A stretch of DNA of 64,000 nucleotides from an uncultured Muribaculaceae bacterium. GTDB lineage: Bacteria; Bacteroidota; Bacteroidia; Bacteroidales; Muribaculaceae. Made by a program: the position numbers and the translations under genes. Below are positions 1 to 64,000 of the stretch, piece by piece (the stretch's first letter is position 1; each line of letters starts with the position of its first letter). The stretch is taken from assembly GCA_964018265.1 (NCBI GenBank), contig CAXHOY010000008.1, positions 9,605-73,604 of the forward strand, in the 5' to 3' direction. The notes under the pieces were generated by a model that saw only the letters and a program-made list of their open reading frames with translations, had not been told where the DNA came from and did no database searches.

Positions 1-1
1 A

Positions 2-1120
2 TCCCAGACCTTGTTTTTCCTTATCGGAGCCATGACAATTGTCGAGCTGATAGATGTCCATGGCGGCTTCACGGTCATTACAGACCATATCGCGACACGC
101 AACAAACGTCGTCTGCTATATGTGATATGCGCCACGACTTTTGTGTTTTCGGCAGTGCTCGACAACATGACGACGACTATAGTGATGATACTGCTGCTTC
201 GCAAACTTGTTTCGGATAAATATGAGCGTTGGCTATATACGGGCATGATCATCATCGCGGCCAACACGGGTGGCGCGTGGTCTCCGATCGGCGATGTGAC
301 CACAATAATGCTGTGGGTCAAGGGTAATGTTACGGCACCTGCATTGATCATGTTTGTCTTGCTGCCGAGCCTCGTCGCAATGCTGGTGCCTATGATGGGT
401 ACGGCCAAGATGCTTAAGGGCACCTTGTCGCCGATGGGAGCCGAAAGCAAGGCTGTCAGTGAGATTTCGAAGCGTGAGCGCACGACGATTTTCGCTCTCG
501 GTGTGGGCGGTCTGATATTTGTTCCCGTGTTTAAAACCATCACCCATATGCCTCCATTTGTAGGAATACTGCTCGTTTTGGCTATCCTTTGGGTGTTTAC
601 CGAAATATTCTATAACGGCAAGATGCTCGACCGCTCACGGGAGCATCGTCTGCCGAAGGTTATATCGCGCATAGACATGCCGTCGATATTGTTTTTTCTA
701 GGCATTCTGATGGCTGTTTCGGTGCTTGACGCTTCAGGCATCTTGTCTGCCACTGCAAGTTTCCTTGATGAGAAAGTCCATAACGTATATATCATCGATA
801 TACTGCTTGGCGTACTGTCGTCGATATTTGACAACGTTCCGCTGGTGGCAGGCGTAATGGGTATGTATCCTGTTGCGCTGCCTGATGCGACCGGCTATGC
901 CGCAAATTTTGTCGTTGACGGCACATTCTGGGAATTTCTCAGCTACTGTGCCGGAGTGGGTGGAAGCCTCCTCATCATCGGTTCGGCAGCCGGAGTTATC
1001 GCTATGGGACTCGAACGTATCAATTTCGGTTGGTATCTGAAACGTTTCACGTGGTTGGCCTTCCTGGGCTATATCGCGGGAGCAGCTGTCTATATTGTTG
1101 AAATAGCATTGTTGAAATAA
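2..1120 (+). CDS. nhaD: NhaD-family Na+/H+ antiporter (5'-truncated by window edge)
   Basis: Multi-TM protein with LFFLIGAMTIVE, LDNMTT, ANTGGAWSPIGDVTT and SSIFDNVPLV motifs of the NhaD/ion-transporter superfamily; frame is open back to position 2. Confidence 0.85.
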   Translation, partial: SQTLFFLIGAMTIVELIDVHGGFTVITDHIATRNKRRLLYVICATTFVFSAVLDNMTTTIVMILLLRKLVSDKYERWLYTGMIIIAANTGGAWSPIGDVTTIMLWVKGNVTAPALIMFVLLPSLVAMLVPMMGTAKMLKGTLSPMGAESKAVSEISKRERTTIFALGVGGLIFVPVFKTITHMPPFVGILLVLAILWVFTEIFYNGKMLDRSREHRLPKVISRIDMPSILFFLGILMAVSVLDASGILSATASFLDEKVHNVYIIDILLGVLSSIFDNVPLVAGVMGMYPVALPDATGYAANFVVDGTFWEFLSYCAGVGGSLLIIGSAAGVIAMGLERINFGWYLKRFTWLAFLGYIAGAAVYIVEIALLK

Positions 1121-2697
1121 TGAAAATAACTCTCCCTCGACCTATTGGCGGAGAAGCCGCTGTCGTTGAAAGCAACGGAGCGCCGGTGATAATAATCGGT
1201 GCGAACGGAGCCGGCAAATCCCGTTTTTCTGCAAATCTTGCCGAAAGCCTCGGTAATAAAGCGTTCGGGCTGTCGGCCTTACACGCATTGTATTCATCCA
1301 TGCCCTCTGAAATTATCAAGACCTCTGTCGGACGTCTGTATGCCGACTCCGGTCTCGAGATGAGGACGTCGGGTCAGATAAACGAGCTCGAATGCCTGAT
1401 GTCGCTGCTTATGCACGACGAGATGGTCAATCTGATAAATTATAAACTGTCCTCCCATAACGGGACATCGGCCGTGTTGCCTGCCACGCGACTCGATACA
1501 GTAATTGATCTATGGCAGGACATATTCCCCGGCAACCGTATTCTGATAGAGAGCGGCAGTCTGTTGTTTGGTCGCGACAGCGATCCGGACAGATATACGG
1601 CTCTACGTCTGTCGGATGGCGAACGCGCTGTCATATATTACATTGCCGGAGTGCTTTATGCGCCTGAACATTCGGCCATATTCATCAATTCGCCAGAGAT
1701 GTTCCTGCATCCGGCGATCATGCAGCCCCTTTGGTCGAGGATAGAGAGCCTGCGCCCCGACTGTCTGTTCATCTACACGACCCATGACCTTGAGTTTGCA
1801 GCGTCGCGCACCGGGGCCACAGCCGTCTGGGTGCGCGATTATGATCCGTCGTCGACAGCATGGGACTATGCGGTGCTCGACAACAGTTCGGTCATCGGCG
1901 AAGACGTCTATCAGGCGATAATCGGTGCGCGCAAACCGGTTCTCTTTATAGAGGGTGATGGCGTCCATTCGATAGATGCGAAACTATATCCACTGGTGTT
2001 CAGGGAATTCACGGTCAAATCTCTCGGCAGTTGCAATAAAGTGATCGAGGCCACGCGCTCGTTCAACGACCTTAACAGTTTCCATCATCTCGACAGCTAC
2101 GGCATAGTAGACCGGGATCGGCGTGACTCCCACGAAGTGGCTTATCTCAGGGGCAAGCGGGTGATGGTGCCCGAAGTGGCCGAAATTGAGAATATACTTA
2201 TGCTTGAAGAAGTGGTGCGCACAGTCGCTGCCAGCCGCGGTCAGAACGAGGATAAGGTTTTTGCAAAAGTCAGCAAGGCCATTATCTCGCAGTTTTCAGC
2301 AGATCTGAGACAACAGGCGCTCATGCATACCCGACATAGGGTCAAACGCACGGTGGAATATCGTATAGACGGTCGTTTCAACAGCATCAATATGCTTGAG
2401 GAGCATATCAGACGTCTTGTCGACGAGATACGTCCCCGTCAGACATATGAAGAGCTTTGCCGCGAGTTTCACGGTTATGTCGAAAGCGGCGATTATGCAT
2501 CTGTCTTGAAGGTCTATAATCAGAAATCCATGATTCCGTCGAGCAATGTGCCTCAATTGTGCGGACTCAAGAACAAAGAGGAATATGTGGCTGCTGTAAT
2601 AGCCTTGTTGCGCCATGACAGCCCTGAGTCGAGGCGCATACGCAATGCGGTCAAGACCTGTTTCGGCCTTGAGGATACGATTGATGATATCGGTTGA
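1120..2697 (+). CDS. ABC-type (AAA_21-like) ATPase fused to DUF4435/TOPRIM-like nuclease domain
   Basis: Walker A GANGAGKS, signature LSDGE, Walker B-position IFINSPE, H-loop TTHD, then TOPRIM-like VLFIEGD and GIVDRD (DxD); ATG overlaps the nhaD stop (TAATG). Confidence 0.75.
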   Translation: MKITLPRPIGGEAAVVESNGAPVIIIGANGAGKSRFSANLAESLGNKAFGLSALHALYSSMPSEIIKTSVGRLYADSGLEMRTSGQINELECLMSLLMHDEMVNLINYKLSSHNGTSAVLPATRLDTVIDLWQDIFPGNRILIESGSLLFGRDSDPDRYTALRLSDGERAVIYYIAGVLYAPEHSAIFINSPEMFLHPAIMQPLWSRIESLRPDCLFIYTTHDLEFAASRTGATAVWVRDYDPSSTAWDYAVLDNSSVIGEDVYQAIIGARKPVLFIEGDGVHSIDAKLYPLVFREFTVKSLGSCNKVIEATRSFNDLNSFHHLDSYGIVDRDRRDSHEVAYLRGKRVMVPEVAEIENILMLEEVVRTVAASRGQNEDKVFAKVSKAIISQFSADLRQQALMHTRHRVKRTVEYRIDGRFNSINMLEEHIRRLVDEIRPRQTYEELCREFHGYVESGDYASVLKVYNQKSMIPSSNVPQLCGLKNKEEYVAAVIALLRHDSPESRRIRNAVKTCFGLEDTIDDIG

Positions 2698-2726
2698 TAT
2701 CCTCTGTAATGGTGACAGGCTAATTG

Positions 2727-3629
2727 TCAGAAACCTATATACTCGGTTGGATTTGTAGCCGAGCCTTTGTGCCACAGTTCAAATCCGAAGATCTTGCCTT
2801 TGCCGGAGTGACCGATGCGTTCGCCGGCTCTGACTTTCGATCCCTGATGGGTGAAGGTCTCTGAGAGCCCATGATAGATTGAGATAAAATCGTTGGGGTG
2901 TTGTATGACTACAGTATAGCGTCCGTCTTCTTCGGGATACATGCCGATGACTGTGCCTCGGTATGTTGCCGATATGGCAAGCAGACCGGGCTCTGCAAAT
3001 TCAACCATGGTGTCGTCGTGGCTGAGCGCTGCATCGTCGACCGCTCCGTCGACGGGAGAGTAGAAGGCCATGCTTTCAGCTGCGATCGGGGTCAGCACAG
3101 AGAGATTGAAACGCTCGGCAGCTTCATATTGCTGCACAAAGCGACGTTCGGCGTCAGATGATTGCAGCATTGAGTCGGTCTGCGCACTTGTGAACTCTGT
3201 CAGAGGCCTGCTCCTGTCATTTGTCTCGTCGAGATTGGCGCTCTCATCAGTCAGCATGGCTTTCAGATTTAGCAGGTAGCGGTCGTTGGCGAGATTGCGC
3301 TGCTCGAGAGAGTCGAGTTTGAGAGCCATGTCGACATATCGTGAGCGCAGGTCTCCTTCGAGCCGGCCGGGCAGAAGTTTGCGCACCGGTGAGAAGAAAA
3401 GTATGACAAACATCAAGGCTCCGATTGAGGCTATTATGGTTGCGGCGAATATGAAAACACGCGCACGGCTGAATCTTATGGTCCAGACACGGTTGAACGT
3501 GTTTTCTGCTATGAAATCGAGACGGTAGCGTCGCGGGTTGGAAAATTCGGTCTGCGTGCGACGACCGAACAGCATTGAGATGCTGTCGGTCCAGCCTTTG
3601 AGATATTTTGACAGACGGTCAGAATTCAT
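2727..3629 (-). CDS. M23/LytM-family protein, probably catalytically inactive
   Basis: N-terminal TM helix, coiled segment, C-terminal LytM fold (VVIQHPNDFISIY, KVRAGERIG, FELWHKG..NPTEY); Zn-ligand HxxxD/HxH motifs not seen. Confidence 0.7.
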   Translation of the reverse strand: MNSDRLSKYLKGWTDSISMLFGRRTQTEFSNPRRYRLDFIAENTFNRVWTIRFSRARVFIFAATIIASIGALMFVILFFSPVRKLLPGRLEGDLRSRYVDMALKLDSLEQRNLANDRYLLNLKAMLTDESANLDETNDRSRPLTEFTSAQTDSMLQSSDAERRFVQQYEAAERFNLSVLTPIAAESMAFYSPVDGAVDDAALSHDDTMVEFAEPGLLAISATYRGTVIGMYPEEDGRYTVVIQHPNDFISIYHGLSETFTHQGSKVRAGERIGHSGKGKIFGFELWHKGSATNPTEYIGF

Positions 3630-3995
3630 AGTGAGCGGACGAACAGAAACAGATGTCGAAAAACTTTCGTGAGGTTAAAATCATTCATTGTTCTGTTCGG
3701 ATATTTGCAATGGATGATTCGTAGGTCTCACTTATCACAAAATTATATATTCTCGATTTAACTGCAAAATTATTTTTGCCATCCACTTTTGAGATATGCA
3801 CGTTCATATGCGCGGATGAACGGATGCAAACCAAATTTTTTTTCTTTTTTTGAACAATGCTTGTTAACACGTGTTATCATTACATAGCGGTGACAAAACG
3901 GTTACATCAAAAATGAGCACACCATCGTTTGACACTGTTTGTTTATGAGAATTCAAAAAAAAGAAAATAAGTCTAACAACAAAAACTCAAGAGAA

Positions 3996-5201
3996 ATGAA
4001 AAAGAACGTGCTTTGGTCTTTCGCTGCATGCAGCGCATGCCTATTACCCGCAGTCACTGCTAACGCACAGGAAACAGTCGTAGTGGAAGAAGAAACAGTG
4101 GTGGCAACTGAAGTGCCCTGCAAGACTCATTATTATTCGACATCTCGTGACAACTGGTTTATTCAGGTAGGTGCCGGCATCGCTTCTCCTTTCTTTGAAA
4201 ATTCGCGTAACGATGGAGGCGATGATCACCGTCAGATTTCAGTCAACTACAATTTCGCTTTCGGCAAATATATCTCACCTTATCTGGCATGGCGCGTAAG
4301 CTTCCTTGGAGGTCCGCTTCATTATAACGACGGAGGTTTCGAAAAAATGAAGTATGTCAATGCCAATGTCGACTTCATGTGGGATATGCTTAACTCACTC
4401 GGCGGAGTCAACACAAAACGCGTCTTCTCTATTGTCCCGTTTGTCGGTCTTGGTGGAACATTCACATGGGATTACACTCAGGATGGCGGCATCATAGGCC
4501 ACGACGGCAAGCCTAAAGGCAACTCATGGACTCTTCCGGTGTCGGCCGGCATACAGTTCAACTTCCGTCTTGGCAAATATGTAGACTTCTTCCTCGAAGG
4601 ACGCGGTCAGTTCTATGGTGACAACTTCAACAACCATGCATATGGACGTCCAATCGATATAAATCTTACTGCAACAGGCGGTTTCATCTTCAAGATCGGT
4701 GGTGACGACTTCAAGTCTTACAATCCCTGTGACTATCTTGGATATATCAGCAATCTCAACAATCAAGTCAACGATCTCCGCGGAGCTCTTGCCACTACAA
4801 GTGCAGCTCTCGCAGCAGCCGAGGCTCAGCTTCCTTGCCCCGAAGTACAGGAAACAGTGGTTGTCGAACAAGCAGCTCCTCTGATGTCAACCGTCCGCTT
4901 CATGCTCAACTCTTCACGCATCAGCGATATGGAAATGGTCAATGTCTACAACACAGCCGAATATCTTAAGGCCAACCCCGGTCAGAAAGTGGTTATCGCA
5001 GGCTATGCTGACAAAGACACCGGCACAAGCAGCTATAACATGGATCTTTCGAAACGCCGTGCTGAGGCCGTCAAGAAAGCACTGGTTGAAAAATATGGCA
5101 TCTCGGCCGACCGCCTCTCAGTGCAGGCCGAAGGCAGCAACTCTCAGCCTTATGACGAAAACAACTGGAACCGTATCGTAATCTTCTCGGTTGCAGAATA
5201 A
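3996..5201 (+). CDS. OmpA-family outer membrane protein
   Basis: Signal peptide from MKKNVLW (preferred start 3996; the track starts at 3939), beta-barrel region, C-terminal OmpA domain (GYADKDTG..YNMDLSKRRAEAV, NRIV). Confidence 0.9.
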   Translation: MKKNVLWSFAACSACLLPAVTANAQETVVVEEETVVATEVPCKTHYYSTSRDNWFIQVGAGIASPFFENSRNDGGDDHRQISVNYNFAFGKYISPYLAWRVSFLGGPLHYNDGGFEKMKYVNANVDFMWDMLNSLGGVNTKRVFSIVPFVGLGGTFTWDYTQDGGIIGHDGKPKGNSWTLPVSAGIQFNFRLGKYVDFFLEGRGQFYGDNFNNHAYGRPIDINLTATGGFIFKIGGDDFKSYNPCDYLGYISNLNNQVNDLRGALATTSAALAAAEAQLPCPEVQETVVVEQAAPLMSTVRFMLNSSRISDMEMVNVYNTAEYLKANPGQKVVIAGYADKDTGTSSYNMDLSKRRAEAVKKALVEKYGISADRLSVQAEGSNSQPYDENNWNRIVIFSVAE

Positions 5202-5239
5202 AGAAACTCTTTTCTCTACCCCATAACTCATAATTTCTG

Positions 5240-5280
5240 ACAGGGACCGCGACGTGAGTCAGCGGTCCCTGTTACGTTTT
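5240..5280 (+). terminator. Intrinsic terminator after ompA-like gene
   Basis: ACAGGGACCGC / GCGGTCCCTGT stem followed by TACGTTTT. Confidence 0.75.
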
Positions 5281-5349
5281 AATGGCTGTCGTCAGTCCGT
5301 AACTGTCGGCTATGGATGAAAATGATTTGTGTATGATTGCAGAAAGTCT

Positions 5350-5357
5350 TATTTTTG
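5350..5357 (+). promoter_or_regulatory. Bacteroidetes -7 promoter element (TATTTTTG)
   Basis: Matches TAnnTTTG just upstream of ATGs at 5368/5383; argues against the track start at 5329. Confidence 0.55.
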
Positions 5358-5382
5358 TAAAAAAATAATGATATCAATTACA

Positions 5383-6423
5383 ATGAACAGAATTTTAAAA
5401 ACGGCGATCGCAATGATGGCCATGTGTGGAGGAGTGTTGGGCGCCTCTGCCGCCGATCCATATAAAGTCAGCGTCAAACTTACTGATGACGAAGAGGGCG
5501 CGATGGTATTTCTGACTGATTTTGACAAATCATCGAAGATTGACTCAGCTCTTGTTGTCGATAAAGAAGTAGTGTTTACCGGTGAGATTGATGAGCCTGT
5601 GCTTGCTCAGCTTGTCATTGACATGCGCGGCGCCGGCACTTTCGTTCTCGAATCCGGCTCTATAGTCGTTGACAAGACTAAGCGCAAGGCATTCGGAAGT
5701 ATGCTGAACGACCAACTGAACGAATACTTTGAAAAGGTCAAGGCTTTGTCAGACCGCTTGCAAACGGCAGGCAATGATTCGATTCAGAACGCAATTTTCG
5801 AAGAGTATGTGGATCTTAACAAATCATCTCTGGCTGAAAATGCGGACAATCCTCTCGGCCTCTATTATTTCATGCAGCTCAATTCCTATCTCAGTCCTGA
5901 CGAATTTTTCGGATTGCTTGACAAATATCCTTCGTTAAAGTCATTCAATTATGTGAATAAGGTATTTGGAATTCAGAGCAACAGGGCGGCAACCAAGCCC
6001 GGCACGATGTTCCGTGACTTTGAAGTGACTTACGAAGGCAAGGAATCACGTCTGAGCGACTATGTAGGCAAAGGCAAATATGTCCTTGTCGATTATTGGG
6101 CAAGCTGGTGTGTTCCGTGCATCCGACAGATCCCTGTATTGAAAGAGTTGCTTGCGGAGTTTGGCGACAAAGGCCTCGAAGTGCTCGGAGTCGCTGTGTG
6201 GAATAAACCTGAGGACACATTGAAAGCTATCGAATCACATGGCATCACATGGCCGTGTATCATCAATGCCCAGCACATACCGACAGACATATACGGCATC
6301 AGCGGCATCCCATGTATCATTCTTTATGGTCCTGACGGCAAAATACTCAGCCGCGACAAGCAAGGAGACGAACTGAAAGCCGATGTACGTGCGGCCTTTG
6401 CCGGAACGTTAAAAGTCGATTGA
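5383..6423 (+). CDS. TlpA/AhpC-TSA family thiol-disulfide oxidoreductase with DUF4369-like N-terminus
   Basis: Signal peptide; thioredoxin motif DYWASWCVPC; GISGIPCIILYGPDGKI; start 5368 or 5383. Confidence 0.85.
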   Translation: MNRILKTAIAMMAMCGGVLGASAADPYKVSVKLTDDEEGAMVFLTDFDKSSKIDSALVVDKEVVFTGEIDEPVLAQLVIDMRGAGTFVLESGSIVVDKTKRKAFGSMLNDQLNEYFEKVKALSDRLQTAGNDSIQNAIFEEYVDLNKSSLAENADNPLGLYYFMQLNSYLSPDEFFGLLDKYPSLKSFNYVNKVFGIQSNRAATKPGTMFRDFEVTYEGKESRLSDYVGKGKYVLVDYWASWCVPCIRQIPVLKELLAEFGDKGLEVLGVAVWNKPEDTLKAIESHGITWPCIINAQHIPTDIYGISGIPCIILYGPDGKILSRDKQGDELKADVRAAFAGTLKVD

Positions 6424-7544
6424 CGTCAGTCATGCAGCCTTTTCTGAAATGGGCGGGCGGCAAAGAGAAAGAACTCAAACACATAGTCCCCGCATTGCCG
6501 GAGGACTATGTTGATTTTTATGAACCCTTTGTCGGCGGCGGTTCTGTTTTTGCCGCTTTGGAGGCCCGCCACAGCTATATCAATGATTTGTCAGACGAAT
6601 TGACGTCGTTCTACCGCATGGTGGCGCGTCACGATGCCCAATTTTTTGACGTCGTACGTCTTATCGACCGGGCATGGTCGGAGGCAGACCGTTTTTTTGA
6701 CAACTCACCGCGCCTATGTGAAATCTATGCATCCTTTCGCAGCGATGCCATAGACAAACGTGGCCTTGACGAAGCGATAGCCGGATTTTGTGAGGCAAAC
6801 CGCGGACGCATTATCGGAATCATCGACATGCGACTTGCCTTGGATCCTGAACGGCTTATAGCCGAACTCGGCCGGAATTTGAGTCGGAAACTGGTTAGGA
6901 TGAAGGATTTGGAGCGAAAAAAGCATTTGCTCCCAGACAGCGACATACGAGCCAATCTTCTCACGGCTGTCAAAAGTTCGCTCTACATGTATTTCCGCAG
7001 CCTGTATAACCGCCGCGATCTGTTGGCTCATGATCCGGCGCTTGGCGTGGCGCTGTTTCTGTTCATTCGCAATTATTGCTATAGCGGCATGTTCCGTTAC
7101 AACAATGCCGGTGAATTCAATGTGCCTTATGGCGGCATAGCATATAATGCCAAGTCAATGAAGCGTAAGATTGACTATTATGAGTCGCGCGAGGTGGCTG
7201 ACAGGATGATGCATACGACAATCTGTAACCTGGATTTTGAGCAATTTTTCATTGAAAATCAGCCCGGTCCGGCCGATTTTGTGTTCCTTGACCCGCCTTA
7301 TGACAGTGAGTTCAGCACATATGCCGGCAATGACTTCACACACGATGACCAGAGGCGCCTGGCAGACTATCTCATCAACCGATGTCAGGCAAGATGGATG
7401 CTTGTCATCAAACACACCGATTTTATCTATGGTCTCTATAATGTGCCAGGCATCAACATCCGGCGATTTGATAAAGAATATTTAGTCAGTTTCATGAACC
7501 GCAACGACCGCGCGGCCGTCCATCTTCTGATAACAAATTACTGA
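6420..7544 (+). CDS. Dam-family (D12-class) N6-adenine DNA methyltransferase
   Basis: PFLKWAGGK, YEPFVGGGSV (motif I), FRYNNAGEFNVPYG, catalytic FLDPPY; TTG start overlaps the upstream TGA, alternative ATG at 6432; specificity not inferable. Confidence 0.9.
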   Translation: MTSVMQPFLKWAGGKEKELKHIVPALPEDYVDFYEPFVGGGSVFAALEARHSYINDLSDELTSFYRMVARHDAQFFDVVRLIDRAWSEADRFFDNSPRLCEIYASFRSDAIDKRGLDEAIAGFCEANRGRIIGIIDMRLALDPERLIAELGRNLSRKLVRMKDLERKKHLLPDSDIRANLLTAVKSSLYMYFRSLYNRRDLLAHDPALGVALFLFIRNYCYSGMFRYNNAGEFNVPYGGIAYNAKSMKRKIDYYESREVADRMMHTTICNLDFEQFFIENQPGPADFVFLDPPYDSEFSTYAGNDFTHDDQRRLADYLINRCQARWMLVIKHTDFIYGLYNVPGINIRRFDKEYLVSFMNRNDRAAVHLLITNY

Positions 7545-7548
7545 TTAT

Positions 7549-8295
7549 ATGTCATGGAAAAAACTCACTGAGAATGATCTCGTCATACCTGTTATCGCAT
7601 ATCTTAAATCAAACGGTGGTTTTGCTGAAATCCGTCAGGTTAGAGATTATATACTTGCTACATATCCGCTGTCGGACAAGGACATAAAAATGTCAAAAAG
7701 ACGGCCGGGGGAGCATATGTTCGAACAACAGATACGCAATCTGACCTCCCATCATAAATTCGAAAAACTTGGTGTGGCTGATGCAGTCGATGGCGGATTC
7801 AGGCTTCGCGAAACAGCTGCAAAATTGATTGAAACAAGTCCTGAGTGGTTTTTTGAATATTTGTCGAGTGGATTGCGCGCTGATGTAATCAGACGTGAAA
7901 TCGAGTCTGTCGACTCAGGCAGGCGTCGTTTGAGCCTTGATGAAAGGGTCAATGAAGGCGAGAAAAAGACAGTTGAGTCAGTCATGCGTCGCTCACCTTC
8001 TTCAAAACTGAGGGATGCGGCCATTGAGAAATTCTCAAAAGACGGAGTAATCGCATGTTGCTGTTGCGGCATGACTTTTGAAGGAGTATATGGCGAGGCT
8101 TTTGGCCGCGATTGTATAGAAATCCATCATAAAAAACCGCTGTCGATGTATGATGACGCCGATCTTGGTCTTGAAATCAGAGAAGCACTTAAAAATGTAA
8201 TTCCGGTCTGTCCCAATTGCCACCGCGTCATACATCGCAATAAATTGTTTTCGGACAATGCCCTGCGCAAACTGCGTAAAATTTTAAAAAGATGA
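7549..8295 (+). CDS. HNH endonuclease with N-terminal Mrr_N-like winged-helix domain
   Basis: C-terminal McrA-type HNH: CCCCGMTF...IEIHHKKPL...NVIPVCPNCHRVIH; N-terminus (LVIPVIAYL..GG..V.D......LS..D.......G...FE..I) resembles Mrr N-terminal domains; visibly AT-richer than neighbours. Confidence 0.8.
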   Translation: MSWKKLTENDLVIPVIAYLKSNGGFAEIRQVRDYILATYPLSDKDIKMSKRRPGEHMFEQQIRNLTSHHKFEKLGVADAVDGGFRLRETAAKLIETSPEWFFEYLSSGLRADVIRREIESVDSGRRRLSLDERVNEGEKKTVESVMRRSPSSKLRDAAIEKFSKDGVIACCCCGMTFEGVYGEAFGRDCIEIHHKKPLSMYDDADLGLEIREALKNVIPVCPNCHRVIHRNKLFSDNALRKLRKILKR

Positions 8296-8323
8296 TTGAT
8301 ATTATCTGGGGGTTATAATAATA

Positions 8324-8734
8324 TTAGAGTGTCTTGCTGATTTTCAGTACGCCGCGTATTGCCGGCGGGGCTGTGAAGTAAGCGACCCATACGCCTGTCC
8401 AGTCGGCGACGAGATCGAGTAATTCGCCTGAGCGCCCGTTGTCCATCAGCATTTGTCCGATTTCATCTAAACCACCGAAAACCATCACTCCCACAGCCAC
8501 GGCAAGCATCGTGCGTCGTGTGACAATCCGCGAGCGGTCGGCTCTCTGAAGGTCGAATATAATCGCGCTGAAGAATCCACCCATCATTATTGCATGGATC
8601 AGTTTGTCGATGTGTGGTATCGGGGGGATTTCATTGGCTCCGAGCGGGCTTTGACAGAGTGTCGCGTAGAGGATTACCGCCAGGACGATTGCGCTTGGCC
8701 AAAAAAGGCGTATGAGTCCGGTGAGTCTATTCAT
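8324..8734 (-). CDS. VanZ-family membrane protein
   Basis: IPHIDKLIHAIM, LDEIGQ, RSGELLDLVADWTG motifs; preferred start MNRLTG at 8734. Confidence 0.8.
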   Translation of the reverse strand: MNRLTGLIRLFWPSAIVLAVILYATLCQSPLGANEIPPIPHIDKLIHAIMMGGFFSAIIFDLQRADRSRIVTRRTMLAVAVGVMVFGGLDEIGQMLMDNGRSGELLDLVADWTGVWVAYFTAPPAIRGVLKISKTL

Positions 8735-9017
8735 TGATTGGTTCGTCAAGATAATCACGGCCTGTCGGCTCTCGGTCGATGGCCTTATGAATTTTTGCTT
8801 TTCTTGTTTTCTTTTCGGTCTTTACGGCCGGCACTGCCTGTTTGCTGTCGATCAGTGAACTGATGCTGTCGGTAGCGGCTGTCTCTGGTCTGGCCGCAGT
8901 TGTTTGTCTGTCGCAAGATCGTGCGAGAAGAACAGCTGCAAGGAGCGCGGCAACACACAGCAAAACAGTAAGTGAGGCAATTTCGGCAGCGTTGTATTTC
9001 AGTTTCGGCAGTCTCAT
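8727..9017 (-). CDS. Small single-TM hypothetical protein
   Basis: One hydrophobic helix plus a basic/polar tail; ATGA overlap with the upstream transporter stop and overlap with the vanZ start. Confidence 0.65.
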   Translation of the reverse strand: MRLPKLKYNAAEIASLTVLLCVAALLAAVLLARSCDRQTTAARPETAATDSISSLIDSKQAVPAVKTEKKTRKAKIHKAIDREPTGRDYLDEPINE

Positions 9018-10393
9018 ATATATTTCGAAATCATGATCGCTGCAATCATAACGGGTGCGGCATAGCGGATGATAAACAACACTACCGGAATGATGCGCGA
9101 GCGAAGTGAGCCATTGTTGCTGAGCTGGTCATGCAGGAGGCCTTTGGGTGCAAACCATCCGACATAGATGCAGACACCGAGTGACACTAATGGCAGGAGC
9201 ATGTTGGTGGTGAATGCGTCGAGCATGTCGAAGATTGTCAGACCGAACAATTTTAAGCCGGAGAGCGACCCAAATGACAACGAACAGAGGGCGCTGAGTA
9301 TGAAAAGCGGCAACATTACTGTCAGACATGCCTTGCGGCGGCTCATGTTGAAGCGGTCGCGCATGAAGGCAATCGAGACCTCGGCTATCGAAACGGTCGA
9401 AGTCAGCGCTGCCACAAAGAGCAGAAGGAAGAAGACAGCCGACCACAGTTGTGTGGCCGGGAGGCGCGAAAATACTTCCGGCAGGGTCACAAAGACAAGT
9501 GTAGCGCCTTCGAGCGGTTGTTTGTCAAGACCAAACGTCGTTACGGCCGGAAATATTATGCATCCCATCATCACGGCTACAAACAGGCTCATAAGTGAGA
9601 CGATGACAGAGGTGCGGGTGAGGCGAGTGTTGGCCGGATAATAGGCGGAGTAGGTGATAAGTATGCCCATGCCGAGCGACAGGGAGAAGAATGTCTGGCC
9701 GAGTGCATTGACAACGGTCGATGCGTCGATCTTTGAAAAGTCCGGCGACAGGAAGTATTGCAGGCCGGCAGATGCTCCTGGCAGCGACAGGGTGACGGCG
9801 CACAGAGCGAGAAGAAGGACGAAGAGAAGTGGCATCATTATGTTGGATAGTCTCTCAATGCCTTTCTGCACACCTCCGAGCAGGACCGCGATGTTGATGG
9901 CGATGACGATATATGTGAACAGCAAGGGTGAGAAATCATTGCACACATATTGCTCCATGCGTTGAGAAAATGCGATGTCGGCGGCCGTCAAGTCTCCTGC
10001 GCTTTCAAGCGGCCGACCGATCTCATAAAGGTTTCCGGTCAATGATTGCCACAGATATTCGGCTGTCCATCCTGCGACAACCATGTAATAGCACAGGATG
10101 AGGTAGCTGGCCAGGATAGCCACTGCTCCGACAATCCACCACTTGCTTTTAGGCGAAAGATGACGGAATACACCGACTGAGTCGCTGCGGCCTCCACGCC
10201 CGAGCGAAAACTCGGCAAGCATTACCGGCACTCCAAGTATGAACACACAGGCGATGTAAAGGAGCAGGAAGGCTGCTCCGCCGTTTGATTGAGTCTCGGC
10301 AGGAAAACGCCATACGTTGCCAAGACCTATTGCCGAGCCTACGGTGGCGGCGATAAGCCCGATTTTCGATTTGAAAAGATTGTTTGAAGACAT
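9014..10393 (-). CDS. Sodium-dependent neurotransmitter/amino-acid symporter (NSS/SNF family)
   Basis: GSAIGLGNVWRFP, GGAAFLLLY, GIERLS, LGQTFFSLSLGMG motifs; preferred start MSSNNLF at 10393, downstream of a -7 box. Confidence 0.92.
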   Translation of the reverse strand: MSSNNLFKSKIGLIAATVGSAIGLGNVWRFPAETQSNGGAAFLLLYIACVFILGVPVMLAEFSLGRGGRSDSVGVFRHLSPKSKWWIVGAVAILASYLILCYYMVVAGWTAEYLWQSLTGNLYEIGRPLESAGDLTAADIAFSQRMEQYVCNDFSPLLFTYIVIAINIAVLLGGVQKGIERLSNIMMPLLFVLLLALCAVTLSLPGASAGLQYFLSPDFSKIDASTVVNALGQTFFSLSLGMGILITYSAYYPANTRLTRTSVIVSLMSLFVAVMMGCIIFPAVTTFGLDKQPLEGATLVFVTLPEVFSRLPATQLWSAVFFLLLFVAALTSTVSIAEVSIAFMRDRFNMSRRKACLTVMLPLFILSALCSLSFGSLSGLKLFGLTIFDMLDAFTTNMLLPLVSLGVCIYVGWFAPKGLLHDQLSNNGSLRSRIIPVVLFIIRYAAPVMIAAIMISKYI

Positions 10394-10425
10394 ATATGCG
10401 GCTATGTGTGTTGTCTGATTTGTCG

Positions 10426-10474
10426 CAAAATTATCGAAAATATGCCAATAATTCAAAGAAATAAGCTAATTTTG
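10426..10474. promoter_or_regulatory. Divergent pair of -7 promoter elements
   Basis: TAATTTTG on the - strand (10426-10433, transporter) and TAATTTTG on the + strand (10467-10474, S41 peptidase). Confidence 0.65.
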
Positions 10475-10514
10475 CGTAAATTGTATTCTGCAATATAATA
10501 TTAACCGACAATAT

Positions 10515-13500
10515 ATGAAAAAACTTATTATTGCGCTGGGTCTTTTTGTCCCGGTAGCGGCGGGCGCTATAACCCCTATGTGGTTGCGCGACGCCAAGAT
10601 TTCGCCCGACGGCTCGAAGATTGCATTTACCTATAAGGGAGACATATGGACTGTCCCGGTGGCCGGAGGCAGTGCCACCAGAGTGACGGCTACACCGGCC
10701 TATGAGGCCAATCCGGTGTGGAGTCCTGACAGTCGGCAATTGGCTTATGCATCTGACGAGCATGGAAATTTTGACGTTTTTGTTGTCAATGCCGAAGGCG
10801 GAGCTCCGCGTAGACTGACTTTCAATTCGGCTTCGGAAATACCCGAGTCTTTTACCTCCGATGGCGGCGCAGTGCTTTTTTCGGCGTCAATACAGGATCC
10901 GGCTGAAAGTGCTGTTTTCCCCACAGCCCGTATGACAGAACTCTACTCAGTGCCTGTCGCCGGAGGAGACCTGACGCAGGTGCTTGCAACTCCGGCACGC
11001 TATGTCAGCAATATAGCTTCGCGACCAGGGTCGTTCCTGTATCAGGATGTCAAAGGGCATGAGGATGAATGGCGCAAGCATCACACATCGTCTGTCACAC
11101 GCGACATTTGGGTCTATGATGCCGAAAGCGGCAAACACCGTAATCTCACAGCCCGTGGTGGCGAGGATACAAATCCTGTGGCAGGCGATGGTGAGACCTT
11201 CTATTTCCTGAGCGAACGCGACGGCAAGACTGTCAATGTCTACGAGGCTAATATGTCCAACCCATCGGCGGCCAAAGCTTTGACTTCGTTTGCGACACAT
11301 CCGGTGCGCTTCCTGTCGAGGTCTGAAAACGGTCGCCTCGCTTTTGCATATGACGGTGAACTGTATACAATGGACAAAGGCGGCGCTCCGGTCAAGGTGT
11401 CTATCGATCTCATTGACTCGGATACTAATCCGACCGACATGCTCAATGTCAGCGGTGCCCGCGGTGCTGTAGTGTCGCCCGACGGTAAGTCGGTGGCTTT
11501 TGTCTATCGCGGCAATGTTTTCGTGACCTCTGTCGAATATCCCACAACCAAACAGATCACCGACACACCCGAGGCGGAAAGCAACGTAAGCTGGTCGCCC
11601 GACTCAAAAGCTCTCATCTACACATCGGAGCGTGACGGCAAATATAATATCTATCGTGCGACGATGGCCCGCGCGGGAGAAGAGCCCAATTTTGCCAACG
11701 CCACACTCATCCAGGAGGATGCCTTGTTCAATCCTGACGAACATGAGCGCACGATGGCCGAACTGTCGCCTGACGGAAAGAAGCTTGCATTCATACTCGA
11801 CCGCACCAAACTTGCGGTCCGCGACATGACCACTGGCGAGGTGCGCGAACTCACCGACGGCTCGACCCACCGCCAGCGCGGTGGAGGCTTCGGCTACAGT
11901 TGGTCGCCTGACTCCAAATGGATTTGTCTTGAGATTATCGACCGCAAGCACGATCCTTACAGCGACATCGCCATCATCAATGTCGAGAGCGGAGAGATGA
12001 CCAATCTCACCAACAGCGGTTACTTTGACGAGTCTCCGCGATGGGCCATGGACGGCAATGCCATCATCTTCGGGTCGGAGCGCTACGGCATGCGTAACCA
12101 CGCGTCCTGGGGCTCGGAGATGGACGTCATGATTGTATTCCTCAACCGAGACGCCTACGATCGTTTCCGCCTGTCGGAAGAAGATTATGCTCTGGTCAAG
12201 GATATGGAAAAGAGCAACAAGAAGAACGACGAGGCGTCAGACACGAAGAAAAAATCTGGCAAGGACACAAAAAAAGATGACAAAGACGGTGCGAAGTCTG
12301 AAAGCGACAAGTCGATTAACGTTGAACTTGATGGCATAACAGAGCGCGTGATGCGCCTGACTCCGATGTCTTCCGATCTGTCGTCGTTTATAATTACAGG
12401 CGATGGCGAAACTCTATATTACATCACCCAGGGTCCGGAGAAAAAGCAATTATGGAAAATCGGTCTGCGCAAAGATGACATAAAACTGGTGTCGAACATC
12501 GACGGAGCATCTTATTTCGATGCGACCAAAGACGGCAAGACGCTTTTTGTGTTCGGGTCATCGATGAAAAAACTTGATCCCAAATCAGATAAACTGACTC
12601 CGGTCACAGCGTCAGCGCGCATGACTGTCGATCATGCCACCGAACGCGAGTATATGTTCGATAATATCTCGCGTGAGGTTGCCGAACGTTTCTACACGAC
12701 CGATCTCCATGGGGTTGACTGGCCTGCCATGACTGCCGCTTACCGCAAGTTCCTGCCTTATATCAATAATAACTATGATTTTGCAGAACTTGTCAGCGAA
12801 TGGTTGGGCGAACTTAACGTCAGCCATACCGGAGGACGCTTCGGAGGTAAAGCATCGGCCAACGCTGACCGCACAGCTTCGCTGGGTCTGATTTATGACC
12901 TGAATTATCCGGGACCCGGTCTCAAGGTCGCAGAGGTTGTGGCCGGAGGTCCCTTCGACCGCGCGTCATCGAAACTCACCAAGGGTTGTATAATCGATCG
13001 TATCAACGGACAGCCGGTTGATTTCAACGCCGATTATACGACTGTGCTCAACAATATCGCCGGAAAGAAAACTCTCGTGTCATTCCACAATCCGGCCACC
13101 GGAGCAAAGACCGACGAGGTCGTGTTGCCCGTATCTTCAGCAAAAATCAATTCATTGCTATATGACCGTTGGGTTCGCCGTCGCGCGGCAGAGGTTGACA
13201 GCCTGAGCGGTGGCCGACTCGGATATGTCCATATCCAGTCAATGGGCGATGATTCGTTCAGAAAGGTATATTCAGATGTCCTCGGCAAATATAACGACCG
13301 TGAAGGCATTGTCATCGACATCCGTTGGAATGGTGGCGGTCGTCTCCACGAAGACATCGAAATACTTTTCAGTGGCAAGAAATACTTCACCCAGGAAATC
13401 CGTGGCGAACAGACCTGCGATATGCCTTCACGCCGTTGGAACAAACCTTCGGTCATGCTGATGAGCGAGGCTTGCTATTCTAATGCACATGGCACCCCCT

Positions 13501-13775
13501 GGGTCTATAAACATCGCGGTCTCGGCAAACTTGTCGGCATGCCTGTCCCCGGCACGATGACTTCAGTCAATTGGGTCACAATGCAGGATCCGTCGCTCAT
13601 ATTCGGTATCCCTGTTGTCGGTTACCGTCTGGCGGATGGCACAGTGCTCGAAAATCAGCAACTCGAACCTGACGTTAAGATAGCCAATGATCCTGCCACT
13701 GTAGTCAAAGGAGAGGACCTTCAGTTGAAAGCCGCCGTCGAGGAACTGCTCAAAGAGATTGACGCCGCTAAATAA
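10515..13775 (+). CDS. Tricorn-like S41 peptidase (PD40 beta-propeller repeats, PDZ, S41 domain)
   Basis: Signal peptide; repeated WSPD/SPDG propeller motifs; GELNVSHTG, DIRWNGGG, CYSNAH, GKLVGMPVPG. Confidence 0.92.
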   Translation: MKKLIIALGLFVPVAAGAITPMWLRDAKISPDGSKIAFTYKGDIWTVPVAGGSATRVTATPAYEANPVWSPDSRQLAYASDEHGNFDVFVVNAEGGAPRRLTFNSASEIPESFTSDGGAVLFSASIQDPAESAVFPTARMTELYSVPVAGGDLTQVLATPARYVSNIASRPGSFLYQDVKGHEDEWRKHHTSSVTRDIWVYDAESGKHRNLTARGGEDTNPVAGDGETFYFLSERDGKTVNVYEANMSNPSAAKALTSFATHPVRFLSRSENGRLAFAYDGELYTMDKGGAPVKVSIDLIDSDTNPTDMLNVSGARGAVVSPDGKSVAFVYRGNVFVTSVEYPTTKQITDTPEAESNVSWSPDSKALIYTSERDGKYNIYRATMARAGEEPNFANATLIQEDALFNPDEHERTMAELSPDGKKLAFILDRTKLAVRDMTTGEVRELTDGSTHRQRGGGFGYSWSPDSKWICLEIIDRKHDPYSDIAIINVESGEMTNLTNSGYFDESPRWAMDGNAIIFGSERYGMRNHASWGSEMDVMIVFLNRDAYDRFRLSEEDYALVKDMEKSNKKNDEASDTKKKSGKDTKKDDKDGAKSESDKSINVELDGITERVMRLTPMSSDLSSFIITGDGETLYYITQGPEKKQLWKIGLRKDDIKLVSNIDGASYFDATKDGKTLFVFGSSMKKLDPKSDKLTPVTASARMTVDHATEREYMFDNISREVAERFYTTDLHGVDWPAMTAAYRKFLPYINNNYDFAELVSEWLGELNVSHTGGRFGGKASANADRTASLGLIYDLNYPGPGLKVAEVVAGGPFDRASSKLTKGCIIDRINGQPVDFNADYTTVLNNIAGKKTLVSFHNPATGAKTDEVVLPVSSAKINSLLYDRWVRRRAAEVDSLSGGRLGYVHIQSMGDDSFRKVYSDVLGKYNDREGIVIDIRWNGGGRLHEDIEILFSGKKYFTQEIRGEQTCDMPSRRWNKPSVMLMSEACYSNAHGTPWVYKHRGLGKLVGMPVPGTMTSVNWVTMQDPSLIFGIPVVGYRLADGTVLENQQLEPDVKIANDPATVVKGEDLQLKAAVEELLKEIDAAK

Positions 13776-13801
13776 AGAATATTTGAAATATTTGTCAAAC
13801 T

Positions 13802-13837
13802 GAGGGTGGGGGAATTTCCTTCACCCTCTGTTTTTTG
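13802..13837 (+). terminator. Intrinsic terminator after S41 peptidase
   Basis: GAGGGTG / CACCCTC stem followed by TGTTTTTTG. Confidence 0.7.
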
Positions 13838-14074
13838 CAGACCTCCGAACTATGCCGGCTTTTCATGGCGTTTTGATAGCTGACTTTGGAGTCAAAAAAA
13901 CGCAATATTCAATCTGAATAGGAAATGACAGAATGCTTGCCTCTGTTTGGTCTGCATGGCAATGTGTTTGGCGCGGAAACCTGTAGTTGCACCTGCATGG
14001 CATTATGGAATTGTGTCTGTCATGCTAAATCTGAGTAAGTAATATTATAAGCTTTGATGTCTGAGTTATAAAAG

Positions 14075-14102
14075 AAAAATCGGCCCGGATGGGCCGATTT
14101 TT
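14075..14102. terminator. Bidirectional terminator downstream of efp
   Basis: AAAAATCGGCCC-GGAT-GGGCCGATTTTT perfect inverted repeat. Confidence 0.85.
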
Positions 14103-14145
14103 TATCTGGAGTGATGGTTGCGGAACCACCGCTTTGATTTAGTGA

Positions 14146-14712
14146 TTAGGCTTTGATGCGTTCAACGTAGCTTCCGTCGCGTGTGTCGATGCGAACTTTG
14201 TCACCGATGTTGCAGAAAAGGGGAACGCGAACTTCTGCGCCTGTTTCAACAGTAGCGGGTTTGAGAGTGTTGGTCGCTGTGTCGCCTTTGATGCCGGGCT
14301 CGGTGTAGGTGATTTCGAGGACAACGCTTGTCGGCATTTCGCAGGTGAGGATGGTCTCGGAAGCAGCGTGAACCATAGCTTCGCAGATATCACCTTCTTT
14401 GAGGAACTGCACTCCTTCGATGCTTTCGCCGGGGATGGCTACCTGTTCAAAAGTCTCGGTGTGCATGAAGTTATAGCCCATGTCGTCTTTGTAGAGATAC
14501 TGGTAGGGACGGCGTTCGATGCGAACTTCTTCAACTTTTACGCCGGAGTTCCAGGTTTTGTCGATGATGCGGCCGGTTTTAACGTTGCGGAGCTTTGTGC
14601 GGACGAAAGCTGGGCCTTTGCCGGGCTTAACGTGCAGGAATTCCACGATGAAAAAGTAGTTGCCGTCGATGTCGAGGCACATGCCATTTTTAAAATCAGC
14701 TGTAGTTGCCAT
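14146..14712 (-). CDS. efp: Translation elongation factor P
   Basis: [47 protein letters not shown]. Confidence 0.97.
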
Positions 14713-14805
14713 AAAATAGGATGTCTTGTTATATTCTTGAGTGATAATTGTTCAAAAAGTAGAGTTTCAACCTGATATGAATGTTTATATCGGCCTAAAC
14801 AACTG

Positions 14806-14813
14806 CAAAGTTA
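14806..14813 (-). promoter_or_regulatory. -7 promoter element for efp (TAACTTTG)
   Basis: CAAAGTTA on the + strand, about 95 bp upstream of efp. Confidence 0.65.
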
Positions 14814-14887
14814 CAAAACTCCGTGATTTTTTCGACAACAGAGCTTAAGTTTTTTGAGTGAGCCGCCTTATTTTCGCCATTATTGCT

Positions 14888-14895
14888 TAACTTTG
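14888..14895 (+). promoter_or_regulatory. -7 promoter element (TAACTTTG) for the PEP-synthase-like gene
   Basis: Consensus TAnnTTTG 28 bp before ATG 14923; argues against the track start at 14854. Confidence 0.65.
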
Positions 14896-14922
14896 CTGAA
14901 ACTATTAGACCTGAGCGGAAAA

Positions 14923-17892
14923 ATGAACGAGGAAGCCCTGAGCCAATTATATCTCAAAGACACCGCATTCCAGAAACTGATGCAGAAGCGCATTTTCAAT
15001 GTGCTGCTTATCGCGTCGCCCTACGATGCGTTTATGATGGAGGAAGACGGCCGCGTTGAAGAACAGCTGTATTTTGAGTACGTGTCCCTCAACCTGAGTT
15101 CGCCGCCGCGAGTTACGCGTGTGTCATCATCGGCCGACGCGGTCGAGGCTCTCAAGGCAAATCATTTCGATCTGGTGATAACTATGCCGAGCATGGATAT
15201 CTCTGAGACATTTTCCGGTGCTGCCGACATCAAGGCTGTCGATCCGACGATACCGGTCGTGGTGTTGACACCATTCTCAAAAGAAGTCTCGCGCCGGCTC
15301 GAAAATGAAGACTTCACCCATGTCGATTATGTGTTCAGTTGGTTGGGCAACATGGATCTCCTTCTTGCCATCATCAAGCTTATCGAAGACAAGATGAATG
15401 CCGACGACATCACAGATGTCGGGGTGCAGATGCTATTGTTGGTTGAGGATTCGGTGAGGTTTTATTCGTCGATATTACCGACGGTCTATAAGTTTCTGCT
15501 CAAACAGTCGATGGTCTTTTCAACAGAGGCCCTCAATGAGCATGAGCAGCGCCTGCGCATGCGGGGACGCCCTAAGGTGATGCTTGCCCGCGATTACGAG
15601 GAGGCCCGTGACCTATTTGAAAAATATAAGGACAACATACTCGGTGTGATAAGCGACGTGTCGTTCAAACGCGGCGGCGAGAAGGACTCTCAGGCCGGAA
15701 TAAAGCTGGCAGAGTATATCCGCTCCCGTTCGCCATATCTTCCGATTATCATAGAGTCGAGCGAGATCGAGAATGCCGGTCGTGTATCCTCATTCAGCGG
15801 TGTTTTCCTCGACAAAAATTCGAAAAAACTGCCGGTCGACCTTGGAGAGGCCATCATGAGCAATTTCGGCTTCGGTGATTTTGTTGTCCGTGATCCGGCA
15901 ACCGGTTGTGAGATAATGCGTCTGAAGGAGTTGAAAGACATGCAGAAAAATATTTTTGCAATCCCTGATGAAGCGCTATTCCATCATGCGTCGACCAACG
16001 ACATCTCGCGTTGGTTTTATTCGAGAGCCTTATTCCCGATAGCCGAGGTTATAAAACAACATCGGTTCCGTTCGCTCGACGAGGCGCCTGCCGTAAAGCA
16101 ATTGTTCTTTGACCTGATCGTCAAATACCGCAAGATGAAAAACCGCGGTGTTGTGGCGGTTTTCCGTAAGGATCGCTTCGACTATTATTCAAACTTTGCC
16201 CGCATCGGAGACGGCAGTCTCGGCGGCAAGGGACGTGGCCTTGCGTTTGTCGATTCGATAATCAAGAAAAATCCTGTATGTGACAACTTTTCGGGTGTCA
16301 CCATCTCGATACCGCGCACGGTCGTGCTGTGTACGGATGTTTTTGATGAGTTCATGTCTGACAACGGACTCTATCCATTGGCTTTGAGCGACGCACCCGA
16401 TGACGAAATCCTGAGGGCTTTTATCGCCGCCAAGTTGCCCGACCATCTGATAGACGACTTTTTTGCGCTCTTTGAAGTTATAGACCGGCCCTTGGCCATC
16501 AGAAGCTCGAGCTTACTCGAAGACTCGCATTATCAGCCCTTCGCCGGCATTTACTCGACATATATGATACCATATGTCGAAGACAGCGCCGAGCGTCTGC
16601 GCATGCTTGTCGAGGCAGTCAAAGGCGTCTATGCGTCAGTTTTCTATAAGGCCAGCAAGGCATATATGTCAGCGACCAGCAATGTCATAGACCAGGAGAA
16701 GATGGCTGTGATCATCCAGGAGGTCATCGGTGAGGATCATTCCGGTTACTATTTTCCGTCGTTTTCGGGAGTCGGTCGCTCGCTCAATTACTATCCGATA
16801 GGAGAGGAGACGACCGAAGACGGGGTTGCCGAGGTTGCGGTCGGACTCGGAAAGTATATCGTCGACGGAGGTCTGAGCCTGCGCTTCTCTCCGCGTCATC
16901 CCGATAAAGTGCTGCAGACATCGACTCTCGAACTGGCTTTACGCGATACGCAGAACGAACTGTATGCCCTTGGCCCGAACGATTCTTCGCTTGAGATGTC
17001 GTCTGACGATGGTTTCAACATTGTCAGGAAGGCGGTCAGGGATTTTGCGGGAACCGGTGCCTTGCGCTATCTCGTGTCAACCTTTGATCCTCAGAACGGC
17101 ATATTGATGGATTATGACGCACCCGGACGCGGACGCAAGGTGGTGACTTTTGCCAATGTGTTGCGCGATAAAGTGTTCCCGCTTGCACCTGCAGTAGATT
17201 TCATGCTTAAACAAGGGCAGACTGAGATGCAGCGTCCTGTCGAAATCGAGTTTGCCGGCAACATTTATCCGGCTCCTACGGCCGACGGCATCAAAGGCCA
17301 TATATATTGGCTTCAGATACGTCCGATAATAGACAAAAAAGAGAATGTCGATGAGACGGCTTTGAATGCCGACGACGAGAAACTGATACTTCGCAGCAAC
17401 ACTGCGCTCGGACATGGAAACATCGACGGTGTCCGCACTGTGGTGTATGTGCGACCCGAAAGTTTCAACTCTCTTGACAATCCGGCTGTTGCCCTCGAAC
17501 TCAACGGTCTCAACCGACGTCTTGTCGATGACGGTGAACCTTATGTGCTGATAGGGCCCGGTCGCTGGGGTTCGAGTGATCCGGCGCTTGGCGTACCGGT
17601 AAAATGGCCCGATATTTCCGGCGCACGGCTCATTGTGGAGTCGTCTTTGAGCAACTATCGCATTGAGCCAAGCCAGGGCACACACTTTTTCCATAATCTG
17701 ACTTCTTTCGGGGTGGGGTATTTCACCATCAATCCATTCAGTGACGACGGTCTGTATGATGTGGCGTTTCTCGATGGCTATCCGGCTGTCTACGAATCAG
17801 AGCATCTCAGAATTGTCCGTTTCGACAGTCCGCTTGTTGTGGCAATTGACGGGCGTAAGGGTAAAGGAGTCGTGTTCAAACCTGATTTTTAA
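14923..17892 (+). CDS. PEP/pyruvate-binding (PPDK_N) domain protein with N-terminal receiver-like domains
   Basis: Receiver-like segments (VLLIAS..D, DLVITM; LLLVEDS, GVISDV), then RIGDGSLGGKGRGLAF, LAIRSSSLLEDS...PFAGIY, MAVIIQEV, VEIEFA, WLQIRP of the dikinase nucleotide-binding domain; C-terminal SQGTHFFHNL. Confidence 0.82.
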   Translation: MNEEALSQLYLKDTAFQKLMQKRIFNVLLIASPYDAFMMEEDGRVEEQLYFEYVSLNLSSPPRVTRVSSSADAVEALKANHFDLVITMPSMDISETFSGAADIKAVDPTIPVVVLTPFSKEVSRRLENEDFTHVDYVFSWLGNMDLLLAIIKLIEDKMNADDITDVGVQMLLLVEDSVRFYSSILPTVYKFLLKQSMVFSTEALNEHEQRLRMRGRPKVMLARDYEEARDLFEKYKDNILGVISDVSFKRGGEKDSQAGIKLAEYIRSRSPYLPIIIESSEIENAGRVSSFSGVFLDKNSKKLPVDLGEAIMSNFGFGDFVVRDPATGCEIMRLKELKDMQKNIFAIPDEALFHHASTNDISRWFYSRALFPIAEVIKQHRFRSLDEAPAVKQLFFDLIVKYRKMKNRGVVAVFRKDRFDYYSNFARIGDGSLGGKGRGLAFVDSIIKKNPVCDNFSGVTISIPRTVVLCTDVFDEFMSDNGLYPLALSDAPDDEILRAFIAAKLPDHLIDDFFALFEVIDRPLAIRSSSLLEDSHYQPFAGIYSTYMIPYVEDSAERLRMLVEAVKGVYASVFYKASKAYMSATSNVIDQEKMAVIIQEVIGEDHSGYYFPSFSGVGRSLNYYPIGEETTEDGVAEVAVGLGKYIVDGGLSLRFSPRHPDKVLQTSTLELALRDTQNELYALGPNDSSLEMSSDDGFNIVRKAVRDFAGTGALRYLVSTFDPQNGILMDYDAPGRGRKVVTFANVLRDKVFPLAPAVDFMLKQGQTEMQRPVEIEFAGNIYPAPTADGIKGHIYWLQIRPIIDKKENVDETALNADDEKLILRSNTALGHGNIDGVRTVVYVRPESFNSLDNPAVALELNGLNRRLVDDGEPYVLIGPGRWGSSDPALGVPVKWPDISGARLIVESSLSNYRIEPSQGTHFFHNLTSFGVGYFTINPFSDDGLYDVAFLDGYPAVYESEHLRIVRFDSPLVVAIDGRKGKGVVFKPDF

Positions 17893-17915
17893 TTCATGAA
17901 GATTTTTCTATAAAA

Positions 17916-19280
17916 ATGTCCATCTTTAATACAATAAAAAAGTCGCTCGGTTTTGGCAATGATGTCGATGACGAATTGCTTGATGACACTACGGATGCAG
18001 CTGAAAGCCCCGAACAAGCGAGGGCTGAGCGTGAGACCATAGAACAGGGTCAGGAGCACGAAAGCGAGGCAATAGCAATAGACCGGGACAAGGCCGATAT
18101 GATTTTTGACCGTGTGGTCAGCGTCTTCAACGAAGCGCTTCCTTCTTTTCTGCGTGACTGTGTTGACGAGACGGCGCAACGCAAGAAATTGTACGAAGGC
18201 CTGGATTCATCGCTCAAGGAGTATATTGAATCAGTCAGCAAGGAGACCCGTCGTCAATGCGAGTCACGCTGGGCGTCAGAGCAGGCGTCGATGCGCAATG
18301 AGATGGACAGTCTGCGCTCAAAAGCAAAAGAAATAGAACAACAGCGTTTTGACATCAAGCAGCAGCAATTGAGCGCTGACCGTCAGAAACGCGCTCTCAC
18401 AGACCGTCTTCATGACCTTGAAGCTCAGGTGGGCCGTCTCGAAGCCGAACGCGAGCAGTTTGATCTCGAGAACAAAAGTCTCGTAAACAAACTCAAGGTT
18501 GCCGGAGTCCATGAGGCAGAGATTGAAAACCTGCAGCAATTGCTCACCGACGCCAAGTCCGAAATATCCAGGCTAAGGTCCGGTTCGGAAGCAGCCCCTG
18601 TTGAAGACAGCGGAAAAATCAGCGAGCTTGAGGCCCGTAATGCAGCTCTCGAGGAGCAGCTTGAGGCGGCGGCCGAAAAAGACCGTATATCAACCGAGAT
18701 GTTCAACAGCCTTCAATCGCGTGCTTCTGAAGCGAGAGATGAGAATGAGAAGCTATTGGCGACAATCGAGGAACTCCGCAAAAAGCTTGAAGAGGCGGAG
18801 GCTTATAAGGCTGAGGTTGCTGAAATAGGTCGTCAGGTCGAGCAGTTTGAGGAGATCATCACTAAGCGTGAACGCAAGATTGAAAAACTTAAGGACACTT
18901 GCCGCACACTTCGCGACGAAAATGCATCACTCCAAAAGACTATCGCTGACAATCTGAAAACTTATGCCGAGTCTGAGGCATCGCTGACAGCACGTATCAT
19001 GGAACTTGAAGCTGACCCCACAGTGCCGATCGTAGCTTCAGATCTGGAGTCGTATACAGATAAGGCTATAGAAAAAGCGGAAGAGGATGCTGCGGTCAAG
19101 ATCTCTGACGGTGATCTTGCAGCGATAGAAGAAAGTTTTGACTCGGAAGACTGGATGCGCAGCGACCCGCCAGAAACTCCATCCATGCGCACCGGTGTCA
19201 GCGAAGCCGAGTTTGGCTATCAGGCTCCGACACGCAAGACTCCGCGCCATGACAACGATGCTCAGTTATCTCTCTTCTAA
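17916..19280 (+). CDS. Long coiled-coil protein with C-terminal QLSLF motif
   Basis: Heptad-rich E/K/Q/R/L composition over about 300 aa; amphipathic N-terminus MSIFNTIKKSLGFG; ends DAQLSLF*. Confidence 0.85.
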   Translation: MSIFNTIKKSLGFGNDVDDELLDDTTDAAESPEQARAERETIEQGQEHESEAIAIDRDKADMIFDRVVSVFNEALPSFLRDCVDETAQRKKLYEGLDSSLKEYIESVSKETRRQCESRWASEQASMRNEMDSLRSKAKEIEQQRFDIKQQQLSADRQKRALTDRLHDLEAQVGRLEAEREQFDLENKSLVNKLKVAGVHEAEIENLQQLLTDAKSEISRLRSGSEAAPVEDSGKISELEARNAALEEQLEAAAEKDRISTEMFNSLQSRASEARDENEKLLATIEELRKKLEEAEAYKAEVAEIGRQVEQFEEIITKRERKIEKLKDTCRTLRDENASLQKTIADNLKTYAESEASLTARIMELEADPTVPIVASDLESYTDKAIEKAEEDAAVKISDGDLAAIEESFDSEDWMRSDPPETPSMRTGVSEAEFGYQAPTRKTPRHDNDAQLSLF

Positions 19281-19425
19281 AGTGTGTTTTAATTTTAAGC
19301 ATACAGAATAATATTATTTTTATAGAATTGGAAATTATATGATATATGTTTCAGACACGCTCCATGAAAGTCGATAATGTCTGTAACATATTTAAAATTA
19401 TTAATATAACGTTTGTCGCTCAATT

Positions 19426-21630
19426 ATGAATGCTATCATAAAATATTCGCTATGCGGAGCCATGCTGATGGTTTCCGGTAGTTTCACCGCTGATGCAGCA
19501 GGTGCTCGTTCGCCGTATGTCAGCGGCATTTCGACATATGTCTATCCCGAGAATGCACCCAAGTCTCCTTCTAACTTTGTATACATGCCCGACGGCCAGA
19601 GCTATCTCACTCTTTCGCCTGACCATCGTTCGATTGTAAGATACGAGACCAAAAGCGGCAAGGAGATGGAAGTCTTTGTCGATCTGACCAATACACGTGA
19701 GACGACCATCGAGGATATCGACGGTTTCACGCTCAGCGGAGATGCGACAAAGGTGCTTGTCTATCGCAACCGCAAGCCGATCTACAGGCGGTCGTTCACT
19801 GCGGAGTATTATGTCTATGAAGTGCGCTCGCGCCTGTTGCGTCCGCTGTCTGTCGAACACAGCTCGCAGCGTTCGCCTCTGTTTTCGCCCGACTCTCGTA
19901 TGGTGGCCTTTGTCGCTGACAATAACATATTCATAAAGAAACTTGACTACAACACCGAGACCGCGGTCACCGAAGATGGAGCTGAAGGACGGATTATCAA
20001 CGGCGTGAGCGACTGGACCTATGAGGAAGAGTTCTCCACCACCTGCTCGATGGCCTGGTCGCCTGACAATCTGACCTTATGTTATGTGAAATATAATGAA
20101 AGTGAAGTGCCGACTTACACTCTGCCAATCTATGGAGGCAGCTGTCATCAGGATGAGCGCTACGCTTATTATCCCGGAGTCTATTCCTACAAGTATCCCG
20201 TGGCCGGAGCTGTCAACTCGCGTGTCTCAATCCATAGCTACGACGTCGACAACCGCAAGGTCAAAGATATCGTTCTCAAAGACGCAACGATCGAATATAT
20301 CCCGTCTATCATATTTGCTCCAGCAGGAAATGTGTTGATTGCTCCTACGCTCAACAGAGAGCAGAACCGTCTGGAAATCTACAGCATCAATCCAAAATCG
20401 ACGGTCGTGAAGTCAATTTACACCGAGACTTCGCAGACATGGGTGTCGCCGGAGACATATGAGAATATCAGTTATGGAGAAGATGGCATGGTCATTCTTT
20501 CAAGCAAAAGCGGTTATGCCCATTTGTATAAATATTCATATACCGGCACTGAATTGCGTCAGCTTACCACCGGCGAATTTGACGTGACGGCATATTATGG
20601 AACCGACGCTGCGGGTAACATCTACTATCAGTCGGCGACCCCGTCACCCCTTGACCGCACGGTCAAGTGCATTGACCGAAAGGGCGTGACACGCAGTGTT
20701 GGAGATGCAAAGGGTTGGAACTCAGCTCAATTTTCGCCTGATATGGATTATGTGTTGCTGAATTACAGTGACGTCAATACCCCTCCTGTCTACACACTAT
20801 GTACGCCTGCAGGCAAGGCTCTGCGCACAGTCGAGGACAATGCGGCCTATCGTTCGCGTTACGAAGGAAAGATACCGGCAAAGGAGTTCTTCACATTCAA
20901 GAGCGACGGCTATGAGCTTAATGGCTATATAATCAAACCTGCGCAGTTCTCGTCGGGCAAGAGATATCCGGTTGTGATGACTCAGTACAGCGGTCCGGGT
21001 TCGCAGAGCGTGGTCAACCGTTGGCAGATGGACTTTGACTACTATTATGCCATGCAGGGCTATGTTGTTGTCTGTGTCGATGGACGAGGCACAGGAGGCC
21101 GGGGACGTCAGTTTATGGATGTAGTCTATAAACAGCTGGGCCACTACGAGACAATTGATCAGATCAATGCCGCCAACCATGTCGCATCATTGCCATATGT
21201 CGACGGAAAGCGTATCGGCATCTGTGGATGGAGCTATGGCGGATATGAGGCGTTGATGTGTGCGACAGAGGCCGAAAACCCATTTGCGGCTGCGGTTGCC
21301 ATCGCTCCCGTGACAGACTGGCGTTATTATGACACGGTCTACGCCGAGCGATATATGTCGACCCCTCAGATCAACGACGAAGGATATCGCCGCTCTGCGC
21401 CTCTCAACCGAACCATGAGGCTTCAATGTCCGTTATTGATGATGTATGGAACTGCTGATGACAATGTGCATCCGGCCAATACGCTTGAGTTTGTATCCCG
21501 TCTGCAGAGCCAGGGATTGATGTGCGACATGTTTGTCTTCCCGAACATGAATCATTCAATCAATGGTTGCAACACACGTTCACTGGTCTACGCCAGGATG
21601 CTTGAATTTTTTGACAAGAACCTGAAATAA
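19426..21630 (+). CDS. dpp4: Dipeptidyl peptidase IV (S9B)
   Basis: NGVSDWTYEEE, YPVAG, QYSGPGSQ, catalytic GWSYGGY, GTADDNVH, NMNHSI. Confidence 0.93.
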   Translation: MNAIIKYSLCGAMLMVSGSFTADAAGARSPYVSGISTYVYPENAPKSPSNFVYMPDGQSYLTLSPDHRSIVRYETKSGKEMEVFVDLTNTRETTIEDIDGFTLSGDATKVLVYRNRKPIYRRSFTAEYYVYEVRSRLLRPLSVEHSSQRSPLFSPDSRMVAFVADNNIFIKKLDYNTETAVTEDGAEGRIINGVSDWTYEEEFSTTCSMAWSPDNLTLCYVKYNESEVPTYTLPIYGGSCHQDERYAYYPGVYSYKYPVAGAVNSRVSIHSYDVDNRKVKDIVLKDATIEYIPSIIFAPAGNVLIAPTLNREQNRLEIYSINPKSTVVKSIYTETSQTWVSPETYENISYGEDGMVILSSKSGYAHLYKYSYTGTELRQLTTGEFDVTAYYGTDAAGNIYYQSATPSPLDRTVKCIDRKGVTRSVGDAKGWNSAQFSPDMDYVLLNYSDVNTPPVYTLCTPAGKALRTVEDNAAYRSRYEGKIPAKEFFTFKSDGYELNGYIIKPAQFSSGKRYPVVMTQYSGPGSQSVVNRWQMDFDYYYAMQGYVVVCVDGRGTGGRGRQFMDVVYKQLGHYETIDQINAANHVASLPYVDGKRIGICGWSYGGYEALMCATEAENPFAAAVAIAPVTDWRYYDTVYAERYMSTPQINDEGYRRSAPLNRTMRLQCPLLMMYGTADDNVHPANTLEFVSRLQSQGLMCDMFVFPNMNHSINGCNTRSLVYARMLEFFDKNLK

Positions 21631-21645
21631 CAAATCAGCATAAAT

Positions 21646-22938
21646 ATGCCAAACCGTCATATTATATCATCCGGTGCGGTCAGAGCGATGTGGAACAATT
21701 GGGCGATTGCTTTCGGAGCGCTCGCCTGTGTGATAATTGGCTCTCTGTTCATCCCGAAATTATGGCTTCCGTTGCTACTGTTCATCGGAGCATATCTGCT
21801 ATCTGCCAGATTGAAATTTGAAAGTGGCCGCACAAAGATTGCTGGCTGCAATCTCATAGTGTGGTCAATGGTCTGGATACTTGTGTGGTCGGCCATAGTG
21901 ATGTGTGTTATCAACGTGTTGTATGCCAAATGGTTTGTCAATGGAGTGTATCCGATTGACCCTATCAATCCCAAGCATCCTTATGTTTGCTCGCTCATCC
22001 TTTTCCCGACTGCGGCTGTAGTCAGCATCTATATGCTGCTGCGTCGCCGACGCGGAACACATTGCCGCAAATGTCTGGCGCGATTTGGCTATTATTCGAC
22101 TTCTGACAAAGCAGTCGCGACGCTCTATTTTCACGAGACGCGCTATCAGCTTCGCTTGATGCTGGGGTTGTCGCTGGTGTTGAGTGTGGTTGACTGGTTC
22201 TATTATTTCAAGTATTATATCAATGTCAACTATAACACTCCCGACCGTTTCTTTTATATCATAATGCCGATAGCCATCTATATACTTTCGCTTGTCTATA
22301 TGACGATGCGCTATATGTCGATGGCCGAGGAACTTACTGTGCCTCGTGGTGGCACAGTCGCACGGCCTATGATGACGCTCGTGCGTTATCTGGTGTTTTC
22401 GGGCGATGCCGTCTTTCTTGATGCGGGCGATGACGGGCGTATGGACACTCCGGCGCTGATGATGATGCCGCGTAAGGAGACCATGCCTGACGACGAAGCT
22501 TCGAAGTTTTTCCGGGATATGTCTGATGAAAAGGATTTCGAACTGAAATATCTGTATACAGACTCGGGCTTTGCGACCGGCGCCAATGTGTTCCACTTTG
22601 CGGTTTTCGTGCCCGAAACCGAGCGGGCCATGTCGCTCCACGGACAGTGGCTCACCATTGATGAACTTGACCGCATGCTAAAGGGTGGCAGACTCGCGCC
22701 CATGCTGCTGAGCGAGATTAACCGCATCTATCGTGTGACCATGGCTTGGAAGACTTATGACCGGAACGGGCGTCGCCTCTATCCGATCAAGAATTATCAG
22801 CCGACATTCCGTTTCCGCGATTTCAAGAATTGGAATGTGGACTATAATGATCTGAGTTGGCTCGACATCGCGGCTAATAATGAGGACAGGCCGTTCTACA
22901 GATTGCGCCGTTTCTGGCAAAAGCATTTCAGACACTGA
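21646..22938 (+). CDS. Conserved hypothetical polytopic membrane protein with soluble C-terminal domain
   Basis: About 6 hydrophobic helices, a cytoplasmic CRKC motif, soluble C-terminus; 15 bp from dpp4 and 4 bp from miaA. Confidence 0.8.
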   Translation: MPNRHIISSGAVRAMWNNWAIAFGALACVIIGSLFIPKLWLPLLLFIGAYLLSARLKFESGRTKIAGCNLIVWSMVWILVWSAIVMCVINVLYAKWFVNGVYPIDPINPKHPYVCSLILFPTAAVVSIYMLLRRRRGTHCRKCLARFGYYSTSDKAVATLYFHETRYQLRLMLGLSLVLSVVDWFYYFKYYINVNYNTPDRFFYIIMPIAIYILSLVYMTMRYMSMAEELTVPRGGTVARPMMTLVRYLVFSGDAVFLDAGDDGRMDTPALMMMPRKETMPDDEASKFFRDMSDEKDFELKYLYTDSGFATGANVFHFAVFVPETERAMSLHGQWLTIDELDRMLKGGRLAPMLLSEINRIYRVTMAWKTYDRNGRRLYPIKNYQPTFRFRDFKNWNVDYNDLSWLDIAANNEDRPFYRLRRFWQKHFRH

Positions 22939-22942
22939 CCCA

Positions 22943-23863
22943 ATGGCGGAAATATTGTTCATATGCGGGCCGACGGCCTCCGGTAAGACATCGCTTGCTG
23001 TTGATGTGTCCAAAGCTATAGACGGGGAGATTATCAGCGCTGATTCGCGCCAGATATACCGCGGCATGGATCTTGGAACCGGCAAGGATCTCGATGAGTA
23101 TGGGACAGTGGCTTATCATCTGATAGATATCGCTCCGGCAGGCTATAAGTACAATCTGTTTGAATATCTGCGTGATTTCGATCTTGCGCGGAAGGATATA
23201 GAGTCGCGTGGCAGGTTTCCTGTCGTCTGCGGTGGAACAGGCCTCTATGTTGAGTCTGCCCTCAAAGGGCTTCATCTCCCGGAAGTGCCTGAAAACAAGT
23301 CATTGAGACAGCGCCTCGAAGGTTTGACCCTTGGAGAGCTAAGCGAGATTTTGGCCGAAATGAAATCTCTGCATAATACAACAGACATCGACACGGCCAA
23401 ACGTGCCATAAGGGCAATCGAGATCGAGACATATTACAGGGAACATCCAGAGGCTGCGGCGCAGGCTCGGCCTGAACCTCTGAAAGGCGCGGTGACGGTG
23501 GGCGTTGAAATCGACCGGGACAGCCGGCGCAGCCGCATCACAAGCAGGCTCAAGTCACGTCTCGACGCCGGCATGGTTGATGAGGTGAAATCACTTATCG
23601 ACAGTGGTATCAAGCCTGATGACCTGATCTATTATGGGCTCGAATACAAATATCTCACGTTATATGTCACCGGACGTATGACCTATGATGAGATGTTCAC
23701 TTCGCTTGAAATTGCTATCCACCAGTTTGCCAAACGTCAGATGACATGGTTCAGAGGCATGGAACGGCGTGGTTTCAATATACACTGGCTCCCGTGGGAC
23801 ATGGAGCGCAATGAAGCCGTAGATATAATCAAGCATCTTATTGCCGATGAAGACCGGTCATAG
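22943..23863 (+). CDS. miaA: tRNA dimethylallyltransferase
   Basis: GPTASGKT P-loop, ISADSRQIYRGMDLGTGK, HLIDI, GGTGLY, FAKRQMTWFR; start MAEILF at 22943. Confidence 0.95.
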   Translation: MAEILFICGPTASGKTSLAVDVSKAIDGEIISADSRQIYRGMDLGTGKDLDEYGTVAYHLIDIAPAGYKYNLFEYLRDFDLARKDIESRGRFPVVCGGTGLYVESALKGLHLPEVPENKSLRQRLEGLTLGELSEILAEMKSLHNTTDIDTAKRAIRAIEIETYYREHPEAAAQARPEPLKGAVTVGVEIDRDSRRSRITSRLKSRLDAGMVDEVKSLIDSGIKPDDLIYYGLEYKYLTLYVTGRMTYDEMFTSLEIAIHQFAKRQMTWFRGMERRGFNIHWLPWDMERNEAVDIIKHLIADEDRS

Positions 23864-24803
23864 TCATATCGCTCTGTTGCTGTCTTTGGCTTCTGCATTG
23901 ACGATGTCGGGTGAGGAACATTACCATGTTGCGCCAATCGAGCTCAAAGCAGGAACCGTGATGACTGACAGTGTCGAGGCCGGTGCGCAACAATGGAGCT
24001 TTCATTGTCGTGTCGAACTGCCCAAGTCTTCTGCCGGGCCATGTTGGGAGATTGTTGTCAAGGGAGACAATGGCGGTCAGACAGGTATAAAACTTGAACG
24101 AAAGGGCCTGAAATCAGCTGATTTTGATTACGAGCCGGCGCTTGAAATCACTTTATCAACCGATGGTGCCGAAAAGAAGTTGACTATAGACCGAGGCATT
24201 GATCCATCGCTTGACGGATGGTCTGTGGTGCTTGAAAGAGTGCTTGGGGCTGACAGCATAGACTGTCGTGTCGGTCAACGTATGCCGTTGGAGACTTTTA
24301 GGATTGCTTTGCCCGAAGGTCCGGTGGTGCTGTCGTTGGAAGCTTTTACGGCGCTTGGTCTGTCGCGCATGTCTCTATTGAGCGATCACGTGCTTGCCGA
24401 CCGTGCTCCTGTGAGATTTGAAACAGTCGAAGATATTGATGCCTATCTTTCCGAGTCGTCGGATGCGGTCGAGCGTAAATGGTGTTATCTCGACCGGGAT
24501 ACAGACCAACGGGTCTTGAATCTTGGCGGTGATTATAAACTTGCGACCATAAAACGTCAAGACGGCGCATATGACCTCGTCTATATTGAAGGCGCAAGGG
24601 TCAATGGCGTCAATTGGAAGCCGATGATGATAAAAGGACGTCTTAAGCCGACTCCATTTGTCAATCACTTCGATCTGGTGTGGTATGATGCCTATGGACG
24701 TGAGGTGGATACTGATACAAGTGCAGATATCATCGACACGTCAATCCTGAAACTCAATTTCCCGCTGCAGGGTGGGGTTGTGCGTTTTCGCTCTATGCCC
24801 TGA
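23847..24803 (+). CDS. Exported hypothetical protein
   Basis: Signal-peptide-like N-terminus (HIALLLSLASALTMS), beta-rich body; overlaps the miaA stop. Confidence 0.7.
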   Translation: MKTGHSHIALLLSLASALTMSGEEHYHVAPIELKAGTVMTDSVEAGAQQWSFHCRVELPKSSAGPCWEIVVKGDNGGQTGIKLERKGLKSADFDYEPALEITLSTDGAEKKLTIDRGIDPSLDGWSVVLERVLGADSIDCRVGQRMPLETFRIALPEGPVVLSLEAFTALGLSRMSLLSDHVLADRAPVRFETVEDIDAYLSESSDAVERKWCYLDRDTDQRVLNLGGDYKLATIKRQDGAYDLVYIEGARVNGVNWKPMMIKGRLKPTPFVNHFDLVWYDAYGREVDTDTSADIIDTSILKLNFPLQGGVVRFRSMP

Positions 24804-25245
24804 CGGACGAGTCTCCGCTTATCTCTTGGGTAGATATGTTGTAGGTGAGGGTAGAGTCAAGCAACACGACCGTATATGTGCGTGCGTCGCGCTCAAGGGA
24901 GAAGACACTGCCGAGACTTTCGGTTTCTTCAAGATATTTGTAAAGAGCCGGGGGCACTTGGTCGAAAACCAATACTTCCGGCAGAGGCAATCCATATCCG
25001 TTGATAGCTTCCCAATTGCAGTCTTTATCGAAAGTCAGACCAGGGCCGTTGGTGATCCTGACGTGATAAGTCGTCGGAGATGCAGTGTAGTTCTCTATGC
25101 TGCTGTTGGGAAAATATTGAGATATGAAATGCGAGATATCAACGGGAAGTTCATCCCAGAGCCGGTCTTCTTTACAAGATGAAATCATGGCCACGAGAGG
25201 TGTGACCGCCATTAGAAGGATGTTGAAGACTGTTGTAATTTTCAT
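24793..25245 (-). CDS. PepSY-like (BLIP-like) domain lipoprotein
   Basis: Lipobox ISSC; ELPVDISHFISQYFP, YHVRITNGPGLTFDKDCNW, VPPALYKYL are typical Bacteroidetes PepSY-like repeats. Confidence 0.8.
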   Translation of the reverse strand: MKITTVFNILLMAVTPLVAMISSCKEDRLWDELPVDISHFISQYFPNSSIENYTASPTTYHVRITNGPGLTFDKDCNWEAINGYGLPLPEVLVFDQVPPALYKYLEETESLGSVFSLERDARTYTVVLLDSTLTYNISTQEISGDSSVRA

Positions 25246-25359
25246 AATTCTGCGATTAGTATCTGTTATGAATAAACAACATTCTTTACACGGCTAATGT
25301 TCCATCATTTTCCCCATTTTTGCCGAAATTTAGGCTCAAATCACCATTATGCAGTCCTA

Positions 25360-25397
25360 AAAAATAAAACGGGCTGTCGAGTGATGTCGGCAGCCCG
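25360..25397 (-). terminator. Intrinsic terminator after TlpA-like gene
   Basis: CGGGCTGTCGA / TCGGCAGCCCG stem with an adjacent A-run (U-tract on the - strand). Confidence 0.7.
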
Positions 25398-25420
25398 GAT
25401 GAGATTGTTGTTTCGTCGGC

Positions 25421-26527
25421 TCAGATTTTTTTTGCGATTTCAGAGTCGAGTGTCGTCGGGTCGGTGACACGGAGACTCAGCACTCCCGAACGATCGATGA
25501 TATAGGTGAGCGGAAGTACGTTGACATTGTAGTTGAACATAGCCCTGTTGCCGTCTTCGGGAGAGTTCCACACTGTGATCCAAGGCAGATTGACGGCTGA
25601 TTGTTTCCATTGAGCCTCGTCTTTGTCAAATGCCACCTGAAATATCTCCAGACCGCGGTCGTGATATTTCTTGTATAGGTCTGCGAGGATAACGTTGTAG
25701 GCCGGTGAGTTGTCAAGATCGTAGGCTGTGAAGCTTAGAAGCACTATGTTTCCTTTGGCCGCAGTATCAAAGAGGCTGTGTTCGACACCTTTGTTGTCAT
25801 AGGAGCGGATGTCGAAAGGCAGTCCGCTTTCGGGCACTTCAATGGTGGCGCCTTGCGCGAGATCCGGATTGGCTGCTGCCTTGGCTGTTAGATACATGTT
25901 GCGCAATATGGCGGTCCGCGGATCGTCAGGACTGTTTGTCGCAAAATTCTGCGCCACAGCGCCTATGACAGCGAGGTCGCGGTTGACCATAGGATTGAAA
26001 AGCGCTTGTCCGGCGATGCGCTTGTTGATAATATAGTATGCGGTTATCAATTCATCGTCGTTGATCAGCATTTTTGTCAGATTGCGTTTGAGCAGCGAGT
26101 CTGTTGCGGCAGCTTTTTCGCCCTTGACCGCGATGACAGATGCGATCATGGAGTCTGCTTCGGCAAAGCGTCTGGCCGACTCTGTGCCTGTGAGGCTGTA
26201 GCCGTGGCCAAATGACGATGCGTCGGCATTGATGATGATGCGGCTGACTGAGTCTACGGGGAAATATATGTCAGAGCCGTTGAAAGACAGTCGGTATACT
26301 TCGGGAAATGGCGACGGTGTGGCGGCCCGGTAGCTGAATGCTCCCGACTTATCGACAGTCAGAGAGTCGATCGTATACCAGTATGTGTTATTGAAGGCCT
26401 GAAGGGCGATTTTGTCGCCTTCGGCTCCAGTGACGGTTCCTTCGACAGACCATCCTTTTTTGTCGTTGCAGGAATAAAGGGTGGCGGCAGCCAGGATTGA
26501 AGCGGCGATGATTGATTTTGGAGACAT
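25421..26527 (-). CDS. DUF4369/AhpC-TSA thioredoxin-fold lipoprotein lacking CxxC
   Basis: Lipobox LYSC; KGNIVLLSFTAY (no CxxC), GLEIFQVAFD, LPWITV, YNVNVLPLTYIIDRSG. Confidence 0.8.
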   Translation of the reverse strand: MSPKSIIAASILAAATLYSCNDKKGWSVEGTVTGAEGDKIALQAFNNTYWYTIDSLTVDKSGAFSYRAATPSPFPEVYRLSFNGSDIYFPVDSVSRIIINADASSFGHGYSLTGTESARRFAEADSMIASVIAVKGEKAAATDSLLKRNLTKMLINDDELITAYYIINKRIAGQALFNPMVNRDLAVIGAVAQNFATNSPDDPRTAILRNMYLTAKAAANPDLAQGATIEVPESGLPFDIRSYDNKGVEHSLFDTAAKGNIVLLSFTAYDLDNSPAYNVILADLYKKYHDRGLEIFQVAFDKDEAQWKQSAVNLPWITVWNSPEDGNRAMFNYNVNVLPLTYIIDRSGVLSLRVTDPTTLDSEIAKKI

Positions 26528-26545
26528 GGCTGTAGATAGTGTTTA

Positions 26546-26941
26546 TTATTTGAACTCTGCGGCGACTGAGGCTGCAATTGCTTGCATGCGTTCGGGTGAA
26601 GGAGAGAGTTTTTCTCCGAAGAAGTTCATGTCGCTCTCTTTGTTGATGGGTATCAGGTGGATGTGGGCATGGGGAACTTCCAGCCCCATGACAGCGACGC
26701 CCACGCGTTTGCAAGGCATGGCTTTTGCAAGAGCCTTGGCCACTCGCTTTGCAAAAAGCTGAAGGCCGCTGTACTCATCATCACTCAGGTCAAAGATGTA
26801 GTCAGTCTCGTTTTTGGGGATTACAAGCGTATGTCCTTCGGCAACGGGGTTGATGTCGAGAAATGCGAAGTAGTGCTCGTCTTCGGCGATTTTATATGAA
26901 GGAATCTCGCCGGCGGCAATTTTTGAGAAGATTGAGGCCAT
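26546..26941 (-). CDS. HIT family protein
   Basis: SIFSKIAAGEIP, AFLDINP..EGHTLVIPK, histidine triad VPHAHIHLIP. Confidence 0.93.
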   Translation of the reverse strand: MASIFSKIAAGEIPSYKIAEDEHYFAFLDINPVAEGHTLVIPKNETDYIFDLSDDEYSGLQLFAKRVAKALAKAMPCKRVGVAVMGLEVPHAHIHLIPINKESDMNFFGEKLSPSPERMQAIAASVAAEFK

Positions 26942-26944
26942 GGC

Positions 26945-27415
26945 TTAGAATGATATTTCGATGATTTCGAATTTCATCAAGCCCGAGGGTACTCTGATCT
27001 CGACGATTTCGCCAAGTTTGTGGCCGAGAAGCCCCTGGGCAATAGGAGTCGATGATGCGATTTTCTTGGCTTTGAGGTCTGCCTCAGAGTCTGCTACGAT
27101 GGTATATTCCATCACCATGCCGTTGGCTACGTTTTTGATCTTGACTTTGTTGAGAATCTGAACTTCGTCTGTGTTCAGTTTGCTTTCGTCGATGATGCGG
27201 GCCTGAGCCACGAGATCCTTTAGCTGGGCAATCTTCATTTCCAGCATGCCCTGGGCTTCTTTGGCCGCGTCGTATTCCGCATTCTCAGAGAGGTCGCCTT
27301 TGTCGCGGGCTTCGGCGATTGCACGAGATATTTCAGGACGCTTAACAGATTCGAGGTAAGCGATTTCTTCCATTTTCTTTTTGTAACCTTCTTTGGTCAT
27401 GTAAGTGATAGCCAT
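26945..27415 (-). CDS. greA: Transcription elongation factor GreA
   Basis: ARDKGDLSENAEYDAAKEAQ; IASSTPIAQGLLG. Confidence 0.96.
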   Translation of the reverse strand: MAITYMTKEGYKKKMEEIAYLESVKRPEISRAIAEARDKGDLSENAEYDAAKEAQGMLEMKIAQLKDLVAQARIIDESKLNTDEVQILNKVKIKNVANGMVMEYTIVADSEADLKAKKIASSTPIAQGLLGHKLGEIVEIRVPSGLMKFEIIEISF

Positions 27416-27523
27416 AAGAGTGTATTTTTGAGGTTTAGAATTTATATATCAGTAAAAAAATAAGAAACTCGGCCTTTGTCTCGGGCGAGTCCCTGTCTCA
27501 TGTTAAAACAATAAATTTCGTTA

Positions 27524-27531
27524 CAAAGGTA
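27524..27531 (-). promoter_or_regulatory. -7 promoter element for greA operon (TACCTTTG)
   Basis: CAAAGGTA on the + strand, upstream of greA. Confidence 0.55.
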
Positions 27532-27666
27532 GGTACTTTTTGAGATTAAAGGCATTATTACGTGCTAATAAAAGTTAATTTATTGATTAAAGTGACATTA
27601 TCCTCTGTGATTTGTTGTAATATTGTTCAAACTACGGATAATTGACGAACTTATAATAAAAATTGA

Positions 27667-28197
27667 ATGAAAGAGACTATTGATGATATTATGACACGCA
27701 CGTCGGTGCGGTCGTTCTCTACGCGGGAGGTGACAGCGGAGGATATTGAGACTATGCTTAGGGCTGCGATGGCGGCGCCGTCGGCAATGAACAAGCAACC
27801 ATGGCATTTCTTTGTGATCAAAGATGCCGGGGTGTGTGGTGAGGTTGCCGATGTGCTTGAATATGGCCGGCAGTCGTTGCGGTCGGCCGGTTGTGCGATA
27901 ATCGTAGCGGGCGACCGCGAGCACTTCTTCGAGGATGCCGGGGCAGTGGACTACTGGGTAGAGGATTGTTCGGCGGCAGCTGAGAATCTACTTCTTGCCG
28001 CTCATGCACTCGGGCTTGGTGCGGTCTGGTGTGGGGTATATCCTATCGAGCAACGTGTCAAGCAGCTTCGTGAGGCTGTCGGAATTGACAGCCGTTATGT
28101 GCCGATGTGCATTATTCCGGTGGGCTATCCTGAAGGAGTCCATGAACCTAAGGACAAATGGGATCCGTCCAAGGTAAGCTATATAGGCCAGAGATAG
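27667..28197 (+). CDS. Nitroreductase family protein
   Basis: RTSVRSF, AAPSAMNKQPWHF, DCSAAAENLLLAAHALGLGAVW, IPVGYP. Confidence 0.92.
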   Translation: MKETIDDIMTRTSVRSFSTREVTAEDIETMLRAAMAAPSAMNKQPWHFFVIKDAGVCGEVADVLEYGRQSLRSAGCAIIVAGDREHFFEDAGAVDYWVEDCSAAAENLLLAAHALGLGAVWCGVYPIEQRVKQLREAVGIDSRYVPMCIIPVGYPEGVHEPKDKWDPSKVSYIGQR

Positions 28198-29000
28198 CGT
28201 CGGTCGCCTTTCAGGATCTGTGGAGCCAATCTGGCTCCGTCAATGAGATGTCGAGCCGCGCATATCAGTCCGCAGCGGCCTGAGCGCCATAATCTGAAGG
28301 CTTTTAGCGGCAGACGAAGTGGAAGCGTTGAGGGTGTGGCGATCGCCATGTAGCATCCCATCGCTCTCAGGTTTGACGGAGTCAGTTTGCTCTTGGTACC
28401 TGTGGATTCATGGGGATGGGCGCATATTGTAACCGGGAAGAAGCGGCAGTCGAGTTTACGCCTAATGGCTGAAAGCAGAAACAGTTCGTCTTCAGAGCCG
28501 TGCATGAGCCTTGAGCCAAGGCCTAATTCAGGATGGAAGCGTAAGTCACCGGTCGATGACCGGCGGAAGGCGATGTGGAATGTCGCGACCCAAAAACCTT
28601 TGGGCAGTGGTTCTTTCAGACGGCATGTTGCCGCAGGATAAAGCGGAGCTCCGTGCATCCGTGCTTCGAAAGTGGCCACGTCGAGATCCGGGTTACTTTC
28701 AAATGTCGAAATGACGGCACGCAGCCCGTCGGCATCATATATGAGGTCATCGTCTGAGTTGAGGATTATGTCGGCGGTACAGTTGTCGATGGCATTATTG
28801 CGGTTGAGTGATTGCCCTTTAAGGTCAAATCTGATGATTTTGATGTCATCGCGCTCCAGTTGGCTTGGCACCGGATGGTCTCCGTGTTCTTGCCACGAAA
28901 CGACATATCTCACGCCTTTGACGACAGGCAGATCCATGGCAGCCACACGGGCAATGCCTTCCGGACGGTATGTGGCGAGTGCAAGGTCGAGAGTCAGCAT
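28179..29000 (-). CDS. GT-A (family 2-like) glycosyltransferase
   Basis: GQSLNRNNAI, IILNSDDD (DxD), GSEDELFL; overlaps the upstream GT stop. Confidence 0.8.
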   Translation of the reverse strand: MLTLDLALATYRPEGIARVAAMDLPVVKGVRYVVSWQEHGDHPVPSQLERDDIKIIRFDLKGQSLNRNNAIDNCTADIILNSDDDLIYDADGLRAVISTFESNPDLDVATFEARMHGAPLYPAATCRLKEPLPKGFWVATFHIAFRRSSTGDLRFHPELGLGSRLMHGSEDELFLLSAIRRKLDCRFFPVTICAHPHESTGTKSKLTPSNLRAMGCYMAIATPSTLPLRLPLKAFRLWRSGRCGLICAARHLIDGARLAPQILKGDRRYLWPI

Positions 29001-30139
29001 GGTCTATTGTTTAAGCGTTTCAGCCAGAAATCAAGATAGAGCTTTGCCACGGTCGTGCAGTCGTTGTGTTTTTCGACAAATTCTCTCGACCGTAGTCCCC
29101 GCGGTGCAATCTCTGAGGGCGACAGCACTATCTTTTCTATGGTTTCAGTCAGGGCGTCGATAGTCAGAGGTGCATTGATTATCGGGCGGTTGTCATGCTC
29201 ACCGATGAAGTCATAATAGTCGTTTTCAGCTCCTGAGACCACGTTCAGTCCATAAGCCATCGCCATCAGGGCTGTTGTTGCCGGAGTGTAGCTGTAGATC
29301 TGGTCAAGCACTACGTGTGCGCTTTTTAGCAAGGTGATAAATTCGTCGAACGGGCGGTTTTCGACAATGACGAGCTCGGCTTTGTCGGGATATCGCCTGA
29401 CAACTTCAGACGCGGCATGCTCGAGGAGGTCAGAGCCTTTGAGCAACATGCGTGAGCGGTCGCGGCCAAGAAATAGCTTGACGCGGTCAATGCGTTCAGG
29501 CAGTCTTACAGGATCAAATTTGTCAAGGTCGACGGGTATGCCTGCATATGCTATGCGTTCGTGTGGCAAGATGTTGCGCAGACCGTGATAATATTCATAG
29601 AGCACGGCCACAGCGCCATCAATATGGTTGTAGAAATATTCCTGATAGTTCTTGAGGTCGTGACTGTGCCATGAGTCCCACTCTTTTCGCCCGGCCTCGG
29701 TTTGCAGCAGCCGTGACGCTTTACCGTCGATAAACCATTCGCTGTAGCGTATCGGACTATCTGGAGCTGATAGCATGTCGAGAAACGGCAGGTCGGTGCT
29801 CATGGCGTTGAGAAACACTGAGCCATTATCGTGCCGGAGACGGTCAAATACATTCCTGACAAGGGATGGCCGCAACGATATGAAGTTAGGGTCGTGGACA
29901 GAGACGATGTCATAGCCTCTGAGATGTCTGCGCATGCTTGTGGCAAGACGCAGGTAAAGCCCAAGACCACCAAGACGTCCGGGGCGGCGTTGCAGGTCTA
30001 TGTCGCGACCGCATTGCTGCCATCCTGAACCATTGGAGACGAGTGTCACGTCGCAGCCCAACCGCCGCAATCCGGTGGCGAGACTGTGTTGACAGTTGCT
30101 GTAGTCGCCTAAGAGTAATATTTTAGGTGAGTCGCTCAT
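28994..30139 (-). CDS. GT-B (family 4-like) glycosyltransferase
   Basis: KILLLGDYSNCQHSLATGL, AHVVLDQIYSYTPATTALMAMAYG, SREFVEKH. Confidence 0.82.
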   Translation of the reverse strand: MSDSPKILLLGDYSNCQHSLATGLRRLGCDVTLVSNGSGWQQCGRDIDLQRRPGRLGGLGLYLRLATSMRRHLRGYDIVSVHDPNFISLRPSLVRNVFDRLRHDNGSVFLNAMSTDLPFLDMLSAPDSPIRYSEWFIDGKASRLLQTEAGRKEWDSWHSHDLKNYQEYFYNHIDGAVAVLYEYYHGLRNILPHERIAYAGIPVDLDKFDPVRLPERIDRVKLFLGRDRSRMLLKGSDLLEHAASEVVRRYPDKAELVIVENRPFDEFITLLKSAHVVLDQIYSYTPATTALMAMAYGLNVVSGAENDYYDFIGEHDNRPIINAPLTIDALTETIEKIVLSPSEIAPRGLRSREFVEKHNDCTTVAKLYLDFWLKRLNNRPC

Positions 30140-30147
30140 CTGTCTTA

Positions 30148-30353
30148 GAGTGTGTTTGAATTTACCTCGTGTTAAGATTGAGAGTCAATTACGAGTGATT
30201 TTTTCATCGTGAAGAAGGAACGTAGCGAGCTACGTGACTGATGAGCGGTGGGAAAAGCGCCGTAATTGGGCTCAAGATTAATGCGAAACAAATCCAGATG
30301 ATTTTAAATTCTACAATATAGTATCTTTTTGTGTGTTAAATTTAAACACACTC
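30148..30353. mobile_element. 206-bp MITE with 17-bp TIRs and TTA target-site duplication (IS5-family-like ends)
   Basis: Left GAGTGTGTTTGAATTTA (30148-30164) vs right TAAATTTAAACACACTC (30337-30353), 16/17 complementary; TTA on both sides (30145-30147, 30354-30356); no ORF; long internal hairpin. Confidence 0.8.
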
Positions 30354-30441
30354 TTAATAACGGATTTTAAGGCCGGTTTAGTGTGGTAGTCTCCCGTCAA
30401 GTTGACACTCGCGTTTTTTTATCGGATACATTGACGTGTCA

Positions 30442-30496
30442 GGCAATGTCAAACCTTAAATAAATTTGACATTGCCCATATATAATCGTACTTTTG
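30442..30496 (+). promoter_or_regulatory. Palindromic repeat overlapping a -33/-7 promoter
   Basis: GGCAATGTCAAA / TTTGACATTGCC perfect 12-bp IR; its TTTG (30465-30468) lies 20 nt before TACTTTTG (30489-30496). Confidence 0.65.
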
Positions 30497-30500
30497 TGAT

Positions 30501-30827
30501 ATGGAAAGTATTTCAGCATTTTTAGGTCAATATCATGTGCTTGGACTCGCGATCGGGCTATGCACATTTCTTGTGATCGGCTTGTTTCATCCGATCTGTA
30601 TCAAGTGTGAATATTATTTCGGCACAGCTTGCTGGTGGTGGTTTTTGCTGCTGGGCGTGGCGATGTGTGTTGTGTCGTTTTATGTCGATGATGTTTTTTT
30701 GTCTACTCTTTCGGGAGTTGTGGCATTTTCGTCATTCTGGACAATCAAGGAGGTTTTCGAGCAGAAGGAGCGTGTCCGCAAAGGTTGGTTCCCGATGAAC
30801 CCCCGTCGAAAGGATGATTATCGTTGA
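30501..30827 (+). CDS. DUF4491-family small membrane protein
   Basis: GLCTFLVIGLFHPICIKCEYYFG, FWTIKEVFEQKERVRKGWFP. Confidence 0.8.
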   Translation: MESISAFLGQYHVLGLAIGLCTFLVIGLFHPICIKCEYYFGTACWWWFLLLGVAMCVVSFYVDDVFLSTLSGVVAFSSFWTIKEVFEQKERVRKGWFPMNPRRKDDYR

Positions 30828-31043
30828 TTCTCGTCAAGCTATGTTCAACAAAGAGAAAAATGGCATTGCAACCCGCTATGGCCGTTGATAGCCTCAGCCC
30901 GATTGGCTTCTCAATGTAATATGACGCTTTGGTAAAGAGAAAAGTCTGTATTGTTTGTCGGCATGGACTTTCTTTTTCTCTTGCTATATCCAATCTTGTA
31001 ATCAATGGTGCAAATTCTATTTGTTGATGTAAAGGATTTTAAC

Positions 31044-31051
31044 TAAATTTG
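31044..31051 (+). promoter_or_regulatory. -7 promoter element (TAAATTTG) for island lipoprotein
   Basis: Consensus TAnnTTTG upstream of ATG 31077/31107. Confidence 0.55.
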
Positions 31052-31106
31052 CGATTGGATAGAGGCAACTCCGTCCATGACATTTATGCTTTCTGCGAAT
31101 AAGAAT

Positions 31107-31553
31107 ATGAAGACAAGAATTATCGGATTTATACTAATGGTACTTTGCTTAACATCTTGTACCACCAGTCGGACAATTGTTTCTAATTCTGCTGAATTGG
31201 ATAAGTACAAGTACGCGTCGCTAACAGATGTGACAAGTTATAATGGGTCTGCTGCTCTTATGGATATTGAAGTGAAGATTTACGATGCACTATCAGACAC
31301 GAGGCTTGAAATGGTCGGAGATAAGCGTATAATCGACCTATCTCCAATTCAGAAAAGTCAATTATTGCTTGTTCGTTTCTCCGCTTCTCAAAATGATGAA
31401 GAATCAGTGATTAGTGTCAACTTTGTTGACTACATGACTGGTAAACCCATCGCATCATGTAGAGGCGCTTGGGGGCTGGGATGGGATAGAAATGGAGATA
31501 TGAATGGGGCTGTAAATCGAGTAGCTAAACAAATTAAAGAACTTTTTAAATAA
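31107..31553 (+). CDS. Hypothetical lipoprotein in accessory island
   Basis: MKTRIIGFILMVLCLTS-C lipobox (Cys18 from the preferred start 31107); visibly AT-richer than flanking genes. Confidence 0.75.
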   Translation: MKTRIIGFILMVLCLTSCTTSRTIVSNSAELDKYKYASLTDVTSYNGSAALMDIEVKIYDALSDTRLEMVGDKRIIDLSPIQKSQLLLVRFSASQNDEESVISVNFVDYMTGKPIASCRGAWGLGWDRNGDMNGAVNRVAKQIKELFK

Positions 31554-31805
31554 TTGATATGGTGAAAAATACTAATCGTTAGCGCAGGTGTTGTTACTGG
31601 CGTTGTGTTAATGATTTTAATCGCATTGATGGCTTCTAAAGAAAACGCTAGTGAATGGAATAACCATATTTGAAACAGAAGGAGATTGCGTTAGTTGTAA
31701 TTCTTTTGAAGTATTTCCGGATGGCGTAATTTCTGTGCCGTAACTGCGCCACTGCACGGATGGAATGGTTCTCTGACATCGGATTTAACTATTACTACCG
31801 CTTTG

Positions 31806-32099
31806 GTTCAAGCTCTCCGAGCTTGTCAGAGCCTGGTTCGGTGCAGAATCCTCACGCAGGCTAAGTCTCCGACTTATCTCTGCATGAGGCTAATCAGGTG
31901 CATCGTCCTCTGGACGAAGATTTCTCGCGGTATTACATCCTCCGTGTCATCGCATCACCGCAAGCTTCATCTCACCCCTGTGTCATTACATCGTCGGAGA
32001 CGATGCCCCGCGTTAACCTCATGTAGAGATTGGTCGGAGACCAAGCCTACGTGAGGATTTGCGAGATATCTAAACACTACAAGCTCTGAGAGCTTGAAC
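31806..32099. repeat. 294-bp nested imperfect palindrome
   Basis: 21-bp terminal IRs (31806-31826 / 32079-32099, 20/21) enclosing a second arm pair (31843-31917 / 31991-32062) that aligns over about 75 nt. Confidence 0.85.
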
Positions 32100-32221
32100 A
32101 TCATGCGAAATCGCAAATTAGCCCCTCTGATTTTGTTAAAGGCGCCCCGCTACGCGGAGCATGGGTGAAATTGGGTTCTGCGCAGACCCTATGGCTGCGT
32201 CTGCTACGCGAGACTTGCCAT

Positions 32222-32422
32222 AGGCTAACAAAAGCGCCCCGCTATGCGGAGCCAAGCGCTACGCGCATCCTCCATTCAACCTCCTTCTATCGTTGTAATA
32301 ACAAAACCCACCCGACATATTTCGGCTTTTATGGCATTTGTTTAAACCACGACACGCCGACAACTATCCATGCAGGCGCTTTGGCTTCGTCTACTCCGTG
32401 TAGTGTGGTGTCGAAGTTAGCC
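32222..32422. repeat. 201-bp attC-like hairpin element
   Basis: AGGCTAAC / GTTAGCCT ends, 5-nt unpaired spacers (AAAAG / TCGAA), 17-bp G.T-rich stem (32235-32251 / 32393-32409); partial direct copy of the left arm at 32142-32160. Confidence 0.55.
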
Positions 32423-32485
32423 TTTGGCACAAGTTTAATGCCAAATAGGATTATACTACTGATATTTAGTAGAATAACTATATTA

Positions 32486-32520
32486 TCAAGAAAAAGGGCT
32501 TCATAAGCCCTTTTTCTTGA
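32486..32520. terminator. Bidirectional terminator downstream of fadD
   Basis: TCAAGAAAAAGGGCT / AGCCCTTTTTCTTGA perfect 15-bp IR. Confidence 0.85.
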
Positions 32521-32538
32521 TATAGTGGATGTTAAAAA

Positions 32539-34359
32539 TCAGCAATACATTGCTTCGATCTCGTTTGCATATAGACGGTTGATGATCGGGCGCCTTAGTT
32601 TGAGAGTATTGGTCAGTTCGCCTGATTCAATCGTGAATTCTTTTGGCAGGAGAGTGAAGCGCTTGATCTTTTCAAAGCTTGCGAGTCCGTTTTGCATGCG
32701 TTCGATGCGCTCGGCGAGCATGCGTCTGATTTCGCTGTTCTGAATGAGCTCGTCAACGTTGCGGAATGCGATTTTCTTGCGACGGGCATATTCTTTCAAT
32801 GCTTCAAAGGCCGGAATGATGATGGCTGTGACATATTTGCGCTGGTCACCGATGACGGCCACCTGTTCGATATACTTGTCTTCGCCCAATCGGCTTTCGA
32901 TGGCTTGAGGGGCGATATACTTGCCGTTGCTGGTCTTGAAGAGGTCTTTGAGGCGTTCGGTGAGGATCAACGCTCCTTCGTTGTCGAAACGTCCGGCATC
33001 GCCTGTGCGGAACCAACCGTCTGAGGTGAATGCCTCGGCGTTGGCTTCGGGGCGTTTGTAATATCCCCGCATGATTGTCGGCCCTTTGACAAGGATTTCG
33101 TTTTCAGGCCCTATCTTCACTTCGATTTCGGGCAGCACTGTGCCGACTGTGCCGATCTCATAGCCTACAGTCGGGAAGCATGTCACCGTGGCGGTCGTTT
33201 CAGAAAGACCGTAGCCGATGACAATGTTGATGCCACAGGCATGAAGAAATTCGACGATGTTGGCTGACAGAGGAGCACCGGCCGTAGGAAAGAGGTTGCC
33301 GTTCTCGACGCCGATGGCTTTGCGCATGACAGAGAGTATGCGTCGGTCGAAGAAGCGATATTGGCTTTCGATGTGCCAGGGCGCTTTTTTGCCGAGACGG
33401 GCATATTTGAGGTTGCGGATCGCACCGATTTTGAGTGCGCGTGAGACCATGATTTTCTTTATGCCCTTCATGGACGAGATCTTGTCCTGGACGGCAGCAT
33501 AGACTTTTTCCCAGAAACGCGGGACGCTGCACATGCAAGTCGGTCTTACCTGACGCAGGGTGTCCTGGATTTCCTTGGGGTTTGAATTGATGTAGACGTG
33601 CATGCCTTTGTCAAGACAGAAATATGTCCATGCTTTTTCGAATATGTGGCTCAAAGGTAGGAAACACATCGAAGTGTCGGCATCGGTGAGTGTCTCGAGA
33701 CGCTGATGGTGGATGCGCATGGCGGCGTCGAAGCAGCTGTGGGGCAGAATTGCGCCTTTAGGCTCGCCCGTGGTGCCTGATGTGTATATGAGGGTGGCAA
33801 TGTCGTCGGGTGTGGCTTCGGCCGAACGTAAAGTGACAGCATCGCGGCATGCCGGACCTGCGGCTCGTCCGAGTTCGACGAGGGCAGAGAAGCGCATCGT
33901 CATGTTGTCGTTGTCGGCAATCTTGATTGCATCGTCAAAAGTCACGATAGTCTTGATTGTCGGACAATCGCTTATGATGCTGCGGACGATGTCATATTGT
34001 TTTTGATCTCCGACCATAATCATCGACGCTTCGGAGTCGTTGGCGATGAAGCGCACCTGCTCGGGGCTACTGGTCGCATAGAGTGACACCGGAATTGCCC
34101 TGTTGCGGTAGCAGGCAAGATCTGTGATGAGTATTTCGGGACAGTTGGCAGAGAAAATGTTTATCATCGACTGAGGTTCGAGACCCATTGTCTCAAGGCC
34201 GCATGCAACGTCGTTGACAGTTTTGTCAAGTTCTGTCCATGTCATTGAAACCCACTCGCCATGTCCTCGTTTCTGGTAGCTGATTGCTTCGCGTCGGCCG
34301 TAATGGAGAGATTGCCTTGTCGTTAAATCAGTCAGTATATTGTGCATATGTATTGTCAA
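32539..34359 (-). CDS. fadD: Long-chain fatty acid-CoA ligase (AMP-binding)
   Basis: LIYTSGTTGEPKG, FLPLSHIFE, GYGLSET, GWFRTGDAG, ERLKDLFKTSNGKYIAPQ, TNTLKLRR. Confidence 0.92.
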   Translation of the reverse strand: MTIHMHNILTDLTTRQSLHYGRREAISYQKRGHGEWVSMTWTELDKTVNDVACGLETMGLEPQSMINIFSANCPEILITDLACYRNRAIPVSLYATSSPEQVRFIANDSEASMIMVGDQKQYDIVRSIISDCPTIKTIVTFDDAIKIADNDNMTMRFSALVELGRAAGPACRDAVTLRSAEATPDDIATLIYTSGTTGEPKGAILPHSCFDAAMRIHHQRLETLTDADTSMCFLPLSHIFEKAWTYFCLDKGMHVYINSNPKEIQDTLRQVRPTCMCSVPRFWEKVYAAVQDKISSMKGIKKIMVSRALKIGAIRNLKYARLGKKAPWHIESQYRFFDRRILSVMRKAIGVENGNLFPTAGAPLSANIVEFLHACGINIVIGYGLSETTATVTCFPTVGYEIGTVGTVLPEIEVKIGPENEILVKGPTIMRGYYKRPEANAEAFTSDGWFRTGDAGRFDNEGALILTERLKDLFKTSNGKYIAPQAIESRLGEDKYIEQVAVIGDQRKYVTAIIIPAFEALKEYARRKKIAFRNVDELIQNSEIRRMLAERIERMQNGLASFEKIKRFTLLPKEFTIESGELTNTLKLRRPIINRLYANEIEAMYC

Positions 34360-34377
34360 GTTTCAGTTAAAACGCTG

Positions 34378-34385
34378 CAAAGTTA
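34378..34385 (-). promoter_or_regulatory. -7 promoter element for fadD (TAACTTTG)
   Basis: CAAAGTTA on the + strand, just upstream of the fadD start. Confidence 0.6.
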
Positions 34386-34488
34386 CATCCTTTATCTGTT
34401 TTATAACAATTATGAGGGTGTAATTTGCCCTGCTGTTAACAAACATTTCTAAGTTGCACAAAGATTGTAAACGTTTGTTAAATCGCGT

Positions 34489-34517
34489 CTATGCGATAAC
34501 AAAATATTGTCGCATAG
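34489..34517 (-). terminator. Hairpin downstream of lptD
   Basis: CTATGCGATA / TGTCGCATAG stem. Confidence 0.55.
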
Positions 34518-34557
34518 GCTGGTATGTTTCGAATCGTAAGGAAATTGAAGCCTGATG

Positions 34558-37371
34558 TCAGTACCAGGTCACACCGTTAGATCGCGAAGAGCGTTTGTCA
34601 TATTTCAGGTCGCTCAGGAGCGATGATTTCACTGAAATGTGGAAATTGTAGCTCTTGTATGGTCCGACAGGCACAAAACTTGCACTCATCGTGAAGCAAT
34701 GGAGGTCGCGGCTTATGTTGCAGTTCATGTATGCCAGTTTGTGGGTGTCGAAGTTGTATGACGCCGAGAATGAGAAGTTCCAGTTTTTTGTCGGTTGCAG
34801 ATTGCCCGAGAAACTCAGGTTCTGGGTGATTCGACCGTCATATTCAAGTTTCTGCTTGTTAAACGCTCCATATGAATAGCCGATCGAGTAGTTGACCGAC
34901 AGGCTCCACGGCACATTCCAGTGCATATAGCCGTCGGAGTCGAACTCGGATGTTCCGCCTGTGTTGTCGTTGGAGTTTCGGCTGTCACGGACTGCGGCGT
35001 TCGGATCATCGGCGTCGGGATTGTCAGATGAAGACCTGTTATTGTTGTTGTTTGACTTCTTGCGTTTGAATGTGTCGTTGTTGAAGGTATATGAGAATGA
35101 GGTTCCGGTCGAACGCAGTCTGCCAAGACCTTTGCCGGCCTTCCATCTCGGGATGTTGACACGGACGGGATTCCCGTATTCATTAAGTTTATAGGTATAT
35201 ACGTCCCAGACGGCCGACAGATTGAGATTGAAGCCTTTGGTCAGACGCAGAAGTATCGAGGTGTTGATGTCGCTCCAGTTCATAGAGTCGGCCGCAAAGT
35301 TGTAGCTTTGTGAAAGCGAGAGGTTTTCTATGAGTGATATTTTTTTCTCGCCTATCGAGTCGTTGTCGCTTTTCACTTTCATCTCGAGATTGTTTGACAG
35401 CGAGAAACTCAGCGAACCGTTCATGCCTTCGCCGGGGACTCCGTAGAGGGCGTTGGGGAAGTAGCTGTAACGTCTGACAAGCGACTCTCCGTTGGCACCG
35501 GTATATTGATACTGGCCGTAGTAGCCGAAAAATGATGAACCGAAGTCAGGAGAGTAGTTGAACGACAGCGAAGGTGTCATTACATGACGTATCATTTTGA
35601 CTTTCTTTCCGAAAATGCCTATCGGCTGGAAGAAACCATAGACTTTGGTGTCAAGGGCGACGGAGGCCGAGAAGTCGTATACGTTGTAGAAGTTATAGTT
35701 TGTGTCGCAGACCTCGGTGTTGAGTATCGGATCCCAATGACGGCGCACTTTGCTTGAATACATGCGGTCGGTCAGGCGTACGGACGGGGTGATGTTGAAG
35801 TTGCGGAGCACGTTGAATGTCGCCGAGATTGGTATTTCGTGGCGGAATGCGTTGCGCCAGTCCTTGATCAGGCTCTTCTTGAAGAAGACATCCTGTTGTG
35901 CTGTCAGCGAGTTCTGGAACTGGCCTGAATATGACATCTTTATTTTTTCATACCATTTCTCGTCGCCGACACGTTTCTTGCGCTTGAAGGGGTAGGTCTG
36001 CGACATGCTGACTGTAAGGTTGGGAAACGATACGGCCAGAGTGGAGTCCTGTGTGCGCTGCGACACATTGAGTGTGGTGGAGAATGACCATTTTGAGTTC
36101 GGTATGCGATAGGTCAGGTTGATGGTCGAACTCTTGGTGTTTTCGGTGAATGAAGGCGAATAATATGAATTGAGGTCGTTGCGCGAGTAACCGCTGGTGG
36201 TGAAGTTGACGCTCGCCGAGAGGTTCATGTTGGGGTTTGCCTTGGCGTCCTGAGTGTGGCTCCACACGACCTGAAAGTTTGTCTGGGTCGAATAATCGGG
36301 ATCGCCTTTTTCGCCCATTATGGTCTTGAGGTAGTTGATGTGGAAGTTGCCGGAATATTTATATCGCTTGACATAATTGGATTGAGCCTGCAGTCCCCAT
36401 GATCCTTTTGTGTAGATTTCTCCGGTGATTGCCGCGTCGATGTTGTCGTTGATGGCGAAATAGTAACCTCCGTTGCTGAGATAGAACCCGCGGTTGTAGT
36501 CGTCACCGAAGGTCGGGATAATGACGCCTGACGAATAGCTGTCGGTGAACGGGAAATAGCCGAACGGCACAGCGAGAGGCAGCGGCAGGCCTGCGAGCAC
36601 CATGTAGGCCGGGCCGGTGACTATGTTTTTGCCGGGATTGACTTTGGCTTTTGTCAACTGGAAGCCGAAGTGGGGATGGTCGTGGTCATCGCAGGTCGAA
36701 TAAAAGCCATCCTGAATGTAGAATTCCTTACCTTCGGTCTTTTTAGTTGTGCCGCCGGTGAGGTAGCCTTCGCCCTGCTGAGTCACGACATTTGTGATGA
36801 AGCCTTTGCCAGACTGCATGTTGTAACGCATTGTGGCGGCTTCATATTGCTGTCCGTTATCGGTGAACACCGGACGCCCTGTCACTTCTCCCAAAGAGTC
36901 TTCGCGTCCGATGGCAAAGACAGTGTTGTCAGAAAGATCCATCTCTATCTGCTCTGCTTCGAGCTGAATGGTGCCATAGGTCACTGAACTCTCTCCGTAC
37001 ATAAATGCAGAGTCGCGTCTTATGATGAGCATAGAGTCTGTCGCGGAGAATTGTACGGCAGTCTCGAGGTCGACTTTATCGCGCACGATGCGGCTGCGTG
37101 GTGTTGTTGCTGTCTGGGCGGAGTCGGTGCGAAATGAAGTGCTGTCGGCTTTCAGGTCAAGGCTGTCTGATGTCAGAACTGAATCTTTGAGATTTGTCTT
37201 GATCGCAGGCAGAGGGACTGTTACGCTTGAGTCCTTATCGTGAGCATTGCCGGCCTGACTGAACTCAGCAGCGACGGGTGTGACATCAGTCTCATCGTCT
37301 TGTCGGCTCAGCGCCAGACAAAGCGATGGTAGAAACATCAGGACGAGGATATATATAAGAGACGTTCTCAA
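34558..37371 (-). CDS. lptD: Putative LPS-assembly outer membrane protein LptD (Bacteroidetes type)
   Basis: Signal peptide, OstA-like beta-jellyroll (YSTCDDHDHPHFGF, PLPLAVPFGYFP), large beta-barrel, DLHCFTMSASFVP, C-terminal aromatic WY. Confidence 0.85.
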   Translation of the reverse strand: MRTSLIYILVLMFLPSLCLALSRQDDETDVTPVAAEFSQAGNAHDKDSSVTVPLPAIKTNLKDSVLTSDSLDLKADSTSFRTDSAQTATTPRSRIVRDKVDLETAVQFSATDSMLIIRRDSAFMYGESSVTYGTIQLEAEQIEMDLSDNTVFAIGREDSLGEVTGRPVFTDNGQQYEAATMRYNMQSGKGFITNVVTQQGEGYLTGGTTKKTEGKEFYIQDGFYSTCDDHDHPHFGFQLTKAKVNPGKNIVTGPAYMVLAGLPLPLAVPFGYFPFTDSYSSGVIIPTFGDDYNRGFYLSNGGYYFAINDNIDAAITGEIYTKGSWGLQAQSNYVKRYKYSGNFHINYLKTIMGEKGDPDYSTQTNFQVVWSHTQDAKANPNMNLSASVNFTTSGYSRNDLNSYYSPSFTENTKSSTINLTYRIPNSKWSFSTTLNVSQRTQDSTLAVSFPNLTVSMSQTYPFKRKKRVGDEKWYEKIKMSYSGQFQNSLTAQQDVFFKKSLIKDWRNAFRHEIPISATFNVLRNFNITPSVRLTDRMYSSKVRRHWDPILNTEVCDTNYNFYNVYDFSASVALDTKVYGFFQPIGIFGKKVKMIRHVMTPSLSFNYSPDFGSSFFGYYGQYQYTGANGESLVRRYSYFPNALYGVPGEGMNGSLSFSLSNNLEMKVKSDNDSIGEKKISLIENLSLSQSYNFAADSMNWSDINTSILLRLTKGFNLNLSAVWDVYTYKLNEYGNPVRVNIPRWKAGKGLGRLRSTGTSFSYTFNNDTFKRKKSNNNNNRSSSDNPDADDPNAAVRDSRNSNDNTGGTSEFDSDGYMHWNVPWSLSVNYSIGYSYGAFNKQKLEYDGRITQNLSFSGNLQPTKNWNFSFSASYNFDTHKLAYMNCNISRDLHCFTMSASFVPVGPYKSYNFHISVKSSLLSDLKYDKRSSRSNGVTWY

Positions 37372-37406
37372 CGTATTGGTTCGGTGTCTTAATGCCTATA
37401 AGCGCA

Positions 37407-37414
37407 CAAAGTTA
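37407..37414 (-). promoter_or_regulatory. -7 promoter element for lptD (TAACTTTG)
   Basis: CAAAGTTA on the + strand, 36 bp upstream of the ORF start. Confidence 0.6.
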
Positions 37415-37515
37415 ATTAAAATCCCGATTATATCAGCTATGCGCCGCGTTTTTTAACTGTCAGTCACATTCAGAAAACACGTAAGTGATGAAAGTGAGCA
37501 GCAGGCGTCTGTCAG

Positions 37516-37556
37516 AAAACGCAGACGGCCTGACTCGGAGAGGCAGACCGTCTGTG
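37516..37556 (-). terminator. Terminator after ferredoxin
   Basis: GCAGACGG / CCGTCTGT stem with an adjacent A-run. Confidence 0.55.
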
Positions 37557-37584
37557 TTGGTTTTCTATATTTGCTGAAACCGGA

Positions 37585-37755
37585 TTATTCGCCGGGTTCG
37601 ATAGCTCCGCTGGGGCAAACTTCAGCGCAAGAGCCACATTCGATGCATGTATCGGGATCGATGTGGTAGATTTCGCCTTCTGAGATTGCTTCTACGGGGC
37701 AAACGGGGAGACATGTGCCGCAAGCTACACATCTGTCGGTAATTACATATGCCAT
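37585..37755 (-). CDS. 2x[4Fe-4S] ferredoxin, 56 aa (absent from ORF track)
   Basis: Hand translation MAYVITDRCVACGTCLPVCPVEAISEGEIYHIDPDTCIECGSCAEVCPSGAIEPGE*: two CxxCxxCxxxCP motifs; -7 box TAAATTTG at 37806-37813 (-). Confidence 0.95.
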   Translation of the reverse strand: MAYVITDRCVACGTCLPVCPVEAISEGEIYHIDPDTCIECGSCAEVCPSGAIEPGE

Positions 37756-37892
37756 AATTGAAAAAGTTTAGATAATTAATACGTTGTTCGAATTGTTTTG
37801 CGGTGCAAATTTAATGCTTATTTTTAATATCAAACAAAGTTTGGACAAAAAAATCACAGACAAAATACATAAATATATATTTCGATGAATAT

Positions 37893-39026
37893 TTATTTCG
37901 ATGGCGCTTTGTCCCATCCGCTTGCCTGATGGCGGAGATTGATGATTCGGGCGATGCGGTCCATGATTTCGCGGTCTTTTTCGTTGCCTGAATTCTGGAA
38001 GTCGTAAAATCCCTGAAAGCCGGAGTAGTATGCTATCGGCTGATGGTAGAATGCACCGCCATGTTCGAAGTGATCGATGTAGTTGACAAGACGTTGATAG
38101 AAGTTGGGATGGATGTCATACAGGCCGATGTTATGAGGCTCGGTGCGTGTGCGTTCGCCTGTGGTGCAGTTCCATCGATAATCATATCCGGCAAATTCGA
38201 TTTCGAGGCCCATGTTTTTCTCGCGTGAGTAGTCGATAGCCCCTTCGAGTTGGCTGATAGGACGTTCTTCCTTGAAATAATAGTTTGGCTGCAGGTATGC
38301 CACATCGACACCCCAGTCTTTCCATTCGCCACGTCCTTTGGCCGAGACGTAAGGAATCCAGTAGACCAGCAGATTTTTGTCGTGGATATATCTGTTGACA
38401 TCGCGGACGTGTTCGTCCTTGTCTTCGTGGAACGACTCTTTGGTCCAGTACACGCCGTCGAGCTCGATGTTTTTGAAGCCGGCTTCATCCCAGCGTCGCA
38501 GCAGTTCATCTACATACCATTTAATCTGCTCTTCGCGTTGGTTTCCACTGATGGTCTGCCCGTCGACAGTGCCCCATGTCCACTCGCCCTTGGTCCAGTT
38601 GGTCGGAAGGTTCATCACGATCTTATGTTTGTGGCCCGGTTTGCCAAGCTGAGGGATAAGTTCGCCTATCAGTTCGTCGAGAGCGCGGCACCCTTGTCCG
38701 GTATGTGTGCCGAGCTGTTGGTCAAGCATTGCGCTCCAGTCTTCCTGTGTCGATGGTTCTCCGATATATTCGCCCAGACACACAGCCTTGCAGTCATTGT
38801 TCCATCTCATGAATTCGAGCATCAGGAAACCGTCGAATTTCCATGAACGGCTGCCGTCGGCATAGGTATGCATGACATATGGCAGCAATGTTTCCTTGTT
38901 CCACTCCGGTCGGTGCTGGGCGCCGATATAGATCAGCGCGAGGTCGTCGATGTCAGTGACTGTTGAATACTGTGCGGAGGCAGATAATGTGCACAAAAGT
39001 GCACCGATCATAGTCTTTAGTTTCAT
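37893..39026 (-). CDS. DUF4855-domain exported protein (putative glycoside-hydrolase-like TIM barrel)
   Basis: Signal peptide; DDLALIY, WKFDGFLMLEF, ELDGVYW..E, WIPY, DVAYLQPNYYF, MGLEIEF. Confidence 0.75.
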   Translation of the reverse strand: MKLKTMIGALLCTLSASAQYSTVTDIDDLALIYIGAQHRPEWNKETLLPYVMHTYADGSRSWKFDGFLMLEFMRWNNDCKAVCLGEYIGEPSTQEDWSAMLDQQLGTHTGQGCRALDELIGELIPQLGKPGHKHKIVMNLPTNWTKGEWTWGTVDGQTISGNQREEQIKWYVDELLRRWDEAGFKNIELDGVYWTKESFHEDKDEHVRDVNRYIHDKNLLVYWIPYVSAKGRGEWKDWGVDVAYLQPNYYFKEERPISQLEGAIDYSREKNMGLEIEFAGYDYRWNCTTGERTRTEPHNIGLYDIHPNFYQRLVNYIDHFEHGGAFYHQPIAYYSGFQGFYDFQNSGNEKDREIMDRIARIINLRHQASGWDKAPSK

Positions 39027-39090
39027 TGATAGATAGAGTTTTGATGGATTAGGTTTATGCAGTTGTTTGAGGTGGTCGTAAATAATTATA

Positions 39091-39258
39091 TCAAAGTTTT
39101 TTGTCGCATTTTCGTCCGGAGTTTTTCAAAGGGCAGTCAAGATCGCAGCTGTCACACGACGGTTTGTGCTTTCGGATGCGTCGTCTGATTAAGAAAATCA
39201 GACATACGGCTATTATGATGACAACCGCGGCTGTCTGCAGGGCGTCGTTTATGTTCAT
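39091..39258 (-). CDS. FeoB-associated-type Cys-rich small membrane protein, 55 aa (absent from ORF track)
   Basis: Hand translation MNINDALQTAAVVIIIAVCLIFLIRRRIRKHKPSCDSCDLDCPLKNSGRKCDKKL*: TM helix, basic patch, CxxCxxxC; ATG overlaps the Nudix TGA (ATGA). Confidence 0.8.
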   Translation of the reverse strand: MNINDALQTAAVVIIIAVCLIFLIRRRIRKHKPSCDSCDLDCPLKNSGRKCDKKL

Positions 39259-39755
39259 TGAAGCAGCCTTTTGAATTCCTGCTCGAAGTTTGGTGTCAGT
39301 ATCCCTTTGCCCATTGCCGCTACTATCTCATCAGTAGTCCAGAATGAGATTTCGCTTATCTCTTCCGTCTGGAAGGCAAAAGGGTAGTTGCGGTCGACTA
39401 TGGTGATGAAAGGGTTGACGAGTTCGCGTTCGACCGCTGATTCGAATATATAAGGCTTGAGAGGCTTTGGATCGAAATCATGCAGGCCGAGTTCTTCGGC
39501 CGCTTCACGTCGGAGGGCGTCATGGACAGACTCTCCGAAGTCGATGTGTCCGCCGACCGACGTGTCCCATTTTGATGGCTGTATGTCCTTGTCGTCAGCG
39601 CGTTTTTGGAGCAAAAGTGCACCGTCAGGACTGAAGACGTGAAGGTGTACGACCGGATGGAGCAGTTTTGACCCGGAGTGACATTCGCCACGTGTAGCGG
39701 AACCGATGACATTGCCCTGGTCATCTACGAGAGGAAAAAGTTCGTCATTTGCCAT
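39255..39755 (-). CDS. Nudix hydrolase (IDI type-1-like subgroup)
   Basis: LHPVVHLHVF, LLQKRA, WDTSVGGHIDFGES...ALRREAAEELGL Nudix box. Confidence 0.9.
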   Translation of the reverse strand: MANDELFPLVDDQGNVIGSATRGECHSGSKLLHPVVHLHVFSPDGALLLQKRADDKDIQPSKWDTSVGGHIDFGESVHDALRREAAEELGLHDFDPKPLKPYIFESAVERELVNPFITIVDRNYPFAFQTEEISEISFWTTDEIVAAMGKGILTPNFEQEFKRLLQ

Positions 39756-41781
39756 TTGATGCTATTTTTTCGGCGAGTTGTGCCGGAGTGAGTGAGTCGG
39801 GATAATGTTCGAATGGTAGCCGGCAAGTGCAGCCGTCGGCATATCTTGAACAACCATATGCAGTTCGGCCTTTGATGATGTGGCCTTTGCCGCATGTCGG
39901 ACATTTGATTGCCTCGAGGCTTTCGATTTTCTTTTTGCGGGGAGCGCGTTTGGCTTTAGGTTTGGCCTTTTTAGTCTCCGGCTCTTCGGTTTTGGTTTCG
40001 ATGCGCCGGGACGAATTGTCGGTCAGTACGTTGATTACAATTTCCGAAATCTGGGTCTTGAGATCGCTGATAAATTCTGCGGCAGAAAACTCACCTCGCT
40101 CTATGCGCCGGAGTCTGTTTTCCCATATGCCTGTGAGTTTGGCGCTTTTTAGCAATTCCTCGTTGATAGTGGCTATCAGGTCAATGCCGGCCTGAGATGC
40201 CATGATATTTTTTCGTTCGCGGTAGATATAGCGTCTTTTGAAGAGCGTCTCGATAATCGCCGCTCTTGTCGACGGGCGACCGATGCCGTTTTCTTTCATC
40301 GCTTCCCGCAGTTCGTCGTCATCGACGGTTTTGCCGGCGGATTCCATGGCGCGTAGCAGTGTGCCTTCGGTGTAATATTTAGGCGGCTGGGTCGTTTTCT
40401 TCTGAAGGGTCGGATTGTGGGGGCCGCTTTCACCTGTAGTGAAGGGTGGCATTATGCGTTGTTCGTCGTCGGTCTGGTCAGACTGGTCGCTTTCTCCGGC
40501 AAACAGGGCTCTCCATCCAGGCGAGTCAATGACTTTGCCCACGGCTTTGAACTCGGTATCGGCGACTTTGCCCATGACGGTGGTCTGCATGAAGGTGCAG
40601 TCAGGATAGAATGCTGCGATGAAACGCATCGCTATCAGGTGATAAAGCTTGCGTTCGTTGCCGACGAGGGCTGTCGGAGCCTGTCCCGTCGGTATGATTG
40701 CATGGTGATCCGTGACTTTTGAATTGTCGAAGACTTTTTTGCTCTTGGGTATTTTGTTGGCCAATATCGGAGCGGTCCGGTCGGCATATGGAGTCATTTG
40801 CCTGAGAATTTCCGGAATTTTCGGATAGATGTCGTCGCTGAGATATGTGGTGTCGACACGTGGATATGTGGTGACTTTTTTCTCATATAGCGCCTGAATC
40901 AGTTGCAGGGATTCGTCGGCTGTCCATGCCCAACGGCGGTTGCATTCGACCTGAAGGGAGGTCAGGTCAAACAGTCGGGGCGGAGCTTCCTTGCCTTTTT
41001 TTTCTGTGACAGAAGTGACTTCAAATGGGAGGGTCGCGAGATTTTCGAGCAGACTCTCAGCTTCGACCGGATCGTTGAACCGGCCTTTGGTGGCGTTGAA
41101 GTTGACATCACGGTAGACAGTCTTCAGTTCCCAGAAGTTTTCGGGTTTGAAGTTTGTGATTTCGAAGTGTCGCTTTACGATCAGAGCGAGCGTCGGGGTC
41201 TGCACGCGTCCGATTGACAACACATTGCCGCTGCCGCCATATTTGAGCGAGTAGAGACGTGTGGCGTTCATGCCGAGTATCCAGTCTCCTATCGCACGTG
41301 ACATGCCTGCATAATAGAGGTTGTCGAACTTTGCTTCGGGTTGCAGAGTCTCGAAGCCTTCGCGTATCGACTGATCTGTCAGCGATGATATCCACAAACG
41401 TTTTACCGGACATTTGATGCCTGCTTTCTGCATGACCCAGCGTTGGATCAGTTCGCCTTCTTGCCCGGCGTCACCGCAGTTGACAACTTGGTCGGCTTCG
41501 GCGATCAGATTCTCTATGACGTGGAACTGGCGTTTTATGCCGTCGTCGTCGATGATCTTGATGCCGAACTTTGGCGGCAGCATCGGCAGGGCTCCGAGCG
41601 ACCATCGTTTCCATAGAGGGGTGTAGTCATGAGGCTCTTTCAAGCAGCAAAGATGACCGAAGGTCCAAGTGATTTTATAACCGTTGCCTTCGAAGTATCC
41701 GTCACGTCGGGTTGTCGCGCCGAGAATCGACGCGATGTCACGTGCCACACTTGGTTTCTCTGTTATACAGACTGTCGTCAC
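39745..41781 (-). CDS. topB: DNA topoisomerase III
   Basis: CITEKPSVARDIA, TWTFGHL, NCGDAGQEGELI, GRVQTPTL, catalytic TTYPRVD, DHHAIIPT, GIGRPSTRA; GTG start overlaps the mazG stop. Confidence 0.93.
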   Translation of the reverse strand: MTTVCITEKPSVARDIASILGATTRRDGYFEGNGYKITWTFGHLCCLKEPHDYTPLWKRWSLGALPMLPPKFGIKIIDDDGIKRQFHVIENLIAEADQVVNCGDAGQEGELIQRWVMQKAGIKCPVKRLWISSLTDQSIREGFETLQPEAKFDNLYYAGMSRAIGDWILGMNATRLYSLKYGGSGNVLSIGRVQTPTLALIVKRHFEITNFKPENFWELKTVYRDVNFNATKGRFNDPVEAESLLENLATLPFEVTSVTEKKGKEAPPRLFDLTSLQVECNRRWAWTADESLQLIQALYEKKVTTYPRVDTTYLSDDIYPKIPEILRQMTPYADRTAPILANKIPKSKKVFDNSKVTDHHAIIPTGQAPTALVGNERKLYHLIAMRFIAAFYPDCTFMQTTVMGKVADTEFKAVGKVIDSPGWRALFAGESDQSDQTDDEQRIMPPFTTGESGPHNPTLQKKTTQPPKYYTEGTLLRAMESAGKTVDDDELREAMKENGIGRPSTRAAIIETLFKRRYIYRERKNIMASQAGIDLIATINEELLKSAKLTGIWENRLRRIERGEFSAAEFISDLKTQISEIVINVLTDNSSRRIETKTEEPETKKAKPKAKRAPRKKKIESLEAIKCPTCGKGHIIKGRTAYGCSRYADGCTCRLPFEHYPDSLTPAQLAEKIASNGK

Positions 41782-42566
41782 TCTGCAGCGTCTTTAGCTT
41801 CGTTCCAGAACTTATCCATCTCATCAAGCGTCAGGTCTGAGATGCGGCGGCCGGAGTCGGCTGCCGCTTGTTCGATATGGTTGAAGCGTTTGATGAATTT
41901 GCGGTTAGTGCGTTCGAGGGCATTGTCGGGATTGACGCCATAGAGACGGGCGGCATTGACAATGCTGAAAAGCAGGTCGCCGAACTCGGCTTCAATGTCG
42001 TCTGCGCGCTCTGATGTGATGGCGTCGGACACCTCTCCGAGTTCTTCATTGACCTTGTTCCATACTTCCTCTCTCTTCTGCCAGTCAAAACCTACATTAG
42101 CGGCCTTTTCCTGAATGCGGTATGCCTTTATCAGAGCCGGTAGGGCCATTGGAACTCCCGACAGCACTGTGCGGTTGCCGTCTTTTTCCTTAAGTTTGAT
42201 TTTCTCCCAGTTGGTCTCTACGTCATGTGCGCCGGAGACAGTGGTGTCGCCGAACACATGGGGATGACGGAATATCAGTTTGGCATTGAGTGCGTCGGCC
42301 ACATCGGCTATGTCAAAGAGCCCTTTTTCATCAGCGATCTTTGAATAGAAGAGAATGTGGAGAAGCACGTCGCCAAGTTCTTTTTTAATGTCCGGTGTGT
42401 CGTCAGACGAGAGAGCTTGTGCGAGTTCGTAGACTTCCTCAATTGTGTTGGTGCGCAGGCTTTCGTTGGTCTGCTTTGCATCCCAAGGACATTTCACGCG
42501 TAGTATTTCGAGGGTGTCGATTACCCGTCCGAGGGCTTCGATGCGTTGTTGACGTGTATTTGACAT
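41778..42566 (-). CDS. mazG: Nucleoside triphosphate pyrophosphohydrolase MazG
   Basis: CPWDAKQT, IEEVYEL, ELGDVLL, RHPHVF, GFDW, EFGDLLFS, NRKFIKRF. Confidence 0.95.
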   Translation of the reverse strand: MSNTRQQRIEALGRVIDTLEILRVKCPWDAKQTNESLRTNTIEEVYELAQALSSDDTPDIKKELGDVLLHILFYSKIADEKGLFDIADVADALNAKLIFRHPHVFGDTTVSGAHDVETNWEKIKLKEKDGNRTVLSGVPMALPALIKAYRIQEKAANVGFDWQKREEVWNKVNEELGEVSDAITSERADDIEAEFGDLLFSIVNAARLYGVNPDNALERTNRKFIKRFNHIEQAAADSGRRISDLTLDEMDKFWNEAKDAAE

Positions 42567-42630
42567 GTTTGAGGATGGTTAATGATAGTTATTTACCCGA
42601 TTGATGAGCGTCGGAAGTCCGATCTTCCGC

Positions 42631-44610
42631 TTATTTGCGGGTCTGGTATGTTTCGGCGCCAAGATTTAGCCAATCGATAAACGCGTCGACATTCTCGTCG
42701 TAGGCCCGAGCCGGAGCAAGAGGCTGTCCTTCGTTGTCGAGAAGCACGTAATATGGTTGGGAGTTTATGCCGAATTTATGGCGCTGCAGATAGCTCCATC
42801 TGTCGCCGACGGTCTCTATCAGAGTTTCCGAGCCATATTCCTCCACTGTGTAAGGCTTGGCAAGTTTCTCTTTGTCATCGACCATGAGTTTAATGAGCAC
42901 GTAGCCGTTTTCGATCGCATCGCGCACGGCCTGAGTGTCAAAGACGGCTCCTTCCATCTTGCGGCAGTTGACACAGGCATAGCCGGAGAAGTCAAGCAGG
43001 ACCGGAAGATTGTTGTTTTCGGCATATGTCATACCTTCGTCATAGTCATGGAATTCTTTGAATGTGCCGCCATAGAGGTTGAAGTCCTGTGTCGTCAACG
43101 GAGGAGCGAATGCCGAAATGCTTTTAAGCGGTGCGCCCCACAGGCCTGGCACGAGATATACGGCAAATGAGAGTGAGATCACGGCAAGGAAGAAACCTGC
43201 GACACCTGTGTGGGTACGTTCTGAGTCGTGTGGAAAGCGTATTTTGCCGAGAAGATAGAGTCCAAGGAGCACAAAAAGTACAATCCATATCGAGAGGAAC
43301 ACTTCGCGGTCAAGAATGCGCCATCCGTAGGCGAGATCTGCGACAGAGAGGAACTTGAGGGAGAGTATGAGTTCGATGAATCCGAGAACGACTTTGACCG
43401 AATTGAGCCATCCGCCCGAACGAGGCATCTCCTTGAGGAGCGAGGGAAAGAATGCAAACAAGCCGAAAGGCAGAGCCAGGCCTAAGGCAAAACCGCCCAT
43501 GCCTACTGCCGGGCCGAGTATGCTTGCCTGGGATGCGGCCTCGACAAGAAGTGTGCCGATGATCGGACCTGTGCATGAGAATGATACAAGCACAAGGGTG
43601 AATGCCATGAAGAATATGCTGATGAAGCCTGTGGTAGATTCGGCTTTGCTGTCGATTTTGTTTGACCATTTGGCGGGAAGGGTGATGTTGAACGCTCCGA
43701 AAAATGAGATGGCAAAGACAACAAGCAGCACGAAAAACAGGAGGTTGAAGACAGCGCTTGTCGCGATTTCGTTAAGCTTTCCGGCGTCAAATATCAATGT
43801 CAGTGCTATACCCATGACAAGATATATCACGACTATGCTGAGTCCATAGGTCACCGCGTCGGCTATGGAACGGCTGCGGTCTTTGCCTTTTTTCAGGAAG
43901 AAGCTCATGGTCATGGGAATCATGGGCCATACACATGGGGTGAGGACTGCGAGAAGTCCTCCGAGAAAGCCGAAGATAAATATGCTGAGCCATCCCGCAC
44001 CTTCGGTTGAGTTGTCGTTTGCCATGTCGACAGGAGCCCACCAGAGGTTTTCATCTCCGGATGTGGCGGCATGGGCCTGTTGTTTCTTAGCCGGTGATGC
44101 ATCCGGCTGTGCGGCTGCGGGTTTAGAGTCGGCGACACCAAACTGTCCGCTGAACGACACTTTTGCAGGAGGGGTGCATGCGTCGTTGTTGCAGGCCATG
44201 AAGTTGATGGTGCCTGTGATTGTCAGTCCGGCAATGCCGTCGGCGACAGTGAAGGGCTGAGAGAATGTGACGCTCCCTGAAACCCAGGGAATGTTTAATT
44301 TAAGGACATCATCATAGTGCTCTGTTATAGGCGCGGATGCAGTGACATCGCCAGTCAGGGTGAGTCCTTCGGCCGGATTGACAGTGAACGAGGTTGGTGG
44401 AGGTACAGGCGTGTCGTCAAGGTCGGGCATTGTCAGGCCGTAGATATGCCAGCCTTCGTTAATGTCGGCATGCCATTTGATCACACCTTCGCGGTCATTG
44501 ATCGTTTCTATCTCAGTGGTCCATGTCACGTTGGACGGCACAGCTGCGTTGGCGGCAGAGCTTGCCAGAACCACCAACAGGAGTGTTGAAAATACTTTTG
44601 TCAGTTTCAT
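42631..44610 (-). CDS. dsbD: Thiol:disulfide interchange protein DsbD
   Basis: N-terminal Ig-like domain (GWHIY, MACNNDAC), TM domain (TPCVWPMIP, SFSCTGP, GGWLNSVK), thioredoxin domain DFSGYACVNCRKME. Confidence 0.92.
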   Translation of the reverse strand: MKLTKVFSTLLLVVLASSAANAAVPSNVTWTTEIETINDREGVIKWHADINEGWHIYGLTMPDLDDTPVPPPTSFTVNPAEGLTLTGDVTASAPITEHYDDVLKLNIPWVSGSVTFSQPFTVADGIAGLTITGTINFMACNNDACTPPAKVSFSGQFGVADSKPAAAQPDASPAKKQQAHAATSGDENLWWAPVDMANDNSTEGAGWLSIFIFGFLGGLLAVLTPCVWPMIPMTMSFFLKKGKDRSRSIADAVTYGLSIVVIYLVMGIALTLIFDAGKLNEIATSAVFNLLFFVLLVVFAISFFGAFNITLPAKWSNKIDSKAESTTGFISIFFMAFTLVLVSFSCTGPIIGTLLVEAASQASILGPAVGMGGFALGLALPFGLFAFFPSLLKEMPRSGGWLNSVKVVLGFIELILSLKFLSVADLAYGWRILDREVFLSIWIVLFVLLGLYLLGKIRFPHDSERTHTGVAGFFLAVISLSFAVYLVPGLWGAPLKSISAFAPPLTTQDFNLYGGTFKEFHDYDEGMTYAENNNLPVLLDFSGYACVNCRKMEGAVFDTQAVRDAIENGYVLIKLMVDDKEKLAKPYTVEEYGSETLIETVGDRWSYLQRHKFGINSQPYYVLLDNEGQPLAPARAYDENVDAFIDWLNLGAETYQTRK

Positions 44611-44616
44611 GTCTGA

Positions 44617-45102
44617 TTATTTCTTGCGTGGAGTCAGTCTTGAGGGATCATATTGAGGAATAGATGCCGAGATTGTCTCTGTTTTTGGAGGAGTGCAAGT
44701 GCCACCGTTGCAGCACATGAAAGTTATTGAAACTTTGATAATGCCGTTTTCTTTGTCAATGACCGAAAAGCGTTGAGTGAAATTGACGTTACGGTCCCAC
44801 CATGAAAGTTTTTTGCCAAACAGAGGGTCCATTCGGCTGATAGGATTTTCAGACGGCTTTATGTCGCCTCGGATCTCGATGCCGTTGGATGATGAGAAAT
44901 CAAACTTTGTGGCCTTCGGGCCGCCTTCGGGCATGTCGAGAGCATAAAGATGCCATCCGTCATCGATCAGAGCCTTGATGACAATTTCTCCTTCGTCGGG
45001 AGAGGTCATGTTGACAGACGTGCGCCAGCGCACGGGACTTTGTGCAGAAGCTGCAATTGCCATCACTGCAATTGCTATTGTAAGTAAAAGCGCTTTTTTC
45101 AT
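44617..45102 (-). CDS. Stand-alone DsbD N-terminal (DsbDn/DsbC-like) domain exported protein
   Basis: Preferred start MKKALLL at 45102; GWHLY, GPKAT, MCCNGGTCTPP parallel the N-domain of the downstream DsbD. Confidence 0.8.
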   Translation of the reverse strand: MKKALLLTIAIAVMAIAASAQSPVRWRTSVNMTSPDEGEIVIKALIDDGWHLYALDMPEGGPKATKFDFSSSNGIEIRGDIKPSENPISRMDPLFGKKLSWWDRNVNFTQRFSVIDKENGIIKVSITFMCCNGGTCTPPKTETISASIPQYDPSRLTPRKK

Positions 45103-45146
45103 AATAACCGGTGTTTGTTTATGTGTAGAAGTTGTTGAATTATACT

Positions 45147-45283
45147 GCAAAGATACGGATAAGCGAGGGCAATGCAAAATTTATTTGGCATTGCCGAGCG
45201 AAAGTATCTAAGGCGAAGCCAACGATACGGAAAGGCGCGAGGGCAATGCAAAATTTATTTGGCATTGCCCCGGTGGAAAGTAT
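45147..45283 (-). repeat. Tandem pair of palindromic promoter-associated repeats
   Basis: Identical 33-bp GCGAGGGCAATGCAAAATTTATTTGGCATTGCC at 45163-45195 and 45237-45269, each bracketed by GATAC...GTATC; -7 box TATCTTTG (-) at 45147-45154. Confidence 0.85.
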
Positions 45284-45328
45284 CAGTGGCTGAAGCGACG
45301 ATGGAGATTGATGTAGGACTCAGCAGAC

Positions 45329-46015
45329 CTATCTGGCCTGATTGTGCATTCTTATCTGGTCGACAATCTGCTGCATGCCTTTTACAGACGGGTGACCTTC
45401 AATTCGATCAATTGCTTCGAGCTGGATATATTCAACGCCATAGTGGCGGCAAATTGTTTTGGTCGATTCGGTAACTTCCTCGCTCAGGTCATTGTTGATC
45501 AGGACAACAATCTCTGTTCCGGGATAGAACTTGAGCATTGTGGCGAGCATGTAAGCCATGGCCGGACGGTAATTGTATAGATCCTTGGCAGTCCAGTCGG
45601 AGTATTGGAACTCACCGACGGGCACACCCGCCCAGGAGTCATTTGTGCCGCCGAATATGTAGATCAAGTCGGGCGAACCGAGGTTTTTCATGCGTGCGAT
45701 GAACGAGCGGTCGCTATAGTCTCTGCCGTGATAGCCGGTGTTGCAGACTGTAGAGCCTGAAAAGGAGTTGTTGCGGCACAGGCGGTAGCCTTCTTCTGTA
45801 ATCAGTTTGTGCCACCATGTGTCGGATACTCTGTGCACGTCGTTGGTTGATTGTGATTTTTCCCAGTACCACACATAGTTTGTGTCAGGAACGACACATC
45901 CTTCGAAAGTGGAGTAGGAGTCTCCGAGTATTGATACGCCTTTACGGCTGTCGGCCGAAAGTTCACATGACCAGAATGTAAGAATGGCCAGTAGACAAAA
46001 TAGTAACTTTTTCAT
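45329..46015 (-). CDS. SGNH/GDSL hydrolase family exported protein
   Basis: Block I SILGDSYST, block II NNSFSGST, block III FGGTND, block V GHPS. Confidence 0.9.
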   Translation of the reverse strand: MKKLLFCLLAILTFWSCELSADSRKGVSILGDSYSTFEGCVVPDTNYVWYWEKSQSTNDVHRVSDTWWHKLITEEGYRLCRNNSFSGSTVCNTGYHGRDYSDRSFIARMKNLGSPDLIYIFGGTNDSWAGVPVGEFQYSDWTAKDLYNYRPAMAYMLATMLKFYPGTEIVVLINNDLSEEVTESTKTICRHYGVEYIQLEAIDRIEGHPSVKGMQQIVDQIRMHNQAR

Positions 46016-46128
46016 GATTATGTAGGTGGATTTAAAACGTCATCCTCTGATTGTCTGTAAAATTAACAATAAATTTTTTTTGAGCGTTGGATATGGTCAT
46101 TTTAACGGTGGGTCATTTTTGACAGTCT

Positions 46129-49100
46129 TTACCTGGCGAGTGACAGATTGAGAGAGATGCCATATGATGTGTTGGTTGTCGGAAACGCACTGTTTGTGAC
46201 AATAGGTGTGTTGACCTGATGGTCGAAATATGCGGAGAGTGTAACGCGTCGGCTCAGGATATATTTGGCCGTGAAGTTGATGTTGACTGTGTTTGTTCCG
46301 CTTGTCGCCTGGGTGTAATTGCTCTCGATGCGTCTGATGAGCGCCTGGTTGTTTTGGATCGAGACGTTTGCATCAAGGTCAAGGTCGTTGCTTACGCCTT
46401 GCTGCGAGCCTTTGATTTTCAGGACAGAGTTGAAGTTTACGATTTTGTATCCAGCTCCGAATGTCAGACCTTTGGTCGTTGCCTCGACAATCTGTCCGGC
46501 CGATGAGTTCAGTGTGAGTGTGCGTTGGTCGCGGTATTCGGCGGAGAATTTGATGTTGTTCTGCATCGTTGCGTTTATGCCTATGAGCGGAGCGAAGCGC
46601 TCTGTGATTGCTACCGACGATATGTTGTAGGGCGATGACGGTATTGGCTTTCCGGTCAGGGCATCAAGTGTGAAACCAAGATCGCCGTCGGCGGATATCC
46701 AGTTAAGATATGATGAGTAAGAGCCTACGGAGTAGGTGCATTGATATGCGTGGTTGAGGGTGAAAGATTTGAAGAGTTTGCGCATGTTGCCGAGGTTTAT
46801 CAGTCCGTCGTAACTTATACGCCAGTTTGGAAGGACGGCAGAGAATGAGGGGAACGGATCGAGATTGGCCGTCGACGGGTTGCCCCCGCTGTATGCTGCT
46901 ACAAATGCGGGGATCAATACATCAGACGAAGTCTCGCTTACTGTTCCGGTGGCAGGATCGAAAGGCAGACCGGCCATGGCAGTCCCGGCGATGAAGCCTG
47001 CGTCGGGATAGCTGATGCCTGCGTAGCGTGCTTCGACACGGTCGCGTATGGCAGGGATGTATTGCAGGAACTTGGTGAAGGCTTCGGATTGGTATCCGTT
47101 GTCAGCCTTTGAACCGCGCAGTGCCGACGCTATGGCGCAGTGTGTGCGGGTGTAAGATCCGGCGAGCGATGTCGGCATGCCGTCATACATGAACTGAATC
47201 TGTCGTGTGCGGTTGTCGGTGCGGTTGAATGTGAGCTGGATCTTGAAGCCTTTGAAGATCTCGAAGTTGGCCTCGATGTTGAGCTCGTTTGAGTTTGACC
47301 ATACGGCCGGAGAAGTCTGTCCGTCGTCGGTGATGAGCCATCCCCGGTCAATGGCACGGTCGATGTAGTTTTCACCTGCGAAGCCAAACGCGAAGTCAAG
47401 ACCAGGCGACATCGGGCCGTAGGAACGGCTTTGTCCGAAAATGTTGCCTATCTCTGGTCTGAACAAAGGCAATGACAGCGAATGCGAGTTGCGGTAGCGT
47501 ACGGATACATTGCGTGTTGACATCAGCAGACGCAGTGAGTATTCGCTGAAGTCTTTCCAGAACGGGTTGCTTTCTTTCAGAATCTCGGTGATGGTGAACT
47601 TGAGGTTTTCGTTGCCGTGGTTGAGAACTTCGATGTTGTTCAGGTCTATCACACGGGTCTTTACGGCAAATGGTTTGCCGTCGGATGTGGTTGCGGTGAC
47701 CTTGACTTTCTTGTTGCGCAGGTTGTGCTTGATAGTCAGAGTGGTGTCGGGGAGAAGGGCATATGACCTCTCAAATTTCTTCGGCTTTGATTTACGCGGA
47801 TCCGGGCGTTTATTGGCGAAGCGTTTGTTGACGTTTTTAAGAAGTGGAACTTTGTTGTAGAGGGTTTCGAGATTCAAACGGCCGTCAGCAGTCCACGCTC
47901 CCTGATTGGCGATGCTGTTACCTACTGATATGCCGTCGACAGATGCGCCTCGGTCCCAACGGTATGTGGCGTTATAGCTGACTGATCCGGTCAGGAAGTC
48001 GAGGACCGGAATTTTTGAGAATGGTGCACGATACTGTGCGGTGAACGTCTGGTTATAGGCCCAGGGTGTACCCATCGACAGAATGCTCTGCCAGACGGTG
48101 TCTTTCCATTCGCGGTATTTGTCGGGAAATAGTTTGCGGTTGACTGCTCCGGTAGTCTCTTCGATGCGTGCGGATGTGTTGGAGTTGAATGTCAGAGACA
48201 GCGATTTGGTGAGGTTCCAGTTGAGTGACAGCTGACGGTCCCACAGGAAGTTTTTGCTGACAGAAACGGGTAACTGGAATAGCATGTCGGTCTCCGAACG
48301 TGTCTGTTGCTCGTAGTAATATCTCGACATGTTTGTCATGAACGAGATTGTTGTCGGAAGCCAGTTGAGTTCCCAGTCTTTGAAGAATTTTACATGCTTG
48401 GATTTTGATTTGATGCCTTTGAACGGCTTGAATGATTTGAAGTATGGCGAATAGCTGTATTGGAACGAACCGCGATAGTCATTGGTGTATTCATATTCGG
48501 TCGTGGGATCCATCTTGGTCTGTTTGTTGAATGAGAAGCTGATTGTGAAGTTGGCGGGGTCCCAAGGCATAGGATTTTTGCTTTTGACATCAAATTTAAG
48601 TCCGGACAGAGAGAAGTTCTCGACGGTTGTACGGTCGATGGCAAAATCACTGATCGAATCGCGCTCTTGTTTGGATGTGCAGTCGTCAAGGGCGTCCTTC
48701 AGCAGCACGTCCTGGTCGAGTGGATTGTATTTTGGAGATGTTTTTTCTTTAGATATTGAATAATAGAGTGGTGCACGTAGCTTCACTGCTTCAGGTAGCA
48801 GACGTCCGGCGTCGCCCTGGACAGCAAAGTTGTATTGCTGGTAGTCATCGAGGCGACGTTCGTTGAGCGACTGGTCGACTCCGCCGAACCCGGCAGTCTC
48901 GACGTGTGCTCCGAAGTTGAGTGTTGCGATGTCTGAGACATTGAGCGTGGCATTGGCCTTGGCAGCCCAGCCGCCCTCCTCGTTGAAGTCGGTTACCTTA
49001 AGTTCGTTGACCCATACTGTTCCGGCTTTTGTTGAGTGAGAGTTGTTACGGACGCCAATCAGCACGACGCGGATGTCGCTCAGCGAAGGGTTGCCGATGA

Positions 49101-52100
49101 CAGCCATGCGGTTGCGTTCGTTGTCGGGGTCTCGTCCGGTGTAAAGAGTGCCGAAGCCGACACCGCTCTCTTCATTGCGTTTGGCTGTGTTGCGTTGCTT
49201 TTTCAGGTCAACCAGCGCCTGGAGATTGAGGTTGAGGTAGTTGTTGAGAGGCCATACGGTCTCGCGGTCTGAGTTGAGATAATTGTTATAACTTCCGGGA
49301 GGAGTGAGAGTTAACGGCACTTCGTATTCATAGTAGTTGCTTTTTACGTCAGAGCCGAGTCTTACGAATAGGGCAAGTTCGCCTGAACGCAGGTCTGTGT
49401 TGTTGTCAATGAGAGCTTCGGCGTGAGTCCACATCTGCATGCGTTTGTAGTTGCGGAGATCGAGCTGTGTGTTGCGGTATACGCCACGGGCATCACCGGC
49501 GTTGAGGTCAGTGACCTTAAGCGACATTGACTGTTCGTTGAGTTGTACGATCTGGCTTTGTCCCGGATCTGTGATGCGTGTGACACCTGGCGGAAGGACA
49601 TAGTTGACCGGTTCACGTTCGGCATTTTCCTCAATGTTGACGACTGAAATGTCGAGCTTACCTTCGGCAGGTGTGTCGCCTCGGTTGTTGAGGTTGAAAT
49701 CATAGCCACGCCATTCGCCACGCACGAGTTCGAGTGTGGCAAAACGCAGGTGGGTGACGGCTTTGAATCCCGTCATGAACATACGGACGAAGCGTATGGT
49801 CGAGAAGTCGTTGATTGATCCGACTTTGCGTTCGAAGTCGTCGAGGGGTATCTTGAACTGATACCATTCGACTTCAGGATCTTTGCCATCGACAGTCGGA
49901 ACGATTGACACCTGTTTGTCGGTGATATAGTTGCGGCCGACGACAAGGTCTTCGGGTCGGATTGAAATCTTATACTGGAAGTAGCGTTCGTATTCGTTGA
50001 GGGTGTTGTCCTGGTTGATGTCCTCGACGTCGGGAGTGCTTCGCGACGACTGGTAGAGCGGGTCTGAAGCGTCTTCCGGCGAAAGAGAGTTGCCTTCGAC
50101 GCCATTGTAGCGCTTGTAGCGGGCAAGCACACCGAGGCGTTCCTCGTCGTAGTCATAGCCCCGATAGAAGTGATAATTGTCACCGGCCGGGTCGTTGAAC
50201 GGCGAGAACTGGTTTTGCTCCATCTCGGCGATGGTGGTCGGCGAAAGGCGCATGCGTAGTTTGTCGAGATACTCTTTGTAGCTCGGAAATATGAACTCGT
50301 CGTCGTTGGGCAGTCCGTCAAGGCCTACGTCCTGGACAGGCCGTGATCCGGAGGCATTGTCAAACGAATATGTCAGCGAGTTTTGTCGCGAAACACGCCC
50401 CCATGCGGTCTCTGTCAGAAATTGGTCATTGCCGTCGTAGGGGATGCCGTTTTCATAGCTTTTCAGACCGTCCTTGAGGATGTCTTCTGATACTTCGCCG
50501 AGGTTGAAATACAGGTCGCCGCCTTCGTAGTTGGGATTTTCAGGGTCAAGGAACGGATTCATCATCCAGAACTGGATGTACTCGATGTTGCTTTGCTCGA
50601 AGTTTGTGTTGTCGAGCCTGCGCATAATGCCGCCCCAGCGTTTCTCGGGGTGCAACAGGTTACCTCGCTCGTCGATTTCTTCGGCGTCGAGATTATAAGG
50701 TCCACGTTCGGTCGGGTAGAACGACAGGTTTAAAGTCTGGATTAATGGCGATTCTCCATAGTTGAGTTGTCGTCCCGGGAAAATCTCGCTTGATTTGACG
50801 TCGCGGACATATGGGTTGGAGAGTTGAGCGAGGTCGCTCTTGATGTAGCCCGGTGCCAGCGACGAGTTGCGCTGGGTGAACATGCGGTCGATATAGTACC
50901 AGTTGAGCAGTGCCCGGTTTTTGCCGTAGTCGACATTGTCGCTCAGCGCTGCTTCGGGGAAGAGGGCGTCGCTGCCCGAATCGTAAGGCGTAGAAGCGAG
51001 AAACCAGGAGTATGGCGAACGCAGATCGATGCCGGTCTGTGTTGATTCGAAGTCGTCGATATAGCTCGAACCTTTGTTTGAGCCGGCTTTCTGAGCGTGG
51101 GGCAGCAGGCGGGCGTATTCAGCCGTGAGGCTCAGGTGTGACGGCTGGGTGGCGTTGACAGTCGGTATCTTGTTGATGAGATTGGTCAGCCACATGAAGT
51201 CGGAATTGTAGCTGAGGTTGAAGCCGAGCATCGAATTATTGACGGTCTCATCTCCGATGTTGACTTTTTCGGTGAGCGCTTTTTCGGAGAAGTGGAGAAG
51301 TGTCGCACCGATATTGAATTTTTTGCTGAACTGATATTGCAGGTCGAGACCGAGCAGTGTTTTTCGTTGGGTGGAGAACATAGACTGGTTTTCGAGCGTG
51401 ACACTGATGCTCTGACCGGAGTCGATGATAGACTGGTTGGTGATGGTGACTATGCCCATCGAATAGTCGACGGTGTAGTCGGAGTTTTCGGTGAGCTGAA
51501 CGCCTCCGGCCATGACGATGACCGAACCTCGTGGTACGTTCATCGCGTTGAGTCTGATCTGCGAACCTGATGATGCCTGGTACTCACCTGTGAGGATGAA
51601 TTTGTTTTTGTTTGCAATCTGACGTGCCACTACGAGCGTCGAGTCATAAAGCTCTTGATAGACATATTGCTCAGCCAGGACGGGGTTGTTGATTTTAGCT
51701 GCCAGATGCGAGCCGAATGGTTCGACAACGGGGAATATGATCTTGCCGGAACTTGACAGCACTGTGTAGCCTTCGATGTAGTCGAAGAAGCCGTCGGGAT
51801 TTGACTGTTCGTTGTTGTCGATGCGGTCGAGGTTCATGACTTGAAGCAGCGACTGGTTGTTGAGACCTGGCACCGGGAGATAGTTGATCTGTGTGCCGGT
51901 TGTGTCGCTCAGATACTTGACTTGCATCTTGAAATTGCTCTTCTGGACTTGATATCCGCCGATTGAATAGACGTTTTTCATCATCAGCTTCCAGACCGGT
52001 AACTTTGGCGAGACGGTTGTGCCCTTGAGCATCTTGAGATATAGAGATTGGTCTGTAGAGGTGATGTCGCCTGAAAATTCACCGACCTGATACACTTTTC

Positions 52101-53589
52101 CACCATAGGTGTATTCGTAGGCTACGGCGAGGACTTCGTCTGAATTGAGGGCTGTTTTGATTGAGATATATCCCAGGGTTGAGTTCAGAGTGTATTGGTC
52201 GGAACTGAGAAGTCTTGCGCTTTCGACCTTTTCGTAGTCGCGTCCGCCTTCGATGCCGAAAGCGCTGAGCGGTTCGAGGGCTTGGGTCACCAGGTTGATG
52301 TTGCGGGCATCAGGATATTGCTCTTTTATGGTCGTAAGGAGGTTGTTGGACGAGTTGTCGGGGTTGGGCAGAGCCGGGTTGACAGTCCAGTGGTTTGAGG
52401 CGAGAGACGAGCTTTCGCCGAGGTCCATGAATGCGACGAAGTTGCGCGCTTGTTCGAAGTTGCTGTTTTTGTTGGTCACCCACACTTCGATGCGGGTGAT
52501 CTTTATGCCTGATGACACGTATGGCAGTTTTGATGCAAAACGGTCATAGTTGTCGCGGAAGAAATGGCCGAGGAAGAAGTGGCGGTTCTGGTCGTATTCG
52601 TCGGCATTGATCGAGAATTTCGTGGTCTGCACACCGCCTTTGGTGTTTACGGTCTTTGACTCGGAATTCTGTTGCGAAACAAGGGCTGTGGCGGTCAGCT
52701 TGCCGAACTGCAGTTTGGTCTTGACGCCAAACAGGGCTGTGCTGCCTCGTATTAGCGACGAACCGGTGGTCATCGACACATTGCCGGCCTCGATGAGCTT
52801 TACGATGTCGTCTTCTTTCCCTTCATAGGAAAGTTTGAGGTTTTTCGAGTCGAAGTCGAATGTAGCGTCGGTGTTGTAGGTCATGTTGAACTTCATGCGG
52901 TCGCCGACAGATGCGTTGACTGTAGCCTGAACCTTCTGGTCGAAGTCGAAATAGGTCTTGCGTCTCGCCGAGAGCGGCAGGGCAGGGTTGTCGGTCTTGT
53001 TGCTCTTGACGCCCATTGCAATCTGTACGGAGCCTTGTGTGCGGAGTTGTACTCCGCCCGGACCGAAGATTTTTTCGAGCGGGCCGAGGGCGAAGTTCAT
53101 GTCGAGGATGTTGAATGGTTCCTTCTCCTTTTCTGTGACCTGGGCGAGGTTGCGCTCTCGGTAGTATTGCTGCATTGACCGGCGGAATTGCCAGTTGTTG
53201 TATTGAGCCGGTGTAAGCAGGAATGGAGTGGCGATATCGAAGTCACCGACACGCGTCCTGACGATATAACATCCTGTTTCTGGGTCATATTCGGCGTGTG
53301 TCTCGATATTGGATGGCGTGGAGAGGTCGTAGCCGAGTTCATCAGCCATAAGAGCCTCGTAGTTTTGTGGAACTGTCGGGCTTGTCCCGAACGGCAGCAT
53401 GATGGAGTCGGCAGCCTGGACAAGCGGCTCGGGAGCGGGATAGGCGGCGGGAGCAGGCGGCCGGATGCCGGTCGCCGGATGCTGGCCTATAGTCAGCATT
53501 GGAAAGCATACGACAAAAGCTATCGCCATAACTGGCAGACAGCGAGATAATCTGAACTTATATTGTCGGTTGTTACTTTCTTTTTCCAT
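46129..53589 (-). CDS. sprA: T9SS outer-membrane translocon SprA/Sov
   Basis: 2486 aa; LEKIFGPGG, DFDSKNLKLSY..EDDI, IEAGNVS, NVPRGSV..AGG..L.EN.DY.VDY, RWGGIMR, DVGLDG, VWVNEL; adjacent to ruvA as typical in Bacteroidetes. Confidence 0.92.
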   Translation of the reverse strand: MEKESNNRQYKFRLSRCLPVMAIAFVVCFPMLTIGQHPATGIRPPAPAAYPAPEPLVQAADSIMLPFGTSPTVPQNYEALMADELGYDLSTPSNIETHAEYDPETGCYIVRTRVGDFDIATPFLLTPAQYNNWQFRRSMQQYYRERNLAQVTEKEKEPFNILDMNFALGPLEKIFGPGGVQLRTQGSVQIAMGVKSNKTDNPALPLSARRKTYFDFDQKVQATVNASVGDRMKFNMTYNTDATFDFDSKNLKLSYEGKEDDIVKLIEAGNVSMTTGSSLIRGSTALFGVKTKLQFGKLTATALVSQQNSESKTVNTKGGVQTTKFSINADEYDQNRHFFLGHFFRDNYDRFASKLPYVSSGIKITRIEVWVTNKNSNFEQARNFVAFMDLGESSSLASNHWTVNPALPNPDNSSNNLLTTIKEQYPDARNINLVTQALEPLSAFGIEGGRDYEKVESARLLSSDQYTLNSTLGYISIKTALNSDEVLAVAYEYTYGGKVYQVGEFSGDITSTDQSLYLKMLKGTTVSPKLPVWKLMMKNVYSIGGYQVQKSNFKMQVKYLSDTTGTQINYLPVPGLNNQSLLQVMNLDRIDNNEQSNPDGFFDYIEGYTVLSSSGKIIFPVVEPFGSHLAAKINNPVLAEQYVYQELYDSTLVVARQIANKNKFILTGEYQASSGSQIRLNAMNVPRGSVIVMAGGVQLTENSDYTVDYSMGIVTITNQSIIDSGQSISVTLENQSMFSTQRKTLLGLDLQYQFSKKFNIGATLLHFSEKALTEKVNIGDETVNNSMLGFNLSYNSDFMWLTNLINKIPTVNATQPSHLSLTAEYARLLPHAQKAGSNKGSSYIDDFESTQTGIDLRSPYSWFLASTPYDSGSDALFPEAALSDNVDYGKNRALLNWYYIDRMFTQRNSSLAPGYIKSDLAQLSNPYVRDVKSSEIFPGRQLNYGESPLIQTLNLSFYPTERGPYNLDAEEIDERGNLLHPEKRWGGIMRRLDNTNFEQSNIEYIQFWMMNPFLDPENPNYEGGDLYFNLGEVSEDILKDGLKSYENGIPYDGNDQFLTETAWGRVSRQNSLTYSFDNASGSRPVQDVGLDGLPNDDEFIFPSYKEYLDKLRMRLSPTTIAEMEQNQFSPFNDPAGDNYHFYRGYDYDEERLGVLARYKRYNGVEGNSLSPEDASDPLYQSSRSTPDVEDINQDNTLNEYERYFQYKISIRPEDLVVGRNYITDKQVSIVPTVDGKDPEVEWYQFKIPLDDFERKVGSINDFSTIRFVRMFMTGFKAVTHLRFATLELVRGEWRGYDFNLNNRGDTPAEGKLDISVVNIEENAEREPVNYVLPPGVTRITDPGQSQIVQLNEQSMSLKVTDLNAGDARGVYRNTQLDLRNYKRMQMWTHAEALIDNNTDLRSGELALFVRLGSDVKSNYYEYEVPLTLTPPGSYNNYLNSDRETVWPLNNYLNLNLQALVDLKKQRNTAKRNEESGVGFGTLYTGRDPDNERNRMAVIGNPSLSDIRVVLIGVRNNSHSTKAGTVWVNELKVTDFNEEGGWAAKANATLNVSDIATLNFGAHVETAGFGGVDQSLNERRLDDYQQYNFAVQGDAGRLLPEAVKLRAPLYYSISKEKTSPKYNPLDQDVLLKDALDDCTSKQERDSISDFAIDRTTVENFSLSGLKFDVKSKNPMPWDPANFTISFSFNKQTKMDPTTEYEYTNDYRGSFQYSYSPYFKSFKPFKGIKSKSKHVKFFKDWELNWLPTTISFMTNMSRYYYEQQTRSETDMLFQLPVSVSKNFLWDRQLSLNWNLTKSLSLTFNSNTSARIEETTGAVNRKLFPDKYREWKDTVWQSILSMGTPWAYNQTFTAQYRAPFSKIPVLDFLTGSVSYNATYRWDRGASVDGISVGNSIANQGAWTADGRLNLETLYNKVPLLKNVNKRFANKRPDPRKSKPKKFERSYALLPDTTLTIKHNLRNKKVKVTATTSDGKPFAVKTRVIDLNNIEVLNHGNENLKFTITEILKESNPFWKDFSEYSLRLLMSTRNVSVRYRNSHSLSLPLFRPEIGNIFGQSRSYGPMSPGLDFAFGFAGENYIDRAIDRGWLITDDGQTSPAVWSNSNELNIEANFEIFKGFKIQLTFNRTDNRTRQIQFMYDGMPTSLAGSYTRTHCAIASALRGSKADNGYQSEAFTKFLQYIPAIRDRVEARYAGISYPDAGFIAGTAMAGLPFDPATGTVSETSSDVLIPAFVAAYSGGNPSTANLDPFPSFSAVLPNWRISYDGLINLGNMRKLFKSFTLNHAYQCTYSVGSYSSYLNWISADGDLGFTLDALTGKPIPSSPYNISSVAITERFAPLIGINATMQNNIKFSAEYRDQRTLTLNSSAGQIVEATTKGLTFGAGYKIVNFNSVLKIKGSQQGVSNDLDLDANVSIQNNQALIRRIESNYTQATSGTNTVNINFTAKYILSRRVTLSAYFDHQVNTPIVTNSAFPTTNTSYGISLNLSLAR

Positions 53590-53640
53590 TGCCTGACATT
53601 GTCAGACATATGCATCTGTCTGACTTTGTCGTCCGATATG

Positions 53641-54225
53641 TTACATAAGAGGCAGAGCCTTGCGAATGGCGGCTTCGACTTTTAGCGCCGGATCGCTGTC
53701 AAACAGTTTGGTCAGCACTTTGCGGCTTTGTTGCGCAGTGAAGCCGAGCATGACCAGTGCAGCGAGAGCTTCGTCGAATGCCTCTGAAGTGGCGGGCGAC
53801 TGAATGATTAACGTATCGTCGGTAGGTTTTATTTTATCGCGCAGGTCTACAATTATGCGTTCGGCGGTTTTAGCACCGACGCCTTTCACAGCTTTGAGTC
53901 TGCGCAGGTCTGATGAAGCGATTACAGCCGACAGTTCCTGAGCGGGGATTGACGATAAAATCATCCTTGCGGTTGAAGCTCCTACACCTGACACACCTAT
54001 CAGCAGTCTGAAAATCTCCCGCTCGGTTTCATCCAGAAATCCATATAGAGTCCAGGCGTCCTCGCGGATATTTTCATGGACAAACAGCTTTGTCTGGTCG
54101 AGGCCTTCGAGTTTTGAAAACGTCGGGAGCGTTATCTGAAGTTGATAAGCCACACCACCGGTTGTCTCTAATGTCGCTGCGGCCGGGTTGAGGCTTGCAA
54201 GACTTCCTTTTATATATTCAATCAT
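53641..54225 (-). CDS. ruvA: Holliday junction branch migration protein RuvA
   Basis: MIEYIKG start at 54225; REDAWTLYGF, LIGVSGVGA, VKGVGAKTAERIIVDL, EALAALVMLGF. Confidence 0.96.
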   Translation of the reverse strand: MIEYIKGSLASLNPAAATLETTGGVAYQLQITLPTFSKLEGLDQTKLFVHENIREDAWTLYGFLDETEREIFRLLIGVSGVGASTARMILSSIPAQELSAVIASSDLRRLKAVKGVGAKTAERIIVDLRDKIKPTDDTLIIQSPATSEAFDEALAALVMLGFTAQQSRKVLTKLFDSDPALKVEAAIRKALPLM

Positions 54226-54457
54226 CAGTTGTTGCTTTGGGGTTTGATATTTCTTGCAAATGTAGCGAAAAATCACGGGATTTTGGAGGTGTGTTGGAAA
54301 GAGTTGTGCCCTGAATGTACCTGTTTATACGTCCTTGATGGTCGCGGTGATCAGATCTGACGATGCAAGTCTCGGAGCTATTGGAGATTATGAAGTGGTA
54401 TGTAAAATAAATTTATTAAAAGTTAAGGTGATGCTTGCATTGTAAGGAAAATAATTG

Positions 54458-54465
54458 TAACTTTG
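54458..54465 (+). promoter_or_regulatory. -7 promoter element for tRNA-Cys (TAACTTTG)
   Basis: Consensus TAnnTTTG 21 bp before the tRNA; divergent ruvA box TACATTTG at 54257-54264 (-). Confidence 0.7.
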
Positions 54466-54485
54466 CACTCGCAAACGCCACTGAT

Positions 54486-54559
54486 GGTTCCTTGGCCGAG
54501 TGGTTAGGCACCGGTCTGCAAAACCGTTTACAGCAGTTCGAATCTGCTAGGAACCTCCA
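54486..54559 (+). tRNA. tRNA-Cys (GCA)
   Basis: Acceptor GGTTCCT / AGGAACC, D-arm TGGCCGAGTGGTTAGGC, anticodon loop CT-GCA-AA, T-loop GTTCGAATC, encoded CCA. Confidence 0.97.
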
Positions 54560-54561
54560 CC

Positions 54562-54588
54562 AAGCCCGACTAAAGTCGGGCTTTTTTT
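54562..54588 (+). terminator. tRNA terminator
   Basis: AAGCCCGACT / AGTCGGGCTT stem plus T-run. Confidence 0.9.
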
Positions 54589-54622
54589 GTATATAGGGTT
54601 GCCGCCAGTGCGGGGATGAGAG

Positions 54623-54656
54623 AAAAAAGAAAGAGTCCGGTGTGCCGAACTCTTTC
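54623..54656 (-). terminator. Terminator of the orphan minus-strand transcript
   Basis: GAAAGAGT / ACTCTTTC stem with an A-run at 54623-54628. Confidence 0.65.
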
Positions 54657-54773
54657 GATTAACGGGCAGAGCTTACTCTGTTAGAGGGAGGAGTGAGCTC
54701 CTTTCCGGTAATTGTGTGATTAAAATTTTGGATGTCGATTTAATTTATTGATCTATTGATTGTTGCGTTTCTT

Positions 54774-55055
54774 TCAGCGATTAATGGTTAGATTAATAGT
54801 GATGGATTTACCTGACAAACCATTGATACAAATGCTATTCATGTCATTATCGCTAATCTTAAAAGACATTGTCAAATCTGTGGAACTTGTGTTTGGCGCA
54901 GGTTTTGAATTAGTTATAGAGGTGTCGCTAATGTCTTCAGGATCAACTATTGTATCTGTTGTCCAAAAATGTTTTAATCGGTCTTTAATTACTGAAGAAT
55001 AACTTCCTCCAGCGGAATGCTGATGACCTTCGTGGTTTGATAAATTAGAGTTCAT
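54774..55055 (-). CDS. Orphan 93-aa protein
   Basis: AT-rich ORF with its own -7 box (TACATTTG, 55131-55138) and a downstream terminator; no recognisable domain. Confidence 0.55.
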   Translation of the reverse strand: MNSNLSNHEGHQHSAGGSYSSVIKDRLKHFWTTDTIVDPEDISDTSITNSKPAPNTSSTDLTMSFKISDNDMNSICINGLSGKSITINLTINR

Positions 55056-55159
55056 ATCGCTAAATGTATTTTATTAGCCGCCGACAGTTAATTGGTCGAG
55101 CATCGCGGCGGGTTCGATGCTTTGACAATGCAAATGTACCGCCAAATCATGTTATGTGC

Positions 55160-55211
55160 AAAAAAAAGCAGGAAGAATGGCCCAATCGATTTTGAAGTCA
55201 TTCTTCCTGCT
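55160..55211 (-). terminator. Terminator after histidine phosphatase
   Basis: AGCAGGAAGAATG / CATTCTTCCTGCT 13-bp stem with an adjacent A-run. Confidence 0.8.
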
Positions 55212-55234
55212 GATATGTATGAGTCGGTGATGCG

Positions 55235-56497
55235 TCAGTCTGTGAGGATGTCGTTGAAGTATTGTCTGACATCGTTCCAGTGATAGAAGGGGGCGATGTC
55301 GGTGGAGACGGGGATTGAGACTTCCTGTTCGTTGAGTAGGATCTTGACGATGATGTCGTCTTTTTTGTTTTTGAAGAATATCAATTGGAGGTTTGCGGCC
55401 ATTGGAGAGATTTTGAAGTCTGCATAGACTTCGTGCAGTTTATAGGGGTCGTCTGTCGAGCCATAGCAGCCATCGACTTTCATCAGACCGACGAGAGGAA
55501 CGATACAACTGTCGTGGCCGAAGCGCAGGTCGGCACCGTGTTTGCCGCTTGCGATCATGGCTTCAGCGCTTTCAAGAATGTTTGTCAGGAGAGGTCGGGC
55601 GTTGTTCAGAATCGCGCCATTGGCCGATGTCGGGTTGGACATATGGTTGTAGTATCTGAAGTTGAATGCTCTCCATAGGTCGAAGCGTTCTTCGGTTGTG
55701 AAGATGTCGTCGAGACGGGTGTCAATGTCAGCGTTCGGTTGGTCGATCGATATCAGGAAAAGCTGACGCATGAGGGTTGGCGCGTCTATGCTTCTGGTGA
55801 AATCGTTGTCGACAAACAGTTCGTTCATCATTCGTCCGGGTTTTGTCATGGCTTTGTCAAATTCGGCTACGGCTTTTGCTGCCGGGCCGTCCCAACGGTT
55901 GAATTTGTTGGCTTCGGGAGTTACGTTGGCCATGTATTTCATGTAGCGCTTGCCTGATTCGCGGGGTATGTTGAGCGAAGGATTGAGTTCTTTGAGACCT
56001 TCGCAGAAAGCAGCCATGGAGTGGGCGCATCTCATCACGGTTGTTGATCTGGCAGTCATGACGGCGTCTTTGTCAAAGACGGCAGGGTAGGCGCGATACA
56101 TGCGTTGCGCTATATCGTGGTGCTGGGCATTGCCTTTGCGGGTGAGTTCACCGGAGCGGCCTTTTACGTCGTCCCAGATTGTTTCGAGGCGATGCATCAC
56201 TTCTCTACCTTTTGGGGTCAGAGATGCTGCGCTATCAGCGGAGTGGAATGTGGCGAGCGGTTTGCTGTAGTCTTCGTCGTTGACAAGATAGCGTGAGCCG
56301 TGTCTGCCGTAGTGGCTGATATAGAACGGCGCGTAGCCTTTGGGCGCTTTGGTGGTTTCGACTTTGCCGGTGACGGGATAAAGATAGTATAGTCCGCCTG
56401 TTTTGTCGGGGTCGCGTGATATCTCGTCGTAACTTGCCTGTCCGCTGGCTGTGAATGTCGCGGCTGCTGTCAGGAGCAGCAGGAATACTTTGCGCAT
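55235..56497 (-). CDS. Histidine acid phosphatase family exported protein
   Basis: Signal peptide; HYGRHGSRY (RHGxR), LT.KG..QH, R.AHSM, FGHD. Confidence 0.88.
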   Translation of the reverse strand: MRKVFLLLLTAAATFTASGQASYDEISRDPDKTGGLYYLYPVTGKVETTKAPKGYAPFYISHYGRHGSRYLVNDEDYSKPLATFHSADSAASLTPKGREVMHRLETIWDDVKGRSGELTRKGNAQHHDIAQRMYRAYPAVFDKDAVMTARSTTVMRCAHSMAAFCEGLKELNPSLNIPRESGKRYMKYMANVTPEANKFNRWDGPAAKAVAEFDKAMTKPGRMMNELFVDNDFTRSIDAPTLMRQLFLISIDQPNADIDTRLDDIFTTEERFDLWRAFNFRYYNHMSNPTSANGAILNNARPLLTNILESAEAMIASGKHGADLRFGHDSCIVPLVGLMKVDGCYGSTDDPYKLHEVYADFKISPMAANLQLIFFKNKKDDIIVKILLNEQEVSIPVSTDIAPFYHWNDVRQYFNDILTD

Positions 56498-56543
56498 TAG
56501 TTTTTAAGGTCTTGGGGTGATGAAAAAAGTATTTTGAAAATAA

Positions 56544-56589
56544 AGACTCCGGAATCTATACCGATCCGATGCGGCAGTTTCCGGAGTCT
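56544..56589 (-). terminator. Hairpin terminator
   Basis: AGACTCCGGAA / TTCCGGAGTCT stem. Confidence 0.6.
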
Positions 56590-56596
56590 CTTTATA

Positions 56597-57154
56597 TCAG
56601 TCATTGAAAGTGAGTTCGTCGAAACCTTCTTCGTCAAATTCGTCGGGGTTGAATTCGTTTTCACCATAGAACTCTTCATCGATGTCCTCGATCGAAGGTG
56701 TTGCGGTTTTGGCTTTGGCGTCGATCTTAGCATCAAACTCGTCCATGTCGACAATCTGTGCGGGAGCTTGTCCGAGTGAGAGTGTGCACACCGGGTCTTT
56801 GAGATTTTTGCCGGTGATTGTTTCCTTCATTTCGATAAAGAACGCTCTGTCGGTCATGTAGTCAAAAACATAGAGCATCTTCTGGCCTTCGTCTTCGATG
56901 AAATCGCTCAGGATGGTGTCTTCCATGAGCCATACGTCCTGGTCGGAGTCTGAGCCCATGTCTTCAAATGTGATTTCTTTTTCTTTTTCCCAATTGCGGT
57001 CGCAGAGAAAGAAAGAGCACATCTGATTTTTATCATATCCCACCGAGTTGCATATAGCGTTTTTCAGATCGAGAAACGTGGCGTCGGCGTCGATTTTGAT
57101 TTCTCTTTTGAAGTTGTCAACTTCGTCGGATACTATTCTGAAATTGAAAATCAT
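56597..57154 (-). CDS. pRiA4b ORF-3 / IS1096-passenger TnpR-like family protein (chromosomal Bacteroidetes type)
   Basis: FKREIKIDADATFLDLKNAI, SFFLCDRNWEKEKEI, YVFDYM, acidic C-terminal tail. Confidence 0.7.
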   Translation of the reverse strand: MIFNFRIVSDEVDNFKREIKIDADATFLDLKNAICNSVGYDKNQMCSFFLCDRNWEKEKEITFEDMGSDSDQDVWLMEDTILSDFIEDEGQKMLYVFDYMTDRAFFIEMKETITGKNLKDPVCTLSLGQAPAQIVDMDEFDAKIDAKAKTATPSIEDIDEEFYGENEFNPDEFDEEGFDELTFND

Positions 57155-57462
57155 ATGATACTATAATATATAAAGGAGTTGGTCTTTGTTTTTGTTATTT
57201 ATGCTGCGAAGTTAGTAATATGTCAGAATCTGTGCAAAAAAAAATGTTCATTTTTTTTTCTGCTTGTTGTAAAGATTGAAAATGCCTTTTGCGGTATAAC
57301 GTTGTCGCGGTTGAGTTTGTGCTTGGTGCTGCGTCATTTTTATCGGAGGATTAAATATTTATTTTGTCAGAGACAAAGTTTTTTGTTATATTCGCGGAAA
57401 ATTACCTACCCGGTTTTAATAATAATTAATAAGTAGAAAGAAAATTCTTCCATTGAATTGCC

Positions 57463-57921
57463 ATGAACAAGCAAAATTTTGACGCTCTGGATCTTAAAAT
57501 ACTTGGTGATCTGTCGACAAGTGCGAGAAAGCCTTATCTTGAAATAGCGAGAGAGTTTGGTGTGTCGGGTGCCGCCGTGCATCAGCGCATACAGAAACTT
57601 CTGTCCAACGGTGTCATCATCGGTTCGGAGTGTCTGATCGAGCCTACGGCCCTGGGATATGAGACTTGTGCTTATGTAGGTCTTTATCTGAGAGAACCGT
57701 CGCAGTCGACTGAGGTTATAGAGAAACTCAAGGCTATCCCTGAAATTGTCGAGTGCCATTTCACGACAGGCCGATATGATATATTCATCAAGTTGGTGGC
57801 AAGCAACAATGAGCATCTGCTCCATCTGCTTCAGGATGTCATCCAGCCTCTCGGCATGGCTCGCACTGAGACCCTGATGTCGTTCAGGCAGGTGTTCAAG
57901 CGTCCATTGCCTGTCAGATAA
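57463..57921 (+). CDS. asnC: Lrp/AsnC family transcriptional regulator
   Basis: LDLKIL..L...AR..Y.EIA..FGVS.AAVHQRIQKL HTH; PEIVECHFTTGRYD. Confidence 0.9.
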   Translation: MNKQNFDALDLKILGDLSTSARKPYLEIAREFGVSGAAVHQRIQKLLSNGVIIGSECLIEPTALGYETCAYVGLYLREPSQSTEVIEKLKAIPEIVECHFTTGRYDIFIKLVASNNEHLLHLLQDVIQPLGMARTETLMSFRQVFKRPLPVR

Positions 57922-58104
57922 GATAAGTTGTTTGCAGACATTGCGAACTGCCGCTTGAAAAAATATTTTATCAATGGCTTTTGAAATAATTTATTAATTT
58001 TGTAGCGTAATAAGGTGTGACCGGTTTCGTTCGGTCGCCTCATTGCGTTCATGGATTTATGAAATAAAGAAATAGAATATTAACCACATTACATTATTTA
58101 CACA

Positions 58105-58527
58105 ATGGATATCAGCCATATCGAACACATCGGCATCGCCGTTCCTTCGCTCGACGAAGCCATTCCCTTCTATGAAAAAATGCTCGGTTTCAAGTGCTTT
58201 GCAATCGAGGAAGTAGCAGACCAGAAAGTGCGTACGGCATTCTTCAAAGTCGGCCAGACCAAGCTCGAACTTCTTGAAGGTACATCTGAAGACAGCGCCA
58301 TCTCTAAGTTTATTGCCAACAATGGTGGCCGTGGTGGCGTCCAGCATATCGCATTCGCTGTTGAAAGCGGAGTCGCCAATGCTCTCGAAGAAGTGCAGGA
58401 AAAAGGATGCCGTGTTATCGACAAGGCTCCCCGCAAGGGCGCAGAAGGCCTCAACATCGCGTTCCTTCACCCGAAATCGACCATCGGTACGCTCATCGAG
58501 CTTTGTGAGGATCCCAAGAAGGCTTAA
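58105..58527 (+). CDS. mce: Methylmalonyl-CoA epimerase
   Basis: IEHIGIAVPSL, KLELLE, GVQHIAF, IAFLHPKST.GTLIEL (VOC fold). Confidence 0.95.
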   Translation: MDISHIEHIGIAVPSLDEAIPFYEKMLGFKCFAIEEVADQKVRTAFFKVGQTKLELLEGTSEDSAISKFIANNGGRGGVQHIAFAVESGVANALEEVQEKGCRVIDKAPRKGAEGLNIAFLHPKSTIGTLIELCEDPKKA

Positions 58528-58569
58528 CAGACAGACAAAATAGAAAATATTCAACCAATTACTATCAAA

Positions 58570-60123
58570 ATGAGCAGTCAACTCGAAAAAGTAAAAGAGT
58601 TAATCGAGCTGCGTGCGCAGGCACGCATAGGCGGTGGTGAAAAGGCAATAGAGAAGCAGCATGAACGTGGCAAATATACAGCCCGCGAACGTATCGCACA
58701 GCTTCTCGACGAGGGTTCGTTTGAAGAACTCGACATGTTTGTGCGTCACCGCTGTACAAACTTCGGACAAGAAAAGAAATCGTTTCTCGGCGACGGCGTT
58801 GTGACCGGTTATGGCACAATCGACGGACGTCTCGTGTATGTATTTGCCCAGGACTTCACTGTCTTCGGTGGATCGCTTTCAGAAACGATGGCACTTAAAA
58901 TCTGCAAGGTCATGGACATGGCCATGAAGATGGGTGCACCTGTCATCGGTCTTAATGACTCGGGCGGCGCGCGTATTCAGGAAGGTATCAACGCACTCGC
59001 AGGCTATGCCGAGATTTTCCAACGTAATATCCTTGCATCTGGTGTGATACCTCAGATTTCAGCTATCCTCGGTCCCTGTGCCGGCGGTGCTGTATATTCA
59101 CCAGCATTGACCGACTTCACCATCATGGCAAAGGGCATCTCATACATGTTCCTCACCGGTCCGAAGGTTGTGAAGACAGTCACAGGTGAAGACGTTACCC
59201 AAGATGCTCTCGGCGGTGCGGAAGTGCATTCGTCAAAGAGCGGTGTCTGCCATTTTGCAGCCGACGACGGTGAGCATGCAATCAAAATCATCCGTAAACT
59301 CTTCTCTTACATACCTCAGAACAATCTCGAGGAGCCGCCGTTGGTTGAGTGCAACGATCCGATTGACCGTCTTGAGGATTCGCTCAACGATATCATCCCC
59401 GATTCGCCCAACCGTCCCTACGATATGTATGAGGTGATAGGTGCAATTGTCGACAATGGCGAATTCCTCGAAATCCAACGCGACTATGCAAAGAATATCA
59501 TCGTCGGATTTGCACGTTTCAACGGCCAGACAGTCGGCATAGTTGCCAACCAACCCAAATATCTTGCAGGTGTGCTTGACAGCAATGCATCTCGTAAAGG
59601 CGCCCGTTTCGTGAGGTTCTGCGATGCATTCAATATTCCTCTGGTTACACTCGTCGATGTCCCCGGTTTCCTTCCCGGCACAGGTCAGGAATACAATGGT
59701 GTCATTCTCCACGGTGCGAAACTCCTCTACGCCTACGGAGAGGCTACTGTGCCCAAGGTTACCGTCACCCTCCGCAAGAGCTATGGTGGCAGCCATATCG
59801 TGATGAGCTGCAAGCAGCTTCGCGGTGACATGAACTATGCATGGCCTACGGCAGAAATCGCTGTTATGGGCGGTGCGGGTGCAGTCGAGGTCCTCTATGC
59901 CAAGGAAGCTAAGGCATCAGAAGATCCGGCCAAAGTGCTTAAAGAGAAAGAAGCCGAATACAACAAACTTTTCTGCAACCCCTACAATGCTGCTAAATAT
60001 GGATATATCGATGATGTCATCGAACCGCGTAACACACGTTTCCGCGTGATCCGTGCACTGCAGCAGCTTGCAACCAAGAAAGTTACAAATCCGGCTAAAA
60101 AGCACGGCAACATTCCTCTCTAA
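58570..60123 (+). CDS. mmdA: Methylmalonyl-CoA decarboxylase alpha (carboxyltransferase) subunit
   Basis: [60 protein letters not shown]. Confidence 0.92.
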
Positions 60124-60161
60124 TATTGCGACAATCTTATTCGCTCATAAAGCAAATATCT

Positions 60162-61076
60162 ATGAAAAGAAAAATATTTTTGGCCGCCATTCTCGTTGCC
60201 GCAGCAGCCGCAACGTCCTTTGCTCAAGGACGCAAAGCCCTGCGCATCAATGAGGTCATGGTGCAGAACGAATCAAGCATTGTCGATGATTATGGCGAAC
60301 GTCATGGTTGGATTGAACTTTTCAACTCCAACTTTGCTCCTCTCGAGATCTCGAGCGTCTATATCACCAACGATTCGACCCAGAAAAAGAAATATCCCGT
60401 GCCCCTGGGCGATGTGAACACACGCATCGCGAAGCGTCAGCATGTGGTGTTCTTTGCAGATGGTCAGCCTGACAAAGGCACATTCCACATGAATTTTGTT
60501 CTCGAACCCGGCAAGGACAACTGGATAGGCATTTATGATGCCGACGGTCAGACTCTGATCGATCAGGTTGTAGTTCCGGCATCACTCGAGGCCGACAACA
60601 GTTTTGCCCGTGATGCTGACGGTGAAGACGGATGGTCTGTACGCGACGGCAAGTCTGCCTACATCACACCGTCAAGTGCCAACATCATCCGCGACACCAA
60701 CAAGAAAATCGAGATTTTTGCAGATCTTGATGGAAATGGTTTCGGCATGACTGTTATGGCGATGTGCATTGTGTTCAGCGCACTCCTTCTGCTCTGCCTG
60801 TGTTTCTATGCGATCGGCAAGATCGGGGCTTCAGTGTCACGTCTCAACAAGATGAAAGCTCATGGTGTGGAGAAGCATGAAGTTGACGAAGATTTCCGTC
60901 CGCATGACTCAGGCGAGGAGATTGCAGCTATCGTAATGGCTCTCCATGACCATCTCGACGCTCATGACACTGAAAACACGATCCTGACTATTAATAAAGT
61001 GAAACGCGCGTATTCGCCCTGGAGCTCCAAGATCTATGGTCTTCGTGAAGTGCCAGATGTGAACCATCGCCGTTAA
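60162..61076 (+). CDS. mmdD: Decarboxylase delta/gamma (OadG-like) subunit with N-terminal lamin-tail-like domain
   Basis: Signal peptide from MKRKIF; INEVM..N, WIELFN lamin-tail motif; TM AMCIVFSALLLL; EEIAAIVMAL...SPWS. Confidence 0.75.
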   Translation: MKRKIFLAAILVAAAAATSFAQGRKALRINEVMVQNESSIVDDYGERHGWIELFNSNFAPLEISSVYITNDSTQKKKYPVPLGDVNTRIAKRQHVVFFADGQPDKGTFHMNFVLEPGKDNWIGIYDADGQTLIDQVVVPASLEADNSFARDADGEDGWSVRDGKSAYITPSSANIIRDTNKKIEIFADLDGNGFGMTVMAMCIVFSALLLLCLCFYAIGKIGASVSRLNKMKAHGVEKHEVDEDFRPHDSGEEIAAIVMALHDHLDAHDTENTILTINKVKRAYSPWSSKIYGLREVPDVNHRR

Positions 61077-61111
61077 TTTCCCCGCATTTTTAATTTTAAA
61101 CCGACTAACAA

Positions 61112-61549
61112 ATGAAAGAGTATAAATATAAAATCAACGGCAACCTTTATAAAGTAGCCGTGGGCGACATTGACGGCAACGTGGCTCAGGTCGAAGTCAA
61201 TGGTGTGCCTTATAAAGTAGAACTTGAGGAACAGACTGCAAGCAAAGTAAAAGCAGTCAGCGCACCTCGCCCCACAGCTGCACCTCGCACAGCGAGCGGT
61301 GAGAAAGTGATAGCCAAACCTGCCGCTACAGGTACGGGCGCTGCAGTCAAGGCTCCGCTGCCAGGTGTTGTTCTTTCAATACCCGTCAAGGTTGGCGACA
61401 TGGTCAAGGCCTCGGATACTGTTGTCATGCTTGAAGCCATGAAGATGGAAAATGCCATCCATGCGGGCCGTGATGGCAAAGTGGCTTCAATCAATGTCGC
61501 TGCCGGTGAATCAGTGCTTGAAGGTGCAGTTCTTATCACAATCGAATAA
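61112..61549 (+). CDS. mmdC: Biotin carboxyl carrier subunit
   Basis: Ala/Pro linker, APLPGVV, biotinylation motif EAMKMEN. Confidence 0.95.
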   Translation: MKEYKYKINGNLYKVAVGDIDGNVAQVEVNGVPYKVELEEQTASKVKAVSAPRPTAAPRTASGEKVIAKPAATGTGAAVKAPLPGVVLSIPVKVGDMVKASDTVVMLEAMKMENAIHAGRDGKVASINVAAGESVLEGAVLITIE

Positions 61550-61560
61550 TCGTATCCGAT

Positions 61561-62718
61561 ATGTCATTTGGTGATTTCTTAATGAGCAACCTGCAACAGT
61601 TCTGGGAACTGACAGGTTTCGCCAATGCCGAAATAGGCAACTTCGTCATGCTTGCCATAGGCCTCTTCTTTATATGGCTTGCCATCAAGAAGAATTTCGA
61701 GCCTATGCTGCTTGTGCCTATCGGTTTCGGTATACTTATCGGTAATGTTCCGTTCAACACAGGTGCCGGCCTCGAAATCGGCATCTATGAAGAAGGTTCG
61801 GTACTCAACATTCTCTACAACGGTGTAAGTGCCGGATGGTATCCTCCCCTGATTTTCCTCGGAATTGGAGCGATGACCGATTTCTCGGCATTGATTGCCA
61901 ATCCTAAACTGATGCTAATCGGTGCAGCAGCGCAATTTGGTATTTTCGGAGCGTATATGGTGGCTCTTGCCCTCGGTTTCGCTCCTGATCAGGCCGGTGC
62001 GATTGCGATTATCGGTGGTGCCGACGGTCCTACCGCCATCTTCCTGTCGTCGAAACTCGCACCAAACCTTATGGGTGCAATCGCAGTCTCTGCCTATAGC
62101 TACATGGCGCTTGTGCCTGTCATCCAGCCGCCGTTGATGCGTCTGTTCACGACAAAGAAGGAACGTTTGATCAGAATGAAACCGGCTCGTGCCGTGTCTC
62201 AGAATGAGAAAATCATATTCCCGATCGTCGGTATGCTTCTGACTTGTTTTGTCGTGCCCTCAGGCCTGCCTCTTCTCGGCATGCTGTTCTTCGGCAATTT
62301 GCTCCGTGAATGTGGTGTGACAACCCGTCTTGCAAAGACTGCAAGCAACGCGTTGACCGATATCGTCACAATTCTTCTCGGCATGACAGTCGGAGCTTCG
62401 ACTCAGGCTTCGCAGTTCCTTACGCTTGAGACTATCGGTATTTTCTTCCTCGGTTTCATGGCGTTCATCATCGCTTCGTCGTCGGGCGTATTGTTTGTCA
62501 AACTGTTCAACCTCGTGTTGCCCAAGGACAAGAAAATCAATCCGCTTATCGGCAATGCCGGTGTTTCGGCTGTGCCTATGTCGGCACGTATTTCAAATGA
62601 CCTCGGTCTTAAATATGATCCCTCCAACTACCTGCTCATGCATGCCATGGGTCCGAATGTTGCGGGTGTCATAGGTTCGGCCGTAGCGGCAGGTGTGCTT
62701 CTCGGCTTCCTTGCCTGA
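61561..62718 (+). CDS. mmdB: Na+-translocating decarboxylase beta subunit
   Basis: EPMLLVPIGFG, GIGAMTDF, IIGGADGPT, AYSYMALVP, GVSAVPMSAR, HAMGPNVAGVIGS. Confidence 0.95.
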   Translation: MSFGDFLMSNLQQFWELTGFANAEIGNFVMLAIGLFFIWLAIKKNFEPMLLVPIGFGILIGNVPFNTGAGLEIGIYEEGSVLNILYNGVSAGWYPPLIFLGIGAMTDFSALIANPKLMLIGAAAQFGIFGAYMVALALGFAPDQAGAIAIIGGADGPTAIFLSSKLAPNLMGAIAVSAYSYMALVPVIQPPLMRLFTTKKERLIRMKPARAVSQNEKIIFPIVGMLLTCFVVPSGLPLLGMLFFGNLLRECGVTTRLAKTASNALTDIVTILLGMTVGASTQASQFLTLETIGIFFLGFMAFIIASSSGVLFVKLFNLVLPKDKKINPLIGNAGVSAVPMSARISNDLGLKYDPSNYLLMHAMGPNVAGVIGSAVAAGVLLGFLA

Positions 62719-62729
62719 TAAATGTTTAG

Positions 62730-62764
62730 ACGCGCCCTTGCGGATATCTTCTGCAGGGGCGCGT
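62730..62764 (+). terminator. Terminator of mmd operon
   Basis: ACGCGCCCTTGC / GCAGGGGCGCGT GC-rich stem. Confidence 0.7.
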
Positions 62765-62921
62765 TCTATATATAATTTATTGTTTGTTCCAGCCAAACAA
62801 ATATCGCGTTCAGCGGTTATAATTATACGACGGTCATTCATCAACATCCATGCTGCGCTCATGTCTGGAGGCTGAGACAACTCCGTTGCGATATATTATC
62901 CGACAATCAGAAAAATGAGTT

Positions 62922-63278
62922 ATGATTACAAAACAGGTTATAGAAACGTTATATAAGAAATATAACAAGCGTCCCAAGAGTCCCGACTGTCTGGATTTCG
63001 GCTTATTGTTTGACTCAATATCCGATTATCATGATATCTCAGTCGATATGGACACAGATGAACTGGTGATTCATGACCTTGGCGAGATGTCACCCTTCTA
63101 TAAGTTGCCGTTGTCGAAAATACATGCTATAGTCCCTTTTGAGGAGTGGGTGGCCATCGTGCTCCATTCGTCAATTGTTTTCCTCAACCGTAAGTCAAAT
63201 AAGGTCTCTGTGCATGTCAAGGAGCCGAAACTCTCGTTTGTCGACCGTCTTCGGATGTCTTTGTCAAAAGATGAATAA
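62922..63278 (+). CDS. Conserved hypothetical protein
   Basis: 118-aa ORF with plausible composition, followed by a strong terminator; no domain recognised. Confidence 0.7.
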   Translation: MITKQVIETLYKKYNKRPKSPDCLDFGLLFDSISDYHDISVDMDTDELVIHDLGEMSPFYKLPLSKIHAIVPFEEWVAIVLHSSIVFLNRKSNKVSVHVKEPKLSFVDRLRMSLSKDE

Positions 63279-63330
63279 TGAGCGGCATGATATGACAACG
63301 CTGTAATAACGAAACCATAATAAATATAGG

Positions 63331-63378
63331 ACAGCATCGCGCCCCGATCGGAAATAGACCGGGGCGCGATGCTGTTTT
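63331..63378. terminator. Bidirectional terminator
   Basis: ACAGCATCGCGCCCCG / CGGGGCGCGATGCTGT perfect 16-bp stem between convergent genes. Confidence 0.9.
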
Positions 63379-63386
63379 GGTGGTTA

Positions 63387-63998
63387 TTATTTCTTGGGCT
63401 GGATGTTGAGTCTGTACTGGACTGTTACGATGAAGTAGCGGGGAAGGGAGTTGGTGTAGGTGATAGTGCGTCCTGTAGCAGTTACAGCGTAATCGACATT
63501 TGACAGATTGTGGAGCAGGTCGAAGCCATCGGCGCTTATGACCCAGTGTTTGTTGCGTGGCGGGGCATAGGTGAGTCTAAGGTTCCAGACCGCATCTGTG
63601 GTGTCAAGTTCCCTGACGCCATATCCGACGCGCTTATAGAAGTTGAGGTCGGTCGAAATGCCGAAGCCTGCGGGGAGCGAGAATATGCCGCTGATGCCGT
63701 ATTTGTAGTGCTGCGCGTCGATGGTGTTGAAATCAGGACGTTCGGAAGATGTGTGGCGATGTGTGACAGCTCCATTGATTCTCAATGTCTGTTTCCCTAT
63801 CTTGTAAGCGAGCATGAGGTCTTCGGTAAGCCCGAGATTCCGCACCTGGGCTTTGACCGGCGCTTCAAGATTTATGCCGACCATGTCCGTATTGTTGTTA
63901 AGCGAGAATGATGTTCCGGAGCCAAAAGAGAATTGTTTCTGCCGCCCGAACTCCCAGTTGAAGGAGTTCATGAGACGGAAATTGGTGTTGCCGTCTAC
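63387..63998 (-). CDS. C-terminal part of an outer-membrane beta-barrel protein (truncated by window edge)
   Basis: Alternating beta-strand pattern, DLLHNLS, PRYFIVTVQYRL terminus; frame is open to the window end. Confidence 0.75.
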   Translation of the reverse strand, partial: VDGNTNFRLMNSFNWEFGRQKQFSFGSGTSFSLNNNTDMVGINLEAPVKAQVRNLGLTEDLMLAYKIGKQTLRINGAVTHRHTSSERPDFNTIDAQHYKYGISGIFSLPAGFGISTDLNFYKRVGYGVRELDTTDAVWNLRLTYAPPRNKHWVISADGFDLLHNLSNVDYAVTATGRTITYTNSLPRYFIVTVQYRLNIQPKK

Positions 63999-64000
63999 GT

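Follow-up and report, generated by a model that had tools for sequence, protein, structure and literature searches.

A gene of Muribaculaceae encodes a 454-residue coiled-coil protein in which an amphipathic N-terminal helix and a C-terminal peptide of the DnaN clamp-binding type stand at opposite ends of two long helices, and which represents a previously undescribed family. The protein is best read as a cytoplasmic, non-enzymatic scaffold that forms dimers, probably lies peripherally on the membrane and would dock on DnaN; the probability of this reading is put at roughly one half. Because the N-terminal helix, the long coiled coil and the conserved clamp-motif peptide are combined in one protein, the family is, judged from sequence, a strong candidate for a protein that physically joins replicating DNA to the cell membrane. 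The gene lies in a stretch of 64 kb, called here the window.

Anatomy, neighbourhood and range of the family

The translated product begins with MSIFNTIKKSLGFG and ends in RHDNDAQLSLF, directly before the stop codon, and its ATG start is backed by an N-terminus that is conserved in more than 270 distinct homologues (Table 1). The AF2 model contains helices at residues 2-10 and 57-95, two long helices at 98-222 and 232-366 and a short helix at 398-409, with disorder at residues 11-56 and 367-397 and in the tail past 409. Neither a signal peptide nor a transmembrane segment was found in the 454-residue sequence or in the AF2 model, and the protein should therefore share the compartment of DnaN, the cytoplasm. 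The first-pass annotation of this DNA had called the protein non-enzymatic, and searches of Pfam, NCBIfam, PDB sequences and Foldseek-PDB indeed returned no enzymatic domain. Its description of the tail as acidic and proline-rich agrees with the 21 Asp or Glu and 7 Pro of residues 366-454. The long helices that it reported are also present, at a length of about 260 residues in the AF2 model rather than about 300. A coiled-coil dimer or oligomer is the most that the sequence implies, and the filament that it had proposed is unsupported. The coiled-coil core at residues 151-195, the tail motifs of fixed spacing and the linkage to an upstream gene were all absent from that annotation.

Table 1. 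Features of the coiled-coil gene and its neighbours (positions in the window)
Feature	Position	Strand	Basis
Upstream gene, 989-1012 aa, REC-like N-terminus and PPDK_N ATP-grasp	14854..17892	+	ORF, domains
Whole ORF, 454-aa coiled-coil protein	17916..19280 (stop codon counted)	+	ATG start
Amphipathic basic N-terminal peptide, aa 1-14, MSIFNTIKKSLGFG, putative membrane-targeting helix	17916..17957	+	AF2 helix 2-10, conservation
Acidic disordered linker, aa 15-56, poorly conserved	17958..18083	+	pLDDT, conservation, charge
Conserved helical head, aa 57-125, IFDxVVxxFNEALPxFLxxSVDxEAQRKxLYxxLDxSxKxY...CExRW	18084..18290	+	alignments, AF2
Two long helices, 98-222 and 232-366, short break between, aa 98-366	18207..19013	+	DSSP of AF2, heptad scan
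Near-invariant coiled-coil core, aa 151-195, QLSADRQKRALxDRxHDLExQxxxLEAEREQxDLENKSLVNKLKV	18366..18500	+	alignments, AF2
Short acidic helix motif in tail, aa 396-413, ISDGDLAAIEESFDSEDW	19101..19154	+	AF2 helix 398-409, alignments
Pro-rich tail motif PPETPSMR, aa 418-425	19167..19190	+	alignments
Aromatic/basic tail motif FGYQAPTRK, aa 433-441	19212..19238	+	alignments, homologue tails
DnaN clamp-binding-type pentapeptide QLSLF, aa 450-454	19263..19277	+	match to consensus, conservation, codons
Conserved downstream block	19426..23863	+	synteny
DPP-IV/S9 peptidase	19426-21630	+	downstream block
430-aa membrane protein	21646-22938	+	downstream block
miaA	22880-23863	+	downstream block

The helical head comprises AF2 helices at residues 57-74, 77-80 and 85-95 together with the start of 98-222. 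Residues F64, P76 and F78 are invariant in the head, and conservation reaches at least 90% at I63, V67, F71, N72, L75, D84, Q88, L96 and D97. The two long helices, of about 130 residues each, are modelled with pLDDT of 90-97, and the second of them (232-366) differs between family members both in sequence and in length. The core at residues 151-195 has a mean column conservation of 0.75-0.85, the highest of the whole protein, with 13 invariant positions and pLDDT above 93; it probably provides a dimerisation register as well as a surface for a partner or for DNA.

The upstream gene, which encodes a protein with PPDK_N and REC-like regions, stops 23 bp before the coiled-coil ATG with no terminator in between, and the two genes are therefore probably co-transcribed. 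In 76 of 80 loci it is the immediate same-strand neighbour on the upstream side (median gap 39 bp); this tight linkage is conserved and not universal, with the gene missing in locus L081. Fragments of the coiled-coil gene occur in RNA-type runs as short contigs of low depth, none of which spans the junction of the two genes. The scan for promoters and terminators was uninformative, because the sigma-70 consensus that it used is ill-suited to Bacteroidota. The genes of the conserved downstream block accompany the coiled-coil gene as synteny only, and nothing evident links their functions to that of its product. The neighbours (PPDK_N/REC-like, DPP-IV and miaA) offer no context of replication or division, and no dnaN lies within the 64-kb window.

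The family holds at least 481 clusters at 50% identity. Its range was examined with word-indexed searches, some of which used profiles built on the most divergent branches, with a genome scan and with an exhaustive HMM search for which taxonomy was taken from the best 150 of 1213 matches; a pattern for the core at residues 151-195 found 196 genome loci. Except for a few MAGs with loose labels, the organism names of homologues are all Muribaculaceae, and no named relative outside Muribaculaceae was found among the word-indexed and genome-scan matches or the best 150 of 1213 HMM matches, a range narrower than the Bacteroidales that the first-pass annotation had named.

Searches with Pfam, NCBIfam, PDB sequences (single and profile) and Foldseek-PDB found no relatives in family or structure, and returned generic coiled coils below threshold, among them Fib_alpha, SMC arms, the YabA coiled coil and designed coiled coils; for the long helices too, PDB profile and Foldseek matches were to generic coiled coils only. 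Homology to YabA, to SMC and Rad50 and to crescentin and similar proteins was rejected on this ground. The likeness to SMC proteins lies in long coiled coils and in weak profile matches to SMC/Rad50 arms, PDB 5xg2 among them, but the protein has neither ATPase head nor hinge. SMC models scored 18-21 bits against cut-offs of 567-729, over coiled-coil stretches only, and Rad50 models 10-17 bits against 700-1000, with no P-loop domain in Pfam. YabA scored 15.0 bits in Pfam against a cut-off of 30, over residues 302-349 of the coiled coil only, and E = 0.63 in NCBIfam. No core-domain match to SepF (PF04472), DivIVA, GpsB or EzrA was obtained with Pfam at E <= 1, a PDB profile search or Foldseek. 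The names "Chromosome segregation ATPase" and "DUF342 coiled-coil" that databases attach to homologues are automated labels, an artefact of the coiled coil, and a literature search found no account of such a protein.

The C-terminal pentapeptide

The clamp-binding consensus is Q-L-[S/D]-L-F, or more generally Qxx[L/M]x0-1[F/L], with Q1 and L4 as its key positions (PMC3971601). The C-terminal QLSLF of Bacillus subtilis PolC is a functional clamp-binding motif for which DnaN binding has been measured (PMC12309361). The first-pass annotation had placed QLSLF as the last five residues of the coiled-coil protein, which is exact on the translation, and had asked whether QLxLF is kept at the extreme C-terminus of orthologues. 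A pentapeptide Q-[L/M]-[S/T/L]-L-[F/W] is present at, or a few residues from, the C-terminus in 367 of 378 distinct homologue tails, with the constraint on Q1 and L4 of the clamp consensus: position 1 is Q in 363 of the 367, position 4 is L in all, and position 5 is F in 219 and W in 148. Variation is confined to L or M at position 2, S, T or L at position 3 and F or W at position 5, although a few branches have P instead at position 2. Loss of the motif in orthologues, which would have spoken against the first-pass annotation, is thus not observed. Close homologues keep the motif in 204 of 205 cases, when the QMSLDF-like variant of P0143 is counted in.

The tail around QLSLF has pLDDT of 49-59 and no secondary structure in the AF2 model, as befits an exposed and flexible peptide. 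A match to the consensus, conservation among orthologues with drifting flanks and an exposed cytoplasmic terminus, which are sequence traits of a protein with a clamp-binding motif, are thus present. Docking on DnaN through this peptide is graded as somewhat better than an even bet.

A chance QLSLF on an ordinary coiled-coil protein would have the shortness of the motif in its favour and nothing else, and its probability is negligible. The exact pentapeptide is expected at a fixed position with a chance of about 9e-7, or about 0.003 times per proteome of 3000 proteins, but the motif is conserved across the clusters of the family while the remaining tail drifts. In 80 loci it is encoded by 65 distinct 15-nucleotide strings that use all six Leu and all six Ser codons, a synonymous turnover which indicates that selection acts on the peptide and not on the DNA. 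Within the window and related loci (1.26 Mb, 1703 ORFs of at least 100 residues), the motif occurs within the last nine residues of 80 ORFs, all of this family, and of none of the approximately 1,620 others. Conservation in homologues, codon turnover and absence from other ORFs together refute a chance origin. Known clamp binders that carry the motif were sought in the same DNA as a lineage-specific control, and none was found.

A hydrophobic C-terminus on a disordered tail could also be a tag for degradation or processing, in the form of a C-terminal degron that a protease or adaptor recognises. This is very improbable, given that 55 of the 367 tails (15%) continue for one to nine further residues, mostly acidic, past the F or W with the motif intact, which is incompatible with the reading of a free hydrophobic C-terminus. 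Since a free C-terminal carboxylate is evidently unnecessary, the appended residues suit a clamp-binding motif and not a reader of that carboxylate. C-degrons are not known to be marked by an invariant Q at the fifth residue from the end.

Conservation in the tail extends beyond the pentapeptide. The C-terminal consensus of the family is P-[DE]-N-x-A-Q-[ML]-S-L-[FW], and an FGYxxPxRK block lies 16-17 residues before the terminal Q in 322 of the 336 tails that have the block, to give a bipartite motif FGYxxPxRK-(16-17 aa)-QLSLF; some branches carry an Arg/Lys-rich stretch in place of the block. Farther upstream, in the acidic helix motif, conservation of 90% or more is found at W413 in both alignments and at I396, S397, L401, E405 and F408 in alignment A1. 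In the Pro-rich motif P418 reaches the same level in both, P419 in alignment A3, and S423 and R425 in A1. The tail can be represented by a short peptide, DNDAQLSLF, or by a longer one, EFGYQAPTRKTPRHDNDAQLSLF. Six of 134 new representatives lack any tail, and may be truncated contigs or genuine tail-less forms.

These further constraints bear on a different explanation, in which a scaffold, cytoskeletal or division protein would present its C-terminal peptide to the hydrophobic groove of some lineage-specific partner other than DnaN, and in which the likeness to the clamp motif would be incidental. The P-[DE]-N-x-A stretch and the FGY at 16-17 residues exceed the known needs of the clamp pocket, the gene context is unrelated to replication, and short linear motifs can have more than one reader, though we know of no alternative reader of QLSLF-type peptides. 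The classical consensus (PMC3971601) includes neither the P at position 2 nor the W that 40% of tails carry at position 5. A partner other than DnaN is nonetheless unlikely, given that the conserved and variable positions coincide with those of the clamp-binding consensus and that this very pentapeptide has been validated by experiment as a ligand of the clamp (PMC12309361).

Docking on DnaN would place the protein beside PolC, other polymerases, Hda and MutS, which are carriers of the Dalrymple pentapeptide QL[S/D]LF. The C-terminal QLSLF of PolC is identical and binds DnaN (PMC12309361), and the hierarchy of Q1 and L4 is the same (PMC3971601). In contrast to PolC, Hda and MutS, the carrier here has no catalytic or DNA-processing domain and adds FGYxxPxRK at a fixed upstream spacing.

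The N-terminal peptide

The family consensus of the first 14 residues is M-S-F-F-x-x-[IL]-K-[RK]-[AS]-[FL]-G-F-[GS]. Across 276 distinct 14-mers, hydrophobic residues occupy positions 3, 4, 7 and 11 and basic ones positions 8 and 9, the mean muH is 0.655, and 83% fall within the top 10% of their own shuffles. The peptide has a charge of +2, and residues 15-40 of the linker that follows have a family mean net charge of -6.7. Over residues 15-56, pLDDT is mostly below 50 (43-51 per block of ten residues) and conservation is 0.15-0.43. [quoted passage not shown]

The peptide can be compared with the N-terminal membrane-targeting helices of SepF and, as a lead only, of Noc. In SepF, a basic amphipathic N-terminal peptide of about 14 residues binds lipid and needs the avidity of an oligomer (PMC7118173). 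SepF is built from this peptide, a disordered linker of about 50 residues and an oligomerising core (PMC7118173), and the same M-L-C layout is seen here. The short, basic, amphipathic N-terminal helix followed by a long disordered linker thus corresponds to a SepF-type anchor, a likeness in how it would work and not in homology. Unlike SepF and Noc, the protein has no SepF core or ParB-like domain in Pfam, and the partner at the other end, FtsZ for SepF and DNA for Noc, would here be DnaN. Binding to the membrane through the N-terminal peptide is given slightly less than even odds.

The peptide could instead bind a protein. G12 is invariant in an alignment of 75 sequences, and K8 and F13 are nearly so; this exceeds the strictness of the usual membrane-targeting helix and points to a particular protein as its partner, and the near-invariant core likewise points to a specific partner. 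On such a view the protein would be a hub with no membrane role, a soluble oligomer like YabA or CrfC that sits on DnaN through its C-terminal motif while the N-terminal peptide and the core bind proteins such as DnaA or a division or segregation protein, with the effect that initiation is regulated or sister forks are held together. All of the clamp-motif evidence fits this equally. YabA, which controls replication initiation in Bacillus and other Firmicutes (PF06156), is likewise small and non-enzymatic, oligomerises through an N-terminal coiled coil, binds both DnaN and DnaA, and is located at the replisome as a structural hub on the clamp. However, YabA has about 120 residues, binds its partners through a C-terminal Zn-binding domain rather than a terminal QLSLF and has no N-terminal amphipathic peptide. 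The dynamin-like CrfC of Escherichia coli is described in PMC6374313 as a non-polymerase oligomer on the clamp, proposed to keep nascent sister DNA together and to aid nucleoid partition. CrfC is a GTPase of the dynamin family, whereas no NTPase domain is present in the protein described here, most of which is coiled coil and whose motif is C-terminal. The tail holds no Cys/His cluster of the kind expected for the Zn-binding domain of YabA. A purely soluble hub is held to be improbable, in that neither that domain nor a dynamin GTPase domain is present and the amphipathic pattern, the +2 charge and the acidic disordered linker reproduce the membrane-anchor layout of SepF.

A proposed tether between clamp and membrane

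For the membrane-peripheral scaffold, the following mechanism can be put forward. The long helices would pair to form a parallel dimer or a higher oligomer, which would display at least two N-terminal amphipathic helices and at least two flexible C-terminal tails. Each basic 14-residue helix, on its acidic linker of about 45 residues, would bind the inner membrane peripherally and in an avidity-dependent, SepF-like manner. The terminal Q-[L/M]-S-L-[F/W] would enter the hydrophobic pocket of DnaN, with the FGYxxPxRK block at its fixed distance probably forming a second contact with the same partner. Clamps, and hence replisomes or newly replicated DNA that still bears loaded clamps, would in this way be tethered to the membrane and/or to further partners, which might bind the near-invariant core and the other tail motifs. 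The full tether model is tentative and rather doubtful as a whole.

A more specific version, held to be somewhat less probable still, is that of a membrane-anchored clamp receptor, in which dimers at the inner membrane would catch the DNA-loaded DnaN rings left behind the fork. New DNA or the replisome would then be pinned to the membrane by a replication-dependent, Noc-like bridge, and the core and tail motifs could report replication status to the segregation or division machinery. If this is true, a membrane tether that reads the sliding clamp itself as its mark would be without precedent.

Confirmation would give the clamp interactome a new architectural class, that of the non-enzymatic and membrane-tethered coiled coil, and would make a natural extended ligand, FGYxxPxRK-x-PxNxAQ[ML]SL[FW], available to work on binding to the clamp pocket. 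Muribaculaceae are dominant in the mouse gut and common in the human gut. To our knowledge, replication control, chromosome segregation and their coupling to division are essentially uncharted in Bacteroidota, and most regulators described in E. coli and Bacillus are not known in these bacteria. A membrane-type anchor and a textbook clamp-docking peptide, joined in one family-wide protein, offer a concrete and cheaply testable entry point.

Architecture of the coiled-coil protein

The coiled-coil gene and its terminal QLSLF lie where the first-pass annotation had placed them, and its description of an N-terminal helix, a coiled coil and an acidic, Pro-rich flexible tail proved right throughout, both by sequence and in an AlphaFold2 model. 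The model, with 75 diverse homologues as input and a mean pLDDT of 77, contains a short helix at aa 2-10, a mostly disordered segment of low confidence that reaches aa 56, and short helices between aa 57 and 95. Two very long helices follow (aa 98-222 and 232-366; pLDDT 90-97). A disordered stretch (aa 367-397) and a short helix (aa 398-409) then lead into a tail that is disordered to the C-terminus; aa 366-454 include 21 Asp/Glu and 7 Pro. The protein has neither signal peptide nor membrane span, which places it in the same compartment as the sliding clamp, DnaN.

Aligned with its homologues, which range from about 400 to 670 aa, the protein is modular, and its tail is a series of short motifs. 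The core is the best-conserved region, with a column conservation of 0.75-0.85 and 13 invariant residues. G12 is invariant in the 75-sequence alignment, with conservation of 90% or more at K8 and F13. Searches of curated families, solved structures and a fold library gave no match past generic coiled-coil similarity, and none of the papers searched describes the family. Members are named in their sources as "hypothetical protein" or carry automated coiled-coil labels ("chromosome segregation ATPase", "DUF342"). Membership of YabA, CrfC, SepF, Noc or SMC was rejected, given that profile cut-offs were missed and the Zn domain, GTPase, SepF core and SMC heads are lacking.

Features of the window and segments of the coiled-coil protein (nt unless marked aa)
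Feature	Position	Strand	Description
DUF4435 + AAA_21 protein	1120-2697	+	OLD/abortive-infection-like ATPase domain pair
ORF starting MQPFLKWAGGKEKEL	6432-8295	+	few kb downstream of DUF4435 + AAA_21 gene
Tricorn-like protease	10515-13775	+	1086 aa; PD40 repeats, Tricorn_C1, Peptidase_S41
REC-like/PPDK_N protein	14854-17892	+	989-1012 aa; receiver-like N-terminus, PPDK_N ATP-grasp domain
Coiled-coil protein	17916-19280	+	ATG start, 454 aa; N-terminus MSIFNTIKKSLGFG, C-terminus ...TPRHDNDAQLSLF (stop)
N-terminal peptide	aa 1-14		M-S-F-F-x-x-[I/L]-K-[R/K]-[A/S]-[F/L]-G-F-[G/S]
Linker	aa 15-56		acidic, without conservation
Helical head	aa 57-125		conserved
Core	aa 151-195		QLSADRQKRALxDRxHDLExQxxxLEAEREQxDLENKSLVNKLKV
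Coiled coil	aa 196-366		variable in sequence and length
Tail motif	aa 396-413		ISDxDLxAIEESFxxxDW
Tail motif	aa 418-425		PPxTPSMR
Tail motif (FGY block)	aa 433-441		FGYQxPxRK
C-terminal tail motif			P-[D/E]-N-x-A-Q-[M/L]-S-L-[F/W]
QLSLF pentapeptide	19263-19277	+	last residues of coiled-coil protein
Membrane protein	21646-22938	+	430 aa, multi-pass; between DPP-IV and miaA
Protein with signal-peptide-like N-terminus	23841-24803	+	318-320 aa; after miaA
LptD_2 outer-membrane protein	34558-37338	-	
Topoisom_bac ORF	39745-41583	-	611 aa; type IA topoisomerase core domain only
SprA	46129-53589	-	2486 aa; type IX secretion translocon
RuvA	53641-54225	-	

The terminal pentapeptide and the sliding clamp

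The terminal QLSLF is confirmed to be far beyond chance. The chance of an exact match at one fixed position is about 9e-7, which amounts to about 0.003 matches per proteome, and coincidence can be given next to no weight. The motif, Q-[L/M]-[S/T/L]-L-[F/W], ends 0-4 residues from the C-terminus in all 205 close homologues except a truncated entry and a variant resembling QMSLDF. When 1.84 billion representatives were searched exhaustively with a profile, 481 clusters (50% identity) came back at E <= 1e-30. This search yielded 134 new representatives, 116 of which keep the motif; 12 have near variants (QPSLF, LPSLF, QTSLW, QRSLF, QMSLPF and others), and six, which may be truncated, have no tail at all. 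C-terminal conservation of QLxLF in orthologues, the check chosen beforehand, was clear, with the motif in 367 of 378 distinct tails. Within these 367, Q is present in 363 and L4 in all, position 2 is M or L, position 3 is S in 309, and position 5 is F (219) or W (148). Of the 1703 ORFs with 100 aa or more (1.26 Mb, the window plus related loci), the motif falls within the last nine residues of only 80, every one of them a member of this family. The coding of the five residues is diverse: the 80 genomic loci have 65 different 15-mers for them, in which both Gln codons and every one of the six Leu and six Ser codons (from both Ser families) occur. Selection therefore acts on the peptide rather than on a DNA or RNA element.

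Position by position, the invariant and variable residues agree with the published clamp-binding consensus (PMC3971601), and the C-terminal QLSLF of Bacillus subtilis PolC is a functional clamp-binding motif with a measured affinity for DnaN (PMC12309361). The coiled-coil protein has every sequence-level attribute of a clamp-binding-motif protein. We infer that it binds DnaN, with a probability of about 0.55, and clamp binding is the best available reading of the tail. A scaffold whose tail binds some other partner is unlikely beside this agreement with the consensus. No dnaN lies within the 64-kb window.

In 15% of distinct tails, 1-9 mostly acidic residues follow the F/W, so a free terminal carboxylate is not needed. 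These extensions argue against PDZ-type and SSB-tip-like readings and against a C-terminal degron, which is very improbable, and they fit a clamp motif. Clamp motifs function internally as well as terminally.

The FGY block stands 16-17 residues ahead of Q in 322 of the 336 tails that possess it, and the intervening residues are poorly conserved. Since this spacing is fixed within a disordered segment, the block and the terminal motif are suggested to form one bipartite binding site. In some branches an Arg/Lys-rich stretch stands in for the FGY block, and it may be an alternative second contact, perhaps DNA-binding. Such a stretch occurs just ahead of the terminal motif in, for example, family proteins P0230, P0278, P0322 and P0339 (L082 3980-5206, L082 being one of the family's loci). 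Because these branches still keep both termini, no features of the family are more persistent than its N-terminal peptide and its terminal pentapeptide.

Genomic setting and range

In 76 of 80 Muribaculaceae loci the REC-like/PPDK_N gene shares the strand of the coiled-coil gene and lies directly 5' of it (median gap 39 bp). In the window its stop is 23 bp ahead of the coiled-coil ATG, and no terminator-like site was found between them. Its start codon could be either TTG at 14854 or ATG at 14923. The receiver-like N-terminus scores just under the Response_reg cut-off (29.5 bits), and similarity to PEP synthase, PigC/RedH ligases and rifampicin phosphotransferase is partial and far sub-threshold. 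Its conservation, at 70-90% identity, far exceeds that of the coiled-coil gene. It is missing at L081, the locus of a divergent 671-aa member, so the pairing is not obligatory.

On the 3' side, synteny extends over DPP-IV, the membrane protein and miaA, in 57-62 of 80 loci as well as at L081 and L082. The membrane protein has no match in Pfam or NCBIfam, is kept in 58 of 80 loci, shares 36-39% identity at L081 and L082, and overlaps the annotated miaA start by 59 bp at its 3' end. The 318-320-aa protein, also without a family match, follows miaA in 35 of 80 loci and is weakly conserved (28-31% identity) at L081 and L082. None of these flanking genes points to replication or division, and conserved gene order inside one bacterial family says little about function. 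RNA-type runs contain short contigs of the coiled-coil gene, about as deep as those of the genes beside it, which is compatible with expression but does not prove it.

The tricorn-like protease falls inside the 8-kb flank examined but, unlike the genes to its right, is missing from all 80 related loci, which implies a synteny break between the protease and efp or the PPDK_N gene. The ORF starting MQPFLKWAGGKEKEL, near the window's left end, looks by its sequence alone like a Dam-type DNA methyltransferase, and together with the DUF4435/AAA_21 gene it may make up a small island of defence or restriction genes. The Topoisom_bac ORF has no Toprim domain at E <= 1e-5, which may reflect a wrongly called start or an unusual short topoisomerase. 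SprA, LptD_2 and RuvA are ordinary landmarks that identify the window as Bacteroidota chromosome rather than a mobile element.

The first-pass interpretation is partly supported: conservation of the motif held up, clamp binding is the likeliest reading of it, and in place of a filament the sequence implies no more than a coiled-coil dimer or oligomer. Its Bacteroidales-wide scope gives way to a demonstrated range of Muribaculaceae; the best 150 of 1213 exhaustive-search matches were read, and weaker relatives may exist outside. Organism names among the matches listed are all Muribaculaceae, save a few loosely labelled MAGs (Barnesiella, Bacteroides, Odoribacter sp.) with the same synteny at the loci examined. 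The DPP-IV and MiaA neighbours at L081 are as similar to their window counterparts as other Muribaculaceae copies are. The window itself occurs in mouse-gut metagenomes.

The N-terminal peptide and a possible membrane tether

Across 276 distinct 14-mers, positions 3, 4, 7 and 11 are hydrophobic, 8 and 9 basic, and 10 small. Residues 2-11 have a mean helical hydrophobic moment of 0.655, with 83% of sequences ranking within the top 10% of shuffled versions of themselves, and the peptide's net charge of +2 is followed by -6.7 across residues 15-40. The first 14 residues of SepF bind vesicles, and oligomer avidity is needed for its hold on the membrane (PMC7118173). The coiled-coil protein has the same order of membrane peptide, disordered linker and core, but since it has no SepF domain the comparison is one of functional analogy, not homology. 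A coiled-coil dimer would provide such avidity, and by this analogy the protein may bind the membrane, at slightly less than even odds. Given how strictly G12, K8 and F13 are kept, the peptide may instead be protein-binding. In mode of working, the non-enzymatic clamp hubs YabA and CrfC are closest to the coiled-coil protein, and at the N-terminus it is similar to the SepF or Noc anchors; a soluble hub of the YabA or CrfC type is an improbable reading.

Members of the family are candidate clamp-interacting proteins of novel, non-enzymatic and possibly membrane-anchored architecture. In the complete membrane tether, which is doubtful as a whole, the long coiled coils would pair into a dimeric or oligomeric scaffold, the N-terminal helices would place it peripherally at the inner membrane, and the C-terminal motif would dock it on DnaN with assistance from the FGY block, leaving the invariant core and other tail motifs open to further partners. 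Clamps are described in PMC4284645 as building up on DNA behind the fork, so the scaffold would fasten replisomes, or DNA that has just been replicated, to the membrane.
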